NCBI GenBank assembly: GCA_963731685.1
Contig: CAVSWR010000036.1
Location: 263,191 to 327,190 of the forward strand
DNA from: an uncultured Planctomycetia bacterium
GTDB taxonomy: Bacteria > Planctomycetota > Planctomycetia > Pirellulales > S012-138
Length of the DNA stretch: 64,000 nucleotides
Direction: 5' to 3'
Notes under the pieces: model-generated
What the model was told of the DNA's origin: nothing
The model's input: the letters and a program-made list of their open reading frames with translations, nothing else
Database searches by the model: none
Shown: positions 1 to 64,000 of the stretch, in pieces
Layout of the letters: each line of letters starts with the position of its first letter
How positions within the stretch are numbered: position 1 is the first letter of the stretch
Position numbers and translations under genes: made by a program

Positions 1-1040
1 GCTGGTGGTGCTAATCTGGTCGGTGGCCGGCGTGGTTTCGGGCATGGTCGAGTCTGTCGCCGGGCTGGCCGCTAGCCGTTTGGTGCTCGGGCTGTTTGAA
101 GCCGGACACTGGCCGTGCGCCCTGCGCACGACACAGCGGACATTCCTGCCCGCCTCGCGCACCGGCGCCAACAGCATCCTGCAAAGCGGCGCCTCGATCG
201 GCGCCGTGCTCACTCCGCTGCTGGTGCTGTATGTACACCATCGGAATCCCGAGGATTGGCGGCAGTCGTTCTTCCTGGTCGGCGCTGGGCCTTCCTTGGG
301 TGATTGGCTGGCTATTGTTGGTGCGCGAAAGCGACGTGCGGCGGCCCGTGATTCAAACCGACGAAACCAGCGCCGGCGTCGGCCAGCGGCGCGAGCTGGT
401 CGAAGCGCCGCTGTGGCGCATCTTCTGCTCGCGGCGGTGGCTGTTGCTGCTGCTGACGGTCATTTGCATCAACACGGTGTGGCATTTCATCCGAGTCTGG
501 ATGACCGACTGGCTGGAGAACTTCCACGGATACAGCCATGCGTTCACCAGCGAATTCACTTCCGCGTATTTCTTCTGCACGTTCTTCGGCGCGCTGGCAT
601 CGGGAGGGTTGATCGCCTGGCTCGCTCGCCGCGGCTGGAATGTGCGTCGGGCGCGCATGGCCACGTTTTTGCTGTTCGCCGTGTTGACGGCGCTGATCAT
701 CCCGGCGGCATTCTTGCCCAAGGGAACGGCGCTGTTGGCTTGTCTGCTGGTCGTGGCCTTCGGATCGTTGGGCCTGTTCCCCGTGTACTACTCGCTGAAC
801 CAAGAACTATCCGCCAAACATCAGGGCAAGGTGGGCGGCAGCCTGGGTTTTTGCACTTGGTTTTCGTTGTCCTTTTTTCACGACGCCGTGGGCAGCTTGA
901 TCCAACAGGATCCGGCCTATCGAACCATGGTCTTTTGCATCGTGGGCGTGGCGCCGCTGTTCGCGTGCGCGGCTCTGTACCTTGGTTGGGGCACGCGGGC
1001 CGAGGCGCCCGTCGAATTGGCGCCCGCCGAAGCATCATGA
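1..1040 (+). CDS. MFS-type membrane transporter, 5' end outside window; apparent frameshift near 240-300 (reading continues from the frame of ORF 5.. into the frame of ORF 96..1040)
   Basis: Consecutive hydrophobic multi-TM translation in two frames (LVLGLFEAGHW... then LLLLLTVICINTVWHF...FLLFAVLTALIIPAAF...GVAPLFACAALYL). The overlapping 392-aa ORF 5..1183 is Arg/Ala-rich downstream of ~290 and looks like wrong-frame read-through. Confidence 0.5.
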
Positions 1041-1065
1041 GTACACGAAACTCGGAGGTATCAAC

Positions 1066-1962
1066 ATGCAGTCGATTCGGGTCGCGGCCATCAGTGTCAA
1101 TAGCCCCTTGGGCGACGTTCCCGGCGTGCTGGAAGGAATCGATCATTGGACGCGCCGCGCAGCCGACCAAGGCGCCGAATTGATCCTGTTTCCGGAACTC
1201 CAGATCCACGGACATTGCACGCCCAACACCTGGGAGCTGGCCGAGTCCGTTCCGGATGGTCCCAGCACGCGCCGCCTGATCGAGTTGGCCGAGCGGTACG
1301 GCGTTTTTCTGTCGGTGGGGTTGAGCGAAAAGGAACACGATCTCGTGTTCAACACACAAGTCGTGATCGGCCCCGACGGCTACATCGGCAAACAGCGCAA
1401 GCTGCACCTGTCGCGCGATGAAGTGCTGTTCTACAAAGGGGGCCGGGAGTTGCCGGTCTTCGATCTCGGCAAGTGCCGGGTCGGAGTCATCATTTGCTAC
1501 GACAACCAGTTCCCCGAGCCCGCGCGGATTCTGGCGCTGCGCGGGGCCGACGTGCTATTGATGCCGCACGCCGCGCGGTTGCAAATGTGGGAAGACACGG
1601 CCGAATCGATGGCCGCGGCGCGGCGGCACACGCACGATTTCTTTACCTCCTGCTACGCGCAGCGGGCTCGCGAGAACGCGTGCTTCGTCGTCTTGGCCAA
1701 TCAGGCGGGACGGGCCGGCTACGTCGACACGTATGCGCCCGATTCGCCTCAACAACCCCATCACTGCGGCGGCGCCCTGGTGTTTGCTCCCGACGGCGAA
1801 CGCATCGCCTGCACGCAGCCGGAGGTGATTCGCGACGAGATGATCGTGACCGATCTCGACGCGGCGCGGCTGGCCGCCGAGCGAAGCCTGCCCAACTATA
1901 CCCTGAAGACCCGCCGGCCCGAGCTGTATGGCGAACTGGTGAAAGAGCAGGTCACCTGGTGA
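1066..1962 (+). CDS. Carbon-nitrogen hydrolase (nitrilase/amidase superfamily)
   Basis: GGAGG 8 nt upstream of ATG at 1066. Family motifs: ELILFPEL (catalytic Glu region), KQRKLHL (Lys), VGVIICYDNQFPE (Cys). The longer ORF from 982 has an Arg-rich leader that is unlikely to be coding. Confidence 0.8.
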   Translation: MQSIRVAAISVNSPLGDVPGVLEGIDHWTRRAADQGAELILFPELQIHGHCTPNTWELAESVPDGPSTRRLIELAERYGVFLSVGLSEKEHDLVFNTQVVIGPDGYIGKQRKLHLSRDEVLFYKGGRELPVFDLGKCRVGVIICYDNQFPEPARILALRGADVLLMPHAARLQMWEDTAESMAAARRHTHDFFTSCYAQRARENACFVVLANQAGRAGYVDTYAPDSPQQPHHCGGALVFAPDGERIACTQPEVIRDEMIVTDLDAARLAAERSLPNYTLKTRRPELYGELVKEQVTW

Positions 1963-2154
1963 GCCACGCAAAGTAACCGTCCGAAGTAACCACCCGACGT
2001 GTTTGGAGAATCGCGCCGTCATCGCAGATCGCTCAAGTGCGCCGGCTCGCTCTATGAACGATGGCCGGCTTTTGCTCCCAACTTGCGCGGCGCGACGTTA
2101 TACTGTGTGTTTTGCACATACTATTTTGCCGCCGCGTGTACGAGCAGATTCAAA

Positions 2155-4535
2155 GTGAGCAAAGCATTCCCCATTCGACGTCTGGCGCTGGTTATCGCGT
2201 TGGTCGGCGTCGCACAAGCCACCGCCGCCCGGCAAGTTTTGGCCGATCCCGCGGCGACCGAGGCATTGGCGCCGTTTTTGAAATCGCACTGCACCGAGTG
2301 TCACTCCGGCCAGGAGCCCTCTGGTGGATTGGATCTCTCGCGGCTCAATAGCGATCTGGAAGACGCGGAGTCGCTACGGCGTTGGGTGCGAATCCACGAT
2401 CGCGTGGCTGAAGGGGCGATGCCGCCCAAAGACGCGCCGCGCCCCGACGAACAGGCCCGCCGGCGGTTCCTCTCGTCGTTGAGCGACGCGCTCACGCGCA
2501 CGACGCGGCGTTGCGGCACACGGTTCTGCGGCGGTTGAACCGCGTCGAATATGAGAACACGATTTGCGACCTGTTTGATATTCGCGTCGCCGTCAAGGAC
2601 ATGTTGCCCGAAGATCCCACCGCGCACGGCTTCGACAACATTGGCGACGCTTTGGCGCTTTCGCCCGAGCAAATGGAGGTTTATCTCCAGGCGGCCGACA
2701 GGGCGCTGGACCAGGTCTTCGGCGGCGAGCGGGCGCCGAAGCGCGTACACGCCCGGATGCCGTTGGGACGCGACCCTTTCGCCAGCCGCTCGATCGGGCG
2801 ACTGTTCGTGAAGACCGCGGATGACTCTCTGGTGGCATTCCAAGGTTACTGGTGCCCTACCGTCTTCAATAGTGGACAGGCCACCGTCGATGGCATGTAT
2901 CGCGTGCGGATTCACGCCAAGACCTACCAGACCGACAAGCCGCTGGTGATGGCCGTCTACGGCGGCGATGTGATCGTGGGCCGCAGGCCGTCGCACTTGG
3001 TTGGCTATTACGACATCGCGCCGGGCGACGATTGGACGATCGTCGAGTTCGAAGACTTTCTGGAAGCCCGCGGCGCGTATCAGATGAAGCCCTACAACCT
3101 GCACGCGCCGACGCAGGGCGACAAGCGCTTCAAAGGCCCGGGGCTGGTGATTGGCGAGGTTGAAGTGGTCGGGCCGCTGGAATCCTGGCCGCCGCGCAGC
3201 CGGGGCAAACTGCTGGGGCAGATCGATCCGGCCAAAGCGACCATCGACGACGCCCGCGACGTTTTCCAGCGTCTCTTGCCGCGGGCCTTTCGCCGCGCCG
3301 CGAAAAAAGAAGAAGTCGAATCCTACGTGGCGATCACCAGCGAAGCGCTTGGGAATGGTAGGCCGTTTATCGAGGCGCTGCGCGTGGGATTGCAAGCGGC
3401 GCTCTGCTCGCCGGAGTTTCTGTTTCGCGAAGAGCCGATCGATCCCTCGGCCGGGAGCAATTCGCAGGCCATCTCACAAGATGCGCTGGCCTCGCGGCTG
3501 TCTTACTTCTTGTGGAGCTCGCTGCCCGATAAGGAGTTGCTCGCGCTGTCCGCGGCGGGCCGTCTCGGCGAAGCGGGCGAACTGCGCCGGCAGGTCGAGC
3601 GTATGCTGCAAGACCCCAAGTCGGAGCGCTTTGTCGAAAACTTCACCGGCCAGTGGCTCGATCTTCGCGAAATCGATTTCACCGAGCCCGACAAACGCCA
3701 GTATCCCGAGTTTGATGAAATGCTCCGCTACGCGATGCTGCAAGAGACGCACGGCTTTTTTCGCGAGGTGCTCAAGAACGATTTGCCGGTCACCGACTTC
3801 GTCGACTCCGATTGGGCCCTACTCAACGAACGGCTGGCTGCGCACTATGGCATCGAAGGCGTGACGGGGCAGAAGTTCCGCCGCGTCGCCTTGCCGGCCG
3901 ATAGCGTCCGCGGCGGTGTGATGACCCAGGCCAGCGTTTTGAAGGTGACGGCCAACGGCACCAATACGTCGCCGGTGGTCCGCGGAGTGTGGGTGCTGGA
4001 GAACATCATGGGCCACATGGTCCAGCCGCCGCCGCCGGGCATTGCGGCCATCGAGCCGGACATCCGCGGCGCGACGACCATTCGCGAGCAACTGCGAAAA
4101 CACCGCAACGTCGATTCGTGCGCGTCGTGCCACAGCCACATCGACCCGCCGGGCTTTGCTCTGGAGAGCTTCGACGCGATTGGCGGTTGGCGCGACTGGT
4201 ATCGCAGCCTCGGCGAGGGGGAAAGGGTCAATTTGGAGATCAACCGGCGGCGTGTGCAGTATCGCCGCGGACCCGACGTGGACCCCAGCGGCGCCCTGGC
4301 CAACGGGCGGGAATTCGCCGATATACGGGAACTGAAGAAGTTGTTGCTGGCCGATCCCCGACAGATTACTCGCGGCCTGACCGAAAAGCTGCTCGTTTAC
4401 GCCACGGGGCGAGGCCTCGGCTTCTCCGACCGGCCGTCGGTCGCCGGCATTGTGGATAAAGCCGGCAAACGGCACAATGGATTCCGCTCGCTGATACATG
4501 AAGTCGTGCAGAGTGACACGTTTCGCAACAAGTAA
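2155..4535 (+). CDS. Planctomycete PSD-family protein (DUF1587/DUF1592/DUF1595/DUF1588-type, haem-binding CxxCH-like N-terminus); apparent frameshift ~2485-2510
   Basis: GTG start followed by a signal peptide (VSKAFPIRRLALVIALVGVAQA). HCTECH motif. RRLNRVEYENT, FTGQWLDLREI and CASCH motifs typical of the family. The N-terminal 120 aa are in the frame of ORF 1999..2538, the rest in the frame of 2511..4535. Confidence 0.7.
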
Positions 4536-4550
4536 CTGAAAGCTGGCGCC

Positions 4551-5819
4551 ATGGCCAAACTCGATCGCAGAACGTTCCTTCGCGGCGCCGGCGTCGCGAT
4601 TTCTCTCCCGATGCTGGAAGCGATGGCGCCTGCGGTGGCCAACGCCGCATCGCCTAATCTGAAGGGTCCGCGGCGCCGCATGGTGTTTGTCGATTTAGGG
4701 TTCGGCCTGCACGCTCCCAACCTGTTCCCCACCAAGGCGGGGCGAGACTACGAACCGACTGCGTATCTGGACGTGCTGGGCGACTTCCGCGACGACTTCA
4801 CCATCATGTCCGGCGTGTCGCATCCTGACGTCGACGGCGGCCATCACGCCGCAAAGTCGTTTCTGACGGCCGCCCCCAAGCCGACCAGCGCCAACTTCAA
4901 GAACACCATCTCCATCGATCAATTGGCGGCCGAGCAGATTGGACTGGAAACCCGTTTCGCTTCGTTGACGCTGAGCCTCTCATCCGGCCGCGGCTTGTCG
5001 TATTCGCGTAGCGGCGCCGAAATTCCCTCGGAGAGCCGGCCGTCGAAGTTGTTTGCCCGTCTGTTTCTGGAAGGCAAAGCGGACGAAAAACGGCGGCAGA
5101 TGCAGCGGCTGCGCGACGGTCAAAGCATCATGGACTCGGTGCTGGACAACGCCCGCAGGATGCAGCGCCGGCTGGGCGCGAAAGACCGCGACAAGCTCGA
5201 CCAATACTTCTCATCCGTGCGGGCCACCGAGCAGCGGCTAGCCAAGGCCGAGGCGTGGGAACATCGCCCCAAACCGCACGTCGAGGCAAAACCCCCGCAG
5301 GACATCACCAACACGGCCGACGTGATTGGCCGGGTGCAGTTGATGTTCGACATGACGCACTTGGCGCTGCAGACCGATTCGACCCGGCTGGTCACGCTCT
5401 ACAACCCGGGCGTCAACGCCGTTCCGCCGATCCCCGGCGTCACGCAAGATTACCACAATTTGTCGCACCACGGCCGCGACGAGGAGCGTTTGGCCCAACT
5501 CAAAATTGTCGAGATCCGGCAGATGAAGGTTCTGGCCGAATTCCTCGGCAAGCTCCGCGAAACGCCGGAGGACGGCGGCTCGCTACTGGACCATACGATG
5601 GTCATATTCGGCTCCGACCTGGGAAACGGCAGCAGCCACGACAACCACAATTTGCCCATCATCTTGGCCGGGGGCGGATTCCGCCACGGTCAGCATCTGG
5701 CCTTCGACCGCGATCACAACTACCCGCTGCCAAACCTCTACGTGTCGATGCTTCAGCAACTCGGGCTGGAGGTCGATCAATTCGCCTCCAGCACCGGCAC
5801 AATGACCGGCCTGATCTAG
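4551..5819 (+). CDS. DUF1501 family protein (sulfatase-like fold, Tat signal)
   Basis: N-terminal RRTFLRGAGVAISLPMLEA twin-arginine signal. It sits immediately 3' of a PSD-family gene, the canonical Planctomycete pairing. Confidence 0.85.
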   Translation: MAKLDRRTFLRGAGVAISLPMLEAMAPAVANAASPNLKGPRRRMVFVDLGFGLHAPNLFPTKAGRDYEPTAYLDVLGDFRDDFTIMSGVSHPDVDGGHHAAKSFLTAAPKPTSANFKNTISIDQLAAEQIGLETRFASLTLSLSSGRGLSYSRSGAEIPSESRPSKLFARLFLEGKADEKRRQMQRLRDGQSIMDSVLDNARRMQRRLGAKDRDKLDQYFSSVRATEQRLAKAEAWEHRPKPHVEAKPPQDITNTADVIGRVQLMFDMTHLALQTDSTRLVTLYNPGVNAVPPIPGVTQDYHNLSHHGRDEERLAQLKIVEIRQMKVLAEFLGKLRETPEDGGSLLDHTMVIFGSDLGNGSSHDNHNLPIILAGGGFRHGQHLAFDRDHNYPLPNLYVSMLQQLGLEVDQFASSTGTMTGLI

Positions 5820-5830
5820 CCGCATGACCC

Positions 5831-7042
5831 ATGGGATTCTACGAAGACCTTGGCGTGGCGCCCATCATCAACGCCTCGGGCACGGTTACGCGGTTGGGCG
5901 GCGCGCCGCTTCCCGCGGCAGCGCTGGACGCGTTTTGTGAAGCCGCGGGGCAAACGGCGCCGCTGGATCAGTTGCAAGCTGCGGCCTCGCGCCGCATTGC
6001 CCAACACACGGGCGCCGAGGCCGGCCTGGTCACCTCCGGCTCGGCGGCCGCGCTCACCCTTGGCGCCGCCGCGATTCTCGCACGGCTCGATCTGGGAAAG
6101 ATGGAACGGTTGCCGCATTGCGCCGGCTTTCCCCACGAGATGCTCATCGCCCGCGAACAGCGCAGCGGTTACGATCACGCCGTTCGCGCCGCGGGAGCGT
6201 GCTTGATGGAGGTGGGGTTCAATGAGATTGTGGCGGGCGCCGGCGTGCGGCGCACGGAAGCCTGGGAGTTCGAAGCGGCCATCACGCCGCAAACAGTCGG
6301 CGTGGTCTACGTGTTTTCTCCCGACTCGCGACCGCCGTTGGAGACACTTGTCGAGCGGGCCCACGCCCACAACTTGCCGGTGTTGGTCGACGCGGCCGGC
6401 GAGCTGCCGCCACGGCGCCATCTCAAGTCGATCGCGGCCACCGGGGCCGACCTGGTGTGCTTTAGCGGCGGCAAGGCGATCCGCGGCCCTCAATCCACCG
6501 GCATCCTCTGCGGACGCCGCGAACTGGTTTGCTCAGCGGCCTTGCAAATGCTCGACATGGACGATCACTTCGAGCTTTGGGATCCGCCGGCGGAACTGTT
6601 CGACAAGGGCTCGTTGCCCGGCATTCCGCGGCATGGCATTGGCCGGCCGATGAAGGTTTCCAAAGAGGAGATTGCGGCGTTGCTGGCGGCGCTTGATCTA
6701 TTCGCCTCCGGAGCGTACGACGCCGATTTGCCCGTCTTTCGCGGCTGGTTGGAGACAATCGCCGCGTCGCTGCGCGACTCGCACGCCACGTGCCGCATGA
6801 TCGAACCGCCCGATGGGGAAAGCCCCGCTTGGCTGGAGATTACCATCGACCAACAAGCCGCCGGGCGATCGGCGTTGGAAATCTGTCGCGCCCTGCGCCA
6901 AGGACGCCCGCCGATCTATGTTGGGCATGGCCGCCTGGCCGAGGGCCAACTGGTGATTCGCCCGCTGTGCTTGAGCGATAAGCATACGACAATCTTGGCG
7001 CGGCGGTTGCGGGAAGAGATCGGCCCCAGAACAGATGGTTGA
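5831..7042 (+). CDS. SelA-like PLP-dependent enzyme (L-seryl-tRNA(Sec) selenium transferase / DgaE-like family)
   Basis: Family-like layout with the putative PLP-Lys motif FSGGKAIRGPQSTGIL. Confidence 0.65.
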   Translation: MGFYEDLGVAPIINASGTVTRLGGAPLPAAALDAFCEAAGQTAPLDQLQAAASRRIAQHTGAEAGLVTSGSAAALTLGAAAILARLDLGKMERLPHCAGFPHEMLIAREQRSGYDHAVRAAGACLMEVGFNEIVAGAGVRRTEAWEFEAAITPQTVGVVYVFSPDSRPPLETLVERAHAHNLPVLVDAAGELPPRRHLKSIAATGADLVCFSGGKAIRGPQSTGILCGRRELVCSAALQMLDMDDHFELWDPPAELFDKGSLPGIPRHGIGRPMKVSKEEIAALLAALDLFASGAYDADLPVFRGWLETIAASLRDSHATCRMIEPPDGESPAWLEITIDQQAAGRSALEICRALRQGRPPIYVGHGRLAEGQLVIRPLCLSDKHTTILARRLREEIGPRTDG

Positions 7043-7100
7043 GTTGGATACGGAACGTTGACTCGCGGTTTGAAAGTCGATAAGCGACGGCGAAACTGCC

Positions 7101-8264
7101 TTGTTTGTTGGAGTGCCCCATGAGTGCACAACTTCGAGTTATTTGATTGCGTTGGCGGCGATCGTCATTTTCGGCTTCGGCGCCAAGTCGGTTTGCGCAG
7201 ACGAACCGATTGTTTTCATTTCGGCCTTCGCCAGCGGCGACAAGGGCGCCATCCACGCTTATCGTTTGGATACGGAAACCGGCGCCCTGCAACTGACGAG
7301 CCGCACGACCGATGCGGAGAATCCGTTCTTCATGGCGCTTTCGCCGGACGGCAAGTCGCTGTATGCGATTCACGCCAAGTCGTTTGGCGGAAAAGAGCCC
7401 GAGCAGGTGGCGGCGTATCGCATTGAAGACGGAACCGGCCGATTGAAACTGCTGAACCGCCAGTCGTCTCGCGGTTCCGCGTCATGCTCGCTCGACGTTG
7501 ACGCGACGGGCAAAACCCTGCTGGTGGCCAACTATTCGACCGGCAGCGTGGCCGCGCTGCCGGTTCGGGAAGACGGTTCGCTAGGGCCGGCCGCTTCGTT
7601 CGTGCAGCATACCGGGTCGAGCGTCGATACGACGCGCCAGCAAGGGCCGCACGCCCATTGCATTCTGGCCAGCCCGGATAACCGATTTGTTCTCGTGGCC
7701 GACCTGGGGCTCGACAAGTTGTTGAACTATCGCCTGGACGCCGCGACAGCGAAGCTTTCACCCAACCGCCAGCCGTTTGTGCGAACGGCGCCTGGCGCGG
7801 GGCCACGGCATTTGACGTTCCATCCCAACGGCAAGCACATCTATGCAATCAACGAGATGGAAAACTCGGTCACGCTATTCGACTACGACCCGGAGTCGGG
7901 CTTCCTGATCGAACGACAAAGCGTCTCGACGTTACCCGAGGGATTCGACGGCAAGAGCTATTGCGCGGACCTGAAGATCACACCCGACGGGCGATTCCTC
8001 TATGGCACGAACCGCGGACACGACAGCATCGCCGCGTTTCGGCTTGGCGAGGACGGCCGATTGACGCCGATCGGCATCGAACCGAGTCTGGGCAAAGGCC
8101 CGCAAAACCTGGCGATCGTCGCCGACGGCGCGTTGTTGCTCTGCGCGAACATGCCCGGCGACAACGTGGCGGTGTTTCGCATCGACGGCCAAACCGGCGC
8201 TTTGAAGGCGGTTGGCGAGCCGGTTTCAATGCCCAAGCCTTCCTGCATCATGCCGCTTAGGTAA
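7101..8264 (+). CDS. Lactonase, 7-bladed beta-propeller (6-phosphogluconolactonase-like), secreted
   Basis: N-terminal signal. Repeated propeller blades (HAYRLD..., VANYSTGSVAALPV, HAHCILASPDNRFVLVADLGLDKL, HLTFHPNGKHIYAINEMENSV) typical of PF10282. Confidence 0.7.
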   Translation: MFVGVPHECTTSSYLIALAAIVIFGFGAKSVCADEPIVFISAFASGDKGAIHAYRLDTETGALQLTSRTTDAENPFFMALSPDGKSLYAIHAKSFGGKEPEQVAAYRIEDGTGRLKLLNRQSSRGSASCSLDVDATGKTLLVANYSTGSVAALPVREDGSLGPAASFVQHTGSSVDTTRQQGPHAHCILASPDNRFVLVADLGLDKLLNYRLDAATAKLSPNRQPFVRTAPGAGPRHLTFHPNGKHIYAINEMENSVTLFDYDPESGFLIERQSVSTLPEGFDGKSYCADLKITPDGRFLYGTNRGHDSIAAFRLGEDGRLTPIGIEPSLGKGPQNLAIVADGALLLCANMPGDNVAVFRIDGQTGALKAVGEPVSMPKPSCIMPLR

Positions 8265-8370
8265 TCGCGGGGCGCGGCCGAAGGCAAACGCTCGAAAGTG
8301 GTCGACGCCGGTAGCCGCCCCTTTCGCGAACGCCGAACTTCGGACATACCGAAGGCCTCGCTTCGGGCGG

Positions 8371-8571
8371 TCAATCGGGCCGGCGAGAGGTAGACCGCGC
8401 GGCCGAGGCGCGCCCATGAGGCCCTCGTCCCGGCATTTCAAACGAGCGCAGCGCGGATTTGAAGTTGGGAACCAATCCCATCAGTGCGTTCCACTCACTA
8501 AGTTGCTCGTCGCTCAATTCATCCGGTCGATCTTGACAAATACGCTGTGCCTTGTCGTGGCAAGCTTGCAC
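8371..8571 (-). CDS. Small hypothetical ORF in low-GC islet
   Basis: The first ~45 aa are protein-like (MQACHDKAQRICQDRPDELSDEQLSEWNALMGLVPNFKSA). The tail runs into high-GC sequence and is probably not coding. Confidence 0.25.
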   Translation of the reverse strand: MQACHDKAQRICQDRPDELSDEQLSEWNALMGLVPNFKSALRSFEMPGRGPHGRASAARSTSRRPD

Positions 8572-8587
8572 CGCCGATTCGAATAAA

Positions 8588-8893
8588 TCACAGATGCCCT
8601 TTCACATGCCGGCAAATCGCCATCTGGTGTTGGTTACGCAGCCGGTCGATCGCGCTCGAAAGCTCAGTGGCAATGTATTGCAACATTATCGCCGCGTTCC
8701 ACAATTCATCACTGGCCGAAGCGCATTGCCGCTTCATCTGCTGGTCGACGTCGCTGGCGCCAAGTCTGGTGACGTCGGCCATGGCGCAGCACATAGCGGT
8801 CGTCACCTGCCAGTTTATCCAGATAGTGATCTCCGCTGGGCGACAGAGCCAACTGATCTTCGCTCTCTGATTGGATTTCATCGTTCTGCCCAT
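8588..8893 (-). CDS. Small hypothetical ORF overlapping the 3' end of the NTPase gene; may be the true NTPase C-terminus after a frameshift
   Basis: Protein-like helix-rich translation (…ELWNAAIMLQYIATELSSAIDRLRNQHQMAI…) in a ~48% GC region. It overlaps 8709-8893 in a different frame from the NTPase. Confidence 0.25.
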   Translation of the reverse strand: MGRTMKSNQRAKISWLCRPAEITIWINWQVTTAMCCAMADVTRLGASDVDQQMKRQCASASDELWNAAIMLQYIATELSSAIDRLRNQHQMAICRHVKGHL

Positions 8894-10298
8894 TGAACCG
8901 TCCGACCGTACGAAGCAAACGTCGCTGCATGAGACGCGTAACGCTCAGACGAACGCCGGCCGTGTGGTATCCCAACATCTCGAGTTCGCTCGCCAAACGG
9001 TCGAACGTAATACCGCGCTCCTGGGTCAAGCTGCGCATCGTCTGCAGAATGCAAGCATTGAGGAACCGGCCCAAGGGCTGCGCACATTCGGCGTCGAACA
9101 GGTTGATGAAACTCCCCCCGGAGTCTTCGGTTTGCCGGTGGTGGCGATAGGCGCCGCGGAAACAGGCCATGACCATCTCGTCTTCGTTCCAGGGCTGGCC
9201 GGCCAATCGCCTCTCGATCTGGGAGCAATAATGACCCGAGCGCAACAGGTCTGCAACGTCGTCAAGCACAGCGCGCAAGTCGCCGCAATGAATGCGGCAA
9301 AGCATGTCGTAAAGCGACGGGAATTCGCCCCACGATTCGGCGACCACCTGGTAAAGCGACTCGAGGAATTCGTTGCGGCCGGCCTCAGGCGCCCAACTAA
9401 GGTTGAGATCTTCGCCGTGTTCGAACCGCCGCCAAATGTCCTTCGCGGCGTCCATGCTGCGCACCACTTCGGCCCGCAATCGAAGCACCTCGGTGATCAA
9501 CGGCGGCGCCACGGTGACGCAAACCGGATCGGTCAGGGCCGTTGCGCCGACGGAATTCGGCCGCGCTGCGACGGTCACTGTCAAGTCGGGTGTCGCCAAC
9601 GACGAGGCGTATTCAATGGCAAATCGTTGAATGTCGGCGCCTAGGCAATCCAGGTTGTCGAGAACGATCCAGCCTTGCACACCCTGCTGCGCCATGTCGG
9701 CCGCAACGCTTTCCAGGACATCGGCAAACTCGCGTTCACTCAGGCTGCGGACGCTTTTGAGGGGAATTTGGCTGCCGCGAGTTTCCATGCCGCGCCGGCG
9801 GTGCATTCGAGTGGCGCTTTCGTACAGCCCTTCGCGAATCGACTGCTTGATGAAATCTTGCGCCGACTGGCCGGCCGAACGCGCGGCAATTGCCTGTCCG
9901 TCGAGACGATAGAAATAGCTCGAACTGGCGCGGAATTCTTGCGAGAAAAAACGCAGCATCCAGGTTGTCTTGCCAATGCCCTGGTCGCCTATGAGCAAGA
10001 CGGGACGCAGCGCGGCGTCGGTGGAATCGCCGGCCGTGCGGCGGCCGCGCAATTCACGCAGGTTGTGTTGTTGGGCCTCTGGCTTTGTCTCCAGCCGTAG
10101 CACGGCGGACAACGTTAAACCCGGATACCGTCGTTTGGAGACGGCCGCTTCGAGCTCGCAGTACGCTTCCTGCGCAACAACGTCGGGCGGAAGGCTCAGC
10201 GACAGCAAGAACGGTTCGATCACCTGCCGCCAACCCTCGTCGACGGGACACGTGTCTTCCGCCTCGGGAATGATGTCGATCAAGCGCTTTTGGTTCAT
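8709..10298 (-). CDS. Orphan P-loop NTPase (AAA/STAND-like), low-GC
   Basis: GGAGGG RBS then ATG at 10298. Walker A LLIGDQGIGKTTWML and Walker B-like GWIVLDNLDCLG. Local GC ~50-55% versus ~65% in flanking genes. Confidence 0.65.
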   Translation of the reverse strand: MNQKRLIDIIPEAEDTCPVDEGWRQVIEPFLLSLSLPPDVVAQEAYCELEAAVSKRRYPGLTLSAVLRLETKPEAQQHNLRELRGRRTAGDSTDAALRPVLLIGDQGIGKTTWMLRFFSQEFRASSSYFYRLDGQAIAARSAGQSAQDFIKQSIREGLYESATRMHRRRGMETRGSQIPLKSVRSLSEREFADVLESVAADMAQQGVQGWIVLDNLDCLGADIQRFAIEYASSLATPDLTVTVAARPNSVGATALTDPVCVTVAPPLITEVLRLRAEVVRSMDAAKDIWRRFEHGEDLNLSWAPEAGRNEFLESLYQVVAESWGEFPSLYDMLCRIHCGDLRAVLDDVADLLRSGHYCSQIERRLAGQPWNEDEMVMACFRGAYRHHRQTEDSGGSFINLFDAECAQPLGRFLNACILQTMRSLTQERGITFDRLASELEMLGYHTAGVRLSVTRLMQRRLLRTVGRFNGQNDEIQSESEDQLALSPSGDHYLDKLAGDDRYVLRHGRRHQTWRQRRRPADEAAMRFGQ

Positions 10299-10843
10299 TG
10301 GCTTCCCTCCCTCCCACGCGCTCGTTTTGGCTTTCGCAAGGCGCCCAAGTTGGCCGGCCCAGGAGGCGCCGAGGTTGCGTGCAATCAATGCCGCACAGGA
10401 ATGCTTACAAGGGGCGTCGCCGTGGGCAATCGCAACGACTCGGTTGATTCACTACCTCGTTCGATCTCCGGGTTTTCCAATAGTCTCGCTCCACCCGCAT
10501 CCCACAGCGATGATCCGGGGCCGGCGCGCCATGGTGTTGCCAATGCGTCCGTCGGCGCACCCCGGCATCGATGGCCCTATTCAGAAAAAAGCCCGAAACC
10601 GGCGCCAAGCCTGCCCACAAGGCGACGGATTTCGGGCCTTCGGACGCTAAAAGGTTGTTCCCGCAATAATGAATATCGAAATCGAAAGGAGAAACCGGCC
10701 CCGGGGTTGGAGATAATTTCTAAGGATTAGCGACAACCCGGCGGATGGCAGGCCACGTAGCGACTCCACGGCATGCTGCCCTGCTCCCAGGCTTCGCAGA
10801 ATACGCAAACCTCCATGCTGGCGGCGGGGCCGTCGCGTGGATT

Positions 10844-10938
10844 TTAGTCCACGCGCGCGACGTGACGCACAATGCGGCTAGCGTGGGCGGCTAGCGTGGG
10901 CGGCTAGCGTGGGGCGGCTCGTGTGGAATGAATTCCAC
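10844..10938. repeat. Palindrome GCGTGGAttttagTCCACGC, three tandem 13-bp units GCGGCTAGCGTGG (10875-10913) plus a partial fourth, then palindrome GTGGAATgAATTCCAC
   Basis: Direct reading of the intergenic region between the NTPase start and the nfi stop. Confidence 0.6.
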
Positions 10939-10981
10939 GCTACGGAAGGTTGTGTTCGACTCCAGCCGCCCTGCCGGGAAT

Positions 10982-11507
10982 TCACGCCAAGTCTTGGCCG
11001 CCGTAGCGCGAGAGGTGGTCGGCGCGGCGGATAAGCGTGGGGATGCGATGAGCCCCGTGCATTTGCTCGATGTGGCGGGCCGCGTCCAAAGGGTCGATTC
11101 CCGCCGCAGTGACGATCAACGGTCTGCGACTTGCGCCGCGGAAGACTTCGACCCCACATCCGCCGGCAAATCGGCTCTTCGCCACGCCCACCACGTGGGC
11201 CGACGAACCCAGCGCCTGGTACAGCATGGCGCCAAGTCCTTTGCGTCCTTGGTCGTCCAGCCAGACGTAGCCGTCGATGATGATCGTATCGAGCGAGTCG
11301 ATACACGACCGGGTTGCGGAAAGAATACAAGGCAATTCGCGGCGAAAGAACTCGCCTGGCACATAGTTGGCCGATTCTTGTAGCCGCTCGTCAACGATTT
11401 CGCGCGGGGGCTTCATCCGTCCAATTCTCAAACACGACCACGCCGGTTTGCGATTTGAGCGTGGTGTAGTAGGTGTCTACGCAAGCAATCAAAACGCGGC
11501 GCCTCAT
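10982..11507 (-). CDS. nfi: Endonuclease V (deoxyinosine 3' endonuclease), interrupted by a frameshift at a G5/C5 homopolymer (11406-11410)
   Basis: N-terminal segment MRRRVLIACVDTYY…VVVFENWTDEAP (EndoV DxD region) is in one frame. From KPPREIVDERLQESANYVPGEFF through IIIDGYVWLDDQGRKGLGAMLYQALGSSAHVVGVAKSRFAGG (matching E. coli Nfi [21 protein letters not shown]…GVAKKRLCG) is in another frame. Confidence 0.7.
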
Positions 11508-11964
11508 TGCATAAAGTTGTTGAACCTGGCAGAGCAGGCGAAGTCTTCGCAAACGTTACAAAGCGAACCGTTTAACCTGCGCAGCGAGAAACTTCGCCAT
11601 AGATAGCACTTGCGATTCGTGTTGGACTCGGAAATTTACGATAAATAAGTAGAAATAAGGCGTTCGTGACAATCCAGAAGATTGGAGTATTTTGGCAAAC
11701 GGGCCGTACTGCTCTAAATGGTGGGGCTCAGCCATTGCAGATACTTCCGAACTCGATGCAAAGTCTGGAATGCCAACGTCTTAGGCTAATCCAATGAAGG
11801 ATGACGGGGCGGGGACGTCGCGGGAGTATCGACCAGAATGAAGCGGAACGGCTCGTTCGATCGTTTGTAGGAACCAACGAGGAACGCTTCCCTCGTGTGG
11901 CTGGGTACCGAGGTTCCGCAAACGTGATGGGGCGTTCCGCTTCTTCTGTTTTTCTGCTGATCGC

Positions 11965-12969
11965 TCACTCGGTGATTCTCAATTCGCCCAGCGCCGTCAA
12001 CACGGCCTCGTGCAGCGCGCCGTTTGTGGCGACCAGTCCTCGGTTGGCGGTTAATTCGGCGCCGCGGCCAAAATCCAACGGCTTGCCGAGAAGGTCGGAG
12101 ACCCCGCCTCCGGCTTCTTCCACTAACAGCGCGCCGCTGGCGTGGTCCCAGATCTTCTCGCGGCGGTTCACGCGTTTGGGCGCCCTAAAATAGGCGTCAA
12201 CCTGGCCCCTTGCCACGATCGCATACTTGACCTGGCTGCCGGCGCGCAGCTTCGGCGCCGACGAGCCCAAGTGCGAAGCGACCGCCGCCGTGTTCTCCGC
12301 CCAACCCGGGCTTGTCTCGGTCGATTCGCAAAAGCGAGTCTGTGTGGGGTCCGTCTGAGGACTCACCCGAACCGGCGCCGGCTGCTGCTGGTTGTCCGAA
12401 ATCGGCCGCTGCCACGCGCCGCCGCCGCGCGCCGCAAAGAGGATGACGCCGGTTTCGGATTCGGGACGCAGGGGATCAACCGCCAACGTCGGGCATCCCA
12501 GCACGGCGACGTCAACACGGCCTTCCACAATCAACGCCAGGCAGACCGCATAGTGTTCGCCGCGAATGAAGCCCATCGTTCCGTCGATTGGGTCCATCGT
12601 CCAAAGTCTGGGAGCAAACTCTCGATGGGCGCCCCAGTCGATCCAACGGCAAACATCGTCGCTGCTGGCCGTCGGCGCCGCGCGGCGCGTCAACGCCACG
12701 GCTTGTTCCAGATAGGAAGCGCCGACGGGGGTCCGCAGTTCATCCGCCGTTTCCTCGCCAATGATCAAATCTTCGGGAAACTCCGCCCGGATGGCGCGGC
12801 ACAGCAACGCCTGGCAGGCCATATCGGCCACCGTGACGGGGCTGCCGTCGGGTTTCGTCAACACGCCGTCGGCAAGGTTGTCTTGTGCCGCGCGGCACAC
12901 CTCGCTGCACTGACGCACCACATCGACGGCCAATTGCAGCTCTGTCTCATAATCGAAATCGTTGGGCAT
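11965..12969 (-). CDS. Inositol monophosphatase / CysQ-like 3'(2'),5'-bisphosphate nucleotidase family
   Basis: WTMDPIDGT motif (W-x-DP-[IL]-DGT) together with an EE…metal-binding region. Confidence 0.75.
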   Translation of the reverse strand: MPNDFDYETELQLAVDVVRQCSEVCRAAQDNLADGVLTKPDGSPVTVADMACQALLCRAIRAEFPEDLIIGEETADELRTPVGASYLEQAVALTRRAAPTASSDDVCRWIDWGAHREFAPRLWTMDPIDGTMGFIRGEHYAVCLALIVEGRVDVAVLGCPTLAVDPLRPESETGVILFAARGGGAWQRPISDNQQQPAPVRVSPQTDPTQTRFCESTETSPGWAENTAAVASHLGSSAPKLRAGSQVKYAIVARGQVDAYFRAPKRVNRREKIWDHASGALLVEEAGGGVSDLLGKPLDFGRGAELTANRGLVATNGALHEAVLTALGELRITE

Positions 12970-12976
12970 CGTTCCC

Positions 12977-13948
12977 TCAATCAGGTTCCATTCCGCCGCA
13001 TTGGCGGTTCGGTTCGTTTCCTATCGCAGCCTGCAAGAATTTGTAGCTTCCCACGGCCGCCTCTTCGGGCCCCATCAATTTGGCGTATTGCTGGTGTACT
13101 GTCACATAGCCGCGATAGCCGATGGCCCGCAAGCCGGCAAAGACGGCGTTGAAATCGACGCCGCCGGCCTCCCAAAGCGGCAAATCGAAATAGCGCACCG
13201 CGCCGCGCACCCGGGTGGGCAACGTGACGTCGCCTGACGGCGAGAGGCGATGGTTCTGCACGTAGACGTTCATCAGGTGAGGCGCGAGTCGTTTGAGCGT
13301 TTCGGCCGCATACGGCTGTCCACACAACATCAGATTGGCCGGCTCATAAATCAGTCCGAAGTTGTCGCGGTCCACCCGGCGGATCGTTTCCAGAATCTGC
13401 TCAACCGTCTCGAACAGGCTGTTCGTGTGGCATTGATGGGCGACGCGCACGCCGCGTTCGGCGCCATGTCGGCGGCCCGGGCCGCGGCCGGTATATCGTC
13501 CTCGGCCTTCATGCAAACGCGAATCAGGTCGGCGCCCAGCAGTTCCGCCACGTGCAAACTCGGTTCGAAATCGCGCAGGATTCGCGGGGCCGTCGTCGTT
13601 GTTCAGCGGCACGTTGAAATCGGTCGTCACCATCGAAACCGCCAGGTTCGATTCATCGAGCACGCGCCGCATCGCGCGCAACTCCGCTTCCGGCGTCTGC
13701 ACCCCCCCGGCGGAGGCCCGCACACAAACGGCTGGATAGCCGGTTTCTTTCGCCAGCCGAACGAATTCGGCGAACGGCATCGTCATGCGGTCCTTTGTCG
13801 CCGCCTCGGCAATTCGCACGGAAAGAGATAGTCGCACCGGGAGGTCTCCTCGAACGCTGTATGCGCCAAGCGCGAGAATTATAGCGAAAACGAAAACTCC
13901 TGCCCGCTGCGCGGCGCCGTGTTCACGCAAACGCCGGCTGGGCTTCAC
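12977..13948 (-). CDS. Sugar phosphate isomerase/epimerase (xylose-isomerase-like TIM barrel), with two apparent frameshifts ~13350-13600
   Basis: N- and C-terminal parts are protein-like (…YPAVCVRASAGG…; …NFGLIYEPANLMLCGQ…). The central stretch is Arg/Gly junk in this frame, while the alternative-frame ORF 13351..13557 reads MHVAELLGADLIRVCMKAEDD…. Confidence 0.55.
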   Translation of the reverse strand: MKPSRRLREHGAAQRAGVFVFAIILALGAYSVRGDLPVRLSLSVRIAEAATKDRMTMPFAEFVRLAKETGYPAVCVRASAGGVQTPEAELRAMRRVLDESNLAVSMVTTDFNVPLNNDDGPANPARFRTEFARGGTAGRRPDSRLHEGRGRYTGRGPGRRHGAERGVRVAHQCHTNSLFETVEQILETIRRVDRDNFGLIYEPANLMLCGQPYAAETLKRLAPHLMNVYVQNHRLSPSGDVTLPTRVRGAVRYFDLPLWEAGGVDFNAVFAGLRAIGYRGYVTVHQQYAKLMGPEEAAVGSYKFLQAAIGNEPNRQCGGMEPD

Positions 13949-13955
13949 ACAACAT

Positions 13956-16262
13956 TTACAAGCGTTTGCGGAAACACACCAGCAGAGCGGGCAGAATCAC
14001 CAGGTCTCCGACCAGCGCGGCCGCCAGCGTGGCGCAGGCCATGCCGGCGAAGAGCTGATGCGTCGGCAGCCGGCTCGTCAACACCGTGGCGAAGCCGGCC
14101 AGCATGACCACGGTCGTCATGACCAGCGCCGTGCCTACGGAGTGGAAGGTGGCCAGCACCGCGTCGCGCGGGTCGAGCCCGCGGCGGCGCTCCGACTGAA
14201 ATCGCGACAAGAAGTGGATCGTGTCGTCCACGGCGATTCCCAGGCAAATGGTAAAGGCGCATGCGCTGGCGATATCGAGCGACGTGCTCAGGCAGGCGCG
14301 TACGGCGCCCGTGGCCGCCAGGGGAAACAGGTTGGGGATGATCGAGATCAAACCCAGCGTTAGCGAGCGATAGGCCAGCGTCAGCACGAGCAAGATGATT
14401 CCCGCCGCGGTCGCCAGGCTCTTGGCCAGATCGCGGGCGACGTGGCGAACGATCTTTCCCTCGAGCAACGGTTGGCCCGCCAATTCGATGCGAAAACCCG
14501 GATGGCGGCGGCTGATGTTGGCCAGTTCGCGCTGCAGCCGCCGCACGACCGGTTCGTAACGCACGATGCCCAGGTCTTGCATGCGGCCCACGACAAGGCG
14601 CGACGTTGCTCGGGCCGCCAGAATTGCCGCCGCACGTCTGGCGGAACGCCGTAGGCAAGGGGAAGTTTCAACCAAGTGTCGCCGCCAGGCAGAGCGGACA
14701 GCCAGAGCCGGATCGACATGGCGCCGCGGATCAACGGCTCCTCGGTCAGGAGCTGCTCGCTCTGCTTGATCACGTTCCAGATTTGTGACGGCCGGGCGCG
14801 TTCCGGCCATTCGACCACTGCCTGAACGTATCGCACGCCGCCGAACTCGCGGTCGCAGTGATCGAGCGCTTGCCAAGCCTCGGCGCTGTGGGGAATGCGA
14901 TCCCGGAGTCGATCGTCCGGCTGCAGCCGCAGCGCGAGCAGTGTCAGTGCGAGCGTCAGCACGACGCCGAAACTGGCGACGAGTTTTGGCCGCGCGAGCA
15001 CGAAATCGACAAGCCATGTCAAGCGGCGCATGTTGCGGCCCACCAGGTCGCGTTCGAGCCCAGCGTGAAGCCGCCGCCCAACCCAGGAGACCGACAGCAG
15101 CGGAATCACGCAGATCACAGCCACGAACGTGAACATGACGCCAAGGGCCGCTGCGCGCCCAAAGCTGCGGATGATCTCCGAATCGGACACCATCAGCGAA
15201 CCGAAGCCAATCGCCGTGGTGAGCGACGTCAAAAAGCACGCCGCGCCGACCTGTTTGACGGTCGCGCGGGCGGCTTCGACCGCGCCAAGTCCCGCCGCGC
15301 GCTCGCGTCGCAGGTGGACTACCAAATGCACGCCGTCGGTGAAGCCGACCATCATGAGCATGACGGGCAAGATGATGTCGGAGAGGTCGTTGCGCGGTTC
15401 GCCCAACAGGTTGAGCAGACCGAGCGTCCAGAGAACGCCCAGCACCGAACCGCTGCAGGCAATGGCAATCGCGCTAGGGCGGCGAAAGATGATCATCGCC
15501 AGCACGAAGACCAGCACGTAGCCGATGAGTTGAATTCGCTTGTGGTCCTGCTCGAAAGCCTTGCGATACGCATGAAACAACGGCACGACGCCCGTCAAGC
15601 GAACGCGGAGGCCCGCCTTTTCCAGACTCTCGCGGGCAAGGGCGCTCGCCGCGTCGATCGTCTGGCGCCGATGATCCTTGAAGATAACGGGCATGAGCAT
15701 CGTTCGCCCGTCTCGGGAGAGCAACTGATCGCGAATGAGCGGGTTCTGCAGGAAGGTCTCAGCGGTCACTTTGGGCGGCTTGCCGAGCGACCACGCTTGC
15801 AGTTTGCCCACCCACTCCGGAAGGGAAGCGAGTTCTTCTCGCGTGGCCTTCGCGATTCGGCCCGTCGATCAACGAGTCGGCCGGAAAGTCGATTCCAAAC
15901 GGATACATCCGCGGAATCCTGCCGATCCAGAGAACGCTGGCGACACCCGGCGCCCGTTCGATCTTCTTGACCGTCTCGCGTAACGCCAACATCCGGTCGG
16001 CGCGGAAAAAATCATCCGACTCGATGACGAACACGCACGGCAGGCCCTGGAAATCGAAGCGGTCGGAGGCCTCGTCAATGACCCGCATGTCGCGAGCGAG
16101 ATCCTGGCTGTCGATGGAGGCCCAGGATATATGGCGTCTCTCGCCCAGGCTCACGCCCGACCAGCCAAGCGCCGCCAGCGCTGAAACCGCAACGACGACA
16201 GCCCATCCCAGGTACTTTCGGCGCACGAGCCCGTCCGCAAGCCAGTCGATGACGCGTTGCAT
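13956..16262 (-). CDS. MMPL/RND-superfamily exporter (SSD-type membrane transporter), with two or more apparent frameshifts
   Basis: Three consecutive ORFs (15759..16292, 14381..15811, 13956..15239) together give the N-terminal TM plus periplasmic domain, then a 6-TM bundle, a second periplasmic domain and a second TM bundle (…LVMTTVVMLAGFATVLTSRLP…). Confidence 0.7.
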
Positions 16263-16499
16263 GGAGGGATTCCGAGGGAGGCGCGAATACAAGCCCGCGG
16301 CGTACGCAAGTCGATCGATGGTCCGCGTTCACGCAGGCGCCGCAGTTGGATCGACCGCAAACGTTCAACGCTTGCACATCCTACCCGGGATTCCACATAC
16401 CCGCGATTCCACGGGAGCCGGCCCGCCGCGACGCGCCACGAGAAAACTTGGCTCCCAACGGCGAACCCACCTTAGCACGCCGAGGCCGTCAATTTGCCG

Positions 16500-18035
16500 T
16501 CAATCCTTCCCGGCGGCGGTGGCGTCGGCTTGCTGTCCGCGTTGGAACGCCGCGCCCATCTCGCGGCGGATCTTGGTATACAGCGCCGGGCGGAGCAGGC
16601 TGCCATGGTCCTCGCCAGGCAGAATCACAACGTCGGCGTCGCTGCCGAGGCCCTTGAGCGTTTCGGCCAACAGCGCGACGGCGCCCTCGAGGTAGAACGT
16701 ATCCAAACTGCCGGTCGTAATGTGCAATTTGCCGGCGAGTTTGGGGCCCAGTTCGCGCCAATTGCGCTTCAGCTTGAGGTTGATGTCGTAGGCTTGCCAA
16801 GCCTTGGCCACCTCGGGGTTGATGCGGCCGGTTTTCCGATCCCACAGCTTTTGCGGCTGGCCATCTTTGCCCAAAGGACTGAACACGGCCTCGAACGAGC
16901 GTAATTGTCCTCCCCGTCCGAGACAATCGTCCATTTTGCCAAAGGAGTCGTACCATAGGACCGGCTGGCCCTGTCGCCGGGCGATTGGACGGCGTTGGCC
17001 GCTTTCGTCGTAATACAGGCTCAGCGGCGGCTGCGCATAAAGGTTCACCTGTTGGTAGTCGCGAAAATCCACGGGATCGGGCGACGTGCTCCAAACACCG
17101 CCAAACACGTCGGGATAAGTTACCTGGAGCCACAAACTCGACCACCCGCCGGAGCTGTGGCCGTACAAAAAGCGGGCGTACGGTTTGCCCACCGTGCGAA
17201 ACTGCTCGTCGATCAGCGGGATCAACTCTTGCACCAGCGCCTCGCCGCGCGGCCCGTTGGTCGCACTATCGGCGTAGACGTGGTGGCCCCATTTGCACTG
17301 ACCGCTGAGCGACACGCGGATGAATTCCACTTCGCCGGACTTGGCGGGTACCGGTTGCCCGCCGCCGCGCAATGCCTGCCGGTGGCTGCCGCTAAAACCG
17401 GGAATGGAGTAGATGACGGGATACCGCCGCGCAGGTTGTTCAAAATAGCTGGCCGGCAACGTCACCGCGCAGCGATCCCAAACGTCGCGCCCGTGGAAGT
17501 CCGAGAGCAATTTGCTCTTGTACTTGACCTCGCGAACCCATTTGGTTTCTGCGAACGCCTGCGGTTTCACGGTCTGATCGAGGTGAAAAACCACCTCGGG
17601 CCCTCGGGCGCCGTCGAGTTCAAGGTTGGCCACGTCGCTATAGAAATTGCCCACACCGTAGGCGTGGTTCTGATGATAGAAGTCGTGGTCCAGCAGAGCC
17701 TGAGCGCGGTAACGCCCCGCGGGAAGTTGAGACAGCTTGTCGGGAAAACCATCAGCCGAGTCGTCCAGCACGCGCGATTCGCCCGGTTGAAAGTCCTTGA
17801 CCTCGACGCCAAAAAATGGCTCCGGGTGAAACCAATCGGGGCCCAAGCGGGGTTCGCTCCGGCCGCGTTGCGACAGGAAGACAAACAGCCTGCCGGTGAC
17901 CGGTTGTTGGCTCACTTTGGGATCGAGCGTGACGCGGAATCGCAATCCCGCGGCATGCGCCCCTCCGGCGGAGAAAAGCGAGGCCAACGCCGCGCACAAA
18001 ACGACGAGCTTCGTCAAACGCAAGGCGGCTTTCAA
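16500..18035 (-). CDS. Secreted alpha/beta-hydrolase esterase (putative esterase / enterochelin-esterase-like family)
   Basis: Signal peptide MKAALRLTKLVVLCAALASLFSAGGAHA. Nucleophile elbow GHSSGG. Antisense Arg-rich ORFs on the + strand are discounted. Confidence 0.75.
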   Translation of the reverse strand: MKAALRLTKLVVLCAALASLFSAGGAHAAGLRFRVTLDPKVSQQPVTGRLFVFLSQRGRSEPRLGPDWFHPEPFFGVEVKDFQPGESRVLDDSADGFPDKLSQLPAGRYRAQALLDHDFYHQNHAYGVGNFYSDVANLELDGARGPEVVFHLDQTVKPQAFAETKWVREVKYKSKLLSDFHGRDVWDRCAVTLPASYFEQPARRYPVIYSIPGFSGSHRQALRGGGQPVPAKSGEVEFIRVSLSGQCKWGHHVYADSATNGPRGEALVQELIPLIDEQFRTVGKPYARFLYGHSSGGWSSLWLQVTYPDVFGGVWSTSPDPVDFRDYQQVNLYAQPPLSLYYDESGQRRPIARRQGQPVLWYDSFGKMDDCLGRGGQLRSFEAVFSPLGKDGQPQKLWDRKTGRINPEVAKAWQAYDINLKLKRNWRELGPKLAGKLHITTGSLDTFYLEGAVALLAETLKGLGSDADVVILPGEDHGSLLRPALYTKIRREMGAAFQRGQQADATAAGKD

Positions 18036-18046
18036 GGCCTCGGCTC

Positions 18047-18790
18047 CTATTTCAACGCGATGGTCTTTTGCAATGGCTGCAACAGGTTTTCAACCGCGTA
18101 GCTGTCAACCAACTCGTGGCACGTCGCCAACAGACGCTTCAGCGTTTCTTCATAAGTTACGCCCGGGTCCAGGCTGCCATATTGCCTGGCGGTAACATAA
18201 ACGCTGAGTTGCTCCTCGGGGAATTCGCCGGTGCGAAGGTGATACGCGCTGGTGCGAGTTTCCACGCTCACACGGCACTGGGTGCGGCACTCTTCATCGA
18301 GCGCCAGCGTGATCGACGGCTCGTGGCTGATTACCGAGGCGCCGGGGAACTCCGTCAGCTTCTCCAGCGCCGGGCTGACACCCAGCGCTTCGGCGACAAG
18401 CTGGTTGTGGTTACCGCGATACGTATAGTCGAAGCCAAACAGCAGGTCCAAGGCCTCACAGTCCAAGGGGCTTACCGACAACATGTAAGGCGCCAATTCC
18501 AACACCAGCCGGTGCTGGTGCAAGGGATCGGACAGGCTTTCGGGGTTTACCTGACCTGAGCAGATTCTCCGGTTTTCAATTGATGTCCACCGATACTGGC
18601 CTTTGTCCTTATCCTCCTCAAGCACAAAGTCACCCTTCTCACGGCAGTAAAAGTTCCGCATCGTCGGGTATTCTTTTTGCAGGCGTTCAAAGAAGTGCAA
18701 TACCGTCTCTCGATTACCGGGCAACTCCATCTCGGTGCTGAGGTTCATGTTGATGTAGAAGTCGTCGCACAAAGAGGCGTAAGGATGCAT
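18047..18790 (-). CDS. Hypothetical protein
   Basis: 247-aa ORF with balanced composition and no recognisable motif. Confidence 0.5.
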   Translation of the reverse strand: MHPYASLCDDFYINMNLSTEMELPGNRETVLHFFERLQKEYPTMRNFYCREKGDFVLEEDKDKGQYRWTSIENRRICSGQVNPESLSDPLHQHRLVLELAPYMLSVSPLDCEALDLLFGFDYTYRGNHNQLVAEALGVSPALEKLTEFPGASVISHEPSITLALDEECRTQCRVSVETRTSAYHLRTGEFPEEQLSVYVTARQYGSLDPGVTYEETLKRLLATCHELVDSYAVENLLQPLQKTIALK

Positions 18791-19024
18791 TCGTTGGCCC
18801 TTCAGATACGACTTGGGAAGTGAGCGGCGGAAGCTAGTTGCTCCGCAAAGTCTCTAGTATAGAATGCCTGCAAGCGGAGTGCCAAGCCACGGACTGCCCC
18901 GCCACGGCTCCAGGCAACCTCCAGCGCCAGCCTGCAAAACGCCGAAGGTGTTTCACCATAACGGCTTAGCCATCGACGCCGAGGGCCGATCGCCTAGCTG
19001 GCGCCTTCACGAGAGCTTGGCGCC

Positions 19025-19639
19025 GTGAGCCGGATGTTTTTCATTTACGCCAGCACAACCACAATCGGGGAGGTCGGCATTTTGACAAGTCTAAGTGTGG
19101 ACTACGAGACCGCCGTTTTTCCAACTGCACTGGGTTGGATGGCCCTCGCCGGCCGCGACGATAAGTTGGGCGCTCTCACGTTTGGTCACGACGATCCGAA
19201 ACAGGCCATGGCCGCCTTATCGCTTCCGCTTTCCTTCGCCACAGGCTCCAATGGCGGTGTATGGACCATCCGTCTGACGGATCGGCTACAGGCATACGCC
19301 GCTGGCGCCTTCGACGACTTTGCCAACGTCGCGATCGAAATGGACGACCTGACGGGGTTTCAGCAGGCCGTCATCCGCCATTGCCGTGCAATCCCTTATG
19401 GGCAAACGCTAACCTATGGGCAATTGGCGGCGCTGGCCGGCTCGCCCCGAGCAGCGCGCGCGGTGGGAAACACGATGGCCCAGAACTTGACGCCGCTGGT
19501 GGTTCCCTGTCATCGCGTGGTTCCCGCCGGCGCCGGGCTCGGCGGCTATTCCGCTCGCGGAGGCGTTCGCATGAAGTTGCGCCTTTTGGAAACGGAGGCC
19601 GCCAGGCGCCAAGACAACGCTGCGCTGGCGGGTGTGTAA
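19025..19639 (+). CDS. ogt: Methylated-DNA--protein-cysteine methyltransferase
   Basis: Active-site motif VPCHRVV and the upstream helix-turn-helix region (…TYGQLAALAGSPRAARAVG…). The true start may lie downstream of 19025. Confidence 0.8.
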   Translation: MSRMFFIYASTTTIGEVGILTSLSVDYETAVFPTALGWMALAGRDDKLGALTFGHDDPKQAMAALSLPLSFATGSNGGVWTIRLTDRLQAYAAGAFDDFANVAIEMDDLTGFQQAVIRHCRAIPYGQTLTYGQLAALAGSPRAARAVGNTMAQNLTPLVVPCHRVVPAGAGLGGYSARGGVRMKLRLLETEAARRQDNAALAGV

Positions 19640-19666
19640 TCGGACAGCGCCGAGGGTTTCGGCCGC

Positions 19667-20794
19667 CTACGGTTGCCTTGGCGGTCGGTCGTATTTTCGC
19701 AGCCAGCCCTTCCAGGCGAAAAACACAAACATTCCCGCCGTGGTCACCGCCATCAGCGCCAAGGCAAAGGGATAGCCAAAATACCAATGGAGTTCCGGCA
19801 TGTTCCAAGGTGAAACGTGCGGATCAAAGTTCATGCCGTAAACACCGGCGACGAATGTTAGCGGAATGAACAAAGTCGCAATGATCGTGAGCACGCGCAT
19901 GGTTTCGTTCATGCGATTGCCGATCATGGTCATGTAAAGATCGCGGATATCGGCGATGAGTTCGCGGTCGGTTTCCACGAGTTCGGAAAGTTGGGTCACA
20001 TGGTCGTGGCAATCCCGCAAGAATAGCCGCGTAGATTCGCTGATGAGCGGATGATCTTGGCGTGTGAGCGCCGCGACCGCGTCGCGATGGGGGCGAATCG
20101 TGCGGCGCAGCAAGACTGCGTCGCCCTTCAGGGCGTGAATCTGCTCCAGCGAATTGCCATCGACCCCCTCGAGGACGTCGTCCTCCAAGGCGTCCAGTTG
20201 CTCGGCGTGTTGGTCCAGCACGGGGTAGTAGCCGTCGATCACCGCGTCCAACAGCGCATACATCAGGTAGTCGGCGCCGGTTCTGCGAATTCGCCCCGAC
20301 CAGCCCCCGGTACGAATACGCTCGCGCACCCCGTCCAGACAATCGCCGGGGCATTGCTGGAAGCTGAGCACGAACCCGTCGCCGAGAAACAAGCTCACCT
20401 GCTCGACCTGCACATGGCCGTCGAAGGTTACCATTTTGGCGATCAGGAACAGTTGCCTGCCATATTCCTCCGCTTTGGCGCGATGGTGGATGTTGGAAAC
20501 ATCCTCCAGCGCCAACGGGTGCAGATTGAACAGTTCGCCGAATTCCTGAATCGTTTCAGCGTCGCCAAGTCCGTTGACGTTGATCCACACCACGGGCCAA
20601 CGCTCCAAGTAAGGCATCGCGTCGGCAGGCTGCTGTAGCGTACACTCGTCAAACCCTTCCGAGCCGTAAGCCATGACTTGAATCTCTGGCTTGGGAGCAT
20701 CGTGCGGCGGAGTAATCTTGCCGGGTGAACTACCCGGAGGAGTCCTGAGGCGAATCTTCGGTCTGCGGAGTCGCTTCCGCCAGAGCTTTGTCAT
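19667..20794 (-). CDS. corA: Mg2+/Co2+ transporter CorA
   Basis: YGMNF (GMN) motif followed by two C-terminal TM helices. GAAGGAG RBS before ATG at 20794; the longer ORF extends to 20827. Confidence 0.85.
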   Translation of the reverse strand: MTKLWRKRLRRPKIRLRTPPGSSPGKITPPHDAPKPEIQVMAYGSEGFDECTLQQPADAMPYLERWPVVWINVNGLGDAETIQEFGELFNLHPLALEDVSNIHHRAKAEEYGRQLFLIAKMVTFDGHVQVEQVSLFLGDGFVLSFQQCPGDCLDGVRERIRTGGWSGRIRRTGADYLMYALLDAVIDGYYPVLDQHAEQLDALEDDVLEGVDGNSLEQIHALKGDAVLLRRTIRPHRDAVAALTRQDHPLISESTRLFLRDCHDHVTQLSELVETDRELIADIRDLYMTMIGNRMNETMRVLTIIATLFIPLTFVAGVYGMNFDPHVSPWNMPELHWYFGYPFALALMAVTTAGMFVFFAWKGWLRKYDRPPRQP

Positions 20795-21009
20795 GTTGGC
20801 TCCTTCACTACCGGGCTGTCTGCGCACTTACGCGCCATTTGGCCGTTGTATCCGCTCGGCCGGGCGTCGAAAAGAGGCGCGTTCAACACCGCGGCTGCGC
20901 GCCGCTGGCAAGCACGCCTGACGCGTTGTGCTGTCCTTCCGTCCGATGAATGAAAACCCTGGCGGCAACCCCCGTCTCGCGCCGCCCGCAAGCCGCGCGG
21001 CCGTGGGCG

Positions 21010-21663
21010 TTAGCGCAGGAACGACTCGGGCTGAAGAACCCGGCCTCCCTTAACTCGCAGCCGAAAGTCGGCTAGTTCCTCGGCTTCAGCGCGATTGTGC
21101 GTGACGTGCAACACGGTGACGCCGGTCTCTTGCTGCACCTTCTTGAGCAGCCTCATCATGGCTTGCCGGGAATCGTCGTCCAATGCGCTGAGCGGCTCGT
21201 CAAGGCACAAGATGCTGGGGCGAAACGACAGCGCCCGGCCCAGCGACACTCTTTGCGATTCGCCTCCGGAAAGCCCGTGGGGACGCCGGTTCAACAACTT
21301 ATCGACACCCACCAGCGAGGCGACCTGGTTGACGCGATCCTGCATGAGGTCGTGGCGCCAGCCGCGGATGCGCATGGCGAACTCCAAGTGGTCTCGCACG
21401 GTCATGGTCTCAAACAAGGCGCCGTCCTGCGGCACATAGCCGATGCCGCGATCGGCCGGCTTCAAACGCGTGATGTCGCGCTCGGCGAAATAGATCGAGC
21501 CGCCCCGGGCTCGCTTCAAGCCGCAAATGGTCTCCAGCAGGGTTGTCTTTCCCGAACCGGTATCGCCCATCAACACGGCGTATTGCCCGGCGGGAATTGT
21601 GAAGTTGATCTCCGCCAGCGAGAAGGCGCCGGCGCCCACAGTCAGATTGACGGCCTGAATCAT
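21010..21663 (-). CDS. ABC transporter ATP-binding protein (no adjacent permease)
   Basis: Walker A GDTGSGKTT, signature LSGGESQR, Walker B ILCLDEP, H-loop HVTHN. Confidence 0.85.
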   Translation of the reverse strand: MIQAVNLTVGAGAFSLAEINFTIPAGQYAVLMGDTGSGKTTLLETICGLKRARGGSIYFAERDITRLKPADRGIGYVPQDGALFETMTVRDHLEFAMRIRGWRHDLMQDRVNQVASLVGVDKLLNRRPHGLSGGESQRVSLGRALSFRPSILCLDEPLSALDDDSRQAMMRLLKKVQQETGVTVLHVTHNRAEAEELADFRLRVKGGRVLQPESFLR

Positions 21664-22126
21664 CGAGACTCTTCGCCTTGCGCCTCGCGAGTGCGGCCCT
21701 GCTCAAAAATGGCCCTCGCAATGGTTCTTCCTCAGTCCTGCGGCGCGAGCCACAAAAGCGCCGCCGCAACCTCCAAACAAGCTAACCCGCGCCCGTCGGA
21801 CGTGCAACCACGCCCCGTTTTTCCGCGTGCCAAGGCGCCCGCCTCCTCGCGCACCGCCGCGGAAGCTCCCGCGCTGTTTAAGCGCTAACCGCGTTCTCAA
21901 AAACGCCGGATGTGGAATTGAACCAAACGGCGAAAACTGCTAGTGGGGCGTCTTCACGCTCGGCCTCACTTTTCACATCGGAGGCGAGTTCACTTCAAGG
22001 GCCAGTTCTCGCCTCTCAACGTGGGGGGGCGCCAAGTCTACTAGAACTGCTGTTACAGGGGACACAACCCGGCCGGCGGCCGTTGGGCGCGCAAGGAAGC
22101 GGCGCCGCGGACGCCAGCTCAAACTC

Positions 22127-24875
22127 TTGCCCCGGGAAAACATGCAAACAACCCGTCGTTTTCGGATGACCTCGGCTTTCGTTCCAGGGATGGGCCAGCC
22201 GAAGAAATCATCTGCTCGCCAAGCGCACTCGAAGCTTTCCTCGCATCGCATGCTTTGCTTCGAGCGTCTGGAAGATCGCCTGCTGTTGTCCGCTGATCCC
22301 CTCGCCGGATTGCAAAGCGTGGCCGGTGACAACGCCATCGATTCGGGACCGCCATCCAATATCGCGGCGGAGATCCAAGGCAGCAATGATCTCATCGCGG
22401 TCAGCAACACCACTGCCACGCCTTGGAGCCGAATCGTTCGCCTGCGCGTGCATTGGCGCGACGGTTCCGCCAGCGTTTGCAGCGGCGCCTTAATCGACGC
22501 CTCGCATGTCTTGACCGCCGGACATTGCGTCTACGACGCCGAGAACCAGCACGGCGGCGGCTGGGCGCAAAGCATTGAAGTCTATGCTGGACGCGACGGC
22601 GGCGAGATGCCTTTCGGCGTGGCCTACAGCCAGGGTCTGCACGCCTTTTCCGGCTGGACACAAGGCGCCGCCGCGGGCGACGATATGGGCTGGTTTCAAC
22701 TGGACCGCAGCCTCGGAGACTACACCGGCGCCTTTACGCTGCGCACAGACCGACGCGGAACTCACCGGCGCCACGGTCAACCTGGCCGGTTATCCGGGAA
22801 CGTCGGGTTACACCGGCAACGACCTCTACCGCGCCTTCGGTTCCATTGACTCCGTCACGAGCGGGCAGCTTCGCTACAGCGGAACGCTCGACACGCTAGG
22901 CGGCATGAGCGGCTCGCCTGTCTGGCGCTACAACGCCAGCGCCGGCGAGCGCTACCTGGTGGGCGTACACGCCAAAGGCGGCAGTTCCTTTAACGCCGCC
23001 ACCCGGTTGACCTCCGGCAAACTCTCGACAATCATCAGCAGCATCGCGGCTGATCCTCCGCCCGCGGATAAGCCCGCCTTGATGGACTACGACAGTTGGT
23101 TCGGCGCCCAGTCGGCGAGCTTGTCGGCGACTTCCGTGGCGCCGGGGCAGAGTCTTACGCTCGCCTCCAGCGTCTTTAACGGCGGCACGCGCGCCGGCTC
23201 ATCGGTCAAGGTGAATTTCTACGCCTCGACGAACACAACCATTTCATCCGCCGACCATCTCATCGGCTCGTCCTACGTGAACGTGGCGCCGTACAGTCGC
23301 AGCGTCGCAACTTGGACCGGCGCCTTTCCCGGCACGATTCCCGCGGGAAGCTACTACGTCGGCTGGCAGATCGATCCGGACAACACGGTTTTGGAATTCG
23401 CCGACGGCGCCAATACCGGGCAGTTCTCGTCGGCGACAAAGCTGAGCGTTACGGCCGGCCAACCGAAACTCGTTGGGGCCTCGCTGGCGGTTTCCCCCAG
23501 CCGGTTAGCCGCCGGCGACGCGTTCGATGCGAGTTTTCGCGTGCGCAACGACGGCGCCGCCGCGGCCGGCGCGTTCGACGTGAAGTTCTACATCAGCTCC
23601 AACAGCATCATTTCCACCGCCGACCGGCTGCTCGGCGCCTATCGCGTGTCGGGACTGGCCGCCGACACGACAAGCGCCGCCATGCACAAGTCGTTGGCGC
23701 TGCCTGCGCGCGGCGACAGCTTCTGGAACGTCGACGGCACATATTACATCGGCATGATGGTCAATCCCAGCCTGGTCGCCAGCGAAGTGACGGCCGAGGT
23801 CGCGGATGCCTCAAGCCGAAACGCGCCCGTTGACATCGTCGGCGCGCAATTCGCCACGTTCAACTTGATTGGCCGCGACGCGTCCGGTCAATGGAAAATG
23901 GCCAGCGAGGCCGACGGGGTTTTGTCGTCCACTGCGCTTGGCGCCTGGGATGAATCGGCCGGTTGGCGCGACGTTGTCACCGGCGACTTTAACGGCGACG
24001 GCCAGACCGATGTCGTGAGCCGCACCGCCACGGGCCAATGGTGGCTGGGCGGCGCCAACGGCGACTCGTCCATAAACGAATATCTCGGCGCGTGGGACGA
24101 ATCGGCCGGTTGGCGCGACGTGACGGCCGGCGACTTCAACGGTGACGGGCGACTCGATATTGTCGGCCGCACCGCCACGGGACAATGGTGGCTGGGCCAA
24201 AACACCGGCGCCTCGTTCGTCAACGTTTATCTCGGCGCCTGGGACGAATCGGCCAATTGGCGCGACGTGATGACGGGCGACTTCAACGGCGACGGGCGAC
24301 TCGACATCGTCGGCCGCACCGCCACGGGACAATGGTGGTTGGGCCAAAATGTCGGGACTTCGTTCGTCAACGTATACCTCGGCGCCTGGGACGAATCGGC
24401 CAATTGGCGCGACGTGATGACGGGCGACTTCAACGGCGACGGGCGACTCGATATTGTCGGCCGCACCGCCACGGGACAATGGTGGCTGGGCCAAAACACC
24501 GGCGCCGCCCTGGTCGAACAGTTGTTTGGCGACTGGAGCGACACAAAGGATTGGCGCGATGTGGGCCTGGGTGATTTCGACGGCGATGGGCGATTGGACG
24601 TGATCGGCCGCACAGCCGGAGGCGCCTGGCGCGTGGGCCGCAACACGGGGTCGGCCTTCGAGAATCAAATCTTTGGCGCTTGGGATGAATCGGCCGGCTG
24701 GCGCGACGTGTTCGCGGCCGACCTCAATCACGACGGTCGAACGGACGTGATCGGCCGCACCGCCAGCGGGCAGTGGTGGCTTGGCGCCAGCGACGGCGCG
24801 GAACTCGTAAACCATTACCTGGGCGTGTGGAGCGCAACAGACGACTGGCGCGACGTGTCGGTGCTGCCCGGTTAA
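22127..24875 (+). CDS. Secreted trypsin-like (S1/glutamyl-endopeptidase-like) serine protease with C-terminal FG-GAP/VCBS-type tandem repeats; apparent frameshift ~22730-22760
   Basis: N-terminal MLCFERLEDRLLLSA motif. Catalytic His in TAGHC and Ser in GMSGSP. C-terminal GDFNGDGRLD repeat units. The protein is split between ORFs 22127..22849 and 22575..24875. Confidence 0.7.
23935..24860 (+). repeat. About five to six near-identical ~180-bp tandem repeats (coding, FG-GAP-like units)
   Basis: The unit LGAWDESA(G/N)WRDV..GDFNGDGRLDIVGRTATGQWWLGQN.G.SFVNVY is repeated with >90% nucleotide identity between central copies. Confidence 0.8.
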
Positions 24876-24927
24876 TGGCCGCGTTCCGGCGCGTCGCAAG
24901 AGCAAACGCCGCGGAATCGCGCGCCGG

Positions 24928-25863
24928 TCAAGGCGACGTGCTCGGCTCCATCTTGGACTGCCGTTCGCACCGCTTGCGCATCGTCATTTCGTTACCCGAC
25001 TCATTGAATGTAACGTCGTCCATCACGATTTGAATGAGCGTCAGGCCGCGGCGTTTGCCGCCGTCGAACGAGCTGGCCGGGTCGGCGCCCGTAACCGATC
25101 GCACGCTGAACCCGCGACCTTCGTCGCGAATGACAAACTTGACCTGCGTTTCCGACACACTGGCGACGACCAGGATCTTGCGATCGCGGAAGCGGGGCTG
25201 GCTGCGCCGCTCCTTGACCAGCGCGGTGAGCCGGCCGCCATCCAATTCGGCCCGGGCAGTCGCTAACTCTCGCTCGGAAATCTCCAAATTACCGTGATAC
25301 ATGGCGTTGAGCAGCGCCTCTTCCAATGCCTCGACGACACGAATCCGCTCGCCCACGTCGGCGAAATGGACACTGGCCATCATTTCCTGCACCTGATCGG
25401 CCAAGGCGCGAATCAAGGCCGGATCGTTATCGAGCACGAAACGCGTCTGATGTTCCAGCACGCAATGCACGAGCCGCTCGCGGCGCTGGTCGGAAACGGC
25501 TCGGTCCAACACGCGCTCGACCGTTTCCAGCAGGCGTTCGGCCTGCCGTGCCTTGGGAACATAGTGGGCCGCCCCGGCTTGTAGCGCTTCAACCGCCACG
25601 GATTCGTTGCCGAAGGCGGTCATCAGAATCACGGGAATCTGCGGATAACGGCGGCGCATCAGCCGCACCAATTCCAGTCCGTCGATCTCCGGCATGACTA
25701 GATCGGTGACGACAAGGTCGGGCGCGGCGGTGTCGACGAGCTCCAGGGCCTCCCGGCCATTTTCGGCCAATTCGATGTCGTAGTTGGGATTGTTCCGCAA
25801 CAGCCCAGCGACCAACGAGCGGTCCACGGACGAATCGTCCACAACGAGGATTCTCGACACCAT
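24928..25863 (-). CDS. Response regulator: CheY-like receiver fused to a RsbW/SpoIIAB-like HATPase_c (anti-sigma-factor kinase-like) domain
   Basis: AGGAGG RBS then ATG at 25863. Receiver motifs ILVVDDS and TDLVMPEIDG. C-terminal EALEEALLNAMYHGN…VKFVIRDEGRGF. Confidence 0.65.
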   Translation of the reverse strand: MVSRILVVDDSSVDRSLVAGLLRNNPNYDIELAENGREALELVDTAAPDLVVTDLVMPEIDGLELVRLMRRRYPQIPVILMTAFGNESVAVEALQAGAAHYVPKARQAERLLETVERVLDRAVSDQRRERLVHCVLEHQTRFVLDNDPALIRALADQVQEMMASVHFADVGERIRVVEALEEALLNAMYHGNLEISERELATARAELDGGRLTALVKERRSQPRFRDRKILVVASVSETQVKFVIRDEGRGFSVRSVTGADPASSFDGGKRRGLTLIQIVMDDVTFNESGNEMTMRKRCERQSKMEPSTSP

Positions 25864-26273
25864 CTTGGCCTCCTTGGTTTTTGGGCCTGGATACGAAACT
25901 CGCATTTGATTGAGCAGCCAGTGCGGCGGCGCCCATGATTCGGCCGAGACAGAAACGATCTCGGTCGCATTCGTCGATCGGCGGCGCCATTTCAGGCGAC
26001 GCGCCTTGGAAAACGGCGGCCCGCGCTGGCAGGGTCGAAACTTACCGGCTGTGGCAAAACAAGACCACGAACGATGTTGGCTTCCCGGAAAAAGGCCCGC
26101 TCGTGATCGTTTACAGCAAGACCGCCTATGTCGCACGCGATTTACGGAAACTGAAAGGTTGAGAAAATGCTATACCACCCGCCGACGAAGTCAAGCCGCT
26201 ACTGCGAACGGTCGGGCTTCCCCACAGGTGGCAGAGAGCGAGTTTCGCGGCGCATTTCGGGGGGCGAAGAGAT

Positions 26274-26933
26274 TCAACATCCGTGGCGGCTGGACGACGC
26301 TGGCGCCGCATTTAACGCTCCGCCGTGCTGGCGGGACGCCGACGTGCGCGAGGTCTTTGCCGCCGGCCGGATTGGCGCCCGGCGACCGTCATTTGTCGGG
26401 CGGCGACCGTCGCGGCGAATCGCGGGGCGGATCGCGCGGGGATCCTCGATTTCCAACCATTCGATTCGCGCGAGCAGCGAGTTGACCAGCGCACCGCCGC
26501 CGAGCCCAATCGCGGCGCCGAGGCACAGCCCGAGAACGTATGCGTCGTAGCGGTCGGGGAACGCCAAACCACACAGGGCCACCCCGCCGATGAGCAGCAG
26601 GGTGACGCCAAATCCGCCGACCTCGAGTTGGCGTCCGATGACCGCGACCGCCAAACCGACACCGGCGCCGGCCGAGGCCGCCAGCAACACGCGCCAAGCC
26701 GTTTGGGCGGGAAGCCAAGCCAGGCCGACAACGACGGCGCCCACGACGCCGGCGAAAATGACCAGAAAGAGCAACGCCAGAAACGGACGGCCAATCCGCA
26801 TTCGCCGCCGCGACGGCGACGGTCGGCCGCTTGACGGTTCAGCCGGCGACGACGAATTCCGCGAGGTCACGCTTTGGGACGGCTCGTCTGCCGAAGGCTG
26901 GTCGCGAGTGGGGGGCGTGGGGTCGGATGTCAT
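26274..26933 (-). CDS. Hypothetical membrane protein (Pro/Ser-rich N-terminus, 3-4 TM); C-terminal ~60 codons probably not coding
   Basis: Hydrophobic segments FLALLFLVIFAGVVGAVVVGLAWL and GVTLLLIGGVALCGLAF. Confidence 0.4.
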   Translation of the reverse strand: MTSDPTPPTRDQPSADEPSQSVTSRNSSSPAEPSSGRPSPSRRRMRIGRPFLALLFLVIFAGVVGAVVVGLAWLPAQTAWRVLLAASAGAGVGLAVAVIGRQLEVGGFGVTLLLIGGVALCGLAFPDRYDAYVLGLCLGAAIGLGGGALVNSLLARIEWLEIEDPRAIRPAIRRDGRRPTNDGRRAPIRPAAKTSRTSASRQHGGALNAAPASSSRHGC

Positions 26934-27050
26934 CGCGGCCGGGACGAACGATTCTGTTGGCGCGGTTTCCGTGGAGAGTTTTGCCGATTTCGCGGCGGCG
27001 GCGTTTCCACCGCCAAGCGCGCTGTCATGATCGCTGGCGGGAAGCGGCCG

Positions 27051-27323
27051 CTAATTTGCGATCGTGCCGTCAGCCACATAGATATTGTGCATGAATCCGT
27101 CGACCTTGACCAGCCGCCCTTGAAATTGGACGTCTTGGCCAATGCGGCGCCGCAGGGCGTCTTCATCGGCGCCGTTGACTTGCACCGTCGCGATGATCTT
27201 GTGGTTGCCGTAGAGGCCGCCTTGGGTTTCGTAAATCTCGACGACCGCCTTCAGGCCCGCGTCGCCCTTGAAGACGAAGTCGAAGTGATAACGTTCGACC
27301 TTACGCAGCGCACGGTCCAGCAA
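27051..27323 (-). CDS. Small hypothetical protein (possibly the C-terminal domain of the upstream ORF after a frameshift)
   Basis: 90-aa ORF with globular-like composition (…AVVEIYETQGGLYGNHKIIATVQVNG…). Confidence 0.35.
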   Translation of the reverse strand: MLDRALRKVERYHFDFVFKGDAGLKAVVEIYETQGGLYGNHKIIATVQVNGADEDALRRRIGQDVQFQGRLVKVDGFMHNIYVADGTIAN

Positions 27324-28416
27324 ACACTTCGATCCTGGTATTCGTCCTTGAATTGTTGCGTTGTGGCAAAGCTGGTTTGATGGGTTTCAAACAAGACTTG
27401 GCAAACCGAGGCCGCATCGAGCGCACCGCCCGGCGAAGACACGGCAGCTTGCTCCGCGGGTTGGGGTTCCGCCGATTGCAGCGCCTTGGGGTCTGGCTGA
27501 GTGGTCTGGGTTTCCGAGAATTCTGTTGGGCGCGTGGACTCTCCTCCTCGTCCTCCGGCGCTGCGCGCCGCGACTCGGCGAAGGCGGCATAATCCTCGTC
27601 CTGGCGGTCGGCCAGATTCCGCAAGTCGGCTTGGACTCGTCTGCCTTCGGCCGACGGCATCGACGTATTGATGACGGGAATCGGCGGAGGCTTCCGGCGA
27701 GGCGGCGCAATGGACGGCGGAGCAAAGGGGCCTTGTCGCGACGTTTGCGGACTCGCGTTGGCCAGTTCCGCCGCGTCAGTCGGGCCGCCGTTTTGCCCGC
27801 TTTCGCCTAGCAACGCAGTCGCCAGCGCGGCCATCGCGCGGACGACTGCGACAACGCGCCGAGAGTCGCTCACCAACCCCGGTTCAACAATTTGAATTCC
27901 ACGGTCGTCGATGGTCACATTGGGACTGCCTCGCAGAAACCGCTGGATTCGCAGCTGCCGCTCGGGCGTCAGGAACGCGCGCACGGCGTCGGGATCGGCG
28001 CCTTTCACCAGCGCCTCGGCGTCGAACGACGGGTTGCCCACCTCGATGTCTTGGGCTCCAAACTCTTTGGACACGCTGCTGATGAACCCCTCGCGGGTGA
28101 TCCGGAGACCCAAATTCAAGGACTGAGAAAACGTCAATCTGAAGCGCATGTGCGCGCCGGAGTTTCCGGAGCGCGCCGCGTACGTATCCAACTTGACGTA
28201 GAACCCACGATACGATCCTTGCATGAAACGCCGCTGCAAAACCCCGCCGCCGTGATTGGCGAGTCCCAACTGCGCGGCTGCGGTTTTCCACGCCGAGTCG
28301 GCCTCGCTGGTGCGGGCCACGTTGACGAGTACGCAAATCACAACAACAATGACGATGATGTAGACGACGGTCATAGCGGCAGTCCCACCTGGCGAGTCCC
28401 CCGTCCCCAACGTCAC
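27301..28416 (-). CDS. Hypothetical N-terminally membrane-anchored protein
   Basis: N-terminal TM helix VVYIIVIVVVICVLVNVA. The central region is protein-like; the C-terminal 80 aa are Arg/Pro-rich and suspect. Confidence 0.45.
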   Translation of the reverse strand: MTLGTGDSPGGTAAMTVVYIIVIVVVICVLVNVARTSEADSAWKTAAAQLGLANHGGGVLQRRFMQGSYRGFYVKLDTYAARSGNSGAHMRFRLTFSQSLNLGLRITREGFISSVSKEFGAQDIEVGNPSFDAEALVKGADPDAVRAFLTPERQLRIQRFLRGSPNVTIDDRGIQIVEPGLVSDSRRVVAVVRAMAALATALLGESGQNGGPTDAAELANASPQTSRQGPFAPPSIAPPRRKPPPIPVINTSMPSAEGRRVQADLRNLADRQDEDYAAFAESRRAAPEDEEESPRAQQNSRKPRPLSQTPRRCNRRNPNPRSKLPCLRRAVRSMRPRFAKSCLKPIKPALPQRNNSRTNTRIEVFAGPCAA

Positions 28417-30812
28417 TTGTTCAAGTCGACAGGCTTGCCGTCGTTGCGCATGAACAGGTTGCGCAGGTTCTCCCCATTCACGTTTTCACTGATGAAACGG
28501 ACGGAGCCGTCGCCCAGCAAGGCGAAAAACCCGCCTTTTCGGTGGCCGATCAGCGACTGCGTCGGTTTCTTGGGATCGAACTTCCATTCCTCGGGTTTGG
28601 TCCAAATCACGGCGCTTTCCGGCGCCGCCTCCACGACCATCGCGGTGTTAGAAAGTCCGTCGGTAACTTGTGCAAAACTGATTCCTTGGCCGTCGGCCCT
28701 CTTCGACGGCGGAAACAGCGTGTCTTTGCCCACCGGCACGAGGAAGCAGGTCTCGTACATGCCGACCTTCTTGCCGCCGGGCGACTTGAAGACGTCGGGC
28801 ATTTGCTTAATCAACTTCTTATTGTGTTCGCTGTCCCAAGGCTCGTCGAGGTGGAACTTTTGATACAGCGCTTGCTGCTCCAAGAACGGCAATACATGCA
28901 CGCGCCAACTCAGCAGCGGCTTGCCGTCTTTGTCGACGCTGGCGGGGGCGGGCAATGCGCGGTAGACATCGTGGAAATTGTGCATCGCCAAGCCAAGCTG
29001 CTTCAGGTTGTTCGACGCTTGCGTGCGCGTGTTGGCGACCCCAAAAGATTGGTACGCCGGCGTCGCGAAACCCATCAGCGTGGAAGCGGCGCCCAATCCG
29101 CCACTGACGCCCGGAATGCTCTCGTGGCTGACGGAACCGACACCGTCCTTGTGGCGCGTCACGGTGCTGACGGCCGGCGTCAAGTGCGGATAGATCGCCG
29201 TGGCCGAGGGCAGCAGCGACGTGTCGAAGTTAATCTCTTGCCTGCGGAGTTCTCCGCTCACGACCGGCGTCACCGCTTGCAGCACGGGGTACAACAGCCG
29301 GAAGAATTGGCCGGTGTCCTGATAGCTGAGCATGGCGGGCCGTTGCTTGAGCGCCGCGGCCACCGCCGGCGCCTTGGCCAACGATGGCGTAGCTTTGCCG
29401 TTGCGAGCCAGGAAGGCTTTGATCGTTTGCGGATACAGGCCGAAAACCAGGGCGTCGTCGGTCAGGCACCAGGCTGGCGCCAAGGGAGCGTTTCTCAGCC
29501 GCAAATAGTACACCTGCTGGCCGTGCGATTGGAAGGTCGCCACCGCGTCGTCATCGGTCGAGTTGCGAAGCATCGTGTTGATGCGCCCGAGCAGCTCTTT
29601 TCCGCGGGCCGGATCGCGCACTTCCACCATGGCGATGAGCCCGGTGACCAATAGACCGCCGTCGCCGGGCGAATTGTAAAACGACCAAACGTCTCCCAGC
29701 GGCTCGAGCACGTCCTGTTGGATACGGAAGCCCATGCTGGTTTCCATCTGGTCGATCTCGCCCAGGATGCCGTCATGGGCGACGGGGTTGATGTCGCCAA
29801 TGGCGTCTAACACGTCCTGATAGACCTTCGCCGCGTCGAAACGGCTGACGACCGCCCACGTTGCGTCGAGCGGAACGCGCCGCAGGTCTTTGGCGGTCAG
29901 CGGCTTGTCAGAAATCAGTTTGAACACGCCGCCGGGCTCGCCCGATGTGGCGATGAACGACCGCGTAAGCGTGCTCGTGTCGTCCAGTCCCATGACATTC
30001 GCGGCCCACTCGACATTCTCCAGCCCCAATGCTTCGATCACCTTCGGCGCCGTGGCGCCCAGGAACGGCAAGACCGTATCGCGGATCTTCGATAGGTTCA
30101 CATATTGCACCATGGCCGGCCGCGCGACCGGCATGCGGCCGTGTACCTGCTTGAGCCACGCCGGCGGTTCGCCCGGCTCAGCCAGGTTCCTGACGATTCG
30201 CTCGGCGGTTCCCTGTCCCACGGCCAACACGAAATAGTCGCCTTGGAAACCCCATTGAACCGGCGGAATCGGTCCGGGCAAAGGCAAGTCCTTGAACGCG
30301 GCGCCGGCGATGGTCACATCGCGAGGCGCCAACGCGCCGCGCGCCATGAGTTGCTCGACCTGGCCGACCAGCCGCTTTAACTCCGCGGCCTGGTCGCCGC
30401 CGCTGACGATCAACCCCGCCTTGATGTTCACGTTGGCCGCGCTGATCGGCCCCACTTCGGAGACAAACATGGCGGTCGGCCGGGTCAACACAAGCTTTGC
30501 CAACGGCAGGCCAATACTGGCCGCCATCTCCCCCTCCCCGCCGCCATTGCGTCGCAGCGTCGCGTCAATCTCGTCGAACACGCCGTGCAGAAACGCCTGC
30601 ACTTCTTCGTCGGCGAGCAACTGCTCGGTTTGGTTCGTGCTGTCCGCGTCCGGTTCGGCGGCGCCATACCAACTTAGGTAGCCCAAACACTCCGCTGGCG
30701 CCGCGGCCGTTAACGTGGTGTCTTCCGGCAAGGGAGGAATTGACAACGGCAGGCCGCTCGAGCCGCGCGCCGCAAAGAGCAACACAAAAACGGAGAGGAA
30801 ACCGGCGGTCAT
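28413..30812 (-). CDS. Large secreted protein with C-terminal DUF1559-type domain
   Basis: Signal peptide at the N-terminus. C-terminal block TRTQASNNLKQLGLAMHNFHDVYRALP…VRFISENV matches the DUF1559 core, which is normally found after a prepilin-like N-terminus. Confidence 0.6.
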   Translation of the reverse strand: MTAGFLSVFVLLFAARGSSGLPLSIPPLPEDTTLTAAAPAECLGYLSWYGAAEPDADSTNQTEQLLADEEVQAFLHGVFDEIDATLRRNGGGEGEMAASIGLPLAKLVLTRPTAMFVSEVGPISAANVNIKAGLIVSGGDQAAELKRLVGQVEQLMARGALAPRDVTIAGAAFKDLPLPGPIPPVQWGFQGDYFVLAVGQGTAERIVRNLAEPGEPPAWLKQVHGRMPVARPAMVQYVNLSKIRDTVLPFLGATAPKVIEALGLENVEWAANVMGLDDTSTLTRSFIATSGEPGGVFKLISDKPLTAKDLRRVPLDATWAVVSRFDAAKVYQDVLDAIGDINPVAHDGILGEIDQMETSMGFRIQQDVLEPLGDVWSFYNSPGDGGLLVTGLIAMVEVRDPARGKELLGRINTMLRNSTDDDAVATFQSHGQQVYYLRLRNAPLAPAWCLTDDALVFGLYPQTIKAFLARNGKATPSLAKAPAVAAALKQRPAMLSYQDTGQFFRLLYPVLQAVTPVVSGELRRQEINFDTSLLPSATAIYPHLTPAVSTVTRHKDGVGSVSHESIPGVSGGLGAASTLMGFATPAYQSFGVANTRTQASNNLKQLGLAMHNFHDVYRALPAPASVDKDGKPLLSWRVHVLPFLEQQALYQKFHLDEPWDSEHNKKLIKQMPDVFKSPGGKKVGMYETCFLVPVGKDTLFPPSKRADGQGISFAQVTDGLSNTAMVVEAAPESAVIWTKPEEWKFDPKKPTQSLIGHRKGGFFALLGDGSVRFISENVNGENLRNLFMRNDGKPVDLNK

Positions 30813-31301
30813 GGGGACATTCCTTGAAACGAGAATAGGTTGTTCGGCGCAGCGGAGCTATATCGGGCGGCCGGATTCAGGCCGCCACGAGACGCTAAGG
30901 GAAACGCTTTGGCAAGCACTTCGTCGTCGGCGGCAAAAGATTGGACATCAGGCTGAAAAAAACTGGGCCCCCAGTCGAAAAACACGGCCCCAACTCGCAG
31001 CCAGAACGGCCGCTTCGGACGGCCAGTATCCTAAGACTCCGCCCAACGGCGTGCAAGGCGCCGGTTGGCAGACAGGACTGGCGTTTACCCGCTTTCCCTA
31101 CCCAAGACGCCGGCGAACCGCCGCCGTCCCGCTCGCCGTGCTCACGACCCCGTCTCGCCGGAATTGAAACGCAACAACTCGCCGAGTCGCCGGACGCAAA
31201 TTGGCGCGGTGGATTGGTTGGCGGCAAGTGGAGCCGTGGGGAGACTGAGACTCACTCCAACGGCGATGGGCGGCTCGCTCGGGCGATGAGAATCTGCCGG
31301 T

Positions 31302-32765
31302 TCAGTACTTGTCGGCGCCGCCGAGCAGTTTTGACTCCACTTTGTCCGCCTGGTACGCCACGGCCGCCAGCGCGCGGCTGACTTCCAGCGCGTCGAGGGT
31401 CTCGGCCAGTTGGTTGGCCTGAATCACGACCAGGTCGGCGCCGTTACGCGTGATCACGGCGAAGGCTCCGTGCATGAGTTGCGTGTTGTATCGCAGCAGG
31501 CGCATGGCGTTGCGTTCGGTCGAGGGCCCGCAAATCGAGACATAGTTGACGACCGAGTGCCCGTCTTCATCCTTGGCGTCGAAGCGTACCTCGACCACCT
31601 GCTTCCGCAATCCGCCAATTGGCACGGTAACTCGCCAAACGCCACTGTCTTCTTCGATTTGGTATCCGGCCGTTTCCGCCACGGTTCGCACGATCTGTTG
31701 CGGACTCGCGCCTCGGGGAGGGGCGCTGGAGGCCAGATCGTCGAAATCGACAGCCGCCGAGGACGGCGCAGAGGAGGCGGGCGCCGGAGCCGTCGCCGGT
31801 TGCGGCGGCGGGGCGGCGGGCGCGGCCGGAGGTTGAGCGGCGCCGCCCGCGGCGTGTTGGGCGTCCATCGCCTGCCGCAACATTCCGGGCACCATCATGC
31901 CGAAGCCGGCGCCCATTCCCATGCCCATCGCGCCGCCGTCGCCGCCGCGTTCGGCCATTTTGTTCATGCTCTGGGCCGCCTGATACTGCATAAAGGCGTT
32001 CAAGTCGCCCACGGCGCCCATGGCGCTGCGTTGATCGATGGCCTTTTGCACTTCCTCCGGCGGCGTGATGGCGTTGATGAAGAAGTCGACCAGTTCCATG
32101 CCATACTTGCTGAAGTCCTCGGCGACCTTGGCCCTGGTACCCGAGGCGACTTCATCGTACCGTTGCGGCAAGTCCAACAAGCTGATCTGAAGCGTCCCCA
32201 GCAGGTCGGTCATGCGGGAAACGATCCGGTCACGCAAATAGGCCGTAACTTCCTCGGTGGTGTACTTGCCTTGTGTGCCCACCACGGTGCTCAACAACAA
32301 TTGCGAATCAACAACGCGGAAGGAAAACTTGCCAAAGCTCCGCAGGCGCACCATGCCGAAGTCGCGGTCTCGAAAAACGATCGGCTGCGGCGTGCCCCAT
32401 TTTTGGTCGAGAAAGGTTTGCAGGCCAAAGAAATAGACTTGGGCCTGAAACGGCGACTTCTCCCAGGGAATCGTCAGCAATCGCGTGAGGATTGGCACAT
32501 TCATCGTGGTCAGCGTATGGCGGCCGGGAGCGAACTTGTCCAGCGCCTTGCCATCGCGGAAAAACACCGCCTCTTGGTTCTCTTGCACGACGAGTTGCGC
32601 GCCCAGTTCGATATCGGCCGAGCCCTGCTCCGGCACACGGTGTACGAGTGATCGATTGGAGTTGTCGAAGAACTGAATTACTTCCAGACGCAAACCCATG
32701 CTCGTCTCCTCCGCCAAAAGGCGATCAGACCCCTCATAGGGCCAAAGTCGAAAATCTTGAGTCAA
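31302..32765 (-). CDS. SPFH/Band-7 family protein with Gly/Ala/Pro-rich linker and C-terminal YbjN-like domain
   Basis: N-terminal region resembles the Band_7_1 family (…GQWLDLREI-type absent; …[37 protein letters not shown]…). Low-complexity [11 protein letters not shown] linker. Confidence 0.65.
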
Positions 32766-32913
32766 ATTCCAGCAACCAACCGGAGCGCGTTCTTGCAGTC
32801 GAGCGGCGGCTCGAAACCGGTTCGGAGGTCCTGCCTCGTTACGTTCGTCCGCCGGTTTTGTTGCTTTAGAACAAGCGGCCTCGCGTTTGTCGCCAACCGG
32901 CGGCGCGCGCCGG

Positions 32914-33044
32914 CTAGTGCTCTGTCAACGCTAAGAATTCCGGTAGCAGAAGTCGTGAGACTTCTGTAAGTTCAATCGCAGTAACGAATTCCCGAACTCT
33001 CACGAGTTCGGCTACCCTAAAATCAAGGTGTAACAAAGCAGTAG
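32914..33044 (+). repeat. MITE-like ~130-bp element, copy 1 (imperfect terminal inverted repeats CTAGTGCTcTGTcAaC…GtTaACAaAGCAgTAG; internal hairpins CAGAAGTCgtgaGACTTCTG and CGAACTCtcacGAGTTCG)
   Basis: Near-identical sequence at 34563-34692 (same orientation) and 36642-36770 (reverse complement). Confidence 0.8.
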
Positions 33045-33052
33045 CGTTCATA

Positions 33053-33562
33053 TCACTCCAATCCCTGGAGAATCTCCGCCCTCGTTAGCCATTCGCGCTG
33101 CACACCGTCCACTTGTTTCGCCAGCGATTTCAAGGTCTCCGACACCGTGCCGGTTTGTTGCGGGGCCCGTTCTACGGCCTCCGCCAGGGCTTCGACCTGC
33201 TCCATGATCGCCACGTCGCGCTCGTACACCCGGTCGAGTGTCTGCTCGTCAACCTGCGCCAAATCGAAGAAGCCGCTGTAGCCCTGCATGGCGCCGCGAA
33301 TACTAGCGATGAGTTTGTCGAGGCGGCCGCGCAAGCGGTCGCACTCCGGCAGGTCGTCGATGGCGGCCCGATCTGCCAGCGAGCGCGCCAGCTCATCGAG
33401 CCCTGCCTTGGAACGTTGCAAGCGGTCGGCCAGCCAGTGGCGTTGGAGTTGGTCGGCGTCGCGGCGATACTCTCGTTCGAGGTATCCGCCGAACCCCGGC
33501 AGTCGGCGGAGAATGGTCTCGAAGAATCCCCGATTCTGCAAGTGCTCGCTGGGATCGCGCAT
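33053..33562 (-). CDS. Hypothetical protein
   Basis: 169-aa helical-looking ORF immediately 3' of MITE copy 1. Confidence 0.45.
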   Translation of the reverse strand: MRDPSEHLQNRGFFETILRRLPGFGGYLEREYRRDADQLQRHWLADRLQRSKAGLDELARSLADRAAIDDLPECDRLRGRLDKLIASIRGAMQGYSGFFDLAQVDEQTLDRVYERDVAIMEQVEALAEAVERAPQQTGTVSETLKSLAKQVDGVQREWLTRAEILQGLE

Positions 33563-33855
33563 GGAACGGCCTCATTGCGAATGCGATGGGTGAACACGAT
33601 AGCGTAGTATAAGAAGCCTTGCTAACTGAGATGATAGCGAAGCGGGCATCGAACAAAAGAGCCTTTCTCCAGAAAGCGCGCTGGAGTTTGCCGGTTGGGG
33701 TGTCCGATATGATTCTTCGTTCGTGCCGGCCGATTCTTGGGCGAATTCGCCGAACGACTCGTCTGGCGGGTCACGGCGCCGTTTGCTATATTCCGCCGCC
33801 ACGGTTCGCCCGATTCCGGCGCGTTGGGCGCCGATCGCTTCTTTTCGCAGATTCC

Positions 33856-34566
33856 ATGCAAGCACATCGACCCCAACTTATCTTGGCGTTTTGCGGGTGT
33901 TTGCTCGGCGCCGGTGGATGCTCGACGACCTGGGCTCCGCGTTGGGCGTTCTGGGATACGGGCGAATGGCGCGATCCCAACATCGAAGCGCCCATCCAGC
34001 GCATCCAGCGCTATCAAAAGCTCGCGAAGGCAGCCGCTGATAAAACACCCGAAGAGCAACAGCAAGTTTCCGAACAACTTGCCCGAGAGATCGCCGCGGA
34101 ACTGGACCCCCTGGTGCGGGCCCAGATCGTACACACGCTGGCCGCCTATCCCACCAAAATATCCAACAACGTACTGCTGGCGGCGTTAAAAGACGTGAAC
34201 GAAGAGGGCAAGCCAACCCGCGAAGTGCGCATCGCCAGTTGCGACGCCTGGGGCGCGCGCGGCGGTCCCGAGGCGGCAAACGCTTTGCGTGCCGTGCTGC
34301 GGGACCAGGAAAACGACATCGACGTCCGCCTGGCCGCCGTGCGCGCGTTGGGCCAGGTGCGCGATCCGTCGGCGGTGCCGGCGCTCGCCGTGGCGTTGGA
34401 AGACACCGACCCCGCCATGCGCTATCGCACCATGGAATCACTCCAAAAAGTTACGGGACGAAATTACGGCTTCGACGTCACGTTGTGGCGCCAGTTTACC
34501 GAAGGCAAGGAAGTTCCAGAAAAGGAGGAGTCGCTTGTCGAGGAAATAAGGCGGATTCTGTTCTAG
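33856..34566 (+). CDS. HEAT-repeat (PBS-lyase-like) lipoprotein
   Basis: Lipobox LLGAGGCS after the ATG at 33856. Repeated …VR.AA..ALG.. HEAT-like units (VRIASCDAWGARGGPEAANALRAVL, VRLAAVRALGQVRDPSAVPALAVAL). Confidence 0.65.
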   Translation: MQAHRPQLILAFCGCLLGAGGCSTTWAPRWAFWDTGEWRDPNIEAPIQRIQRYQKLAKAAADKTPEEQQQVSEQLAREIAAELDPLVRAQIVHTLAAYPTKISNNVLLAALKDVNEEGKPTREVRIASCDAWGARGGPEAANALRAVLRDQENDIDVRLAAVRALGQVRDPSAVPALAVALEDTDPAMRYRTMESLQKVTGRNYGFDVTLWRQFTEGKEVPEKEESLVEEIRRILF

Positions 34567-34692
34567 TGCTCCGTCAACGCTAAGAATTCCGGTAGCAGAA
34601 GTCGTGAGACTTCTGGAAGTTCAATCGCAGTAACGAATTCCCGGACTCTCACGAGTTCGGCTACCTAAAATCAAGGTGTAACAAAGCACTAG
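34563..34692 (+). repeat. MITE-like element, copy 2
   Basis: >90% identical to copy 1; terminal inverted repeats CTAGTGCT…AGCACTAG. Confidence 0.8.
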
Positions 34693-35097
34693 TATCGCCG
34701 AAAGTGTCGCTGTCCAACGAGCGCTTGGTCGCAGCTAGGATTTCGGAGGGCCGAAGTCCAGCGCCGGCCAATTCGAGCAATGACCGGTGCTAGGACCGTT
34801 TGTTCGTATTTGGAAAACACTAAGACCTGGGGTAGCGTTATCGGTTCAGACAAGGCAGACGCGTGGATCGATTGCTGGGGGCTGTGCGGAAAGTGCAGGG
34901 CCGTTTGGGGGAATGGGCGCGAATCAACGCCGCCTGCTAGCAAATTGACGTGGACGCTTGTGGTTTGGGATACCGATATCACACCTGTCTCGCGAGGCGT
35001 CGTGTCCGATGCCGCGCGGCGAGCGACTTGGACGCACCGGTCCAGTTCACACCGCACATGACCGTCCCCACCTGCAAGCAAGGAAGTTTGACCCAAA

Positions 35098-36534
35098 ATG
35101 CCCGCTCGTTCCTTCATTTCCGCCCTCGCCATTTGCTTCCAAACGACCTTCCTGCTCACTGCGGCGAGCGCGGACGAGAGTCTCAGGCTGAAGTTTCCCA
35201 CCGAAACCGCCAAGACGGACAAGCCAAGCCTCAAGGTTTCCACCAAGGTTTCCGGCGCCGCGCAACGCGGCATCGAGGCGCCCGCCGAAGCGGCCGTTGG
35301 CGATGAGCTTCGCGTCAAGGTCACTAAACCTGCCGGCGCGGACAATCCGGACGCCAAGCCGTCTGGCGATTCGGCTCCCGCCGAAGTGGCAGTATCGGCG
35401 GCTGAGCAAGGCGACGCCGACGAGGACGGCGTGGAATCGGCGTCGGTGACCGTAAAATCGGGCGAGGAAGCCGGACGCGAGGTTCCGCGCCAACTGCGTT
35501 CGTTGCGCACGCGCATCGCCCACGTGCTCGAGATGTACGCCCCCGAGCATCTGAACGATTACGAGCATTCTCCGTGGGAAGTGATGCACGCCATCATCTC
35601 CTACGGCGTCAAAACGAAGGTCCTCATCGGCGGCCCCCGCGGCGAGACCGAGAGCGCCATCGGCTGGATTTGTTATAACCACCCGTTCAAAGGCCAACGG
35701 TTGCTGCGGCTTGAAAACGGGCGGCTCGACGGTATCAAAGGCGTTGGCCTGCAGGGCCATCATGGCCAACTGCTCGCAATGTTGGCGCAAAGCCACTTGG
35801 TGCGATCCTATCCGATTCGCGTCGAGGGCAGGTCGTTCACCGTCGATGACTTGATCGAAAGCGAAAAGCTCACCTGCCGGGCCGGCGAAGAACTCACGTT
35901 TAAACTCATCGCGCTGGCGCATTACGAACCGACCGACGTGACCTGGCGCAGCGAGGATGGCCAGGATTGGTCGATTCCGCGGCTCCTGCGCGAAGAACTC
36001 AAACAGCCCATCCAAGGCGCCGCGTGCGGTGGCACGCACCGTCTGATGGGCCTGAGCTACGCCATCCGCAAACGTGAAAGTGAACAGGCGCCGATGTCCG
36101 GAGAGTATCGGGTCGCCAAGAACTATATCGACGCCTATCACGAATTCGCCCTGCGGTTGCGAAACCCCGACGGCTCGTTCAGCACCCAATGGTTGGAGTA
36201 TCGCCAGGCGCTGCCGGACCTCGAACGCCGCCTGCAAACCAGCGGCCACATTCTGGAATGGCTGGTGTTCTCCTTGCCGGCCGACGATCTCTTCGATCCG
36301 GACTTTACCCGGTCGGTCGATTACGTCACAACATTGCTCGAGCGCGGCCCTCAGCAGGATTGGAAGATTGGCCATTTGGGCCACGCCCTGCACGCGCTGG
36401 CGCTGTACGAGCGGCGGATTTCCAAAGCCCTCGCCGGGTCAGGCGGGCCGTCGGTTGCCGCAAGCAAAGCGCAAGAGGCCGGTGACGACGAAAACGCCGG
36501 CCAGAAACAGCTTGTGAAACGCCGCTTTCAATAA
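35098..36534 (+). CDS. Hypothetical secreted protein (bracketed by inverted MITE copies 2 and 3)
   Basis: Signal peptide MPARSFISALAICFQTTFLLTAASA. Protein-like composition. The antisense ORF 35047..36393 is Arg/Gly-rich and rejected. Confidence 0.6.
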   Translation: MPARSFISALAICFQTTFLLTAASADESLRLKFPTETAKTDKPSLKVSTKVSGAAQRGIEAPAEAAVGDELRVKVTKPAGADNPDAKPSGDSAPAEVAVSAAEQGDADEDGVESASVTVKSGEEAGREVPRQLRSLRTRIAHVLEMYAPEHLNDYEHSPWEVMHAIISYGVKTKVLIGGPRGETESAIGWICYNHPFKGQRLLRLENGRLDGIKGVGLQGHHGQLLAMLAQSHLVRSYPIRVEGRSFTVDDLIESEKLTCRAGEELTFKLIALAHYEPTDVTWRSEDGQDWSIPRLLREELKQPIQGAACGGTHRLMGLSYAIRKRESEQAPMSGEYRVAKNYIDAYHEFALRLRNPDGSFSTQWLEYRQALPDLERRLQTSGHILEWLVFSLPADDLFDPDFTRSVDYVTTLLERGPQQDWKIGHLGHALHALALYERRISKALAGSGGPSVAASKAQEAGDDENAGQKQLVKRRFQ

Positions 36535-36641
36535 GCGCGGCGCAAGTTGCACAGCGCCGCTTTGCAGGGTTGGACGGAACAGATCAGCCGTTTTGGCGCC
36601 GCCTCGTGGTTGCATCGCAACCGAAAGCGGCGCTGTCCGAC

Positions 36642-36770
36642 CAGTGCTTTGTCACACCTTGATTTTAGGGTAGCCGAACTCGTGCGAGTTTGGGAATTCG
36701 TTAATGCGATTGAACTTCCAGAAGTCTCACGACTTCTGCTACCGGAATTCTTAGCGTTGACAGAGCACTG
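36642..36770 (-). repeat. MITE-like element, copy 3 (inverted orientation)
   Basis: Reverse complement of copies 1 and 2. Confidence 0.8.
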
Positions 36771-36790
36771 GAGTCTTTAAGCGTCGGACT

Positions 36791-38392
36791 TTATTGCCGG
36801 CGCTCTGCAAAGACTTGGCGTCCCTCGATAACCTCGCGGCGGCGGCGGAGCAGCACGGGATTTCCCGGATGGGCCAAGAGGCCGCGTTCGTACAGCGCAA
36901 CGGCCTGTGCGGTGTCGCCGCGCTGCGAGCAGGCTTGGGCGGCTAGCACGATCATGTCAATATCGGCGTTGGCTAGCTTCCCTCCCTCGGGCAGGCGCCG
37001 CCGGGCGTCGGCCAGCAGTTGCAAACTCTCTTCCACGCGTCCACCGGCGGCCAGGCTCGCGGCCCAACGGCGGTAAATGTCGCCACTGGATACGACGAAC
37101 TTCGGGCTTTCCGGCGCCTCGGCGACCGCCTGTTGCAGCGTCTGCAAGGCTTCCGCGAAACGGCCCTCGCGGCACATGGCGTCAACCCACTGTTGGCTCA
37201 AAGCCACGTGATTGATGGCAAACGTCGCGTGCCCCGGCGCCAGGCGCCGTCCTTGCTGGATCAGAGCCAACGCGTCGGCGAAACGGCGCCGCTGTGCTAA
37301 ATCGAGCGCCCAGTTGTTGATCGCCGCGTGCAAATTACCGCGCGCCGTCACGTTTCGCGGGTCCAGCCGCAACGCCTTGAGATTCGCCCCCACGGCCCCG
37401 GCAAACTCCTCTTGCTCGACATGATCGACGCCGCGGTTGTAGTACACCAACGCCAGCAGGCCGTTGGCGTCGAGGGTCCGCGCCGCCGGTTGTTCGCCGG
37501 AGGCGCCGCGAGGTTCCGCTTTGGCGGTGGGAGGTGAGAACTCGGCGCGCCGCCGCGGGTCGTCGAGCAATTCGAACCAGCGAGGGCAAGTCGTTTCAAC
37601 CTCCCACTGGGCGCCGCCCCAGTTCACGACACTCAACACGTGGCCTGGTTTCACAACGGCCGACGCCGGGAGTTCGACCGCCGCCGCCAGGCAATTGTAG
37701 AGCACCGTCGCGCTAATGCAGTTGTAACGGCCGCTGTCGAGACATTCCGCCAGGCTCGTGCAGTCGATGTCGTAGTCGCCGCGCAGAATCTCGTGGTGCA
37801 AGAACTCAAAGGCCAACTCGGCGCGGCGGCGCTCGCCGAGCGGCTGGCCGTCGGATTCCGCGTCGGCCACAACCCGCTTAAGCTGGCTGGCCAGGCGGAC
37901 AAAACGTTGTTCGTACGATTTCACAGCGGACTCGTCCAAGCCGCTGGCGACAAACGCCCCCCAGAGCAGGTTCCCGTTGTCCAGCCGGTGTTCCGCGGCC
38001 AAGTCGAACAGCGCGGATTCCAGCGGGCTGAACGCGATGGACGATTCCAGCGGCGCGGTAAATCTCGCGCACTCGGCCGAAACAGCGGACGCAGGCGCAG
38101 AAGCTCTGCGCGACTCGGCCAATGCGCCTGAACAGATTTCCGCGGCGCAAAGCAAGGCAAGCAGACGGAGCGTCAATACAGGTCGCACGGAGTGATCTCT
38201 TGGCAGGAGTGGCGACGATAATTCCGTTCGGGAAAGCCTCGGCGGTGAGGTAAACTCTCCGACCAAGAAATCTACGTTGCAAAAACGCGACGCGCCGGCG
38301 AGTCGCTGCAAAAAGTCAACAACCACTCGGCGGCGCGAGTCCGTTTGCAACGGCTGGTTCACATGCGCGGCGCCACGCCCCCGGGCGGCCAA
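36791..38392 (-). CDS. Transglutaminase-like domain + TPR-repeat protein, secreted
   Basis: Region …GRYNCISATVLYNCLAAAV… resembles the transglutaminase-like Cys core. The C-terminal half has TPR-like helical repeats. Confidence 0.55.
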   Translation of the reverse strand: MAARGRGAAHVNQPLQTDSRRRVVVDFLQRLAGASRFCNVDFLVGEFTSPPRLSRTELSSPLLPRDHSVRPVLTLRLLALLCAAEICSGALAESRRASAPASAVSAECARFTAPLESSIAFSPLESALFDLAAEHRLDNGNLLWGAFVASGLDESAVKSYEQRFVRLASQLKRVVADAESDGQPLGERRRAELAFEFLHHEILRGDYDIDCTSLAECLDSGRYNCISATVLYNCLAAAVELPASAVVKPGHVLSVVNWGGAQWEVETTCPRWFELLDDPRRRAEFSPPTAKAEPRGASGEQPAARTLDANGLLALVYYNRGVDHVEQEEFAGAVGANLKALRLDPRNVTARGNLHAAINNWALDLAQRRRFADALALIQQGRRLAPGHATFAINHVALSQQWVDAMCREGRFAEALQTLQQAVAEAPESPKFVVSSGDIYRRWAASLAAGGRVEESLQLLADARRRLPEGGKLANADIDMIVLAAQACSQRGDTAQAVALYERGLLAHPGNPVLLRRRREVIEGRQVFAERRQ

Positions 38393-38737
38393 GGTTGCGC
38401 CGCGGCGTGCGGCGCACGATAGACAAAGAGCCTAGGCCGCCCCTCAAGGCATCGCCCCCTTTGCCCGGGCGAGACAAAAAGCGGCCAGCGCCCGATTGCG
38501 GCACAAAAAAAACGCCGCGGCTAGGAAGCCGGCCCGTTTTGCGATAACTTGAAGTGAGAAGTGCAGTTCGCTTGGGGTAGATTGCTTTTCTTGATTTTTG
38601 TCGAGTTGCCGCGACCTCCGCCACAGGCTTGAGGGGCAACATCGGCCAGCGAGTCGGTTCGTCGAGACGAACATTACGATTGGGTTGCGCCCCTTGGCGG
38701 GGACGCGACGCCGATTTCAGCGTATAAGGAATCAAAT

Positions 38738-39943
38738 ATGACGCGAGGGCGGTCATCCGCATCGACTCGTGACGTCTCCTTTGAAGCCGCGGCGGTTGGC
38801 GCCGGCGCCGTGGGGCGCGTCGAAGTACGGCCCGTGGCGACGCGGCGCGACCTCAACGAGTTTCTACAGCTTCCGCACACGATCTATCGCGACGACCCGG
38901 TCTGGGTTCCCCAACTGCGAATCGAAACCAAAGCGTTTCTTAACCGCCGGCGGCACCCGTTTTATCTGCACGGCGACGCCCAGCCGTTTTTGGCGCGTCG
39001 CGGCGACGAGGTCGTGGGCCGGATTCTGGTCAGCGACGATCCGCGCTACAACCAACAGCACGACGCCAACGTCGGCTGCTTCGGCATGTTCGAGTCGATT
39101 GACGACGCGCAGGTCGCCGAGGCCCTGCTGCAAACGGGGGAGGATTGGTTGCGGCAGCGCGGCCGCGACGAGATGATGGGGCCCATCGACTACTCCACGA
39201 ACTATTTAGCCGGCTTGCTGGTCGAGGGATTTGACACACCGCCGAGGGTGATGATGAATCACCATCGGCCGTATTACCAAGACCTGTTGGAAGCCTGCGG
39301 CCTCAGCAAGGTCAAGGACCTGTACGCCTGGTGGTTTGACGAGAACAACGCGATCGACGGAAATTGGCGGGAGCAGGTCGAGCGGCTCAAACGCCGCATG
39401 AAGGTTACGATCCGGCCCATTTCGCTCGCCGATTTTGACGCCGAAGTCGAGCGAATCAAACACGTGTACCATGAAGCCTGGGTCGACAGTTGGGCGTTCG
39501 TCCGCATGACCGACGCGGAGTTCAGACACATGGCGGACCAGATTCGCCAGATCGCTCCGCCCGAGTTGACCTTGCTGGCGGAGGTTGACGGTGAGCCGGT
39601 TGGCGTCTCGGTCACGCTGCCTGACGTCAACGAAGCCATCAAGCCGCTGGGCGGCCGCCTGACAACGTGCGGTGTGCCGATTGGTTTGGCGCGGTTACTG
39701 CTGAACATGCGCAGAATCCGCCACGCGCGGATGGTCTTGCTCGGCGTGCTCAAGGGCCACCGCCGCCGCGGCATCGCCGAAATGCTGATCCTGCAAACCT
39801 TCGATTACGGTAAAGGCGTGTTGGGCTACACCGGCGCCGAATTGAGTTGGACGATCGAGGACAACCACGTCATCACACACGGCATCCAGCACGTCGGCGG
39901 ACGCCATTACAAAACCTACCGCATTTACCGTAAGGCCATTTAG
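38738..39943 (+). CDS. GNAT-family N-acetyltransferase-like protein
   Basis: C-terminal acetyl-CoA-binding-like region …VLKGHRRRGIAEMLILQTFDYG… (R/Q-x-x-G-x-A pattern). Confidence 0.55.
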   Translation: MTRGRSSASTRDVSFEAAAVGAGAVGRVEVRPVATRRDLNEFLQLPHTIYRDDPVWVPQLRIETKAFLNRRRHPFYLHGDAQPFLARRGDEVVGRILVSDDPRYNQQHDANVGCFGMFESIDDAQVAEALLQTGEDWLRQRGRDEMMGPIDYSTNYLAGLLVEGFDTPPRVMMNHHRPYYQDLLEACGLSKVKDLYAWWFDENNAIDGNWREQVERLKRRMKVTIRPISLADFDAEVERIKHVYHEAWVDSWAFVRMTDAEFRHMADQIRQIAPPELTLLAEVDGEPVGVSVTLPDVNEAIKPLGGRLTTCGVPIGLARLLLNMRRIRHARMVLLGVLKGHRRRGIAEMLILQTFDYGKGVLGYTGAELSWTIEDNHVITHGIQHVGGRHYKTYRIYRKAI

Positions 39944-39959
39944 GCGCGGCCGCCGGCCC

Positions 39960-41390
39960 GGATGCGCGCTCTGCTTTGTAGTCTGCTGAAAGCGTCACAA
40001 CTTGCACAACTTCCCCGTCATGCTTGTATCGCAGCCGTAAGGCGGCGCGGTCCAACGAGTGCGCAGCTCGAAGCAATGTAACGCGCTGACCGCCTGGCTT
40101 CCGCACGCGAGTAAGAATCCGCCGCAAAAAAACATTTGCATTCCTCGCGGCAAACGGCTAGCCCATGTTTGACAAGTGTCGTCGTAAGTCCTTGCGCCGT
40201 AAGGGCTGGATTTTGGATTGGTCACTACATTCTGGTTTCGGCGCCCGGCGGCGGGGATGGCGGGCGATGGTCGGAGAGCTTCAACGCCTTGAGTACCTGG
40301 CGGCGGACTGCCGGGAGTTGTGCCGCAGCGTAGCTGACCCTCGATGCGGAACTGCACGTGGCTGATCGTCCGCAGCGATTCCCAAGCCGCTTGGGACGAG
40401 AGAGGCACGCCCGCCTCGCGCAACGCACGATCCAACATGCGGTCGATCAAGAACGACAACGCGGCCACGAAAATGTGCGCCTTCACCCGCCGGTCGGCGC
40501 GATGCCAGATCGGCCGCACGCCCAGCGGGTTCTTCAACGAGCGAAAGGTGCGCTCCACTTCATCTAAGTCTTTGTAATGAGCTACGGCGTCCTCCGGCGT
40601 GATGTCGGACTGATCCGTTTGGATCAGGTACTTGCCCTCGTACTTCTTCTCGCGCCAGGTTCACCGGGTGTTCAGAAATCTCAAACTTCCCGTCGTTGAG
40701 TTCCCAAGCATAGTAGCGATACCAGCGTTGCAGTTGAGCCTGGTCCACTTGCACGCGACCGCGCTGTTTCCAGCAAGGCACATAGCGGCGGCCGTCGCGA
40801 TCGCAGAGGTAATCAGTCTCCAGCCAACTGGCCAACGCATGCTCGCTGCCGGGCCGCGTCAAGTGGTTGACGATCAGTACCAGCACCCGGCTGACCCAAT
40901 CGTCGTCGGGGTCTTCACTCGGCTGCAACTTGTCCCACCGCCGGCCAGCGTCCAGCAGTATCCAGAGTCCCAGTTACTGGAAGAAATGCCGCGCCACGAG
41001 CATTGGTCCCCAGGTGCTGGCGTCGAGCGGTTCGACTGGACATTCTTCGCCGAGTTGGCGCGCCAGTTGTTGCTAATCGTCCTCGCCTCGCAGAAAGCGA
41101 TTGAGCATCGGCAAGACGGCTTCCAGTACCTCGCGTCGCCCGAGGTTGGCGATGACCTTCTGCTTGACTTTCTCACCCTCGCGTACGGAGGTGACGATGC
41201 GAACGTATTCGTGGACGGTCCCGTTGGACGAGCGGACTTTGACGGATCGGATGAACATAGAGAGCTATGATGGCGCGCTTCATATATTGTCAACACTTAA
41301 AATGGATCAATATGTTTCAATATAGGTACAATAGCGAATGTCATGTTAATATATTGTCACTACGCTTTTTCGGAAACAGCCCTTCCGCGC
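39960..41390 (-). mobile_element. IS1634-family insertion sequence remnant with AT-rich end (41260-41380)
   Basis: Transposase fragments plus an AT-rich terminal region with the duplicated ATATATTGTCA(A/C)(C/T)AC motif. Confidence 0.45.
39995..41258 (-). pseudogene. IS1634-family transposase, degenerate (three or more ORF fragments in different frames)
   Basis: Fragment 41073..41258 has the IS1634-type N-terminus (MFIRSVKVRSSNGTVHEYVRIVTSVREGEKVKQKVIANLGR). Fragment 39995..40558 has the C-terminal …LKNPLGVRPIWHRADRRVKAHIFVAALSFL… motif. Confidence 0.65.
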
Positions 41391-42072
41391 GTTGTGGCGC
41401 AACGACTTACATCGCGAATTCGGCGGGCGTCTGTCAAACATGGGCTAGCCACCCCTCAATGGTACGAAAATCTTCTTTGGGGGGTGCGTGGGCTGCTATC
41501 GGTCCAATCGGGGCGCCGCGCGAGGGTTCCAGCCGGTTTATGTATTGCCGAGAGCGCAGTGTGGCGCGTACGATCGCCGCCGCCTTCGTGGGACAGCGCC
41601 ACTTCCGGCCGCCATACAAGCACGACGCGCGAGCAAGTGAGTCGGTAACGTCAAGACCCACTCGCTCGCGCGTCGTGCTCGTATTCACGGTGGAACATGC
41701 AAAGGTGGCGCTGTCCATTTACAGGGCTGCGCGAAGGCGCCAACGCGGGCGGCCACGGTTGCAAAGCGGGTTGCGGTCAGAGGCAACACCCTGTCGTAAC
41801 CGCGGCACTGAACCTGACAGCGGCGCGGGCGTGAGTTGCGAATAGTCTGGCGACTTCTGCTACAGGGAAACGTGCAAGACCCGAATTCTGTCGGCGATCG
41901 TGCGATGTCTCCGCTGACGCCTGCGCACGAATGACCGGAGCGACACATCTCGAAGACACGACCGCGACAACGTATTGCTTGCGAGCCAAAGCCCGGCTGC
42001 CGTACAATCGAGTGGGCCTGTTCTGCCCGCGGGCCGCTGTTGCTCGAAACATTTGCCTAGGAGCCTCCCATC

Positions 42073-42749
42073 ATGCGAACGTCACTCGTCGCTGCACTCG
42101 CCGTATTCTTTGTTTCTTGCGCTGCCTCACTTTGCGCGGCGGACAAGCCGGTAGACGCCGTGCAGCTTTTTAACGGCAAAGACCTCTCGAATTGGACGTG
42201 GGTCTCGGACAAGGCCGGCTCGAAAATCGGCGATGTCTGGAGCGTCTTGGATGGCGTGTTGTATTGCACGGGAAACCCCCGCGGCTACATTCGCACCAAG
42301 CGAGACGACTACCACGATTACGTGCTCACGGTCGAATGGCGCTGGCCCAAAGGCGGCAAAGGCGGCAACAACGGCGTGTTGGCGCATACCACGACGCCCG
42401 GGCGCTGGGCGTCTGGCCCAAGTCGATCGAGGTGCAGTTGGCAAGCGGCAACGCGGGCGATTTTTGGGTGATCGGCACGGAACTCGACGTGCCGAACGAA
42501 GAAACCCGCAAGAAGGGCCGCCGCCATCTCAATCTTACGGACGATTCAGAAAAGCCGTTCGGGGAATGGAACCAGATGGAGATCACCTGCCGTGGCGACG
42601 AGATCATCGTGAAGGTCAACGGCGACTTGGTGAATCACGCCACGAATTGCAGCGAGTCCAAGGGTTCGATCAGCCTGCAGTCCGAAGGCGCGCCGATCAG
42701 CTTCCGCAAGGTCGAGTTGAAACCGCTGCCGAACGCCAAAGATCGTTGA
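42073..42749 (+). CDS. DUF1080 (3-keto-disaccharide hydrolase-like / LamG-fold) secreted protein; apparent frameshift ~42400
   Basis: Signal peptide, then …LFNGKDLSNWTW…DGVLYCTG…GYIRTKRDDYHDYVLTVEWRW… followed in the second frame by …GDFWVIGTELDV…GEWNQMEITCRGDEIIVKVNGDLVNHA…SFRKVELKPL. Confidence 0.65.
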
Positions 42750-42836
42750 ACTTTGACGGCCGCACGCCGCTATGACCGCGCCCTGCCGGCCAACGCCACC
42801 GCGGATGTCTTTACGCGATTTACGGAGTTTTTTTCC

Positions 42837-44177
42837 ATGCAGCGATGTTTTCTTGCCTTCGTCGTCACGGCATTCGCCGCCAACCTGTCGGCGGACGACT
42901 CCAAGAGCCAAAGCGGTGGCAATTGGCCGCAATGGCGCGGTCCCCACGCCTCGGGTGTGGCGCCGTTGGCCGATCCGCCGATTCGTTGGGATGAAAACAC
43001 CAACATCAAATGGAAGGCCGAGATTCCCGGCGCCGGCAGTTCGACGCCGATTGTCTGGGGAAACCGCCTGTTTGTGCTCACCGCGGCGCCAACCGACCGC
43101 CTCGCCGAAAGGCCGCCGCAAGCCGACGAGCGGTCGAAGACCGAACCGCCAAAACATATCTATCAGTTCGTTGTCCTGTGTCTGGACCGCGCGACCGGCA
43201 AGACGCTGTGGCGGCGAGTGGCCTGTGAGGAAACTCCGCACGAGGGCCGGCATGGCACGAACAGTTACGCCTCCGGCTCGCCGACAACCGACGGTCAGCG
43301 GCTGTACGCTTCCTTCGGCTCCCGCGGCGTGTACTGTTACGATCTCGACGGCGACTTGCTTTGGAAGCGCGACCTGGGCGACATGCGCACCCGCTACGGC
43401 TGGGGCGAAGGCGTTTCGCCGGTCGTGCATGACGGGCGCCTGATCGTCAACTGGGATCACGAAGACCAGTCGTTTATCACCGCCCTGGACGCCAAGACCG
43501 GCAAGACGCTATGGAGGGTGGACCGCGACGAGCCGACGTCCTGGGCCACTCCGCTGGTCGTCGAGCACGCCGGCAAAACGCAAGTGATCACCAGCGGAAC
43601 CAACCGCGTGCGCAGCTACGACCTGGCCAACGGCGAGTTGATCTGGCAGTACGGCGGGCTGACGGTCAACGCGATTCCTTCGCCCGTGGTCTCCGGCGAC
43701 GTTGTTTTTTGCACGAGCGGCTATCGCGGTTCGATCGCCGTGGCGATCCCGTTGGACTCCAGCGGCGACATTGCCGAAAAGCCGGAGAGCGTCGTCTGGC
43801 GCCATGAAAGGGGAACGCCGTACGTGCCGTCGCCGATTGTTTATGGGAACCAGATTTATTTCACGCGGACCAACACGGCCGTTTTGTCCTGCTTGGATAT
43901 CGCCACGGGAAAACCGGTTTTCGAGACCCAGCGCATCCAGGGCTTGAGCAGCTTGTATGCTTCGCCCGCCGCCGCCGCGGGGCGGATTTACTTTGTCGGG
44001 CGCGACGGAACGACGGTGGTCCTGCGACATGGGCGGCGTCTCGAGGTGCTGGCGACCAATAAGCTCGACGAGCCGGTGGACGCCTCGCCCGTGCTGGTCG
44101 GCAGGCAGTTGTTCTTGCGCGGCGCGCGGCACGTTTACTGCATTGAGGCCGCGGCGCCGAGCGATCCTGGCGAATGA
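42837..44177 (+). CDS. PQQ-like beta-propeller repeat protein, secreted
   Basis: Signal MQRCFLAFVVTAFAANLSA. Repeated …G..LW… propeller units (NWPQWRG, TLWRRVA, LLWKRDLG, TLWRVDRD, LIWQYGG). Confidence 0.8.
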   Translation: MQRCFLAFVVTAFAANLSADDSKSQSGGNWPQWRGPHASGVAPLADPPIRWDENTNIKWKAEIPGAGSSTPIVWGNRLFVLTAAPTDRLAERPPQADERSKTEPPKHIYQFVVLCLDRATGKTLWRRVACEETPHEGRHGTNSYASGSPTTDGQRLYASFGSRGVYCYDLDGDLLWKRDLGDMRTRYGWGEGVSPVVHDGRLIVNWDHEDQSFITALDAKTGKTLWRVDRDEPTSWATPLVVEHAGKTQVITSGTNRVRSYDLANGELIWQYGGLTVNAIPSPVVSGDVVFCTSGYRGSIAVAIPLDSSGDIAEKPESVVWRHERGTPYVPSPIVYGNQIYFTRTNTAVLSCLDIATGKPVFETQRIQGLSSLYASPAAAAGRIYFVGRDGTTVVLRHGRRLEVLATNKLDEPVDASPVLVGRQLFLRGARHVYCIEAAAPSDPGE

Positions 44178-44195
44178 CGCCGTGCGAGTTCAAAT

Positions 44196-45194
44196 ATGCG
44201 AAACGCAATTCTCACGACGGGCCTGATCGCGCTGGCCCTGCTGGCGCAAGACGCTCGCGGCCAAGCTAACGACCAGCCGCGGGGTCTCTCGCCCGAGCGG
44301 CGAGCCGTGGCGTTTCTGTCGCGCGAAGTTCCGCGCTGGCGCACGGCGAACAAGTGCTACTCGTGCCACAACAACGGCGACGGTGCGCGGGCGTTGCTCC
44401 AGGCGGCGAAGGCAGGTGTCGCCTTCGATCGCACGGCGCTGCGCGATTCGATTGACTGGCTCGGCCATCCGCAGCGTTGGGCCGACCGGCAAGGCGACGG
44501 AGAATTCAAGAACGAGACCTTGTCGACGATTCAATTCGCCTCAGCCTTGCGCCTCGCCACGCGGCAGGGCCTGGTGAAGACCAAGACCCCGCTGACTCAG
44601 GCGGCCGAAATGGTCGTGAAGTTTCAAGAGCCCGACGGGTCTTGGAAACCCGACCGGCAAGGCGCCGTCGGCTCGCCGGTGACGTATGGAACACCGCTGG
44701 CCACGGCCATGTGTTTGCAGATTCTCTCGCAAGCCGGCCGCGACAAGTTCCGGGGGCCGATCGCCAAGGCCGAAGCGTGGCTGCGCCAGCGGAAGCCGGT
44801 CAACGTGCCGGACGCCGCCGCGACGCTGATCGGCCTGGCCGCGAGCGATGACGACTTGGCCGTGCGGCAGCGCCGCCATTGCCTCGACTTGCTGCGGCGG
44901 GCTGAAGACAAATCCGGCGGCTGGGGGCCGTTCGCCAGTTCCGCGCCCGAGCCGTTCGACACCGGCTTGGCGCTGCTGGGATTGGCGGCCGTTTCGGGCG
45001 AAGACGCCGCGCGGCGGGAGATGATCCAACGCGGGCGGCGTTACCTGGTCGGGCAGCAACTCGAAGACGGGAGCTGGCCGGAAACAACGCGGCCGCCCGG
45101 CGCCGAGAGCTACGCCCAACGGGTCTCGACTACGGCTTGGGCGGCGCAGGCGTTGCTGGCGACGCGGAAACCGGGACGCGAGCCGCGCAAATAA
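44196..45194 (+). CDS. Prenyltransferase/squalene-oxidase-repeat-like secreted protein
   Basis: Signal peptide. Repeated …DGSW… motifs (QEPDGSWKPD, DKSGGWGPF, LEDGSWPET) typical of the terpenoid-cyclase-like alpha/alpha toroid repeat. Confidence 0.55.
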   Translation: MRNAILTTGLIALALLAQDARGQANDQPRGLSPERRAVAFLSREVPRWRTANKCYSCHNNGDGARALLQAAKAGVAFDRTALRDSIDWLGHPQRWADRQGDGEFKNETLSTIQFASALRLATRQGLVKTKTPLTQAAEMVVKFQEPDGSWKPDRQGAVGSPVTYGTPLATAMCLQILSQAGRDKFRGPIAKAEAWLRQRKPVNVPDAAATLIGLAASDDDLAVRQRRHCLDLLRRAEDKSGGWGPFASSAPEPFDTGLALLGLAAVSGEDAARREMIQRGRRYLVGQQLEDGSWPETTRPPGAESYAQRVSTTAWAAQALLATRKPGREPRK

Positions 45195-45195
45195 A

Positions 45196-45250
45196 AACCC
45201 GGCCTCCCGAAACGAATCGAGAGACCGGGCGGGTTCGTTTTACTTCACAA
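45196..45250. terminator. Putative bidirectional rho-independent terminator between convergent genes
   Basis: Stem CCCGGCCTC…GAGACCGGG with an alternative AAACGAA…TTCGTTT stem, followed by TTTTAC. Confidence 0.4.
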
Positions 45251-45256
45251 TCCGTG

Positions 45257-46359
45257 TTACGGCAGCATGATGGAGCGAAGGTTTTGCTCGCCGCTTTCGG
45301 TTTGCACGAGGATGACGGCGGCCAAGTCGTTGAGGCGATCCAACTGCACGACGCCTTTCAGGTTCTCAATCGTTTCGTACGATTGTCCGGCCGTGCCGGT
45401 GATCCTCTGATTGATGGCCGTCTGGTTCTCGATGTTGTCGGTGCTGATCTTCATTACACCGCGGCGGCTGTTGGCCATCAGCAGGAAGTCCTTGCCGTTT
45501 TTCTTGTAGACGATCATGTCCAAGGGACGGTTGCCATTGCCCAATTCGGCGATGGTCGTGCCGCGGACTTTCTCGCCCGGCTTCAGGCTTTCGACCGGGA
45601 ACTTGACGAGCGGCGTGCATTGAAAGCCCGCCAGCAAGTTGGGTTCGCCGCCGATGTTAAACGGCACAAAGGCGTAGATGGCGCGCTGTCTTCCAGCTTG
45701 CCGTGGGCGCCGTGGAAGATTTCCAGGCTCGTGCCTTGGTTGGCCTTGTCGGTGAAGGGGAACTCGATCTCCCGCACGTTGGACGGCGACGCCTCGGCGC
45801 TGAGACCCGAGATCAGCACCTTGCCGTCGATGAACGCCAGGTCGGTGATCGACGACCCGCGGTTGTTGCGGCGGCGGCGTCCCTGGCCGGTTTCGCGGTC
45901 GGCCGGCGGATTGGGCAGCGTCGCTTTCGAGAAAGCCACGTTCTTGAGCGCCACTTGGCTCAGTTTGCCCGCGGGGTTGATCCGCAGCAAAGCGGGTTTG
46001 CCGTCCGGCCCGGCGCCTTGCGACACCGAGAGGTAAACATTGCCGCTCATCGGGTTGACCGCCAGGTCGTTGATGGTGACCTTCTCGGCGCCAAGCAGCT
46101 TGGCGGCCTTGGCGTTCACGTTCTCGACATCGTATTGGGCCTTGGAGGGGTCGCCCTTGGTGTCGCTGGTATCGATTGCGAACACGGTGGCGCCCTTGGT
46201 ATCGCCCACCAGCAGAATCCCGTCGGGACCGAAGGCCAGCGGACCCGCCGATTTCAAACCGGGCGTGCCTTTCTTCAGCCCCCACTCCGCCGCGTTCGCG
46301 GCCGATACGCCTAACAATGCGACCAACGCCAAGCCCGCCAGAACTCGTCGTAACGTCAT
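45257..46359 (-). CDS. Hypothetical secreted protein; apparent frameshift ~45680-45730
   Basis: Signal MTLRRVLAGLALVALLGVSAANA in ORF 45583..46359. The protein-like continuation …RAIYAFVPFNIGGEPNLLAGF… lies in the frame of ORF 45257..46552. Confidence 0.5.
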
Positions 46360-46432
46360 GACTGCATCCTTTTAAGAAAACCGTGAAGCGACACGAAAAG
46401 CGACAACGCGAAAAACCGACTTCCTCAATCTT

Positions 46433-47494
46433 GTGGGAGGGGCCATTCGACCCGACTTCAGGTCCAGAGCGAACCCGATTCCCGTCCGGTTCCCCATTAT
46501 CAAGATTCCCTCGCACGACGCAACTATTTCCCCAAGTCGATTGGCGCCTCACGCCACGGCCGTCACAATGGGTGGTAGCGGTTACCAGTCACTTTCTTTC
46601 GCCAAAAAAAGTTCGCCCGTGCCTGTATTCGTCGATTCGCATTCCGACGCGAAAACCCTCTCGCTACCGGCGGCGTCCGAGCAGCCGGCCGCGCCCAGCG
46701 AAACCACCGGCATGCCGCCCTCGGCCTGGTCCCAAGTCTTTGCGTCGTTATTTACCCCGAGTTGGAGCCTCGGCTTGCTGCTGTTCGTCAGCTTCTTGTT
46801 GCCTTCCTACCAGGGCTGCAACGGCCACACCGTGTACGTGAGAAACATTGTCGTGGAATGTAAATTCACTCCCGGCGACGTGCTGACGGCGCTTGTGTTG
46901 ATCTGGCCGTTTTCTTTTGGGCTGATCGTGGCCGTGGGAACGGTGGCGCTTTCGCTGTCGTGCAATCCCGAGCGGGCACGTTGGCTGTGGTGGAGCTACG
47001 CCGGTTTGATACTCCTCTACGCTCTGCAACTCTGCGTTGTCGTTGTCGGATTCTTCGCCGCCTTGGCGACCGGCAAGGCGGATTACAATTGGGACTGGCA
47101 GGACATTTTGGGTGGAGCGTGTTTTTGGGCCGGGTCGGCGGCCTTGATCGCGCTATTGCCGATCACGCGCCGCCGTTGCCAGAATTGGTTCAACGCGGCG
47201 ATGTGGCTGCAACTCAGCCTGGCTTTGCTCGCCGCCTTGTACGTTTCGCTTTTCTTGCCGGCCATCACCTTCGCCAAAGGCCTGTTGATCGGCGGCAAAC
47301 TGTCGATTGCCGCCAGCGTGTTTCTGGTTCTGGCGACCCTTGTGGCGCGGCTGGACGGCTACCGCGTGCTGACGCGGGCCAGAGGCGAGAGCCCTTGGCA
47401 GTTGAGCCTCAAGTCGCTCATGCTGCTGATGTCCCTTGGCGGCATCGCGTGCGCGTGGGTGGGGGCCTACGTTTTCGACATTTGGAGCCCTTGA
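46433..47494 (+). CDS. Hypothetical polytopic membrane protein (start uncertain; probably internal, ~46568 or 46716)
   Basis: Six or more hydrophobic helices in the C-terminal 250 aa. The N-terminal 60-90 aa are Pro/Arg-rich. Confidence 0.5.
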   Translation: MGGAIRPDFRSRANPIPVRFPIIKIPSHDATISPSRLAPHATAVTMGGSGYQSLSFAKKSSPVPVFVDSHSDAKTLSLPAASEQPAAPSETTGMPPSAWSQVFASLFTPSWSLGLLLFVSFLLPSYQGCNGHTVYVRNIVVECKFTPGDVLTALVLIWPFSFGLIVAVGTVALSLSCNPERARWLWWSYAGLILLYALQLCVVVVGFFAALATGKADYNWDWQDILGGACFWAGSAALIALLPITRRRCQNWFNAAMWLQLSLALLAALYVSLFLPAITFAKGLLIGGKLSIAASVFLVLATLVARLDGYRVLTRARGESPWQLSLKSLMLLMSLGGIACAWVGAYVFDIWSP

Positions 47495-47626
47495 GCCGCA
47501 CTCTCCAGTCATTGCTAGTTGGGCTGCAAAGTCCTACAATCTTTGCGGAGGGGGAAGGAAACTGGCCGTCGCGGCACACATCTTGTCATTGCCGTAGCGC
47601 TTTGTCCTCTCTAGCCGCCGTTTTTT

Positions 47627-47699
47627 GGGGACGTAGCTCAATCGGGAGAGCACCGGCTTTGCAAGCCGGGGGTTGGCGGTTCGATCCCGCTCGTCTCCA
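47627..47699 (+). tRNA. tRNA-Ala (anticodon TGC)
   Basis: Cloverleaf GGGGACG/CGTCTCC acceptor stem with the G3:U70 Ala identity pair. Anticodon loop TTTGCAA. T-arm GGTTCGATCC. Discriminator A. CCA is not encoded. Confidence 0.9.
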
Positions 47700-47702
47700 C
47701 TA

Positions 47703-47736
47703 AATGGCCACTCGCAGATTCCTGTAAGTGGCCATT
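47703..47736 (+). other. Perfect 10-bp hairpin AATGGCCACT-n14-AGTGGCCATT immediately 3' of tRNA-Ala
   Basis: Read directly from the sequence. Could be a tRNA terminator or an island attachment-site structure. Confidence 0.5.
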
Positions 47737-47777
47737 GTTATTGCGCTTGCATCTACACCTGCGCCGCCGAAATTGCC

Positions 47778-47865
47778 TGATTTTGTCTGCTGTGTCTGAT
47801 TTTGTGTCTGAGAATCGCCTCTTTGTGTCTGATCTTGGCCCCTATAATGCCATTTTCAGACACGA
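47778..47865 (+). promoter_or_regulatory. Operator-like cluster: 3-4 direct repeats T(T)TGTGTCTGA, one inverted copy TCAGACAC, and a perfect TATAAT (47843-47848)
   Basis: TGTGTCTGA at 47791, 47804 and 47824. A degenerate copy at 47778. Inverted copy at 47857. TATAAT lies between them, 55 nt upstream of a small ORF. Confidence 0.45.
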
Positions 47866-47963
47866 GACTCCACTTGATTCAGCGAGTCATGGGCGATGGC
47901 TAAGGAAACTCCATCATCGCGAAAGACAAGGTCGATACTCTCAAGATTCGTGCTCGCGCAATC

Positions 47964-48152
47964 GTGGGGCGCGATGGCGATTCCAAACAGGTTGCTGCGC
48001 TACGCAACCTGAATGCTCACCTTCACGGCATCGAGATCATTACGTACGATCAGTTGCTGCGGATCGCCGCCCGAGTACTCGACGTCTTTGAAACTGCTGG
48101 CACCGCTACAACAGAAGCAACTGCTGACTCAGATGCGGAGATTCAGTTCTAA
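47964..48152 (+). CDS. Small hypothetical ORF (GTG start; frame open from 47904) downstream of the regulated promoter
   Basis: …KDKVDTLKIRARAIVGRDGDSKQVAALRNLNAHLHGIEIITYDQLLRIAARVLDVFE… with an acidic tail. No family recognised. Confidence 0.3.
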   Translation: MGRDGDSKQVAALRNLNAHLHGIEIITYDQLLRIAARVLDVFETAGTATTEATADSDAEIQF

Positions 48153-48296
48153 CCGCCCACCAAGAAAACTGCTGAACCAATAACGCAACCAATAAGGCTT
48201 TGACTTCGCGAGCTTGCGAGCCGGAATAGGCCGGTCGGCTCGCTTCGCTCGGCAGCGTCAACCCCCGGCCACGTTATCCAAAACATTCTGTGGCAG

Positions 48297-48800
48297 ATGA
48301 GTCTGGATCATGAATCCTTCACAATGAACGACATCGAGACACAACCTCCCCAGCGAATCCAGTTCGGCATTCGTGCTCTTCTCGGAGCGGTCACGCTGGT
48401 GGCTGCATTCTCCTCTGCGTATGCTTGGTTTCACCGCGCGTATATTTCCCCTCGCCGCCATTCGGAGGCCGTAGAACGACTGATCGAGTCACTGGTTGAC
48501 CGACGGCCGCCTGACATGACGCGTGGACAATGGGGTTGTGCCGTTGCCTGGACGCTTAACTTGCATGGCAACAGTCTTCTGCAGTTCGAGGCCACCGGCC
48601 CCACTATTGAAGCGTTTAAGCAACGGCTGAAACAGAAACTTGACGGCGACGTCGATTTGGAGACCATTCACTGGATCTGGGATGAATATGCAGGCATTTG
48701 TCCACACGGCGCTAGCTACCAGCGGTTTAAGGCCCAAATGCAGGATGAGATTGCCAACGTCGGCCCAAATGACGACCCTTGGTCAATGAGGGTACCCTAG
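48297..48800 (+). CDS. Hypothetical protein, lower GC, island-borne
   Basis: 167-aa ORF with an N-terminal hydrophobic helix ALLGAVTLVAAFSSAYAWF. Confidence 0.45.
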   Translation: MSLDHESFTMNDIETQPPQRIQFGIRALLGAVTLVAAFSSAYAWFHRAYISPRRHSEAVERLIESLVDRRPPDMTRGQWGCAVAWTLNLHGNSLLQFEATGPTIEAFKQRLKQKLDGDVDLETIHWIWDEYAGICPHGASYQRFKAQMQDEIANVGPNDDPWSMRVP

Positions 48801-48915
48801 CGCACGTGTGGTGGCGCACTCTGATCCGCAGATCCTGCCAGATAACCAAGGCTCCTCCCGCGGACACGTCCCCCACGCTTAGATCGAGACGTACCCGACG
48901 GGAAAAAGGTTCTCG

Positions 48916-51693
48916 GTGCCAGCCCGGGTTGATACAATCAGCAAAGCAAATGCCGCGCCCCGGCCCGACTACGACCGCGACCTGGCGCTGCTCGACGCCG
49001 ACACCGGCTACCAGTCCGACAGCGCCGCCCGCTACGCCAGTGAGATGCTCGCGCTGGCCCAAGGCAGCGACACGCCCTGGGGCTGGGAGCACTCTGCGGA
49101 GGCCGCCGCCGCGGCCGAATACGCCTCCTCGATGGCCGCCGCCGCACTGACCGACGGCACGGCCACGATCGACGAGAGCTACACGTTCGCGCAGACCGTG
49201 GCCGACGAGACCCGCACGCTTTCGGTTAACGAGGCCACGGCCGCCTTCAATTCCGCCACGGCGCTGGCCGCGGCCGAGTACAACCACGTGACGTCCCACG
49301 CCACGGCCCTGGCCAACGACAACTACGACATCGCCGAGCGCGTGCCGACGGCGGTGATCACCTTGGTGGGATTGGACGACCTGGATGGCCGCGCGGCCGG
49401 CGACCCGGCCGACTTCATCGCGGCCTTGAACAAGAACGGCGGCTCCCCGTTCAGTGACCTCGGCGACAGCTTCTACACGGCGGCCGTCGACAAGATGTTC
49501 TACACGCCGCCGGAGACCGACGAACTCGGCTACAGCAACAGCTTCGACCGCTGGCTCGGCGAGAACCTCATCCGCCCCGCCGTCGGCGACGACAACCTCA
49601 TCAACGCCACCGACGCCCAGCTATTCTGGGGCACCGCGGCCTTCGCCGCGATAAGCGCGGTGAGCATTGTCTACGCCGCCCCAGTGCTCGCCACGGCCGT
49701 GGTCGACATGGGCATCAAGGGGGTGGTGTTCACACTGGCGAAAGATTTCATCATTGGCGGCGCGATCTCTGGCATCATCGACGCGGGCGTGCAGTTGGAG
49801 CACATGTACGAAAACGGCGGCGACTTCAATTGGAGTCGACTCGGCGAGTCCATCGTCGTGGGCGGTGTGATGGGCATGGGGATGGGAACGGCCTTCCGCG
49901 GCGTGCAGACCTTGTCGAAGGCCCTCACCACGCGCTACGCCGCGGCTTGCGTGCCGGTCACCATCGGCCAAAAGCTGGGGCTCGGCTACTTGGGCAGCAA
50001 GGGCATCGCTCATGGCGTCGAGGCCATCGGCAACGGCGAGACGGTCGAAGGCGTCAGCAGCATCTTGTTCGGCGCCCTCGGCGTGGCCGGCGCCCTGTCC
50101 ATGCGTTGGAACTGCTTCACGGCCGGCCATCAGATTCTCGCCTTGCCGCTCGGCGTGACCGTCGCTGAAGCTTCGGCAAGCATGAGCGACGAAACGCGAG
50201 GTTGGCGAACTGAGTATTTCATCGGCGCCAGCGTGGCGATTGCGGTCGGCATGACCGGTTGGGTGCGCGAACGCCGCAAACGCCGGCGACTGTTGGCGCA
50301 AGCCCGCGACCATGTGTATGGTTCCCAGTGGGAATCAAACTCGCGACATGACCTCGACGATGACGCATATCCAGATTTGATGCCGGAAGCAATCGCCATG
50401 GATGACGCCGAGGCTACTATTTGGGCGGATGAATCGTACCTGCCGGACGCGGACTATTTTGATGAGCGCGCAGCTCTACTTCAGGCGCTGAACAAGCTTG
50501 CGGCGTAGCGTGCCTACCGCGGCCACAAGCGGAGTTGATTCGCGATCCGCGCGCCGCGAAGCCATCCGCTGCGCGCAAAGCGAAGATCCCGGCCGATCAG
50601 CCGAGAGAATCACATCGCGGCGCGTCTATGGATCGGCCTTTCACTCATCGTCGCTTTCTTCTGTCTTTTCCAGGCGCTGCCCCGTTGGTCGCGCACCGAC
50701 GGCCTTTCTTCGTCGCGCACGCGACACGCTGTCGCTCCGTCTTCGCTCGACACGAATATCGCCAGCGACTACCGCGTCGGCGCCGAGAACTACAAGTTCT
50801 TCAACATCGAGGACATTCGCCCGGGACAGCTGGTCCTGGCGTCCAACCCTGCCACCGGCCAGCTTGAACCGCGCCGTGTCCTCCAAACCTTCCAGCGCAC
50901 AACCTACCACCTCCGCTACCTGACCTTCGAGTCTACCACCGGCGTCCGCCAAACCTTCGAGACAACGGACGAGCACCCGTTCTGGTCGCAATCTGAATTC
51001 CGCTGGGTATCCGCCGGCGACCTCCAACCCGGTGACCGCGTCATCGACCCGCACGGCGCGCAATCCCTCCTCGTCACCACCCACCGCGAGCCCCACCCCG
51101 AAGGCGTAACCGTCTACAACTTCGAGGTCGAAGGCTTCCACAGCTACTTCGTAGCGGCAAAAGGCCCTGGCGGTGAGCCGGTATTGGTGCATAATGCGGA
51201 CTGCGGCCCCAACTCGCCCAGCCGCTCCAGATCCCGTCCGTCAAACGACAACTTCCGTAACGGCTATGATCGGATATTTGGAAATGGTTCATCAGCAGAA
51301 ACGCGGGTGTTCCAAAATGAAATCCCCATCATGACACCAGCGCAAACGCAGCAAGCGCTAAGGGCTGGCGGCTACACAGGAAACACTTCGTGGGCATACA
51401 GCATTCATGATCATCACATCTCTCCGCGTTGGCTGGGTGGAAAAGACGCGGGACCACTGCTACGTGTGCGAGGTTTCGAGCATATTACCGATCTCGAACC
51501 TGGACTCTGGGCGCACGTGAAGCGAAACATCCCGGGGCTGACGGAAAAAACTACTGCAAATGTGCAGCGATTGATGCGAGACGGATTCGTCACAAGTGAA
51601 GAAATCATGCGAACGTTGTTCAGTTTTTACAAGGCTCGATATCCGCAACTATCGGATGAGGCAATCCTAAACGTGCTGAGACAGGGGTTGTGA
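48916..51693 (+). CDS. Polymorphic-toxin cassette A: 5'-truncated (homology to full-length copy starts ~48965, about aa 205) with two apparent frameshifts (~50440-50470 and ~50618); Hint domain plus C-terminal toxin tip A (DHH-type putative HNH/EndoVII-fold nuclease)
   Basis: ORFs 48916..50508, 50535.. and 51184..51693 together parallel copy 57352..60717. Landmarks are CFTAGHQILAL, …VYNFEVEGFHSYFVAAKGPGGEPVLVHN, then the tip …SIHDHHISPRWLGG…. Confidence 0.55.
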
Positions 51694-51694
51694 G

Positions 51695-52162
51695 ATGAAA
51701 TTCAACGAACAGATCCAAATTCGCGGCGAACCTTTTCCTAGCCCGCTCCCGTTGCCCCCATCACAAATGATTTCCCTGCTGGAGGCGCATGGCTTGCGAT
51801 TTGTGTTCGACGATGGCGTTTTGCGACTTCGTGGCACATATGACCCGACAAGATGCGAAACTTTAAAAGCGGTGTTGGCATCTAATGACCTTGATGTGAA
51901 TGTTTGGCAGCAAGTCTGGACAACATATGACGATGACGATTTCGACATGGCTCCTCTTTGGCTCGTCTTGGGGATTCCTGAAGTACGGATAGCGGGAATT
52001 GACTTTACTGTGACTTGCCCCATGTGCGCAAGAACCAAAGTCCACGTGGATACCGATGTACAAGTTCCAAGAGTGAATACACGCAAACCAATAGTCAACG
52101 TGAATGGGCAATTTACGATCGTTGGCGCAGAACTTGCCAGCGCATCGAAACGGACTTGCTAG
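51695..52162 (+). CDS. Candidate immunity protein for toxin tip A
   Basis: ATG overlaps the toxin stop (TGAGATG). ~48% GC. 155 aa. Confidence 0.45.
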   Translation: MKFNEQIQIRGEPFPSPLPLPPSQMISLLEAHGLRFVFDDGVLRLRGTYDPTRCETLKAVLASNDLDVNVWQQVWTTYDDDDFDMAPLWLVLGIPEVRIAGIDFTVTCPMCARTKVHVDTDVQVPRVNTRKPIVNVNGQFTIVGAELASASKRTC

Positions 52163-52176
52163 GATTCTCGCTGCCC

Positions 52177-52476
52177 ATGTTTGACGTTGCGGGCAGATAC
52201 CATTATTTGCGGTCTACGTGCCAACTTCGGCACCCTGCTATTCGTTCTGCTTACGCTATTGGTCTAAGAGGGAACTGCACGCTATGTTCGCTGCCACTCT
52301 ATGACAAATTCTTCGGCCCGCTGGAGTACCCCAGAAAGGAATGGCACGATGAGGATATTGTCTACTGCGACTTTTATAGTTGCAATGCATACACACCTAA
52401 GGCATACAATTTGCTTCGGAACGCTGACTCGGCTATTGTTCGAGACCGGATCATCTTGATGGAAGCATCGACGTGA
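52177..52476 (+). CDS. Second small low-GC ORF downstream of cassette A (hypothetical; possible additional immunity gene)
   Basis: 100-aa Cys/Tyr-rich ORF (…YCDFYSCNAYTPKAYNLL…). Confidence 0.3.
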   Translation: MFDVAGRYHYLRSTCQLRHPAIRSAYAIGLRGNCTLCSLPLYDKFFGPLEYPRKEWHDEDIVYCDFYSCNAYTPKAYNLLRNADSAIVRDRIILMEAST

Positions 52477-52539
52477 GTGAGCGGCTTTTCACATCTGACC
52501 GCACTGCAGTTCAGACGTCACACAGTCCAGGACGAGAAA

Positions 52540-52660
52540 AAGCTGGTATGTGGGTAACGCGATTTTAGCAACAGCGCGTACCGATTGCGCCTCCTGCGTT
52601 GCAGTCTTTGAAAGTTCAGTCGAAGGACTCGGCGCGGTTGCGGCGATCGACTCATCTCGG
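52540..52660 (+). repeat. ~115-bp inter-cassette element, copy 1 (second copy at 60995-61108)
   Basis: …CGCG(A/G)TTTTAGCA(A/G)CAGCGCGT…GAAAGTTC(A/C)GTCGA(A/C)GGACTCGGCG(C/T)GGTTGCGGCGATCGACTCATCTCGG… is conserved at both sites. Confidence 0.7.
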
Positions 52661-52752
52661 TCGATTTTCTGAGTTGTTCTCGCCAACTTGTCATAAAAGA
52701 GGCCAAGGCGCCGAGCTGCCATATCCGGCGTGCAACTTCTCGACAGAGCGCC

Positions 52753-54088
52753 GTGCTCTTGAAAAACGGCCTTGGCTCGCCAGCTTTCGCCGGCGGCGGC
52801 GCCGACCATGTCTACGAATCGCAATGGTGGATGGAACTGCCGCGCCACGCGGATGAAGACGATGAATTCGATCGGGCGATGAGCGAAGGAATCGCCGTGA
52901 CTGACGGCGCCGATGCGGATGTCTGGTCGGACGAGTCATTCCTCCCTGAGGCCGATTCTTTCCGTGATTGCGAACCTTCGCCAACTTCCGTTGGAGTTCA
53001 CGCTTTAGGCTGCTTGACGCCGCCGCGCGCGGAACGATCAACGGCAACGGCGCGCTTTTCGAAAGGCGCCACGTTCCCATAAAACGCTTATCGAGTCCAA
53101 GCCGCCGCGCGAATCCCGCCGCGGCGCGCTCTGGCTCGGTGTTTCGCTCCTCGTGGCCTTCTTCTCTCTGTTCCAGGCCCTTCCCCGTTGGTCAGCAAAC
53201 GACGGCCTTGCGCCGACGTGCGTTGAGCAAGCCGTCACTCTCGACTCGCTCGACACCAAACTTGCCGGCGACTACCGCGTCGGCGGCGAGTCCTTCAGCT
53301 TCTTCAACATCGAGGACATTCGCCCCGGACAACTCGTCCTCGCCTCGAACCCCGCCACCGGCCAGCTTGAGCCCAAACGCGTCAAGCAAATCTTCCGCCG
53401 CATTACGGACCATCTCCGCCACCTCACCTTTGAATCCTCCACCGGCGCCCGCCAAACCTTCGAAACCACCGACGAGCACCCCTTCTGGTCGCAATCCGAA
53501 TTTCGCTGGCGCCCCGCCGGCGACCTCCAACCCGGCGACCGAGTCATCGACCCCCACGGCGCCACCTCTCTCCTCGTCGCCACGCATCGCGAACCCCACC
53601 CCGAAGGCGTCCCAGTCTACAACTTCGAGGTAGAAGGCTTCCACAGCTACTTCGTAGCGGCAAAAGGCCCTGGCGGCCAGCCAGTGTTGGTGCATAATGC
53701 AAATTCACAAACATATGGCCCCCACAAATCAATTGGAACGAAAACCGGAGAGCAACGTCATCACATAATCCAAGATGCAAGAGCCAGGATTGTCGACAAC
53801 TACAAGTATGGCGATGCTCCCGCGGTTCGACTTCGGGGGAACCGCTTGCGTGGCACGCCGCATGGCGATGCGAGCGCGATGCAAACTCGAATAAATCAGA
53901 CGCTCCTAAAGAAAGGCACGACTCGGATAAGGTATCCACAAGCTCGATCGGCGGCGCGCGCTGAACTAAGGGCCGCAGGTCTCACGGAAAAGGAAATAGA
54001 CATCTTGATAGAGGAAGCCGACGATTACTTCATAAACGAACTGAAAATTGATGTAACGCAACGCATTTTCAACGTCCCAACGCAATGA
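52753..54088 (+). CDS. Polymorphic-toxin cassette B: 5'-truncated orphan (homology starts ~52800 at ADHVYxxQW); apparent frameshift ~53040-53090; Hint domain plus toxin tip B (RHHIIQ-type putative HNH-fold nuclease)
   Basis: …VYNFEVEGFHSYFVAAKGPGGQPVLVHNANSQTYGPHKSIGTKTGEQRHHIIQDARARIV… The tip is unrelated to tips A, C and D. Confidence 0.55.
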
Positions 54089-54921
54089 AAACCTGTAACT
54101 ATGTACGTATAAGGCGTGGCCTAACTGAGTGTAAATCACTAGTCTTGGCTCATATCGAAGATGATGACTCGCCAGATGTAATAGTGAGTCAACTCATTTC
54201 TATTGGCAGCGGTGACTGCGAAATTGTGGGTGACTTTCCAGGTGAGTGGATCACGTGCTTCGACGTTCAAGAAGACCTATGTGTTGCGGTTTCGTCGCTC
54301 GGAACAATCTACGAATATCGCCATGGTAAATGGAGCATCATTGCACAATTGACCTTTCCTAATGTGATCGCTGATGTGATCATATTGGATCGTGGCACGT
54401 ACTTGATTGCTGGCCAAGGCGGATTGATAGGCGAGTGGTCGCATGATGGATTTGTGCGAACCAGAGCATCTCGACGTGTGGACTTGATCTCAATTTGTCG
54501 CGATGAAGACGGTGGTTACTTGATATGTGGTGACCAAGGAACCATCCTGAGGTATCGCGACAATGCGGTGTTTAGCGAAGATGCAGGCACGCGTGAAAAG
54601 CTAACGAGGATTCTTTGTACGAATGCAGGTTTGTCATTTGCTTGTGGTTGGAACGGCGCATTGATACGGCGCGAAAGCGGAAAATGGCTACCGATGGATA
54701 GTGGCACAGATTGGTGCCTTACCGGGATCGCAATCACCGATCACGACCAAGTCTATGTGGCAGGTGGCGGGCTCGCCCGAGTTGGAAACGGTACTTGCTG
54801 TGTAGAAATAGATTCTGATCTAACGAATACATATTTATTTGACATATGGAAGATTCGTGACGAGCAGTTTATCGTTACCGGCGTGGACCAGGTATTGACT
54901 GGACCTCCGTGGAAAGTTTAA
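54085..54921 (+). CDS. Candidate immunity protein for toxin tip B
   Basis: ATGA start/stop overlap. ~45% GC. 278-aa protein with repeated G-x-L/I-rich units suggesting a repeat/propeller fold. Confidence 0.45.
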   Translation: MKTCNYVRIRRGLTECKSLVLAHIEDDDSPDVIVSQLISIGSGDCEIVGDFPGEWITCFDVQEDLCVAVSSLGTIYEYRHGKWSIIAQLTFPNVIADVIILDRGTYLIAGQGGLIGEWSHDGFVRTRASRRVDLISICRDEDGGYLICGDQGTILRYRDNAVFSEDAGTREKLTRILCTNAGLSFACGWNGALIRRESGKWLPMDSGTDWCLTGIAITDHDQVYVAGGGLARVGNGTCCVEIDSDLTNTYLFDIWKIRDEQFIVTGVDQVLTGPPWKV

Positions 54922-55062
54922 TGCAACCTTGAATATTGGTTTCAAACGTGGACTGCTGATCGTTGCGATGGTCTGCCCGTGCTACCTGTTGCGGAATTGA
55001 GGGCGACCAAGAACAGCCAAATCCGACTTGTGAGCCAGTTAGGTTCGCAACTAGCTCGGACT

Positions 55063-56712
55063 TACCTACCTGAGCGGCAAAGGCATCGCTCATGGCGTCG
55101 AGGCGATCGGCAACGGCGAGACGGTCGAAGGCATCAGTAGCGTCCTCTTGGGCGCCCTCGGCGTGGCCGGCGCCTTGTCGATGCGTTGGAACTGCTTCAC
55201 CGCCGGCCATCAGATTCTCGCCTTGCCGCTCGGCGTGACGGTGGCCGAAGCCGCGCTCGGCGCGAATGATGAAACGACCGGTTGGCGAACCGAGTATCTC
55301 ATCGGCGCCGGCGTAGCGATTGCCGTCGGCATGACCGGTTGGGCGCGCGAGCGCCGCAAACGCAGGCGATTGTTGGCGGAAGCCCGCGACCATGTGTATG
55401 GTTGCCAGTGGGAAACAAACTCGCGACATGACTTCGACGATAACGACGACCCGTTGCGGGAAGCAATCGCCATGGACCACGCGGAAGCCGCTATTTGGTC
55501 AGATGAATCGTTCCTCCCAGACGGGGATTCGTTCAATGAGCCAACAACCACGTCTTTTACTTCAGGCTCTGAACAAGCTCACAGCGTAGCGTGCCTTGCG
55601 CCGCCGCATGTGGCGCTTTCCGCTCGAATGCCGTGCGCCACGAAACCATCCGCTGCCCGCAATGCGAACGTGAAAGTTAAGACGCCGCGCCGATCCCGTC
55701 GCAGCGGTCTTTGGCTTGGTCTTTCACTCGTCGTAGCTTTCTTCTGCCTGTTCCAGGCGTTACCTCGCTGGTCTTCCACCGATGGCCTGCCATCGGCGGG
55801 CAATCGGCACGCCGTCGCTCCTTCTTCGCTCGACACGAACATCGCCAGCGACTACCGCGTCGGCGCGAACACGTACAACTTCTTCAACATCGAGGACATT
55901 CGACCCGGACAACTGGTCCTCGCCTCGAACCCCGCCACCGGCCAACTCGAACCGCGGCGAGTCCTTCAAACCTTCCGCCGCACAACCCATCACCTGCGCC
56001 ACCTGACCTTCCAATCCCCCACCGGCGCCCACCAAACCTTCGAAACCACCGACGAGCACCCCTTCTGGTCCCACGGCGCCGCCCGCTGGACCCCCGCTGG
56101 CGACCTCCAACCCGGCGACCGAGTCATCGACCCCCACGGCGCCAATCCCTACTCATCGCCACCCGCCGCGACCCCCATCCCGAAGGCGTCACCGTCTACA
56201 ACTTCGAGGTCGAAGGTTTCCACAGCTATTTCGTAGCCGCCAAAGGCCCTGGCGGCCAACCGGTATTGGTTCATAATGCAGCCTGCGGCCCCAACTCGCC
56301 CAGCCGGTCCAGATCCCGTCCGGCCAACGACGAATACCGTTCGAGTTACGACCGGATTTTTGGTGGCACCCCTAGGGGCGGAGCACATCCTGCTACTAAG
56401 AAAGCTGCAAGTTTTGGCAGTACAATGCATGCCGATAAACCCGGACACCTTCCGGACCAACTGCGTCAACGCTTTCCAGAGACTGAGTTTGAATTCACCA
56501 AACCGGGCGTTGCAGGACAAGATGTAAAGGTCGCGGGTGGCAAACACCCTTCGGATTACGCTGGATCGACGTGGCCAAGCGGAGTTAACCATGCTGATTT
56601 CAAACCGAATACCCCCGGTGGCTTGAAGACGTTCCAATCCGACCAGCTCAAGAAATGGTTGGAGAGGACCGAAATGTTACGCTACAATCCATCAACCGGA
56701 GACCTACTGTGA
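55063..56712 (+). CDS. Polymorphic-toxin cassette B2: 5'-truncated orphan (homology starts ~55063, just before the CFTAGHQ motif); 1-nt deletion ~56150; Hint domain plus toxin tip C (unassigned)
   Basis: ORFs 55148..56236 and 55711..56712. The tip shares its first ~25 aa (ACGPNSPSRSRSRPANDEYRSSYDRIFGG) with tip A and then diverges (…HADKPGHLPDQLRQRFPETEFEFTKPGVAGQDVKVAGGKHPSDYAGSTWPSGVNHADFKPNTPGG…). Confidence 0.5.
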
Positions 56713-57152
56713 TTAGCAAACAATTGGCGTATCCAGGGTTTACGATTGATGTTCCATGCAGCTGGGATGATATTACGGCGACTCTTGATGATGCGGACGC
56801 GCCTATTACAATCGCAGATCCTCAAGCAGGTTTGGGGGCGTTTCAGATATCGCCTGCGTTATATAAACGTGGTGTCTTACCCAAAGTGACGCCCAACGAC
56901 CTGCGGACTATGCTTCTTGAGTTTACGTCCGCTAAGGGCTTTCATGCCGCTGGCGACGTGATAGAGAATCTGGGCGACACCATTGTGGTGGGCGGCGTTT
57001 TTCGCAGTTCAAACTACGCCGTGGAAGTTGCCTACGCCTCTGACGGGCGGAGTATTCTGTTGGTAACCTATGTTTGTGAATGGTTTCAGAGGCGTCAGGA
57101 ATCGGACGTGAGAATGGCAGTGATCCGCTCAATCCGCTTTGTTGATTCTTAA
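56709..57152 (+). CDS. Candidate immunity protein for toxin tip C
   Basis: GTG overlapping the toxin stop (GTGA). 148 aa, soluble. Confidence 0.4.
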   Translation: MISKQLAYPGFTIDVPCSWDDITATLDDADAPITIADPQAGLGAFQISPALYKRGVLPKVTPNDLRTMLLEFTSAKGFHAAGDVIENLGDTIVVGGVFRSSNYAVEVAYASDGRSILLVTYVCEWFQRRQESDVRMAVIRSIRFVDS

Positions 57153-57351
57153 AGGCATGACGCATGACCAAGTCATGCTGTAACGACTCGTAGACCGCCA
57201 ATGCTTTAACCGAGAAGTAAAACGGGGACATCCTACTTTTTCGTTGCGGGTGCGCCGGCGTGCTGTCGAATGATCCGCCGCCGTGACCATCGTCTACGGC
57301 GGCCCGGCGATCGTCGCTGAGGTGAAGAGAAAAAGGGGATAAGTCCAATAT

Positions 57352-60300
57352 TTGCTCAATTTCAATCTGCCGTCGGTCGAGTTTTTGGTCGATCGGGCGT
57401 CGCACGAGGCGACCTGGGCCGCGGCCGAGGCGCCGCAATACGTCGCCTATCGCACGGCGGCGGCCCAGCTTCAACGCACTTACGACACCGCCGACATCAA
57501 CGCCGGGCGGGCCTGGGAAACCGCCCTGGCCACGGCCGGCTACAACCGCGACGTGGCCGAGGCCGCCGCCGAATATGCGAAAGAAACGGCCGTGGCCGCC
57601 GCGGGCAAGGCCTACGTCGACGGCGTCGCCCCCGTGGAGAGGACGCGCGCCGCCGACGTGGCCATAGCCTATCTCCTCTACGACTTCGCCGTGGCCGGCG
57701 CGCAATACGATTACGACATCGCCGATGTCCCGGACATGAACGTCTACAACGCCGCCGTGTCGGCCGCCGCGGGCGTTCGCGACGCGGCCGTCAAGACCGC
57801 CGAAAAGGCCTACGACACCGACGCCATCCAGGTCGAAAAGACGCGTCTTATCGCCCAGGCCGGCGCCGAACGTGACGCGAGCGTGGCTTTCGCCACCGCC
57901 GACGAGACTTGGCTCATCGCCGCCGCCGACGCCACGAAGACCGCCGCGCTGGCCGACGCCACGGCCGTCCACGACCGCGACCTGGCGCTGTTGAACACTG
58001 ACACCGGCTACCAGTCCGACAGCGCCGCCCGCTACGCCGATGAGATGCTCGCGCTGGCCCAAGGCAGCGACACGCCGTGGGGTTGGGAACACTCTGCGGA
58101 GGCCGCCGCCGCGGCCGAATACGCCTCCTCGATGGCCGCCGCCGCACTGACCGACGGCACAACCACGATCAACGAGAGCTACACGTTCGCGCAGACCGAG
58201 GCCGACGAGACCCGCACGCTTTCGGTCAACGAGGCCACGGCCGCCTTCAATTCCGCCACGGCGCTGGCCGCGGCCGAGTACAACCACGTCACGTCCCACG
58301 CCACGGCCCTGGCCAACGACAACTACCACATCGCCGAGCGCGTGCCGACGGCGGTGATCAACCTGGTCGGCCTGGACGACCTGGAAGGCCGCGCGGCCGG
58401 CGACCCGGCCGATTTCATCGCGGCCTTGAACAAGAACGGCGGCTCTCCCTTCAGCGACCTCGGCGACAGCTTCTACACGGCGGCCGTGGATAAGATGTTC
58501 TACACGCCGCCGGAGACCGACGAACTGGGCTACAGCAACAGATTCCAGCGCTGGCTTGGCGAGAACCTCATCCGCCCCGCCGTCGGCGACGACAATCTTA
58601 TCAACGCCAGCGACGCCGAGTTATTCTTCGGCACGGCCGCCTTCGCCACGATCGCGGCCGTCACCATCGTCTACACAGGGCCGACAATCGTTAGTTCGGT
58701 GATCGCCGCGCAGGGCGCCATCGCCGCCTTTGCCGGCAGTTCGTTTTTGGCGTATGAAGTCACGCAAGCGGCCACCGGCGCCGTCATCTCGGGCATCCTC
58801 GATGTGGCCATGCAGTTGCAAGCCGGCACGTCTTGGAGCCGCATCGACTGGGGGCAGGCCGGCATGGCCGCCTTGAACGGCGCCGTGACCGGCGCGGTTT
58901 TCGGCGCGGGCTTCAAGGGTCTCCAATTCGCCGCGACCGCCATCACCACGCGTTTCGCTGCGGCGTGCTTGCCGGTCACCTTCGGACTTAAAGGCATGAT
59001 GGCGGGCATGGCGGTCGACGGTATCAAGAATGGCGTCGAAGCGTGGAACAACGGCGACTTTGTCGGAGGCGCCACAAGCATAGCCTTTGGCATACTCGGC
59101 TTGAAAGGCGCCTTGAGTTTGGGCACAAACTGCTTCACCGCCGGCCATCAGATTCTCGCCTTGCCGCTCGGCGTGACGGTGGCCGAAGCCGCGCTCGGCG
59201 CGAATGATGAAACGACCGGTTGGCGAACCGAGTATCTCGTCGGCGCCGGCGTAGCGATTGCCGTCGGCATGACCGGTTGGGCGATCGAACGCCGCAAACG
59301 CCGGCGATTGTTGGCGGAAGCCCGCGACCACGTGTATGGTTGCCAGTGGGAATCAAACTCGCGACATGAACTCGACGACGACGCCCCGTTGCGGGAAGCA
59401 ATCGCCATGGACCATGCGGAAGCCACTATTTGGGCGGATGAATCGTTCCTGCCAGACGCGGACTCGTTCTATGAGCCAACAACCACCTCTTTTACTTCAG
59501 GCTCTGAACAAGTTCACAGCGTAGCGTGCCTCGCGCCGCCGCAAGTGGCACTTTCCACTCAAACGCCGCGCACCGCAAAAACATCCGCCGCCCGCAAAGC
59601 GAAGGTACCGACCGAGCCGCAGCGTAAATCACATCGCAGCGGTCTCTGGCTGGGTCTTTCACTCGTCGTTGCTTTCTTCTGCCTCTTCCAGGCGCTACCT
59701 CGCTGGTCCCGCACCGACGGCCTAACATCAGCGGGCACCCAACACGGTGTCGCGTCCGCGTCTTTCGACACCAACTTAGGCGCCGACTACCGCGTTGCCG
59801 GCGAATCCTACCAATTCTTCAAAATCGAGGATATCCGTCCCAACCAACTCGTCCTCGCCTCGAACCCCGCCACCGGCCAACTCGAACCGCGGCGAGTTCT
59901 CCAAACCTTCCGTCGCACAACCTATCACCTGCGCCACCTGACCTTCGAGTCCCCATCCGGCGCCCGTCAAACTATCGAAACCACCGACGAGCACCCCTTC
60001 TGGGCGCAATCCGAGTTTCGGTGGCGCCCTGCCGGCGACCTCCAACCCGGCGACCGCGTCATCGACCCGCACGGCGCGCAATCCCTCCTCGTCACCACCC
60101 ACCGCGAGCCCCACCCCGAAGGCGTAGCCGTCTACAACTTCGAGGTCGAAGGCTTCCACAGCTACTTCGTAGCGGCAAAAGGCCCTGGCGGGGAACCAGT
60201 GTTGGTTCATAATGCTAGTTACGGTGAGAATGCGCCAAGGGCGGGAGTCGCGTCAGCTGGCCCGGGAGCGGCGCAATCAAAGTCCAGCGGTTTTACGATG

Positions 60301-60717
60301 TGGCGTTGGATCACTGGTGAGCCCACAAAAGCGTTTCCGCAGGCTCGATTTTCTTTCTACCGTGTCGCCAGATCAGAGAAGTTTGCTTCGCACTTTGGAT
60401 TTTCGAGAGTAGGAGCCGCAAATCGGTCCGAATACGCAGCTTTCCTGCGACAATTGCGTAGCGCTGAGTTTAGACAAAGCAACGTCGTACAAGGCGGTTG
60501 GGCTGGCCGCGGTGCTGACGGAAACATCGTTATGGCACTAAGCCAGCGCAATCTGAACAACACTATGGCTGCGACTCATGAACTGACGCATTTAGTTCGG
60601 AACTTCCGGGGGATTACGCCTTTTGAGGCTGAGGCATCAATGCGTGGAGTCTTTCGATACAGAGCTTGGATTGAGGAGGCCAGAACATGGTGGCACATGT
60701 GGAGAGGTGGGCAATGA
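57352..60717 (+). CDS. Intact polymorphic toxin (1121 aa): Ala-rich N-terminal region, variable Gly-zipper-like hydrophobic segment, split Hint domain, C-terminal HExxH (zinc-metallopeptidase-like) toxin tip D
   Basis: Single uninterrupted ORF from TTG 57352. Contains CFTAGHQILALPLG…(insert with RRKRRRLL and the TM helix LWLGLSLVVAFFCLF)…IEDIRPNQLVLASNPATGQLEPRRV…TTDEHPFW…GDRVIDP…VYNFEVEGFHSYFV…VLVHNAS, then tip D with AATHELTHLV. Confidence 0.7.
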   Translation: MLNFNLPSVEFLVDRASHEATWAAAEAPQYVAYRTAAAQLQRTYDTADINAGRAWETALATAGYNRDVAEAAAEYAKETAVAAAGKAYVDGVAPVERTRAADVAIAYLLYDFAVAGAQYDYDIADVPDMNVYNAAVSAAAGVRDAAVKTAEKAYDTDAIQVEKTRLIAQAGAERDASVAFATADETWLIAAADATKTAALADATAVHDRDLALLNTDTGYQSDSAARYADEMLALAQGSDTPWGWEHSAEAAAAAEYASSMAAAALTDGTTTINESYTFAQTEADETRTLSVNEATAAFNSATALAAAEYNHVTSHATALANDNYHIAERVPTAVINLVGLDDLEGRAAGDPADFIAALNKNGGSPFSDLGDSFYTAAVDKMFYTPPETDELGYSNRFQRWLGENLIRPAVGDDNLINASDAELFFGTAAFATIAAVTIVYTGPTIVSSVIAAQGAIAAFAGSSFLAYEVTQAATGAVISGILDVAMQLQAGTSWSRIDWGQAGMAALNGAVTGAVFGAGFKGLQFAATAITTRFAAACLPVTFGLKGMMAGMAVDGIKNGVEAWNNGDFVGGATSIAFGILGLKGALSLGTNCFTAGHQILALPLGVTVAEAALGANDETTGWRTEYLVGAGVAIAVGMTGWAIERRKRRRLLAEARDHVYGCQWESNSRHELDDDAPLREAIAMDHAEATIWADESFLPDADSFYEPTTTSFTSGSEQVHSVACLAPPQVALSTQTPRTAKTSAARKAKVPTEPQRKSHRSGLWLGLSLVVAFFCLFQALPRWSRTDGLTSAGTQHGVASASFDTNLGADYRVAGESYQFFKIEDIRPNQLVLASNPATGQLEPRRVLQTFRRTTYHLRHLTFESPSGARQTIETTDEHPFWAQSEFRWRPAGDLQPGDRVIDPHGAQSLLVTTHREPHPEGVAVYNFEVEGFHSYFVAAKGPGGEPVLVHNASYGENAPRAGVASAGPGAAQSKSSGFTMWRWITGEPTKAFPQARFSFYRVARSEKFASHFGFSRVGAANRSEYAAFLRQLRSAEFRQSNVVQGGWAGRGADGNIVMALSQRNLNNTMAATHELTHLVRNFRGITPFEAEASMRGVFRYRAWIEEARTWWHMWRGGQ

Positions 60718-60971
60718 CGGGACACACAACAAAGCTACAACGAGCGTTCTGGTGGTGGCGAAACCCGTTTGTAAAGTTAATCATGCTCATAGCCTTTTCA
60801 GCAATCGGTGGTATAGCTCTTGCAACGCATGAGCTGCCGTTCTGGGTCCGTTTTCCCATTTACATTCTGTGGAGCGTCACTGCAATTCTCACGTTGATTT
60901 GTGCCGCGGCTGTTCTATTGGAGGAACGCGCGCGAAAGAAAAGGCGGAAAGTGTCGGAGGATAAATCATGA
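60714..60971 (+). CDS. Candidate immunity protein for tip D: small two-TM membrane protein
   Basis: ATGA overlap with the toxin stop. Hydrophobic helices LIMLIAFSAIGGIALA and ILWSVTAILTLICAAAVLL, then a KKRRK tail. Confidence 0.5.
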   Translation: MTGHTTKLQRAFWWWRNPFVKLIMLIAFSAIGGIALATHELPFWVRFPIYILWSVTAILTLICAAAVLLEERARKKRRKVSEDKS

Positions 60972-60994
60972 GTTGATGAGGGAAAAAAGCTGTC

Positions 60995-61108
60995 ATGTGG
61001 GGAACGCGGTTTTAGCAGCAGCGCGTGCGGATCGCGGCCCAGCGTCGCGGGTTTTTCGAAAGTTCCGTCGACGGACTCGGCGTGGTTGCGGCGATCGACT
61101 CATCTCGG
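60995..61108 (+). repeat. ~115-bp inter-cassette element, copy 2
   Basis: Homologous to 52540-52660. Confidence 0.7.
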
Positions 61109-61321
61109 ACGGAAGAAAGGACGCGGGCGCATATATTGGGACACTTGCACAATCTGTCGGAGAAAGGAGGACATTCTACTTTTCCTGAATACGTGGAACG
61201 CCCCTTTGTTGTCAGAGCGCGACCTCACTGGCGGCAACTTCCTCCGTGACGGCCTTGTGATCGACTCGTCCGTTTCCTGCGACGACGATGTCCACACGTC
61301 GGTCGCCACACACGGAGGAGA

Positions 61322-64000
61322 TAAGTCCAATATTTCCTCCGTTCCCTTGCTCAATTACAACCTCCCGTCGGTCGATTTTCTGGTCGATCGGGCGTCGCAC
61401 GAGGCGACCTGGGCCGCGGCCGAGGCGCCGCAATACGTGGCCTATCGCACGGCGGTGGCCGGGTTGCAACGGGCTTACGACACGGCCGACATCAACGCCG
61501 GGCGGGCCTGGGAAACCGCCCTGGCCACGGCCGGCTACAACCGCGACGTGGCCGACGCCGCCGCCGAGTATGCGAAAGAAACGGCCGTGGCCGCCGCCGG
61601 CAAGGCCTACGCCGACGGCGTCGCCCCCGTGGAGAGGACCCGCGCCGCCGCCGTGGCCGCCGCCTATCGCGTCTACGACCTCGCCGTGGCCGACGCCCAG
61701 CGCGATTACGACACGGCCGATGTCCCGGATATGAACGCCTACAACGCCGCCGTGTCGGCCGCCGCGGGCGTTCGCGACGCGGCCGTCAAGACCGCCGAGA
61801 AGGCCTACGACACCGGGGCCATCCAGGTCGAAAAGACGCGTCTCATCGCCCAGGCCGGCGCCGAGCGTGACGCGAGCGTGGCTTTCGCCACGTCCGACGA
61901 GACTTGGCTCATCGCCGCCGCCGACGCCACGAAGACCGCCGCGCTGGCCGACGCCGCGGCCGTCCACGACCGCGACCTGGCGCTGCTGAACACCGACACC
62001 GGCTACCAGTCCGACAGCGCGGCCCGCTACGCCGACGAGATGCTCGCGCTGGCCCAAGGCAGCGACACGCCCTGGGGCTGGGAACACTACGCGGAGGCCG
62101 CCGCCGCGGCCGAATACGCCTCTTCGATGGCCACGGCCGCACTGACCGACGGCACAACCACCATCAACGAAAGCTACGCGTTCGCCCAAACCGAGGCCGA
62201 CGAGACCCGCACGCTTTCGGTGAACGAGGCCACGGCCGCCTTCAATTCCGCCACGGCGCTGGCCGCGGCCGAGTACAACCACGTCACGTCCCACGCCACG
62301 GCCCTGGCCGACGACAACTACCACATCGCCGAGCGCGTGCCGACGGCGGTGATCAACCTGGTCGGCCTGGACGATCTGGAAGGCCGCGCGGCCGGCGACC
62401 CGGCCGACTTCATCGCGGCCTTGAACAAGAACGGCGGCTCTCCCTTCAGCGACCTCGGCGACAGCTTCTACACGGCGGCCGTCGACAAGATGTTCTACAC
62501 GCCGCCGGAGACCGACGAACTCGGCTACAGCAACAGCTTCGACCGCTGGCTCGGCGAAAACCTCATCCGCCCCGCCATCGGCGACGACAATCTCATCAAC
62601 GCCACCGACGCCCAGCTATTCTGGGGCACCGCGGCCTTCGCCGCGATAAGCGCGGTGACCATCGTCTACGCCACCCCAGTGCTCGCCACGGCGGTGGTCG
62701 ACATGGGCATTAAGGGTGTGGCGTTCACTCTCGCGAAGGATTTCATAATCGGCGGCGCGATTTCTGGCGTCATCGACGCCGGAGTCCAGTTGGAGCACAT
62801 GTACGAAAACGGTGGTGACTTCAATTGGAGCCGACTCGGCGAGTCCGTCGTCGTGGGCGGCGTGATGGGCATGGGCATGGGAACCGCCTTCCGCGGCGTG
62901 CAGACCTTGTCGAAGGCCCTCACCACGCGCTACGCGGCGGCTTGCGTGCCGGTCACCATCGCCCAAAAGCTGGGGCTTACCTACCTGAGCGGCAAGGGCA
63001 TCGCGCATGGCGTCGAGGCGATCGGCAACGGCGAGACGGTCGAAGGCGTCAGTAGCGTCCTGTTGGGCGCCCTCGGCGTGGCCGGCGCCTTGTCGATGCG
63101 CTGGAACTGCTTCACCGCCGGCCATCAGATTCTCGCCTTGCCGCTCGGTGTGACCGTCGCCGACGCTGCGCATCGGCGGCAAGTGATGAAACGAGCGGTT
63201 GGCGAACGGAGTATCTCATCGGCGCCGGCGTGGCGATTGCCGTCGGCATGACCGGTTGGGCGCATGAACGCCGCAAACGCAGGCGACTGTTGGCGCAAGC
63301 GCGCGACCATGTGTATGGTTGCCAGTGGGAATCAAACTCGCGACATGATGTTGACGACGACGACGAATCGAGCCCGTTGCGGGAAGCAATCGCCATGGAC
63401 GACGCGGAAGCCGCTATTTGGTCGGATGAATCGTTTCTGCCAGACGCGGATTCGTTTGATGAGCCAGCAACTACCTCCTTCGCTTCAGGCGCCGAGCAGT
63501 TCACGGCGTAGCATGCCTGCCGCCGCCGCAAGCGGCGCAGTTGATTCAAACGCCGCGCGCCGCAAAACCATCCGCTGCCCGCAAAGCGAAGATCCGACCG
63601 AGCCGCTGCGAGAATCACATCGCGGCGGTCTTTGGTTTGGTCTTTCACTCGTCGTCGCTTTCTTCTGCCTCTTCCAGGCGCTACCCCGCTGGTCCCACAC
63701 CGACGGCCTTCAATCAGCGCGCACTCGACACGGTGTCGCTCCGCTTCTCTCGACACGAACATCGCCAGCGACTACCGCGTCGGCGCGCGACACCTACAAA
63801 TTCTTCAACATCGAGGACATTCGTGCCGGACCAACTCGTCCTCGCCTCGAACCCCGCCACCGGCCAACTTGAACCGCGGCGCGTTCTCCAAACCTTCCGT
63901 CGCACAACCTATCACCTGCGCCACCTAACCTTCCAGTCCCCCACCGGCGCCCGTCAAACCTTCGAAACCACCGACGAGCACCCCTTCTGGTCTCACGGCG
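61322..64000 (+). CDS. Polymorphic-toxin cassette D (3' end outside window): starts at the same boundary as the intact copy (GDKSNI…LLNYNLPSVDFLV); three or more apparent frameshifts (~63165, ~63505, ~63790)
   Basis: ORF 61086..63251 matches copy 57352.. from 61322 on. The central hydrophobic segment is of the cassette-A type. After CFTAGHQILALPLGVTVA the frame is lost and resumes in ORFs 63230.., 63264.. and a further frame to the window end. Confidence 0.55.

Follow-up and report, generated by a model that had tools for sequence, protein, structure and literature searches.

HINT-released polymorphic toxins are a kind of system that was catalogued in 2012, and among their tips is Tox-SHH, defined by an [SG]HH motif plus a further His on an HNH/EndoVII fold, associated with HINT domains and present in planctomycetes (PMC3482391). 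Examples of Tox-SHH (PF15652) are V2c of Agrobacterium tumefaciens 1D1609, Tke4 of Pseudomonas putida and Txe4 of P. plecoglossicida; the DNase activity of V2c requires the Tox-SHH His residues (10.1101/2023.03.20.533438), and metal-dependent DNase activity has been shown for further members of the family as well. The DNase toxin domains of TseN (PDB 9j9w) and PT1 (PDB 8ows) are also among the closest known systems.

Our analysis adds a planctomycete example to this kind of system; the phylum is indicated by neighbouring gene families that are specific to planctomycetes. In the window, by which we mean the whole 64,000-nucleotide stretch of DNA that was analysed and to which all positions refer, the sequence from 48.9 to 64 kb contains a tandem series of five paralogous polymorphic-toxin cassettes, A to E. 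These are repeats of about 70-93% identity, of which cassette D is the only intact one. The features of the region are as follows.

47627..47700, + strand: tRNA-Ala(TGC), immediately 5' of the cassette array (ARAGORN)
48952..51198, + strand: pretoxin part of cassette A, 5'-truncated, equivalent to nt 601-2864 of D (blastn/tblastn against D)
50803-51198, + strand: PT-HINT of cassette A (Pfam PF07591, E 2.6e-23)
51199..51690, + strand: tip A, with the linker shared by A and C at 51199-~51282, then the toxin domain
51406, 51412-51417, 51478-51483 and 51496-51498, + strand: conserved tip A residues H42/H44/H45 (first two entries), E66-H67 and E72
51695..52476, + strand: putative immunity gene of tip A, frameshifted and so split in two by a 1-nt deletion near 52139
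52804..53701, + strand: pretoxin remnant of cassette B, equivalent to D aa 659-968 (tblastn)
53306-53701, + strand: PT-HINT of cassette B (Pfam PF07591, E 1.1e-20)
53702..54085, + strand: tip B, predicted divergent Tox-SHH His-Me finger nuclease domain (profile, conservation, model)
53759-53764, 53771-53773 and 53861-53863, + strand: tip B HH dyad, Q24 and helix His54
54085..54921, + strand: putative immunity gene of tip B, its start overlapping the tip B stop codon; the product has 278 aa, is repeat/propeller-like and matches nothing in Pfam
55070..56712, + strand: cassette C, equivalent to D aa 553-962, with a 1-nt deletion at 56143
56281-56709, + strand: tip C, with the 28-aa leader common to tip A
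57352..60717, + strand: cassette D, intact full-length gene, 1121 aa
61347..63996, + strand: cassette E, another paralogue, frame-broken at several points and extending beyond the window end

The interval 51184-54088 comprises tips A and B together with the truncated pretoxin part of cassette B and the tip A partner gene, which is frameshifted. Two indels, a 7-nt deletion near 50475 and a 1-nt insertion near 50623, disrupt the pretoxin frame of cassette A, and the remnant in cassette B changes frame near 53063-53073. In the cassette D protein, the N-terminal part is rich in Ala, the stretches aa 422-453 and 763-783 are hydrophobic, Pfam places PT-HINT at aa 824-955, and the tip carries an HELTH motif encoded at 60577-60591. 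PT-HINT is the only Pfam match of this 1121-aa protein at E<=1, with no recognised N-terminal trafficking or secretion domain.

The array combines a pretoxin, a sharp junction, a candidate releasing peptidase, putative immunity genes and orphan cassettes, as expected of a polymorphic toxin system. Like Rhs/CdiA orphan arrays and HINT polymorphic toxins (PMC3482391), it joins a conserved pretoxin to unrelated tips by a sharp switch, and it has a putative immunity gene for each tip, truncated and presumably silent copies, and a recombination mosaic. Unlike in classic orphan arrays, cassettes A-C lie upstream, not downstream, of the intact gene D. The carrier also departs from known systems, as it has hydrophobic segments ahead of HINT and lacks RHS, FilH, PAAR, LXG or other recognised trafficking domains.

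Tips A and B each start directly past the end of PT-HINT (...VLVHNA), and it is at LVHNA that the cassettes switch sharply to unrelated tips. Past this junction, nucleotide identity drops at once to the random level (~0.27) in all cassette pairs other than A and C, for which it is 0.90, 0.90 and 0.67 in three successive 30-nt bins, with about 85 nt in common. At the protein level, tips A and C share the first ~28 residues after VHNA (xCGPNSPSRSRSRPxNDxxRxxYDRIFG) before they diverge, which confirms the common start that the initial annotation had put at 25 residues. As to its suggestion of recombination within the tip, the shared leader is real and fits shifted points of either recombination or divergence, along with a mosaic of cassette identity. 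Cassettes A and D, for instance, are 98-100% identical across the final ~140 nt of HINT, and 70-83% identical upstream.

The best explanation of the locus, and in our view a probable one, is a five-cassette planctomycete toxin array in which tip B is a Tox-SHH DNase and tip A a toxin of a rare family. The array would be chromosomal and made up of five paralogous polymorphic-toxin cassettes. The product of gene D would comprise, after an Ala-rich N-terminus, segments that span the membrane, a Pretoxin-HINT autoprotease with VLVHN|A at its end, and a variable C-terminal toxin that HINT would release. Cassettes A, B and C, truncated or frame-broken, would be 'orphan' copies that retain the HINT 3' end, a distinct toxin tip and, downstream of it, a partner (immunity) gene. 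They may swap sequence with the intact gene D through recombination across the conserved HINT-coding DNA. The understanding of polymorphic-toxin systems is unchanged by these findings.

For tip B, a word-indexed homologue search found no relatives, and exhaustive phmmer was required, which recovered 100 from 1.84e9 representatives. In these the domain usually forms the C-terminus, and the proteins, up to 3650 aa long, bear RHS or PT-HINT. The HH dyad, Q24 and H54 are invariant in 98/98 relatives; the dyad is preceded by Ala in 61 of them, by Ser in 28, by Gly in 6 and by Arg in 3, and tip B itself has Arg there. Tox-SHH (PF15652) is matched by 34 of 38 relatives (best E 2.5e-15), AHH by 3 and Tox-GHH2 by 2. 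Tip B alone falls below the gathering score of 22.7, with 17.8 bits (E 0.0058), or 15.2 bits within its ORF. Among 20 relatives checked individually, four reach that score, namely P0012 (30.3 bits), P0016 (22.7), P0024 (32.0) and P0025 (38.7), and as tip B matches these four with E values of 8e-9 to 8e-7 in the search of 1.84e9 proteins, its link to Tox-SHH is a transitive one. The likeness to HNH/EndoVII-fold toxins proposed in the initial annotation for both tips is therefore supported for tip B, as a divergent Tox-SHH member of that His-Me finger family, while for tip A it found no backing from profiles or fold.

The AF2 model of tip B (pLDDT 96.4) has a strand at 17-21 ending in HH, a strand at 40-45 and a helix at 53-70 starting with H54. 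This modelled arrangement fits the beta-beta-alpha-metal (His-Me finger) topology, with His closing strand 1. Against the PDB, Foldseek gave no significant match and sequence-profile search returned nothing beyond chance helical matches. V2c, a Tox-SHH effector, serves as the analogue for a proposed mechanism: tip B would be a one-metal His-Me finger DNase, with His21 at the end of strand 1 as its general base, while the metal would be held by His20 together with His54 at the helix start.

Tip B resembles Tox-SHH in its xHH dyad closing strand 1, the conserved His opening the next helix, its length (about 95-125 aa), its C-terminal position after HINT or RHS, and the putative immunity gene next to it. 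It differs in having RHH in place of [SG]HH, its clade being mostly AHH/SHH within an AHHIIQDAAVR signature, and its inter-strand loop is longer than that of V2c (33 residues from H21 to H54, versus 24). Unlike the carriers of the Tox-SHH examples, the tip B carrier would be a membrane-anchored planctomycete protein and not a PAAR/T6SS effector, and the partner protein falls outside the listed Imm families. Much of the AHHIIQDAAVR-type clade escapes the Pfam Tox-SHH model when its gathering threshold is applied. The 278-aa protein adjoining tip B is likely its immunity protein; the gene next after the relative P0005 (L008) is 26% identical to it (E 1e-20) in that gene's N-terminal half. No known immunity family in Pfam was matched by the partner gene of either tip.

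Tip A is probably a genuine toxin tip, and the rare family to which it belongs has its own conserved ~255-aa CxxC partner. Its 15 homologues, from scattered phyla, form a family without a name. The domain follows the C-end of HINT in P0108, lies 3' of RHS fragments in L004, and is also found as a small stand-alone protein bearing a signal peptide. HxHH (H42, H44, H45), EH (E66, H67) and LE (E72) are invariant wherever the homologues cover them, HxHH in 12/12. Two CxxC pairs lie in the partner gene of the window, at 52016 and 52276, and the gene is homologous (tblastn/blastp) to those after tip A homologues in L001, L002, L005 and L006. Such partner genes are found directly downstream in four independent contigs. 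A scan of genome contigs with the tip A alignment returned a single locus, L003, which we discarded because it is a chance FEHITDLEP match in an unrelated 866-aa ORF.

Because the residues of the HxHH...RG-EH...LE constellation are invariant, tip A would most likely act as a metal-dependent hydrolase, and may plausibly also be a His-Me-type nuclease. Evenly balanced, in our judgement, is the alternative that it is no HNH/His-Me nuclease, having a different and possibly new fold or activity (another metal-dependent hydrolase, or an RNase), with a coincidental HH likeness. Consistent with this alternative, neither profiles nor structure tied tip A to an HNH family: tip A and its 15 relatives gave no HNH/His-Me match in Pfam (E<=10), NCBIfam, PHROGs or PDB profiles, and the fold search lent no support to an HNH assignment. 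Across the family there was no match at all in Pfam 2025 or NCBIfam 2026, and none to a PHROGs family of assigned function, while PDB sequence-profile searches with the whole domain and its 49-aa core returned only chance helical matches. Comparisons by hhalign were not significant with either the Tox-SHH-like family of tip B (1.5-3% probability) or the colicin DNase profiles. Moreover, H78, the would-be residue of the predicted helix, is not conserved, and the partner family matches no known HNH-toxin immunity family. On the other side, a low-confidence model of tip A places the invariant HH in a strand, after which come a GG-containing loop, another strand, EH and a helix; in addition, nucleases are the commonest class of polymorphic-toxin tip (PMC3482391). 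Since the HH dyad is conserved, the missing HNH match does not in itself overturn the initial suggestion for tip A.

The resemblance of tip A to colicins also argues against coincidence, at least by eye. Real DNase sequences of E9 (verified at 100% identity to NC_011977.1), E2, pyocin and klebicin were compared with it. Like the DNases of colicins E9/E7/E2 and S-type pyocins, tip A has the pattern HH-x2-P-x3-GG ... RV ... (E/R)H-I, with HH-to-GG spacing identical to that of E9 (ELHHDKPISQGG...NIRV...RHIDIH). Unlike in colicin DNases, whose motif reads ELHHxxPISxGG...N...HIxxH, the structural Asn position is hydrophobic, and four more helices follow a motif that in colicins stands at the extreme C-terminus. 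The by-eye alignment was reproduced by hhalign with a score of 10.0, yet column shuffles scored 8.7 +/- 2.1 and 71/300 of them reached 10.0; because the score does not rise above the shuffles, we do not count an E9-like HNH motif as evidence and retain the colicin likeness as a lead only. We also dropped two other readings, RVRGFEH as HEPN-like Rx5H, since that region is predicted to be a strand, and HD as an HD domain, since D43 is not conserved.

More tentatively, tip A and its ~255-aa double-CxxC partner, with their HxHH...RG-EH...LE constellation, could be a previously undescribed toxin-immunity pair, representing either a fold not described before or a branch of the His-Me group that has diverged very far, and borne by HINT or RHS proteins or standing alone. 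The pair is rare, has no entry in current domain libraries, and may be of wider use.

It is improbable that the frame-broken cassettes are a repeat assembly artefact, and that the genome in fact has intact full-length genes with tips A-C. The cassettes are similar repeats (79-93%), difficult to assemble, and show several frame breaks. However, the damage consists of a 7-nt deletion, of single-base indels that lie outside homopolymers and of large 5' truncations, all atypical of read errors; cassette D is intact across 3.4 kb, the cassettes are divergent enough (70-93%) to be resolved, and cassette D and the tip B partner have identical sequence in public records (338-kb contig).

As the initial annotation described, both HH strings are present on + strand ORFs, each in a C-terminal tip: SIHDHHISPRW of tip A at 51400-51432 (HH codons 51412-51417) and GEQRHHIIQDA of tip B at 53747-53779 (HH codons 53759-53764). 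Composition-preserving shuffles of each tip give HH[IV] in about 1.1% of cases and plain HH in 9-12%, so a bare HH motif is merely mildly unusual, and it is the conservation of the dyad among homologues of both tips, in line with the alignment check proposed at the outset, that places it beyond chance. The reading of the HH strings as accidents in decaying pseudogene debris, with neither tip a functional domain, has in its favour the frequency of HH in shuffled tips, the truncated or frame-broken state of cassettes A, B and C and the frameshifted tip A partner, but it is largely refuted by conservation and extremely unlikely, as the frames of tips A and B are open to their stop codons with all invariant family residues kept, the motifs are invariant in 12 and 98 relatives, respectively, from unrelated contigs, and the tip partner genes are syntenic elsewhere.

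Five tandem paralogous polymorphic-toxin units, cassettes A to E, occupy the forward strand from about 48.9 kb onward, reaching the window's end. Modular cassettes, HINT domains, variable tips (the C-terminal segments after PT-HINT) and partner genes, each directly following a tip and putatively encoding its immunity protein, are all directly visible in the array. The HINT end reads ...GGxPVLVHNA in all units, with unrelated sequence beyond it. Genes nearby (2511-7042 and 28413-30812) encode the planctomycete-specific families PSD2-5/PSCyt3, DUF1552 HXXSHH and DUF1559, by which the window belongs to the chromosome of a planctomycete. The features are as follows.

47627-47700, tRNA-Ala, closely upstream of the array
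48952-51198, + strand, cassette A, matching cassette D from D nucleotide 601; two indels break the frame, one removing 7 nt near 50475 and the other adding 1 nt near 50623
51199-51690, + strand, tip A
51695-52476, + strand, tip A partner (putative immunity gene), in two ORFs, with a single-base deletion near 52139
52804-53701, + strand, pretoxin part of cassette B, last ~310 codons kept, with a frame change
53702-54085, + strand, tip B
54085-54921, + strand, tip B partner, 278 aa, overlapping the tip B stop codon
55070-56265, + strand, cassette C, with a 1-nt deletion at 56143 within a GCGCGC run
57352-60717, + strand, cassette D, the sole uninterrupted gene, 1121 aa; N-terminal part Ala-rich, hydrophobic segments at aa 422-453 and 763-783; PT-HINT domain (Pfam Pretoxin-HINT PF07591, E 1.7e-19)
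60202-60714, + strand, cassette D tip, 166 aa
61347 onward, + strand, cassette E, with several frame breaks, extending past the window end

The initial annotation had likened paired histidines in tips A and B to signatures of HNH/EndoVII-type nucleases. The strings are indeed there, each inside a variable tip (SIHDHHISPRW at 51400-51432, GEQRHHIIQDA at 53747-53779), but since HH[IV] arises in ~1% of composition-preserving shuffles of either tip, such a string by itself is weak evidence, and the weight must come from conservation. The nuclease reading is supported for tip B, whose relatives match a toxin profile; for tip A, which has no HNH match, it is conjectural.

A word-indexed homologue search returned nothing for tip B; exhaustive searching with phmmer, over 1.84 billion representatives, recovered 100 proteins at E<=1e-3. 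These are 100-3650 aa long and nearly always match at the C-terminus, and several of them have RHS repeats or PT-HINT. Across 98 aligned domains H20, H21, Q24 and H54 are invariant (numbered within the tip), and the family consensus is AHHIIQDAAVRDxPGY...APAxxLxGPS...GTPH...GGTYGxER...ALRAAG...ADxYF. Tox-SHH was matched by 34 of 38 relatives (best E 2.5e-15, Pfam), far ahead of other toxin families, the only others being AHH (three members) and Tox-GHH2 (two members), both related HNH/EndoVII families. When 20 relatives were scanned singly, four reached the gathering score (P0012, 30.3; P0016, 22.7; P0024, 32.0; P0025, 38.7 bits) and seven fell slightly under it, at 17-21 bits, as did tip B itself (17.8 bits, E 0.0058), which places its clade at the edge of PF15652. 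For the closest relatives, P0004 (locus L007, 261-1403) and P0005 (locus L008, 104-2467), precomputed Pfam annotation gives Tox-SHH, whereas our own hmmscan at E<=0.01 gave PT-HINT only, a discrepancy probably due to thresholds or Pfam versions.

A confident AF2 model of tip B built from 38 sequences (pLDDT 96.4, pTM 0.89) predicts a strand at 17-21 with HH at its end, then a loop, a second strand at 40-45 and a long helix that begins with P53-H54. The same strand/loop/strand/helix arrangement has been described for V2c, a Tox-SHH effector that needs the equivalent histidines for toxicity and DNase activity. Zhang et al. (2012) gave Tox-SHH an HNH/EndoVII fold, the signature residues [SG]HH and H, an association with HINT and an occurrence in planctomycetes (PMC3482391); the His-Me finger classification includes the family as well. 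Family matches and predicted topology together identify tip B as a probable divergent Tox-SHH domain. HINT-linked Tox-SHH toxins in planctomycetes are already catalogued, so that tip B is a further member of a known family.

The tip B partner has no Pfam match. It is homologous to the gene after P0005 (L008 2451-4253) over the first half of the latter (26% identity, E 1e-20), which fits a role as an immunity protein. Its repeated GxIxxY/W-type blades have a propeller-like look; the L008 homologue carries a fused C-terminal HEAT-repeat region, with weak WD40/HEAT Pfam matches.

The sole mildly novel element is the unnamed family of tip A with its CxxC partner. Fifteen homologues were found among 5.8 billion clusters, none with a Pfam domain, and every sequence covering the region carries the motif WAYSIHxHHxYPxWLGG...G...[RK][VI]RG[FYL]EH...LE[PS]. 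The catalytic-type residues H42, H44, H45, E66, H67 and E72 are invariant wherever covered; H78 is not conserved. The domain follows a HINT C-end (VLVHNTC) in P0108 and lies downstream of RHS-repeat fragments at locus L004. On four independent contigs a homologous gene of 249-259 aa with two CxxC pairs, without a Pfam family, starts at or a few bases from the stop codon of the tip A homologue; its counterpart in the window is the split gene at 51695-52476. By these sequence contexts tip A appears to be a genuine polymorphic-toxin tip. The N-terminus of one homologue, P0002, is signal-peptide-like. The sole contig match of the tip A alignment (L003, 6001-6108) was a chance FEHITDLEP in a myxobacterial MAG, inside an unrelated protein of 866 aa.

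Scans of tip A and all family members against Pfam, NCBIfam and PHROGs, taken as far as E<=10, matched no nuclease family, HNH or other; PDB sequence searches with whole-domain and core profiles gave no match, and hhalign against the tip B family gave a probability of 1.5-3%. By eye, HHxxPxxxGG...RV...EHI has the spacing of the colicin E9 H-N-H motif. We aligned a small set of colicin/pyocin DNases after confirming that our E9 sequence is 100% identical to NC_011977.1; hhalign recovers the by-eye alignment, but 71 of 300 column-shuffled controls reach its score, and the resemblance, rejected as evidence, is at most a lead. Tip A is thus described as a conserved His/Glu-rich putative toxin domain of unassigned fold. 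A metal-dependent nuclease is our best guess rather than a result, held with slightly less than even confidence.

By analogy with the established polymorphic-toxin picture (PMC3482391), intact protein D would be exported or anchored via its hydrophobic segments, HINT would cut at its own C-terminal HN to free the tip, the freed tip would degrade DNA of the target cell, and the adjacent gene product would shield the producer. In many relatives a Cys or Ser lies no more than three residues past HN. No Pfam trafficking domain was matched in the first ~750 aa of cassette D (57352-59600).

The common start of tips A and C, previously put at 25 residues, extends to 28 residues after VHNA, at ~90% nucleotide identity across ~85 nt; in all other cassette pairs identity is at random level directly past the junction. 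Cassettes A and D (51040-51198 versus 60058-60216) are 98-100% identical in the last ~140 nt of HINT and 70-83% upstream, and for B and C one 60-nt bin stands at 97%. Such mosaic identity is the pattern expected of gene conversion or recombination across HINT-coding DNA, and indicates recent conversion between cassettes. Could the frame breaks be assembly errors? This is unlikely, since the indels are not of the homopolymer-error type and since public records give the sequences of D and the tip B partner unchanged on a 338-kb contig. The simplest view of the truncated cassettes A-C is that they are silent reservoirs, from which an intact gene could take a new 3' end by recombining within HINT. 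With its toxin carrier and partner gene both broken, cassette A appears to be decaying.

In-frame ATG/GTG/TTG is nearly absent from the TM segment plus PT-HINT, the stretch of ~215 codons that precedes the toxin junction (0 in 50539-51183, 2 in 53042-53686, 1 in 59557-60201); these triplets make up 6.4% of codons in the window's other genes, giving ~14 expected per stretch. GTA, CTT and CTA are over-used there. ATG/GTG/TTG is scarce in the other frames too, on a strand rich in C, so composition, and not selection against internal start codons, may be the cause.

Tip C (56281-56709) and the cassette D tip had no match in Pfam or PDB sequences. The latter contains an HExxH motif, THELTHL (HELTH at 60577-60591), which suggests a zinc-metallopeptidase toxin. 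An ORF at 56655-57152 overlaps the 3' end of tip C, and a small ORF at 60687-60971, encoding a hydrophobic 94-aa product, overlaps the end of the cassette D gene.

Follow-up and report, generated by a model that had tools for sequence, protein, structure and literature searches.

The stretch analyzed here, a window of 64,000 nucleotides from an uncultured Planctomycetota bacterium, raises the question of whether a run of toxin-gene pieces with unequal 5′ ends is a store of modules that exchange their tips with a main gene, as an earlier note on this DNA had proposed. By self-comparison of the window (blastn and tblastn), we found that the 3′ part of a PT-HINT polymorphic-toxin gene is present in five tandem, co-oriented copies (cassettes A, B, B2, C and D) between 47.7 and 64 kb on the forward strand, the strand of all features given below. 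We posit that this region is probably a silent array of orphan cassettes belonging to a giant PT-HINT polymorphic toxin.

Upstream, the array is bounded by a tRNA-Ala(TGC) gene (47627..47700; ARAGORN, and Rfam at 67.9 bits), the 3′ end of which is not repeated elsewhere within the window. A low-GC (54.7%) lead-in with small ORFs (47701..48960), which yielded no match in a Pfam search, may be a leftover, putative immunity gene; it includes an ORF of 167 aa with one predicted membrane helix (48297-48800). The sole uninterrupted ORF among the copies is that of cassette C (57352..60717; 1121 aa, TTG start), whose product displays, in order, an Ala-rich region, a multi-helix membrane region, a CFTAG motif (aa 594), two more membrane helices, a PT-HINT domain (PF07591; aa 824-955, E=1.7e-19 in Pfam) and a toxin tip (60217-60717) carrying HELTH, a version of the HExxH motif. 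An 85-aa two-helix membrane ORF, a presumed immunity gene, follows with an ATGA overlap (60714..60971). On the scale of C, the arm of cassette A (48961..51195) covers aa 204-958 and stops where the PT-HINT domain ends, at VHNA, that of B (52803..53700; PT-HINT E=7.9e-21) covers aa 659-958, and that of B2 (55063..56281), a mosaic of D-like and C-like segments, covers aa 551-958. Their tips comprise a toxin domain to 51693 and a 155-aa ORF (51695-52162), presumed to be an immunity gene, in A (51196..52162; GC 49-53%; no family in a Pfam search); a toxin to 54088 and a 278-aa ORF (54085-54921) with an ATGA overlap in B (53701..54921); and a toxin to 56712 and a 147-aa ORF (56709-57152) with a GTGA overlap in B2 (56282..57152). 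Cassette D (61320..64000) has the same junction motif as C (61320-61335) and then an arm that runs past the end of the window. Conserved non-coding U elements of ~125-160 nt lie upstream of B (52522..52679) and D (60969..61125). Homology between the copies ceases at the HINT end, at the VLVHNA motif, in C (60215), A (51197), B (53700) and B2 (56279).

At the other end of the arms, identity in pairwise alignments drops across the junctions from >90% to random within a few bases, and every junction is bordered by unique sequence. The boundaries of A (~48961; ACGACCGCGACCTGGCGCTG, aa 204-207 of C), B (~52803; ..DHVYESQWW, aa 659) and B2 (~55063; CTTACCTACCTGAGCGGCAAAGGC, LTYLSGKGIA, aa 551) fall at or within a few nucleotides of the staggered starts given previously (~48965 at aa 205, ~52800 at ARDHVY and ~55063), and the description of the locus as a set of orphan toxin/immunity modules whose upstream homology arms differ in length is borne out by five copies with sharp junctions. 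Likewise, C and D were rightly said to start at an identical boundary: the motif GATAAGTCCAATATTT (57338..57353 in C) has exactly two matches in the window (57338 and 61320), where 0.09 would be expected by chance. As this motif is missing from the full-length gene of a related population, it belongs to the flank rather than the gene. Since the C/D boundary is also a truncation, the window has four distinct truncation points, and ~13 different ones were counted over the window and the contigs of a separate assembly, ENA ERZ25039549. The B-, B2- and C/D-type junctions are found again in that assembly at 6-13% sequence divergence, the B-type with ~270 nt of its upstream flank. Related genomes had been named as a place to look for rearranged variants; tips and neighbours do differ between the two populations, but the individual junctions are kept. 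Contrary to the earlier reading of the staggered truncation as a sign of tip switching, the 5′ ends are a record of orphan origin by illegitimate joins, compatible with such switching and not evidence for it.

Cassette C had been taken for the intact gene, a reading that comparison with its relatives overturns. The scaffold, made of Ala-rich repeats and a multi-helix membrane region, in which a CF.AG motif precedes the HINT body by ~215 residues, is rare, with 25 matches among 1.84 billion representatives. C aa 2-611 aligns to residues 2440-3031 of P0007, a 3573-aa protein with N-terminal Big_13 repeats and a PT-HINT domain close to the C-terminus, and is similarly placed in relatives of 2967, 2333, 3341 and 3204 aa; over its whole length, C is colinear with the C-terminal ~1134 aa of P0007. 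A related metagenome contig in ERZ25039549, L096, has a ~10.8-kb gene colinear with P0007, followed by four orphans; P0007 and L096 both feature Big_13 and CarboxypepD_reg beta-sandwich repeats, and the first 1.3 kb of the D arm is 98% identical to the L096 main gene. In L096, the coding sequence passes straight through the C/D boundary, upstream of the first codon of C, and the GATAAG motif is missing there. Thus, C and D are without the ~2400-2600 N-terminal codons that the full-length gene of the relatives has. Neither a homologue of the 2459-aa N-terminal part of the giant protein nor any N-terminal export or presentation region was found within the window, C beginning inside the Ala-rich region without a signal peptide, and a search of the window upstream of the array for a main gene returned only the tRNA-Ala and unrelated genes. 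Because residue 1 of C corresponds to approximately residue 2440 in the relatives and L096 codes across the boundary, we judge from these alignments that all five copies are orphans, that C is not the intact gene and that the window is without an expression gene; it holds orphan parts of a PT-HINT toxin system and not a complete one. For annotation, this means that the called 'genes' of 351, 530 and 681 aa (P0032, P0029 and P0039), like the 1121-aa ORF C, are pieces of a ~3600-codon gene and not independent proteins.

The tips are unrelated: the four complete ones in the window and at least ten in ERZ25039549 display no mutual similarity beyond a post-HINT linker of ~80 nt, which is common to A, B2 and X0. 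In all four complete window tips, an open toxin ORF is joined to a downstream ORF (85-278 aa) by ATGA, GTGA or a 1-nt spacing. The only hints of function in the window tips were the HExxH motif of C and a weak, sub-threshold match of the B toxin to Tox-SHH (E=0.006), and a search for homologues of the B tip returned none; tips of the related contig L001 have weak family matches to Endonuclease_NS_2 and Ntox15. The small downstream ORFs may confer immunity; their counterparts in L001, L097 and L098 match SUKH, SMI1_KNR4, SUFU and DUF6386-type immunity families; the window's own gave no family match in a Pfam search. With GC of 62.5-66.4% in the arms, 50-55% in the toxins, 48-51% in the presumed immunity ORFs and 62% in the rest of the window, the tips are compositionally foreign relative to the arms.

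Several lines of sequence evidence point strongly to recombination among the copies. Informative-site patterns (max-chi2 and runs permutation) indicate mosaics in the comparisons B2/C/D, A/C/D, X1/C/D and X3/A/D (p<=0.0005), with breakpoints clustering at CFTAGHQILALPLGVTVA, near C coordinates 59139-59184. The window and the ERZ25039549 contigs, otherwise 8-20% divergent, have exact tracts of 408, 334, 288 and 250 nt in common, which imply recent exchange. The same junctions also carry different tips: B matches L096 18332-19507 at 87.5% identity to the HINT end, B2 pairs with L098 4510-5730, and the C/D-type junction is also seen at L097 6151 and 9938; no toxin/immunity sequence common to the window and ERZ25039549 populations was found. 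dN/dS in the arms is 0.13-0.35. The mosaics are proof that family members have recombined in the past, but neither of exchange with a main gene nor of ongoing switching; of the earlier proposal of recombination with the main gene, the recombination of the copies stands, whereas the main gene is not in the window and its part in the exchange is predicted.

The arms are disrupted at several points. The A arm has two in-frame stops (50506-50508 and 50536-50538) in the linker, the B arm a frame change near 53063, the B2 arm a 1-nt deletion at 56143 inside HINT, and the D arm at least six frame-breaking single-base indels from 63170 to 63830. The frameshifts could be sequencing errors in the metagenome-assembled genome (MAG); homopolymer runs are not their site. 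With several arms broken near the tip (the B2 frameshift is only ~140 nt ahead of the HINT end), less sequence is usable for a productive crossover. A relic of a sixth cassette (57213..57324; ~110 nt, 85% identity to L001 10427-10535) retains the flank on its 5′ side plus 47 nt from the start of an arm, VTIVYGGPAIVAEV (~aa 435-450); arms of this type open cassette X3 in L001. The relic is cut by the C junction.

This damage, together with the relic as an example of cassette destruction, is what would be expected if the copies were a fossil: decaying pseudogene remnants, left by tandem duplications and deletions, of a toxin gene no longer in use, with random deletion endpoints for their staggered ends and no present function. 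Since no expression gene is visible and only the tRNA and unrelated genes lie upstream, the array could be of this kind. We nevertheless hold this unlikely, as the four complete toxin tips and their coupled ORFs are all open, dN/dS is well away from about 1, the long exact tracts imply recent exchange with a divergent population, and that population has the same junctions with different tips. That arms are disrupted and tips are not, with an intact, tightly coupled small ORF after every tip, would also suit an array kept mainly for immunity genes against neighbours' toxins, on which toxin fragments and arms hitch-hike without acting as donors; the same benefit has been proposed for orphan cdiI genes by Poole et al. 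(PMC3150448). However, the toxin ORFs are open too, and the arms bear signatures of purifying selection and recent mosaic exchange. As the main function of the array this is improbable, although such a benefit is compatible with donation and the two would be complementary.

It is improbable that C, and formerly D, is instead an intact stand-alone gene for a 1121-aa toxin, with the purine-rich GAGAAAAAGGGGATAAGTCCAATATTT element as its translation-initiation region. The ~27-nt element is kept in four copies, the 3.4-kb C ORF is uninterrupted with its TTG start 12 nt after AAGGGGA, and a 1056-aa relative, P0009, begins ~30 residues upstream of the C start point. Yet P0009 starts midway through the Ala-rich repeat, C lacks a signal peptide and any other export domain, its homologous segment lies inside proteins of 3000-3600 aa, and the L096 coding sequence extends upstream of the C-equivalent start. 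Moreover, the candidate start is TTG only in C, D and L097a and is CTG in L097b and the main gene, and the reading frame is broken in the three sister copies that have this junction. The provenance of the sequence from a MAG, and the fragmentation and many frame changes of the related ERZ25039549 contigs, raise the concern, also voiced in the earlier note, that the truncations are chimeric or collapsed joins from metagenome assembly of a repeat-rich region. This is highly improbable: unique sequence flanks each junction, the B- (with its flank), B2- and C/D-type junctions recur in an independent, divergent assembly, and the GC shift falls on functional boundaries, all of which argues that the junctions are not assembly artefacts.

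Under the preferred reading of a silent orphan array, each cassette would unite a GC-rich, host-like arm, i.e., the 5′-truncated 3′ part of the toxin gene up to VHNA, with a low-GC tip made of a toxin domain particular to that cassette and, translationally coupled to it, a small ORF presumed to encode immunity. The different 5′ ends would have arisen in separate illegitimate joins as modules were displaced, inserted or duplicated, with C and D, which have one join in common, being duplicates of a single event. The arms would supply homology for recombination among the cassettes and, presumably, also with a full-length expression gene that would be located elsewhere in this genome and to which the cassettes would donate, swapping the toxin/immunity tip and sometimes an entire membrane-region plus HINT block. 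As there is no co-oriented main gene upstream, non-reciprocal gene conversion would be the likeliest route of donation. Against this reading, the cassettes with the heaviest truncation precede the longest ones, opposite to the arrangement in L096 and L005, where orphans follow a main gene. With A, B and B2 upstream of C and D, a simple deletion-type fusion, as for Rhs orphans, could not bring their tips to C; to reach it, they would need gene conversion with a distant expression locus. A more tentative and less probable view makes the array a remote library of silent cassettes for nested, multi-hinge exchange, in which short, highly conserved DNA hinges would serve as preferred crossover points and a distant giant expression gene would swap the tip alone or the membrane-region, HINT and toxin block by gene conversion as in pilE/pilS. 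Candidate hinges would be the block before the membrane region (~aa 435), CFTAGHQILALPLGVTVA (aa 594-611) and VLVHNA (aa 950-955), and HINT may be split by a ~215-residue two-helix membrane hairpin. Neisseria pilE/pilS, the mafB-CT cassettes and Borrelia vlsE are silent-cassette gene-conversion systems whose cassettes, like this array, are 5′-truncated and promoterless, have segments in common with the expression gene and can be distant from it. In contrast to these systems, the array here would serve to diversify toxins and immunity, not to vary antigens.

This kind of arrangement is familiar from other toxin systems and matches the orphan cdiA-CT/cdiI modules of CDI loci and the orphan rhs-CT/rhsI modules (Poole et al. 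2011, PMC3150448; Koskiniemi et al. 2014, PMC3967940). Like these, the array has tandem, co-oriented pairs of a toxin tip and an immunity gene, which is presumed here, toxin fragments without the 5′ part and usually without initiation signals, upstream homology to the main gene kept at variable lengths, compositionally foreign tips, and an abrupt switch from conserved to variable sequence at a short motif, which is VENN or PxxxxDPxGL there and VLVHNA of HINT here. Pfam searches of C, P0007 and the L096 main gene detected none of the CDI features (TPS/TpsA secretion domain, FHA repeats, VENN, cdiB neighbour) and no RHS/YD repeats or PxxxxDPxGL core end; PT-HINT was the only match in the window arms. 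Unlike CDI/Rhs orphans, the arms are far longer (to 2.9 kb or ~960 codons), no main gene precedes the array in the window, although that order is present in L096, and the variable unit appears nested, with membrane-region variants and HINT besides the tip. Another precedent is the PT-HINT (PF07591) polymorphic toxins with standalone cassettes, reported in planctomycetes (Zhang, Aravind et al. 2012, PMC3482391), in which the pre-toxin HINT likewise directly precedes the variable toxin, with the immunity gene (presumed in the window) next and alternative cassettes nearby. As it stands, the region mainly confirms known biology, extending an orphan-cassette architecture experimentally established for CDI/Rhs toxins of Proteobacteria to a rare giant HINT-processed toxin family of uncultured Planctomycetota; its arms are unusually long and its variable unit appears nested. 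If an expression locus is found elsewhere in the genome, the region would lend itself well to studying how long-range gene conversion diversifies toxins. More distant metagenomic relatives (L005, L018, L007 and L010) have the textbook form, with the 3′ end of the main gene followed by cassettes, most of which begin at the HINT start (~aa 819-825 of C), whereas in the window and ERZ25039549 the truncation points are spread over >900 codons.

We found five co-oriented copies of one sequence on the + strand, from 48.9 kb to the end of the window (GC ~62%), directly 3′ of a tRNA-Ala gene (47627-47700), which was the sole match in an Rfam scan of the window. The copies came from a blastn and tblastn self-comparison, similar in kind to the dot-plot that an earlier note on this DNA had proposed, and alignments across their junctions show sharp 5′ ends. 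The longest open copy, cassette C (57352-60717, + strand; 1121 aa), has an N-terminal part with an Ala-rich region, then a multi-helix hydrophobic region and the motif NCFTAGHQILALPLGVTVA; two more hydrophobic helices with a linker between them follow, then a Pfam PT-HINT domain (aa 824-955, E=1.7e-19) and a 166-aa C-terminal domain with HELTH. Similarity between the copies ends abruptly at the HINT end, VLVHNA (60215, 51197, 53700 and 56279), and the sequence 3′ of it is different in every copy, each tip being an open toxin-sized ORF with a small ORF behind it, the two linked through ATGA, GTGA or a spacer of 1 nt. GC content splits arm (the toxin-gene copy up to the HINT end; 62.5-66%) cleanly from tip (50-55% in the putative toxin part, 48-51% in the small ORFs). 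This is the anatomy of a HINT-class polymorphic toxin locus (PMC3482391). The ORFs of cassettes A, B2 and D correspond exactly to the database proteins P0029, P0032 and P0039, respectively, all three encoded on one 338,062-nt NCBI/ENA contig, and a homologue search with the B toxin tip found none. The C toxin tip (60217-60971 with its partner) displays an HExxH motif (HELTH) and no Pfam family match; the coupled partner, 85 aa with two predicted membrane helices, is unusual for a putative metallopeptidase toxin.

The four boundary statements of the earlier note are all borne out, each with a deviation of a few bases at most. Homology to C starts at 48961 in cassette A (aa 204-207) and at 52803 in cassette B, at DHVY (aa 659), most clearly against its closest relative in contigs L001 and L096 of a related population. 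Cassette B2 starts at 55063, at LTYLSGKGIA (aa 551), as seen against D, and C and D share a boundary marked by GATAAGTCCAATATTT, found at 57338 and 61320 only (0.09 occurrences expected). At each junction identity falls from >90% to background within ~10 nt. Both populations together display ~13 different truncation points, at ~aa 1, 204, 220, 250, 340, 353, 424, 497, 519, 539-553, 577, 655-659, 769 and 870 in C coordinates. A nearly erased relic of a sixth cassette (~110 nt; 57213-57324) is truncated by the C junction and retains its 5′ flank and 47 nt of arm (VTIVYGGPAIVAEV) of the type that opens cassette X3 of L001; abutting the junction as it does, it is direct evidence of one cassette inserted into or over another. 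The motif GGACATYCTACTTTTYC (57226-57242 and 61169-61185; two matches against 0.16 expected), 112 nt 5′ of the C junction and 151 nt 5′ of the D junction, belongs to a flank common to X3 and recurs at ~10440-10455 of L001. The more distant contig L005 (Ga0224508_10003224; 310-12316) displays a main-gene 3′ end and then five cassettes, nearly all of which, in contrast to the staggered arms here, begin at the HINT start (aa ~819-820 of C); this layout of more distant relatives is the textbook pattern.

The earlier note had used C as the intact gene against which the other cassettes are truncated, a claim that does not survive comparison with relatives. When C aa 1-620 was compared by HMMER with the full set of 1.84 billion representative proteins, only 25 relatives were recovered, and in the long ones among them the C-like segment is internal: C residues 2-611 align to residues 2440-3031 of a giant protein of 3573 aa (P0007) and lie similarly within proteins of 2967, 2333, 3341 and 3204 aa. 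P0007 comprises N-terminal Big_13 repeats, an Ala-rich repeat stretch of ~1700 residues, the part that resembles C, PT-HINT and a toxin, in that order. A profile search led to one ENA metagenome assembly, ERZ25039549, whose contigs L001, L096, L097 and L098 have 80-98% identity to the window arms and make up a comparison set of one related population. L096 features a ~10.8-kb gene (1716-12539; ~3600 codons) colinear with P0007, followed by four orphan cassettes. The coding sequence of this main gene is uninterrupted across the C/D start point ('...AMVSQYQAQYDAVVPLLNFNLPSVDFL'), and in the aligned DNA its homology begins directly after GATAAGTCCAATATTT, which the main gene does not have; hence, C and D are 5′-truncated too, and are without roughly 2400-2600 codons. 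The rest of the window has no giant N-terminal part and no further copy. The C/D junction is common to two L097 cassettes (at 6151 and 9938), all four deriving from a single ancestral junction, which shows that whole units were also duplicated; C also has a 13-nt deletion that by chance puts TAA, then TTG, at the junction.

Reading C as a stand-alone 1121-aa gene is accordingly disfavoured: besides its homologous segment being internal in giant proteins, it has no export signal, its start codon is not conserved (CTG in the L097b copy and in the main gene) and its sister copies are broken. The A arm has two stops in the linker, the B arm one frame change, the B2 arm one 1-nt deletion at 56143 and the D arm at least six single-base indels after 63170. 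These frame disruptions may include sequence errors, the source being a MAG; homopolymer sequencing errors were rejected as their cause, the indels lying outside homopolymer runs. The full-length gene of L096 itself has three frame changes (near 9000-9095, 10034 and 11300-11760), being either a pseudogene or affected by indel errors of the assembly, and these bear on how far frameshifts in such assemblies can be trusted.

The earlier note had taken the staggered ends as consistent with recombination-driven tip switching and as typical of orphan modules that exchange with the main gene by homologous recombination. A multiple alignment of eight cassettes reveals mosaics: the first ~130 nt of B2 are 94-98% identical to D and the next stretch 94-99% to C, after which B2 is D-like again. 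Max-chi2 and runs tests on informative-site strings gave permutation p<=0.0005 for B2/C/D, A/C/D, X1/C/D (X1 being a further L001 cassette), X3/A/D and D/C/A, and breakpoints fall repeatedly at C coordinates 59139-59184, the CFTAGHQILALPLGVTVA block. The window and the ERZ25039549 contigs, in sequence otherwise 8-20% divergent, are further identical over tracts of 408 nt (A/X3), 334 nt (D/L096 main gene), 288 nt and 250 nt (both C/X1), which suggests that single modules moved between lineages very recently. Tract locations include window 58585-59120 against L001 1382-1983 and window 50625-51032 against L001 11456-11863. Same-junction pairs differ in their tips: B and the 270 nt that flank it upstream align with L096 18332-19507 (87.5%) only as far as the HINT end, B2 aligns with L098 4510-5730 in the same pattern and the C/D type pairs with the two cassettes of L097, and no putative toxin or immunity sequence is common to the window and the four ERZ25039549 contigs. 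Recombination has thus demonstrably shuffled the arms and replaced the tips, as the mosaics, the exact tracts and the pairing of one junction with different tips attest; we consider the earlier observation confirmed and its interpretation partly supported, the yardstick C being truncated and the window being without a main gene. An assembly artefact is excluded in practice as the source of the junctions, since three types of them are found again in a divergent assembly made independently.

The dN/dS in the arms is 0.13-0.35, indicating that their divergence was largely built up under protein-level constraint; the arms have therefore spent time within expressed genes or exchanged with them. This low ratio, together with the open tips and the recency of the identical tracts, disfavours a pure fossil array. 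The membrane region exists in at least three or four unrelated variants, of which A and D share one, C and X1 another and X3 and the relic a third, with a fourth in the L096 main gene, whose HINT is only 36% identical to that of C. The exchangeable unit looks nested. DDE_Tnp_1 transposase genes lie inside related arrays (L097 1269-3020; L098 9302-10678, minus strand); none is evident in the array of the window.

Our preferred reading of the region is a silent library of toxin/immunity modules. Each staggered 5′ end would be the record of the illegitimate join that made that cassette, and the arms would supply homology for recombination. Exchange with a main gene, the step stressed in the earlier note, is putative; non-reciprocal gene conversion that involves an expression locus at a distance would fit as its mechanism. 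A deletion-type fusion, reportedly selected experimentally in Salmonella Rhs, could not bring the tips of A, B and B2 onto C, because all three cassettes are located 5′ of C and D. Whether or not tips are switched, the small ORFs probably confer immunity, a benefit that has been proposed for orphan cdiI genes (PMC3150448), and an immunity island is complementary to the silent-library explanation rather than an alternative to it. Function and architecture match the orphan CT/immunity modules of CDI and Rhs systems, for which retained upstream homology of variable extent and a lack of initiation signals have been described (PMC3150448), and they likewise match the HINT-processed polymorphic toxins in the catalogue of Zhang et al. 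(PMC3482391). Unlike CDI and Rhs proper, the region has no TPS, FHA, VENN or YD features and is thus a member of neither; among PT-HINT systems, its scaffold is rare and its arms are unusually long.

A GTDB genome scan with C gave no match, and a metagenome scan with a HINT alignment returned relatives at <=53% identity only, informative on architecture, and no close strains. The nearest genomes to a flanking gene (44196-45194) are Planctomycetota/Pirellulaceae MAGs at 45-49% identity, and L087, reached via flanking-gene synteny, has two shared genes, without the tRNA and without the array. Accordingly, the source is an uncultured planctomycete, and the collections searched contain no genome close to it. 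A conserved non-coding element of ~125-160 nt (~80% identity), termed U, lies 5′ of B (52522-52679) and of D (60969-61125) and at L096 18322-18481 and L098 6784-6941, each time ahead of a cassette; the truncation points of these cassettes are of three kinds (aa 659, aa 1 and aa ~340). A profile search found these four copies only, so U was rejected as a universal 3′ recombination arm or general cassette-flanking site; it has no Rfam match.

In C, the motif NCFTAGHQILALPLG (59131-59184; aa 594-611), which corresponds to CFVAGTGVV in the 1056-aa relative P0009 and CFVLGTQVV in P0007, resembles the canonical first strand of the Hint domain. It lies ~215 residues before the Pfam PT-HINT match (body 59821-60216), which begins only at profile position 10, and the segment between them has two hydrophobic helices. 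The HINT domain may be split by a ~215-residue membrane hairpin, with CF.AG at aa 594 as its true first strand; artificial deletion constructs did not gain a longer PT-HINT match in Pfam, and an AlphaFold2 model of C aa 579-966 has a mean pLDDT of 35. The gap between tRNA-Ala and cassette A (47701-48960) is low in GC (54.7%) and holds a 62-aa ORF fragment with IEIITYDQLLRIAARVLDVFE (47964-48152) and, at 48297-48800, a 167-aa ORF with a single membrane helix. No integrase gene or att repeat was seen for this gap, nor an att-like repeat of the tRNA 3′ end in the window; its ORFs may be left over from an older module or an integrated element.

Follow-up and report, generated by a model that had tools for sequence, protein, structure and literature searches.

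We conclude that the open reading frame c3 probably encodes a Pretoxin-HINT (PT-HINT) domain split by a membrane hairpin, with the insert as an export and anchoring module and the Hint domain as its release. The ORF (57352..60717, + strand, 1121 aa) is the sole cassette that is in frame throughout in the window, which is the whole 64,000-nt stretch of DNA analyzed here. From the N-terminus, its product consists of an Ala-rich helical region, a Gly/Ala-rich hydrophobic pre-toxin region, the split Hint domain and a C-terminal toxin. The whole span 59131–60215 lies within c3, and its translation reads CFTAGHQILAL, ERRKRRRLL, an acidic stretch, LWLGLSLVVAFFCLFQALPRW, and then YQFFKIEDIRPNQ...TTDEHPFW...VLVHN. 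This bears out the order given in the initial annotation of this DNA, which ran from CFTAGHQILAL over RRKRRRLL, an acidic and a hydrophobic stretch to TTDEHPFW and VLVHN. No N-terminal signal peptide is evident in c3. Further Gly/Ala-rich hydrophobic segments are found upstream of the split Hint (aa 421–468 and 526–595). The start codon of c3 is TTG, its N-region matches the inside of a far longer gene at another locus (L003), and its neighbor cassettes are frame-disrupted; c3 may be a silent gene.

The window has the layout of a polymorphic toxin locus, with five cassettes that carry differing tails after VLVHN and a small ORF after each, which we assume to be an immunity gene. Cassette c1 (50113..51200, + strand) shows the split-Hint layout with −7/+1 indels within the insert and a stop at 50508. 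In c2 (55058..56290, + strand) the insert is in frame and a −1 frameshift lies in the Hint core at DPHGA|QSLL, while c4 (63108..64000, + strand) has multiple indels from just past CFTAG and is cut off by the end of the window. The fifth, c1b (about 52700..53720, + strand), is partial: it starts inside the insert (DHVYESQWW...) and continues with the second transmembrane helix (TM2), the Hint C-piece and a tail weakly matching Tox-SHH. The insert is present in every cassette, as originally claimed, but c3 (59131) alone keeps its frame from end to end. One cassette had also been described as an orphan starting exactly at CFTAG; the homology of c2 to c1 and c4 instead begins ∼135 nt upstream. The DNA motif for CFTAGHQI occurs four times (50113, 55193, 59131, and 63108), compared to 0.01 expected occurrences.

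The Hint N-piece, CFTAGHQILAL (59131..59163, + strand, aa 594–604), would form strands β1–β2, with Cys1 as the predicted nucleophile. A position matrix (PSSM) built from 41 independent unsplit PT-HINT N-termini gave TNCFTAGHQILALP (59125–59166) a score of 18.4 bits, which makes it the top site of the 1121-aa protein (runner-up 8.4); this score was reached in 3 of 1000 shuffles of a 387-aa segment. The block A nucleophile motif (C-F-x-A-G-T-x-V) is therefore found in c3, at a distance of 224 residues from KIEDI. In 20 of 22 long relatives, too, no site of the whole protein scores higher than this motif, which invariably lies 219–317 aa upstream of block B; it is also present in 32 of the 35 TM2-type proteins with enough upstream sequence. 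Across 20 split homologs of ∼30% identity, C21, F22, T305, H308, H380, and N381 (alignment numbering) are invariant. In an AlphaFold2 (AF2) model, a check that the initial annotation had named and for which the input alignment took in 13 split relatives, the N-piece has a pLDDT of 96 with β strands at residues 22–23 and 27–30. The Hint fold is recovered, with a core pLDDT of 91–98 and values below 50 in the linker of the insert; on this prediction, the N-piece and the C-piece come back together as a normal Hint. The matrix score, the recurrence in relatives, the conservation of Cys and Phe and the model strongly support CFTAGHQILAL as the displaced N-terminal strand pair of the PT-HINT domain, and the proposal that the upstream CFxAG is the true N-terminal block of a split Hint stands. 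In the lineage of c3 a short extra strand, YRV (aa 813–815), precedes β3. This strand may take part of the β2 position and so compete with the N-piece.

The Hint C-piece (59803..60213, + strand, aa 818–954) comprises β3 (ESYQFFK), IEDI, block B and the terminal VLVHN. Block B, TTDEHPFW (59980–60003, + strand), contains the Thr-x-x-His pattern, and Asn954 at the end of VLVHN (60211–60213, + strand) is the terminal Asn of the domain. The Pfam family PT-HINT (PF07591) matches c3 with 70.9 bits, well above the gathering cut-off of 27.7 bits, at aa 824–955 alone (profile positions 10–137 of 137, E 1.7e-19), so the N-terminal block is absent from the contiguous domain. A search against NCBIfam gave no match. 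The junction between Hint and toxin reads VLVHN|ASYG, i.e., a C-terminal His-Asn without Cys, Ser or Thr at +1; Ala stands at +1 in 80 of 130 TM2-type proteins. Judged by its residues, c3 is predicted with strong support to carry a PT-HINT domain resembling type-A bacterial intein-like (BIL) domains and having the complete set of Cys1, block-B Thr and His, penultimate His, terminal Asn and +1 Ala. The C-terminal toxin region (60214..60714, + strand, aa 955–1121) starts with this Ala, holds a HExxH motif (HELTH, 60577–60591, + strand) and has no Pfam match. The Pfam scan of toxin tails and downstream ORFs yielded nothing above threshold; one tail, that of c1b, has a weak match to a toxin family (Tox-SHH, E 0.006).

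Counted up to where the conserved residues of the C-piece begin, the insert spans 213 aa (aa 605–817). Unsplit Planctomycetota relatives read CFxAGTQVVV-(turn)-YxTxNIED, and the insert of the split forms falls exactly in that turn, which strongly supports its placement in the β2–β3 turn, after Hint residue 11. It begins with an acidic spacer (59164..59232, + strand, aa 605–627) that is predicted to lie on the Hint side of the membrane. A first hydrophobic helix, TM1 (YLVGAGVAIAVGMTGWAI, 59233..59286, + strand, aa 628–645), was identified by hydropathy and corresponds to an AF2 helix at residues 52–88. Directly after it comes the polybasic run ERRKRRR (59287..59307, + strand, aa 646–652), which resembles a stop-transfer signal. 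The charged linker that follows (59308..59643, + strand, aa 653–764, 112 aa) is predicted to be cytoplasmic. In c3 it carries the helical acidic motifs LLAEARDHVYGCQWE and LREAIAMDHAEATIWADESFLPDADSF and, at its end, the basic RKSHRSG; the helical segments are visible in the AF2 model, in which the remaining linker has a pLDDT below 50, and the linkers of relatives carry analogous φ-D-x-φ-F acidic motifs. TM2 (LWLGLSLVVAFFCLFQAL, 59644..59697, + strand, aa 765–782) is signal-anchor-like, with a KD of 2.09 and an AF2 helix at residues 189–208 with pLDDT up to 90, and is separated from the C-piece by a spacer of 35 aa (59698..59802, + strand, aa 783–817).

Between c2 and c3 the dN/dS ratio is 0.39 for the insert, ∼0.5 for the linker and 0.11 for TM2. 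These ratios, together with diverged in-frame copies in P0001 and P0003, strongly support a reading of the insert as coding sequence. Topology was summarized as medians over 23 proteins of the split family: the part before TM1 has one K+R and four D+E, and there are six K/R in the first 15 aa after TM1 and five in the last 15 before TM2. A two-helix membrane hairpin with a positive-inside charge bias is thus well supported as a prediction, and the charge distribution predicts a cytoplasmic loop with both Hint pieces across the membrane. The initial annotation had described an insert of ∼220 aa with a single transmembrane helix as a possible membrane-translocation or release module. A large insert is indeed present, slightly shorter than stated, and the membrane part of the idea agrees with our results; there are, however, two helices, of which TM1 lies directly before the polybasic run and TM2 far behind it. 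The hairpin could serve export, anchoring or release.

A search with a 581-aa query returned only 13 close relatives, and the family surfaced only with an exhaustive representative search. The closest relatives of the split form are almost all Planctomycetota. The split Hint is strongly supported as a family trait of many Planctomycetota polymorphic toxins beyond the c3 locus. Full-text searches of open-access papers and the 2012 survey of polymorphic toxins turned up no account of a membrane insert in HINT.

For the single-chain form we propose that the hairpin would lodge in the cytoplasmic membrane of the producer. TM1 would act as a stop-transfer sequence behind the exported carrier, the linker would be retained in the cytoplasm, and TM2 would act as an internal signal anchor that carries the Hint C-piece and the toxin across, so that both Hint pieces would meet on the far (periplasmic) side. 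There, an N-S acyl shift at Cys594 and cyclization of Asn954 could free the carrier and/or the toxin from the membrane-embedded Hint. Alternatively, the flanks might be ligated, the freed amino group attacking the thioester, as reported for type-A BILs, which need no +1 nucleophile to cleave and can also ligate in its absence (PMC4031507). It is this topology combined with these cutting steps that would make the insert an export and anchoring module and the Hint its release. The topology presupposes an export route for the carrier. The single-chain mechanism leaves unexplained why roughly every second split-type locus in assemblies has a break between TM1 and TM2.

We considered whether CFTAG is fortuitous, with a Hint domain that starts near YQFFKIEDI with its own nucleophile or none, and with hydrophobic segments that are simply a pre-toxin region. 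When CFTAGHQILAL was fused directly to the C-piece, the Pfam PT-HINT alignment was neither extended nor improved (76.0 vs. 76.2 bits), and the score and the profile start were unchanged with all three junctions and with a scrambled control. However, the Pfam model cannot score the CFxAG motif, as it begins only after it, position 10–11 being the K-I of KIEDI. MAFFT sets the canonical CFxAGT beside SFDTNL in the C-piece of c3, a placement that we rejected as an alignment artifact because this stretch is lineage-specific and unconserved in the family. A Hint starting near YQFFK with its own nucleophile is what the initial annotation had named as the finding that would speak against it. Across the family, no conserved Cys, Ser or Thr precedes IEDI; the conserved stretch there is the β3 strand alone (x-R-Y-x-T-K-N-IEDI). 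A chance motif is already contradicted by these data, and we regard it as highly improbable. It is quite improbable, too, that the hairpin is a module for the target membrane, entering the inner membrane of the victim after delivery and helping the toxin across before the Hint cuts it loose, comparable to the transmembrane regions of some T6SS effectors and the entry domains of CdiA and colicins. In polymorphic toxins, entry or translocation domains usually stand immediately before the toxin. The insert does lie close upstream of the toxin, and the additional hydrophobic segments upstream in c3 would fit such a role. Yet a loop of 70–160 residues with ∼18 basic and ∼18 acidic residues would need to cross the membrane unaided, and the charge pattern of the insert is that of a Sec/YidC-inserted hairpin. 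Moreover, toxin and carrier are on the same side in the hairpin topology, so the hairpin alone does not move the toxin across.

The interrupted loci bear on a further possibility, which we consider rather unlikely: that some members of the family, at least, do not translate the whole linker and have a Hint of two polypeptides, which pair in the membrane in the manner of an S1-type split intein. The carrier would then end after CFxAG, TM1 and the polybasic run, a separate gene would supply TM2, the Hint C-piece and the toxin, and a single carrier could serve several toxin genes; this would apply to c3 only if its single ORF is atypical. S1 split inteins do work in trans (PMC3620165), and separate ORFs are seen in assemblies that, judged from their names (k141_, NODE_, scaffold_), are of short-read type. 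One such locus is L084, whose DNA is identical in JGI and Logan (L085): ORF1 (806 aa), which has a PT-TG-like region, ends ...CFVAGTQVVV-TM1-SRRGQRNAGRKKDNHLPDSPTRVF-TGA, and downstream of this stop an AGGA and an ATG 63 nt on, in the same frame, open MSSQLP...TM2...Hint. Separate ORFs also occur at L004, L011, L001 (two cassettes), L012, L014, and L015, and among the loci examined ∼12 split-type sites are interrupted and ∼10 continuous. Orphan cassettes at these loci start with Met, ∼10 aa and TM2, like signal-anchored genes, and the cassette boundary coincides with that Met (L010 compared to L001/L012). A chain break in the linker would leave the topology undisturbed, because the linker is predicted to be cytoplasmic. 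On the other hand, a single chain runs through the insert in c3, c2, P0001, P0003, and 32 database proteins, and the cultured Stieleria tagensis TO1_6 has a one-ORF copy (L027); L014 and L015 are not independent cases, being ∼98% identical in the constant part; some interruptions (L007, L002, and L003, from contig_N-type assemblies) resemble assembly indels or decay; and c1 and c4 of the window are clearly degraded. At L086/L087 and L088, TM2-Hint genes have no CF partner within 9.5 to 15 kb, so the C-piece may simply act alone, and an S1-type C-intein is capable of spontaneous C-cleavage (PMC3620165). Two blanket explanations were rejected: that all short TM2-Hint ORFs are gene-calling fragments, as many have stops, unrelated sequence or another cassette in front of them, and that all interruptions are long-read errors, as several occur in assemblies with short-read names and one is identical in two sources. 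In its full form, the idea would make the Hint of this subfamily a natural two-gene split domain with each half tethered by one helix, the carriers ending in N-piece, TM1 and basic tail, the cassettes consisting of Met, TM2, C-piece and toxin, and c3 being a fused version of the same device. We think this unlikely. If it were true, pairing in the membrane would load one carrier with any of several toxins without DNA rearrangement, either non-covalently or covalently by a BIL-type ligation in which the membrane anchors are lost.

The single-chain split Hint of c3 is like PF07591 and type-A BILs (e.g., the Clostridium thermocellum BIL, PDB 2LWY) in sequence family, Cys1, block-B TxxH and His-Asn, in the absence of a +1 nucleophile and in its place directly before a variable toxin. 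It differs in that the chain of the split family is interrupted after residue 11 by ∼70–250 aa with two transmembrane helices, which in c3 increases the distance from Cys to block B to 284 aa from the 58–85 aa of canonical PT-HINT; at position 6, the lineage of c3 also has His where Thr is usual. The chain is broken at the S1 site, β2–β3, at which engineered inteins with a 10–12-aa N-piece still work (e.g., Ssp DnaB, Ssp DnaX, and Ter ThyX; PMC3620165). The engineered forms are true inteins, made in the laboratory, whose pieces are soluble and which have a +1 nucleophile. The break in the split family is a natural one within a BIL/PT-HINT domain, and a membrane hairpin usually bridges it. In inteins with homing endonucleases and in natural split inteins (DnaE), the Hint fold likewise withstands a large insertion or a chain break, but their site is between blocks B and F (S0, ∼100-aa N-piece; PMC3620165), and the inserted module of the former is a nuclease. 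With Ala at +1 and a carrier and a variable toxin as flanks, c3 is not a true intein; nor is it naturally split over two genes, as one ORF runs through the insert, while relatives such as L084, L004, L011, and L001 have the pieces in separate ORFs, a putative two-gene state. The C-terminal autoprocessing domain of Hedgehog (PDB 1AT0) has 14% identity to the c3 Hint and a sterol-recognition region in place of the terminal His-Asn; in c3 His-Asn is present with the toxin directly after it, and no lipid transfer is indicated. A contiguous PT-HINT-like segment lies near the C-terminus of the 1368-aa chain in PDB 8W20/8W22 (“Intein C-terminal splicing domain-containing protein”), presumably the Streptomyces umbrella-toxin UmbC subunit. 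Residues 1098–1220 of this chain match the c3 C-piece (E 6.2e-15), the sequence match covering the C-piece region only.

Inteins, Hedgehog and many bacterial toxins all run on a Hint domain. A natural and widespread Hint with a membrane hairpin in its first hairpin turn and all catalytic residues kept would establish that membrane topology and autoprocessing can be linked. Protein engineers, who arrived at the S1 split site by trial, would have in it a precedent from nature. For annotation, it matters that Pfam reports merely a truncated PT-HINT in split proteins. Gene callers often call the second half of these proteins as a separate protein of 230–400 aa. Two-gene forms, should they prove functional, would be the first natural split Hint with membrane tethers and would open a new route to toxin diversification. 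The recurrence of the split domain in many Planctomycetota toxins suggests, at the sequence level, that toxin release is tied to the membrane. By a route not considered before, Planctomycetota may move giant toxins through the inner membrane or keep them at it until they are released.

The open reading frame of toxin cassette c3 (57352–60717, + strand, 1121 aa) contains a single Pfam domain, Pretoxin-HINT (PT-HINT, PF07591; E 1.7e-19, 70.9 bits). The match covers only aa 824–955 and starts at profile position 10 of 137, and thus describes a contiguous domain without its N-terminal block. Fusing the upstream CFTAGHQILAL (aa 594–604, the N-piece) directly to the rest of the Hint domain (aa 818–954, the C-piece) did not extend the match, as model positions 10–11 are the K-I of KIEDI and the model has no CFxAG columns. 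We used a scoring matrix (PSSM) of 14 columns derived from 41 unsplit PT-HINT N-termini at loci from other genomes. With this matrix TNCFTAGHQILALP scored 18.4 bits and no other site of the 1121-aa protein more than 8.4 bits; shuffles of the 387-aa segment reached 18.4 bits in 3 of 1000 cases.

An exhaustive representative search yielded 10,710 matches, 121 of them at E ≤ 1e-30. We gathered 257 proteins containing block B (the TTDEHPFW region), among them 39 canonical and 32 split single chains. The distance from Cys to block B is bimodal, 58–85 aa in canonical and 196–317 aa in split forms. Block B is preceded by at least 330 residues in 22 proteins; in 20 of these, the PSSM top site over the full length (up to 4938 aa) sits 219–317 aa before block B, and the two others retain a degenerate motif, CFTVDMHL or CFTEDMSL. 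Among the 257 proteins, a strong motif is missing from only three that carry the second insert helix (TM2) before the C-piece and extend far enough upstream. In an alignment of 20 split forms (∼30% identity), Cys1, Phe2, the Thr and His of block B and the C-terminal His-Asn pair never vary. The same alignment shows no conserved candidate nucleophile before IEDI; the conserved stretch there, x-R-Y-x-T-K-N-IEDI, is the beta3 strand. A Hint domain starting near IEDI with its own nucleophile was therefore rejected, and the proposal that the upstream CFxAG belongs to the domain is well supported. A motif similar to Hint block A, CFxx[AG]GW (e.g., LTLAMTACFIAAGW), occurs within TM2 itself in one subfamily (P0020, P0102, P0197 and relatives) and ranks second among the PSSM sites of P0197 (19.2 bits).

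In unsplit relatives from Planctomycetota the sequence is CFxAGTQVVV-(short turn)-YxTxNIED, and the insert of the split forms falls exactly in this turn, at the beta2-beta3 “S1” site. Inteins engineered with a split at S1 and N-pieces of 10–12 aa retain trans-splicing (PMC3620165). AlphaFold2 gave the N-piece a pLDDT of 74–79 (core above 90) when the alignment held no split relatives, and of 96 over the 10 residues containing the Cys (core 91–98) with 50 sequences including 13 split relatives. The latter model has N-piece strands at 22–23 and 27–30, helical TM1 and TM2, and a linker with pLDDT below 50. In the compared chain IENI begins near residue 20, so that its first strands also found partners in the model. 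From these models we infer that the N-piece docks onto the Hint core, with a residual ambiguity from YRV (aa 813–815), a short lineage-specific strand before beta3.

The translated order of segments in c3 is as initially annotated: CFTAGHQILAL at 59131, ERRKRRRLL, an acidic stretch, LWLGLSLVVAFFCLFQALPRW, then YQFFKIEDIRPNQ…TTDEHPFW…VLVHN. The single transmembrane helix of that description had to be revised, since hydropathy analysis finds two in the 213-aa insert: TM1 (aa 628–645), directly before the polybasic run, and TM2 (aa 765–782). Over 23 split proteins, the median distance from Cys to TM1 is 34 aa, the segment before TM1 holding 1 K+R and 4 D+E, and 6 of the first 15 residues after TM1 are K/R. 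The loop between the helices (112 aa) has ∼18 basic and ∼18 acidic residues, 5 K/R fall in the last 15 residues before TM2, and 31 aa separate TM2 from IEDI. Membrane topology can be read from charge by the positive-inside rule, which here predicts a cytoplasmic loop with both Hint pieces on the far side. In many loops the polybasic run is followed by an acidic amphipathic motif (e.g., AIDSLFFG, ALDALFHADD, LDALCDALFHG), the c3 equivalents being ARDHVYGCQWE and LREAIAMDHAEATIWADESF. Between c2 and c3, dN/dS is 0.39 for the insert and 0.11 for TM2. P0001 and P0003 are diverged in-frame copies, and in a protein from Armatimonadota (L052) a hairpin with a short loop occupies the insertion site.

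The window has four matches (50113, 55193, 59131, 63108) to a degenerate DNA pattern encoding CFTAGHQI, where 0.01 would be expected. When the cassettes are aligned as DNA, only c3 (59131) keeps its frame throughout: c1 has −7 and +1 indels within the insert, c2 a −1 shift within the Hint core and c4 many indels, and c1b (about 52700–53720) is a partial copy starting inside the insert. Orphan B2 (c2) had been thought to begin exactly at CFTAG; its homology begins ∼135 nt further upstream. Upstream of CFTAG c3 is only 60–70% identical to other cassettes, whereas it is near-identical to c2 (55193) over the following 66 codons (dS 0.04), which places a recombination junction at the motif. The c2 frameshift, between DPHGA and QSLL at about 56100, is shared with P0003 and P0011 on other contigs; copies from three contigs (338, 188 and 478 kb) have it, each continuing with …GANP[SY]SSPP…. 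Directly 3′ of VLVHN, cassettes with different toxin tails share A[DA]CGPNSPSRSRSRPxNDxxRxxYDRIFG (51184–51290 and 56236–56340; also P0006, P0008, P0014). The c3 tail (60214–60714) matched no family; its HExxH motif (HELTH, 60577–60591) hints at a metallopeptidase-type toxin. With its TTG start codon, an N-region whose homologue in L003 lies inside a longer gene, and damaged neighbours, c3 may be a silent cassette. A tRNA-Ala(tgc) gene (47627–47700, +) lies directly upstream of the array, which starts around 48.3–48.9 kb, and could mark an island boundary. Two Gly/Arg/Val-rich antisense ORFs (56932–58329 and 61212–62324, both −; 465 and 370 aa) overlap the Ala-rich N-regions and appear to be artefacts of GC composition, not genes.

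At many loci the Hint halves are separate ORFs (among the loci compared, ∼12 split-type sites are interrupted and ∼10 continuous). In L084, whose DNA is identical in the JGI and Logan assemblies (L085), an 806-aa ORF ends in CFVAGTQVVV-TM1-basic tail-TGA; 63 nt later, in the same frame, AGGA and ATG open an ORF for TM2, C-piece and toxin. Similar breaks occur in L004, L011, L001 (twice), L012, L014 and L015, and orphan cassettes often open with Met, ∼10 residues and TM2. Over CF-TM1-stop-ATG-TM2, two MAGs (L014 3469–4239, L015 3283–4053) share ∼98% identity, which drops sharply right after TM2; the variable cassette of this lineage begins after TM2. Decay or assembly damage clearly accounts for the interruption in c1 and c4, and likely does so in contig_N-type assemblies.

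It is also possible that the C-piece works alone. The TM2-Hint-toxin genes of L086/L087 (7001–7999, after a giant Big_13 protein) and L088 (an array of three) have a good ribosome-binding site and no CFxAG partner anywhere within 9.5 to 15 kb, and self-cleavage is possible for S1 C-inteins (PMC3620165). That the interrupted loci encode a functional two-gene split Hint we consider improbable.

The closest loci in species-representative genomes are almost all from Planctomycetota (Planctomycetia, Pirellulaceae, Thermoguttaceae, Planctomycetaceae, the isolate Stieleria tagensis, Phycisphaerae); every locus from Firmicutes and Streptomyces is canonical. The N-terminus of two giant relatives (P0092, 4721 aa; P0141, 4938 aa) consists of an Arg-rich stretch and then [LF]E.LEDR.LL, which may be a lineage-specific export signal. 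Residue +1 is Ala in c3 and in 80 of 130 TM2-type proteins, which mostly read HN-A-[DN]-[CY]; of 36 canonical PT-HINTs, 26 carry a Cys at position +2 after His-Asn. Identity as an intein was rejected, since the domain lacks a +1 nucleophile and has no host protein that it would restore, as was a hedgehog-type Hint. By every sequence and fold criterion tested the split Hint is a member of the PT-HINT/type-A bacterial intein-like (BIL) group, from which it differs solely by the membrane hairpin in the beta2-beta3 turn. We found no description of a membrane insert in HINT in the open-access full-text literature or the 2012 polymorphic-toxin survey.

There is thus strong support for c3 being a type-A-BIL-like PT-HINT with complete catalytic residues, split by a two-helix membrane insert; what it does, we can only infer. 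TM1 would act as a stop-transfer following the carrier, the loop would remain cytoplasmic, and TM2 would serve as internal signal anchor for the C-piece and toxin. The Hint pieces would come together on the membrane's far side, where a thioester formed at Cys594 and Asn954 cyclisation would free the carrier and/or the toxin from the membrane-held Hint. Type-A BILs mainly cleave, but attack of the liberated amino group on the thioester can also ligate their flanks (PMC4031507). By analogy, it is chemically conceivable that the anchor is removed while carrier and toxin are joined.
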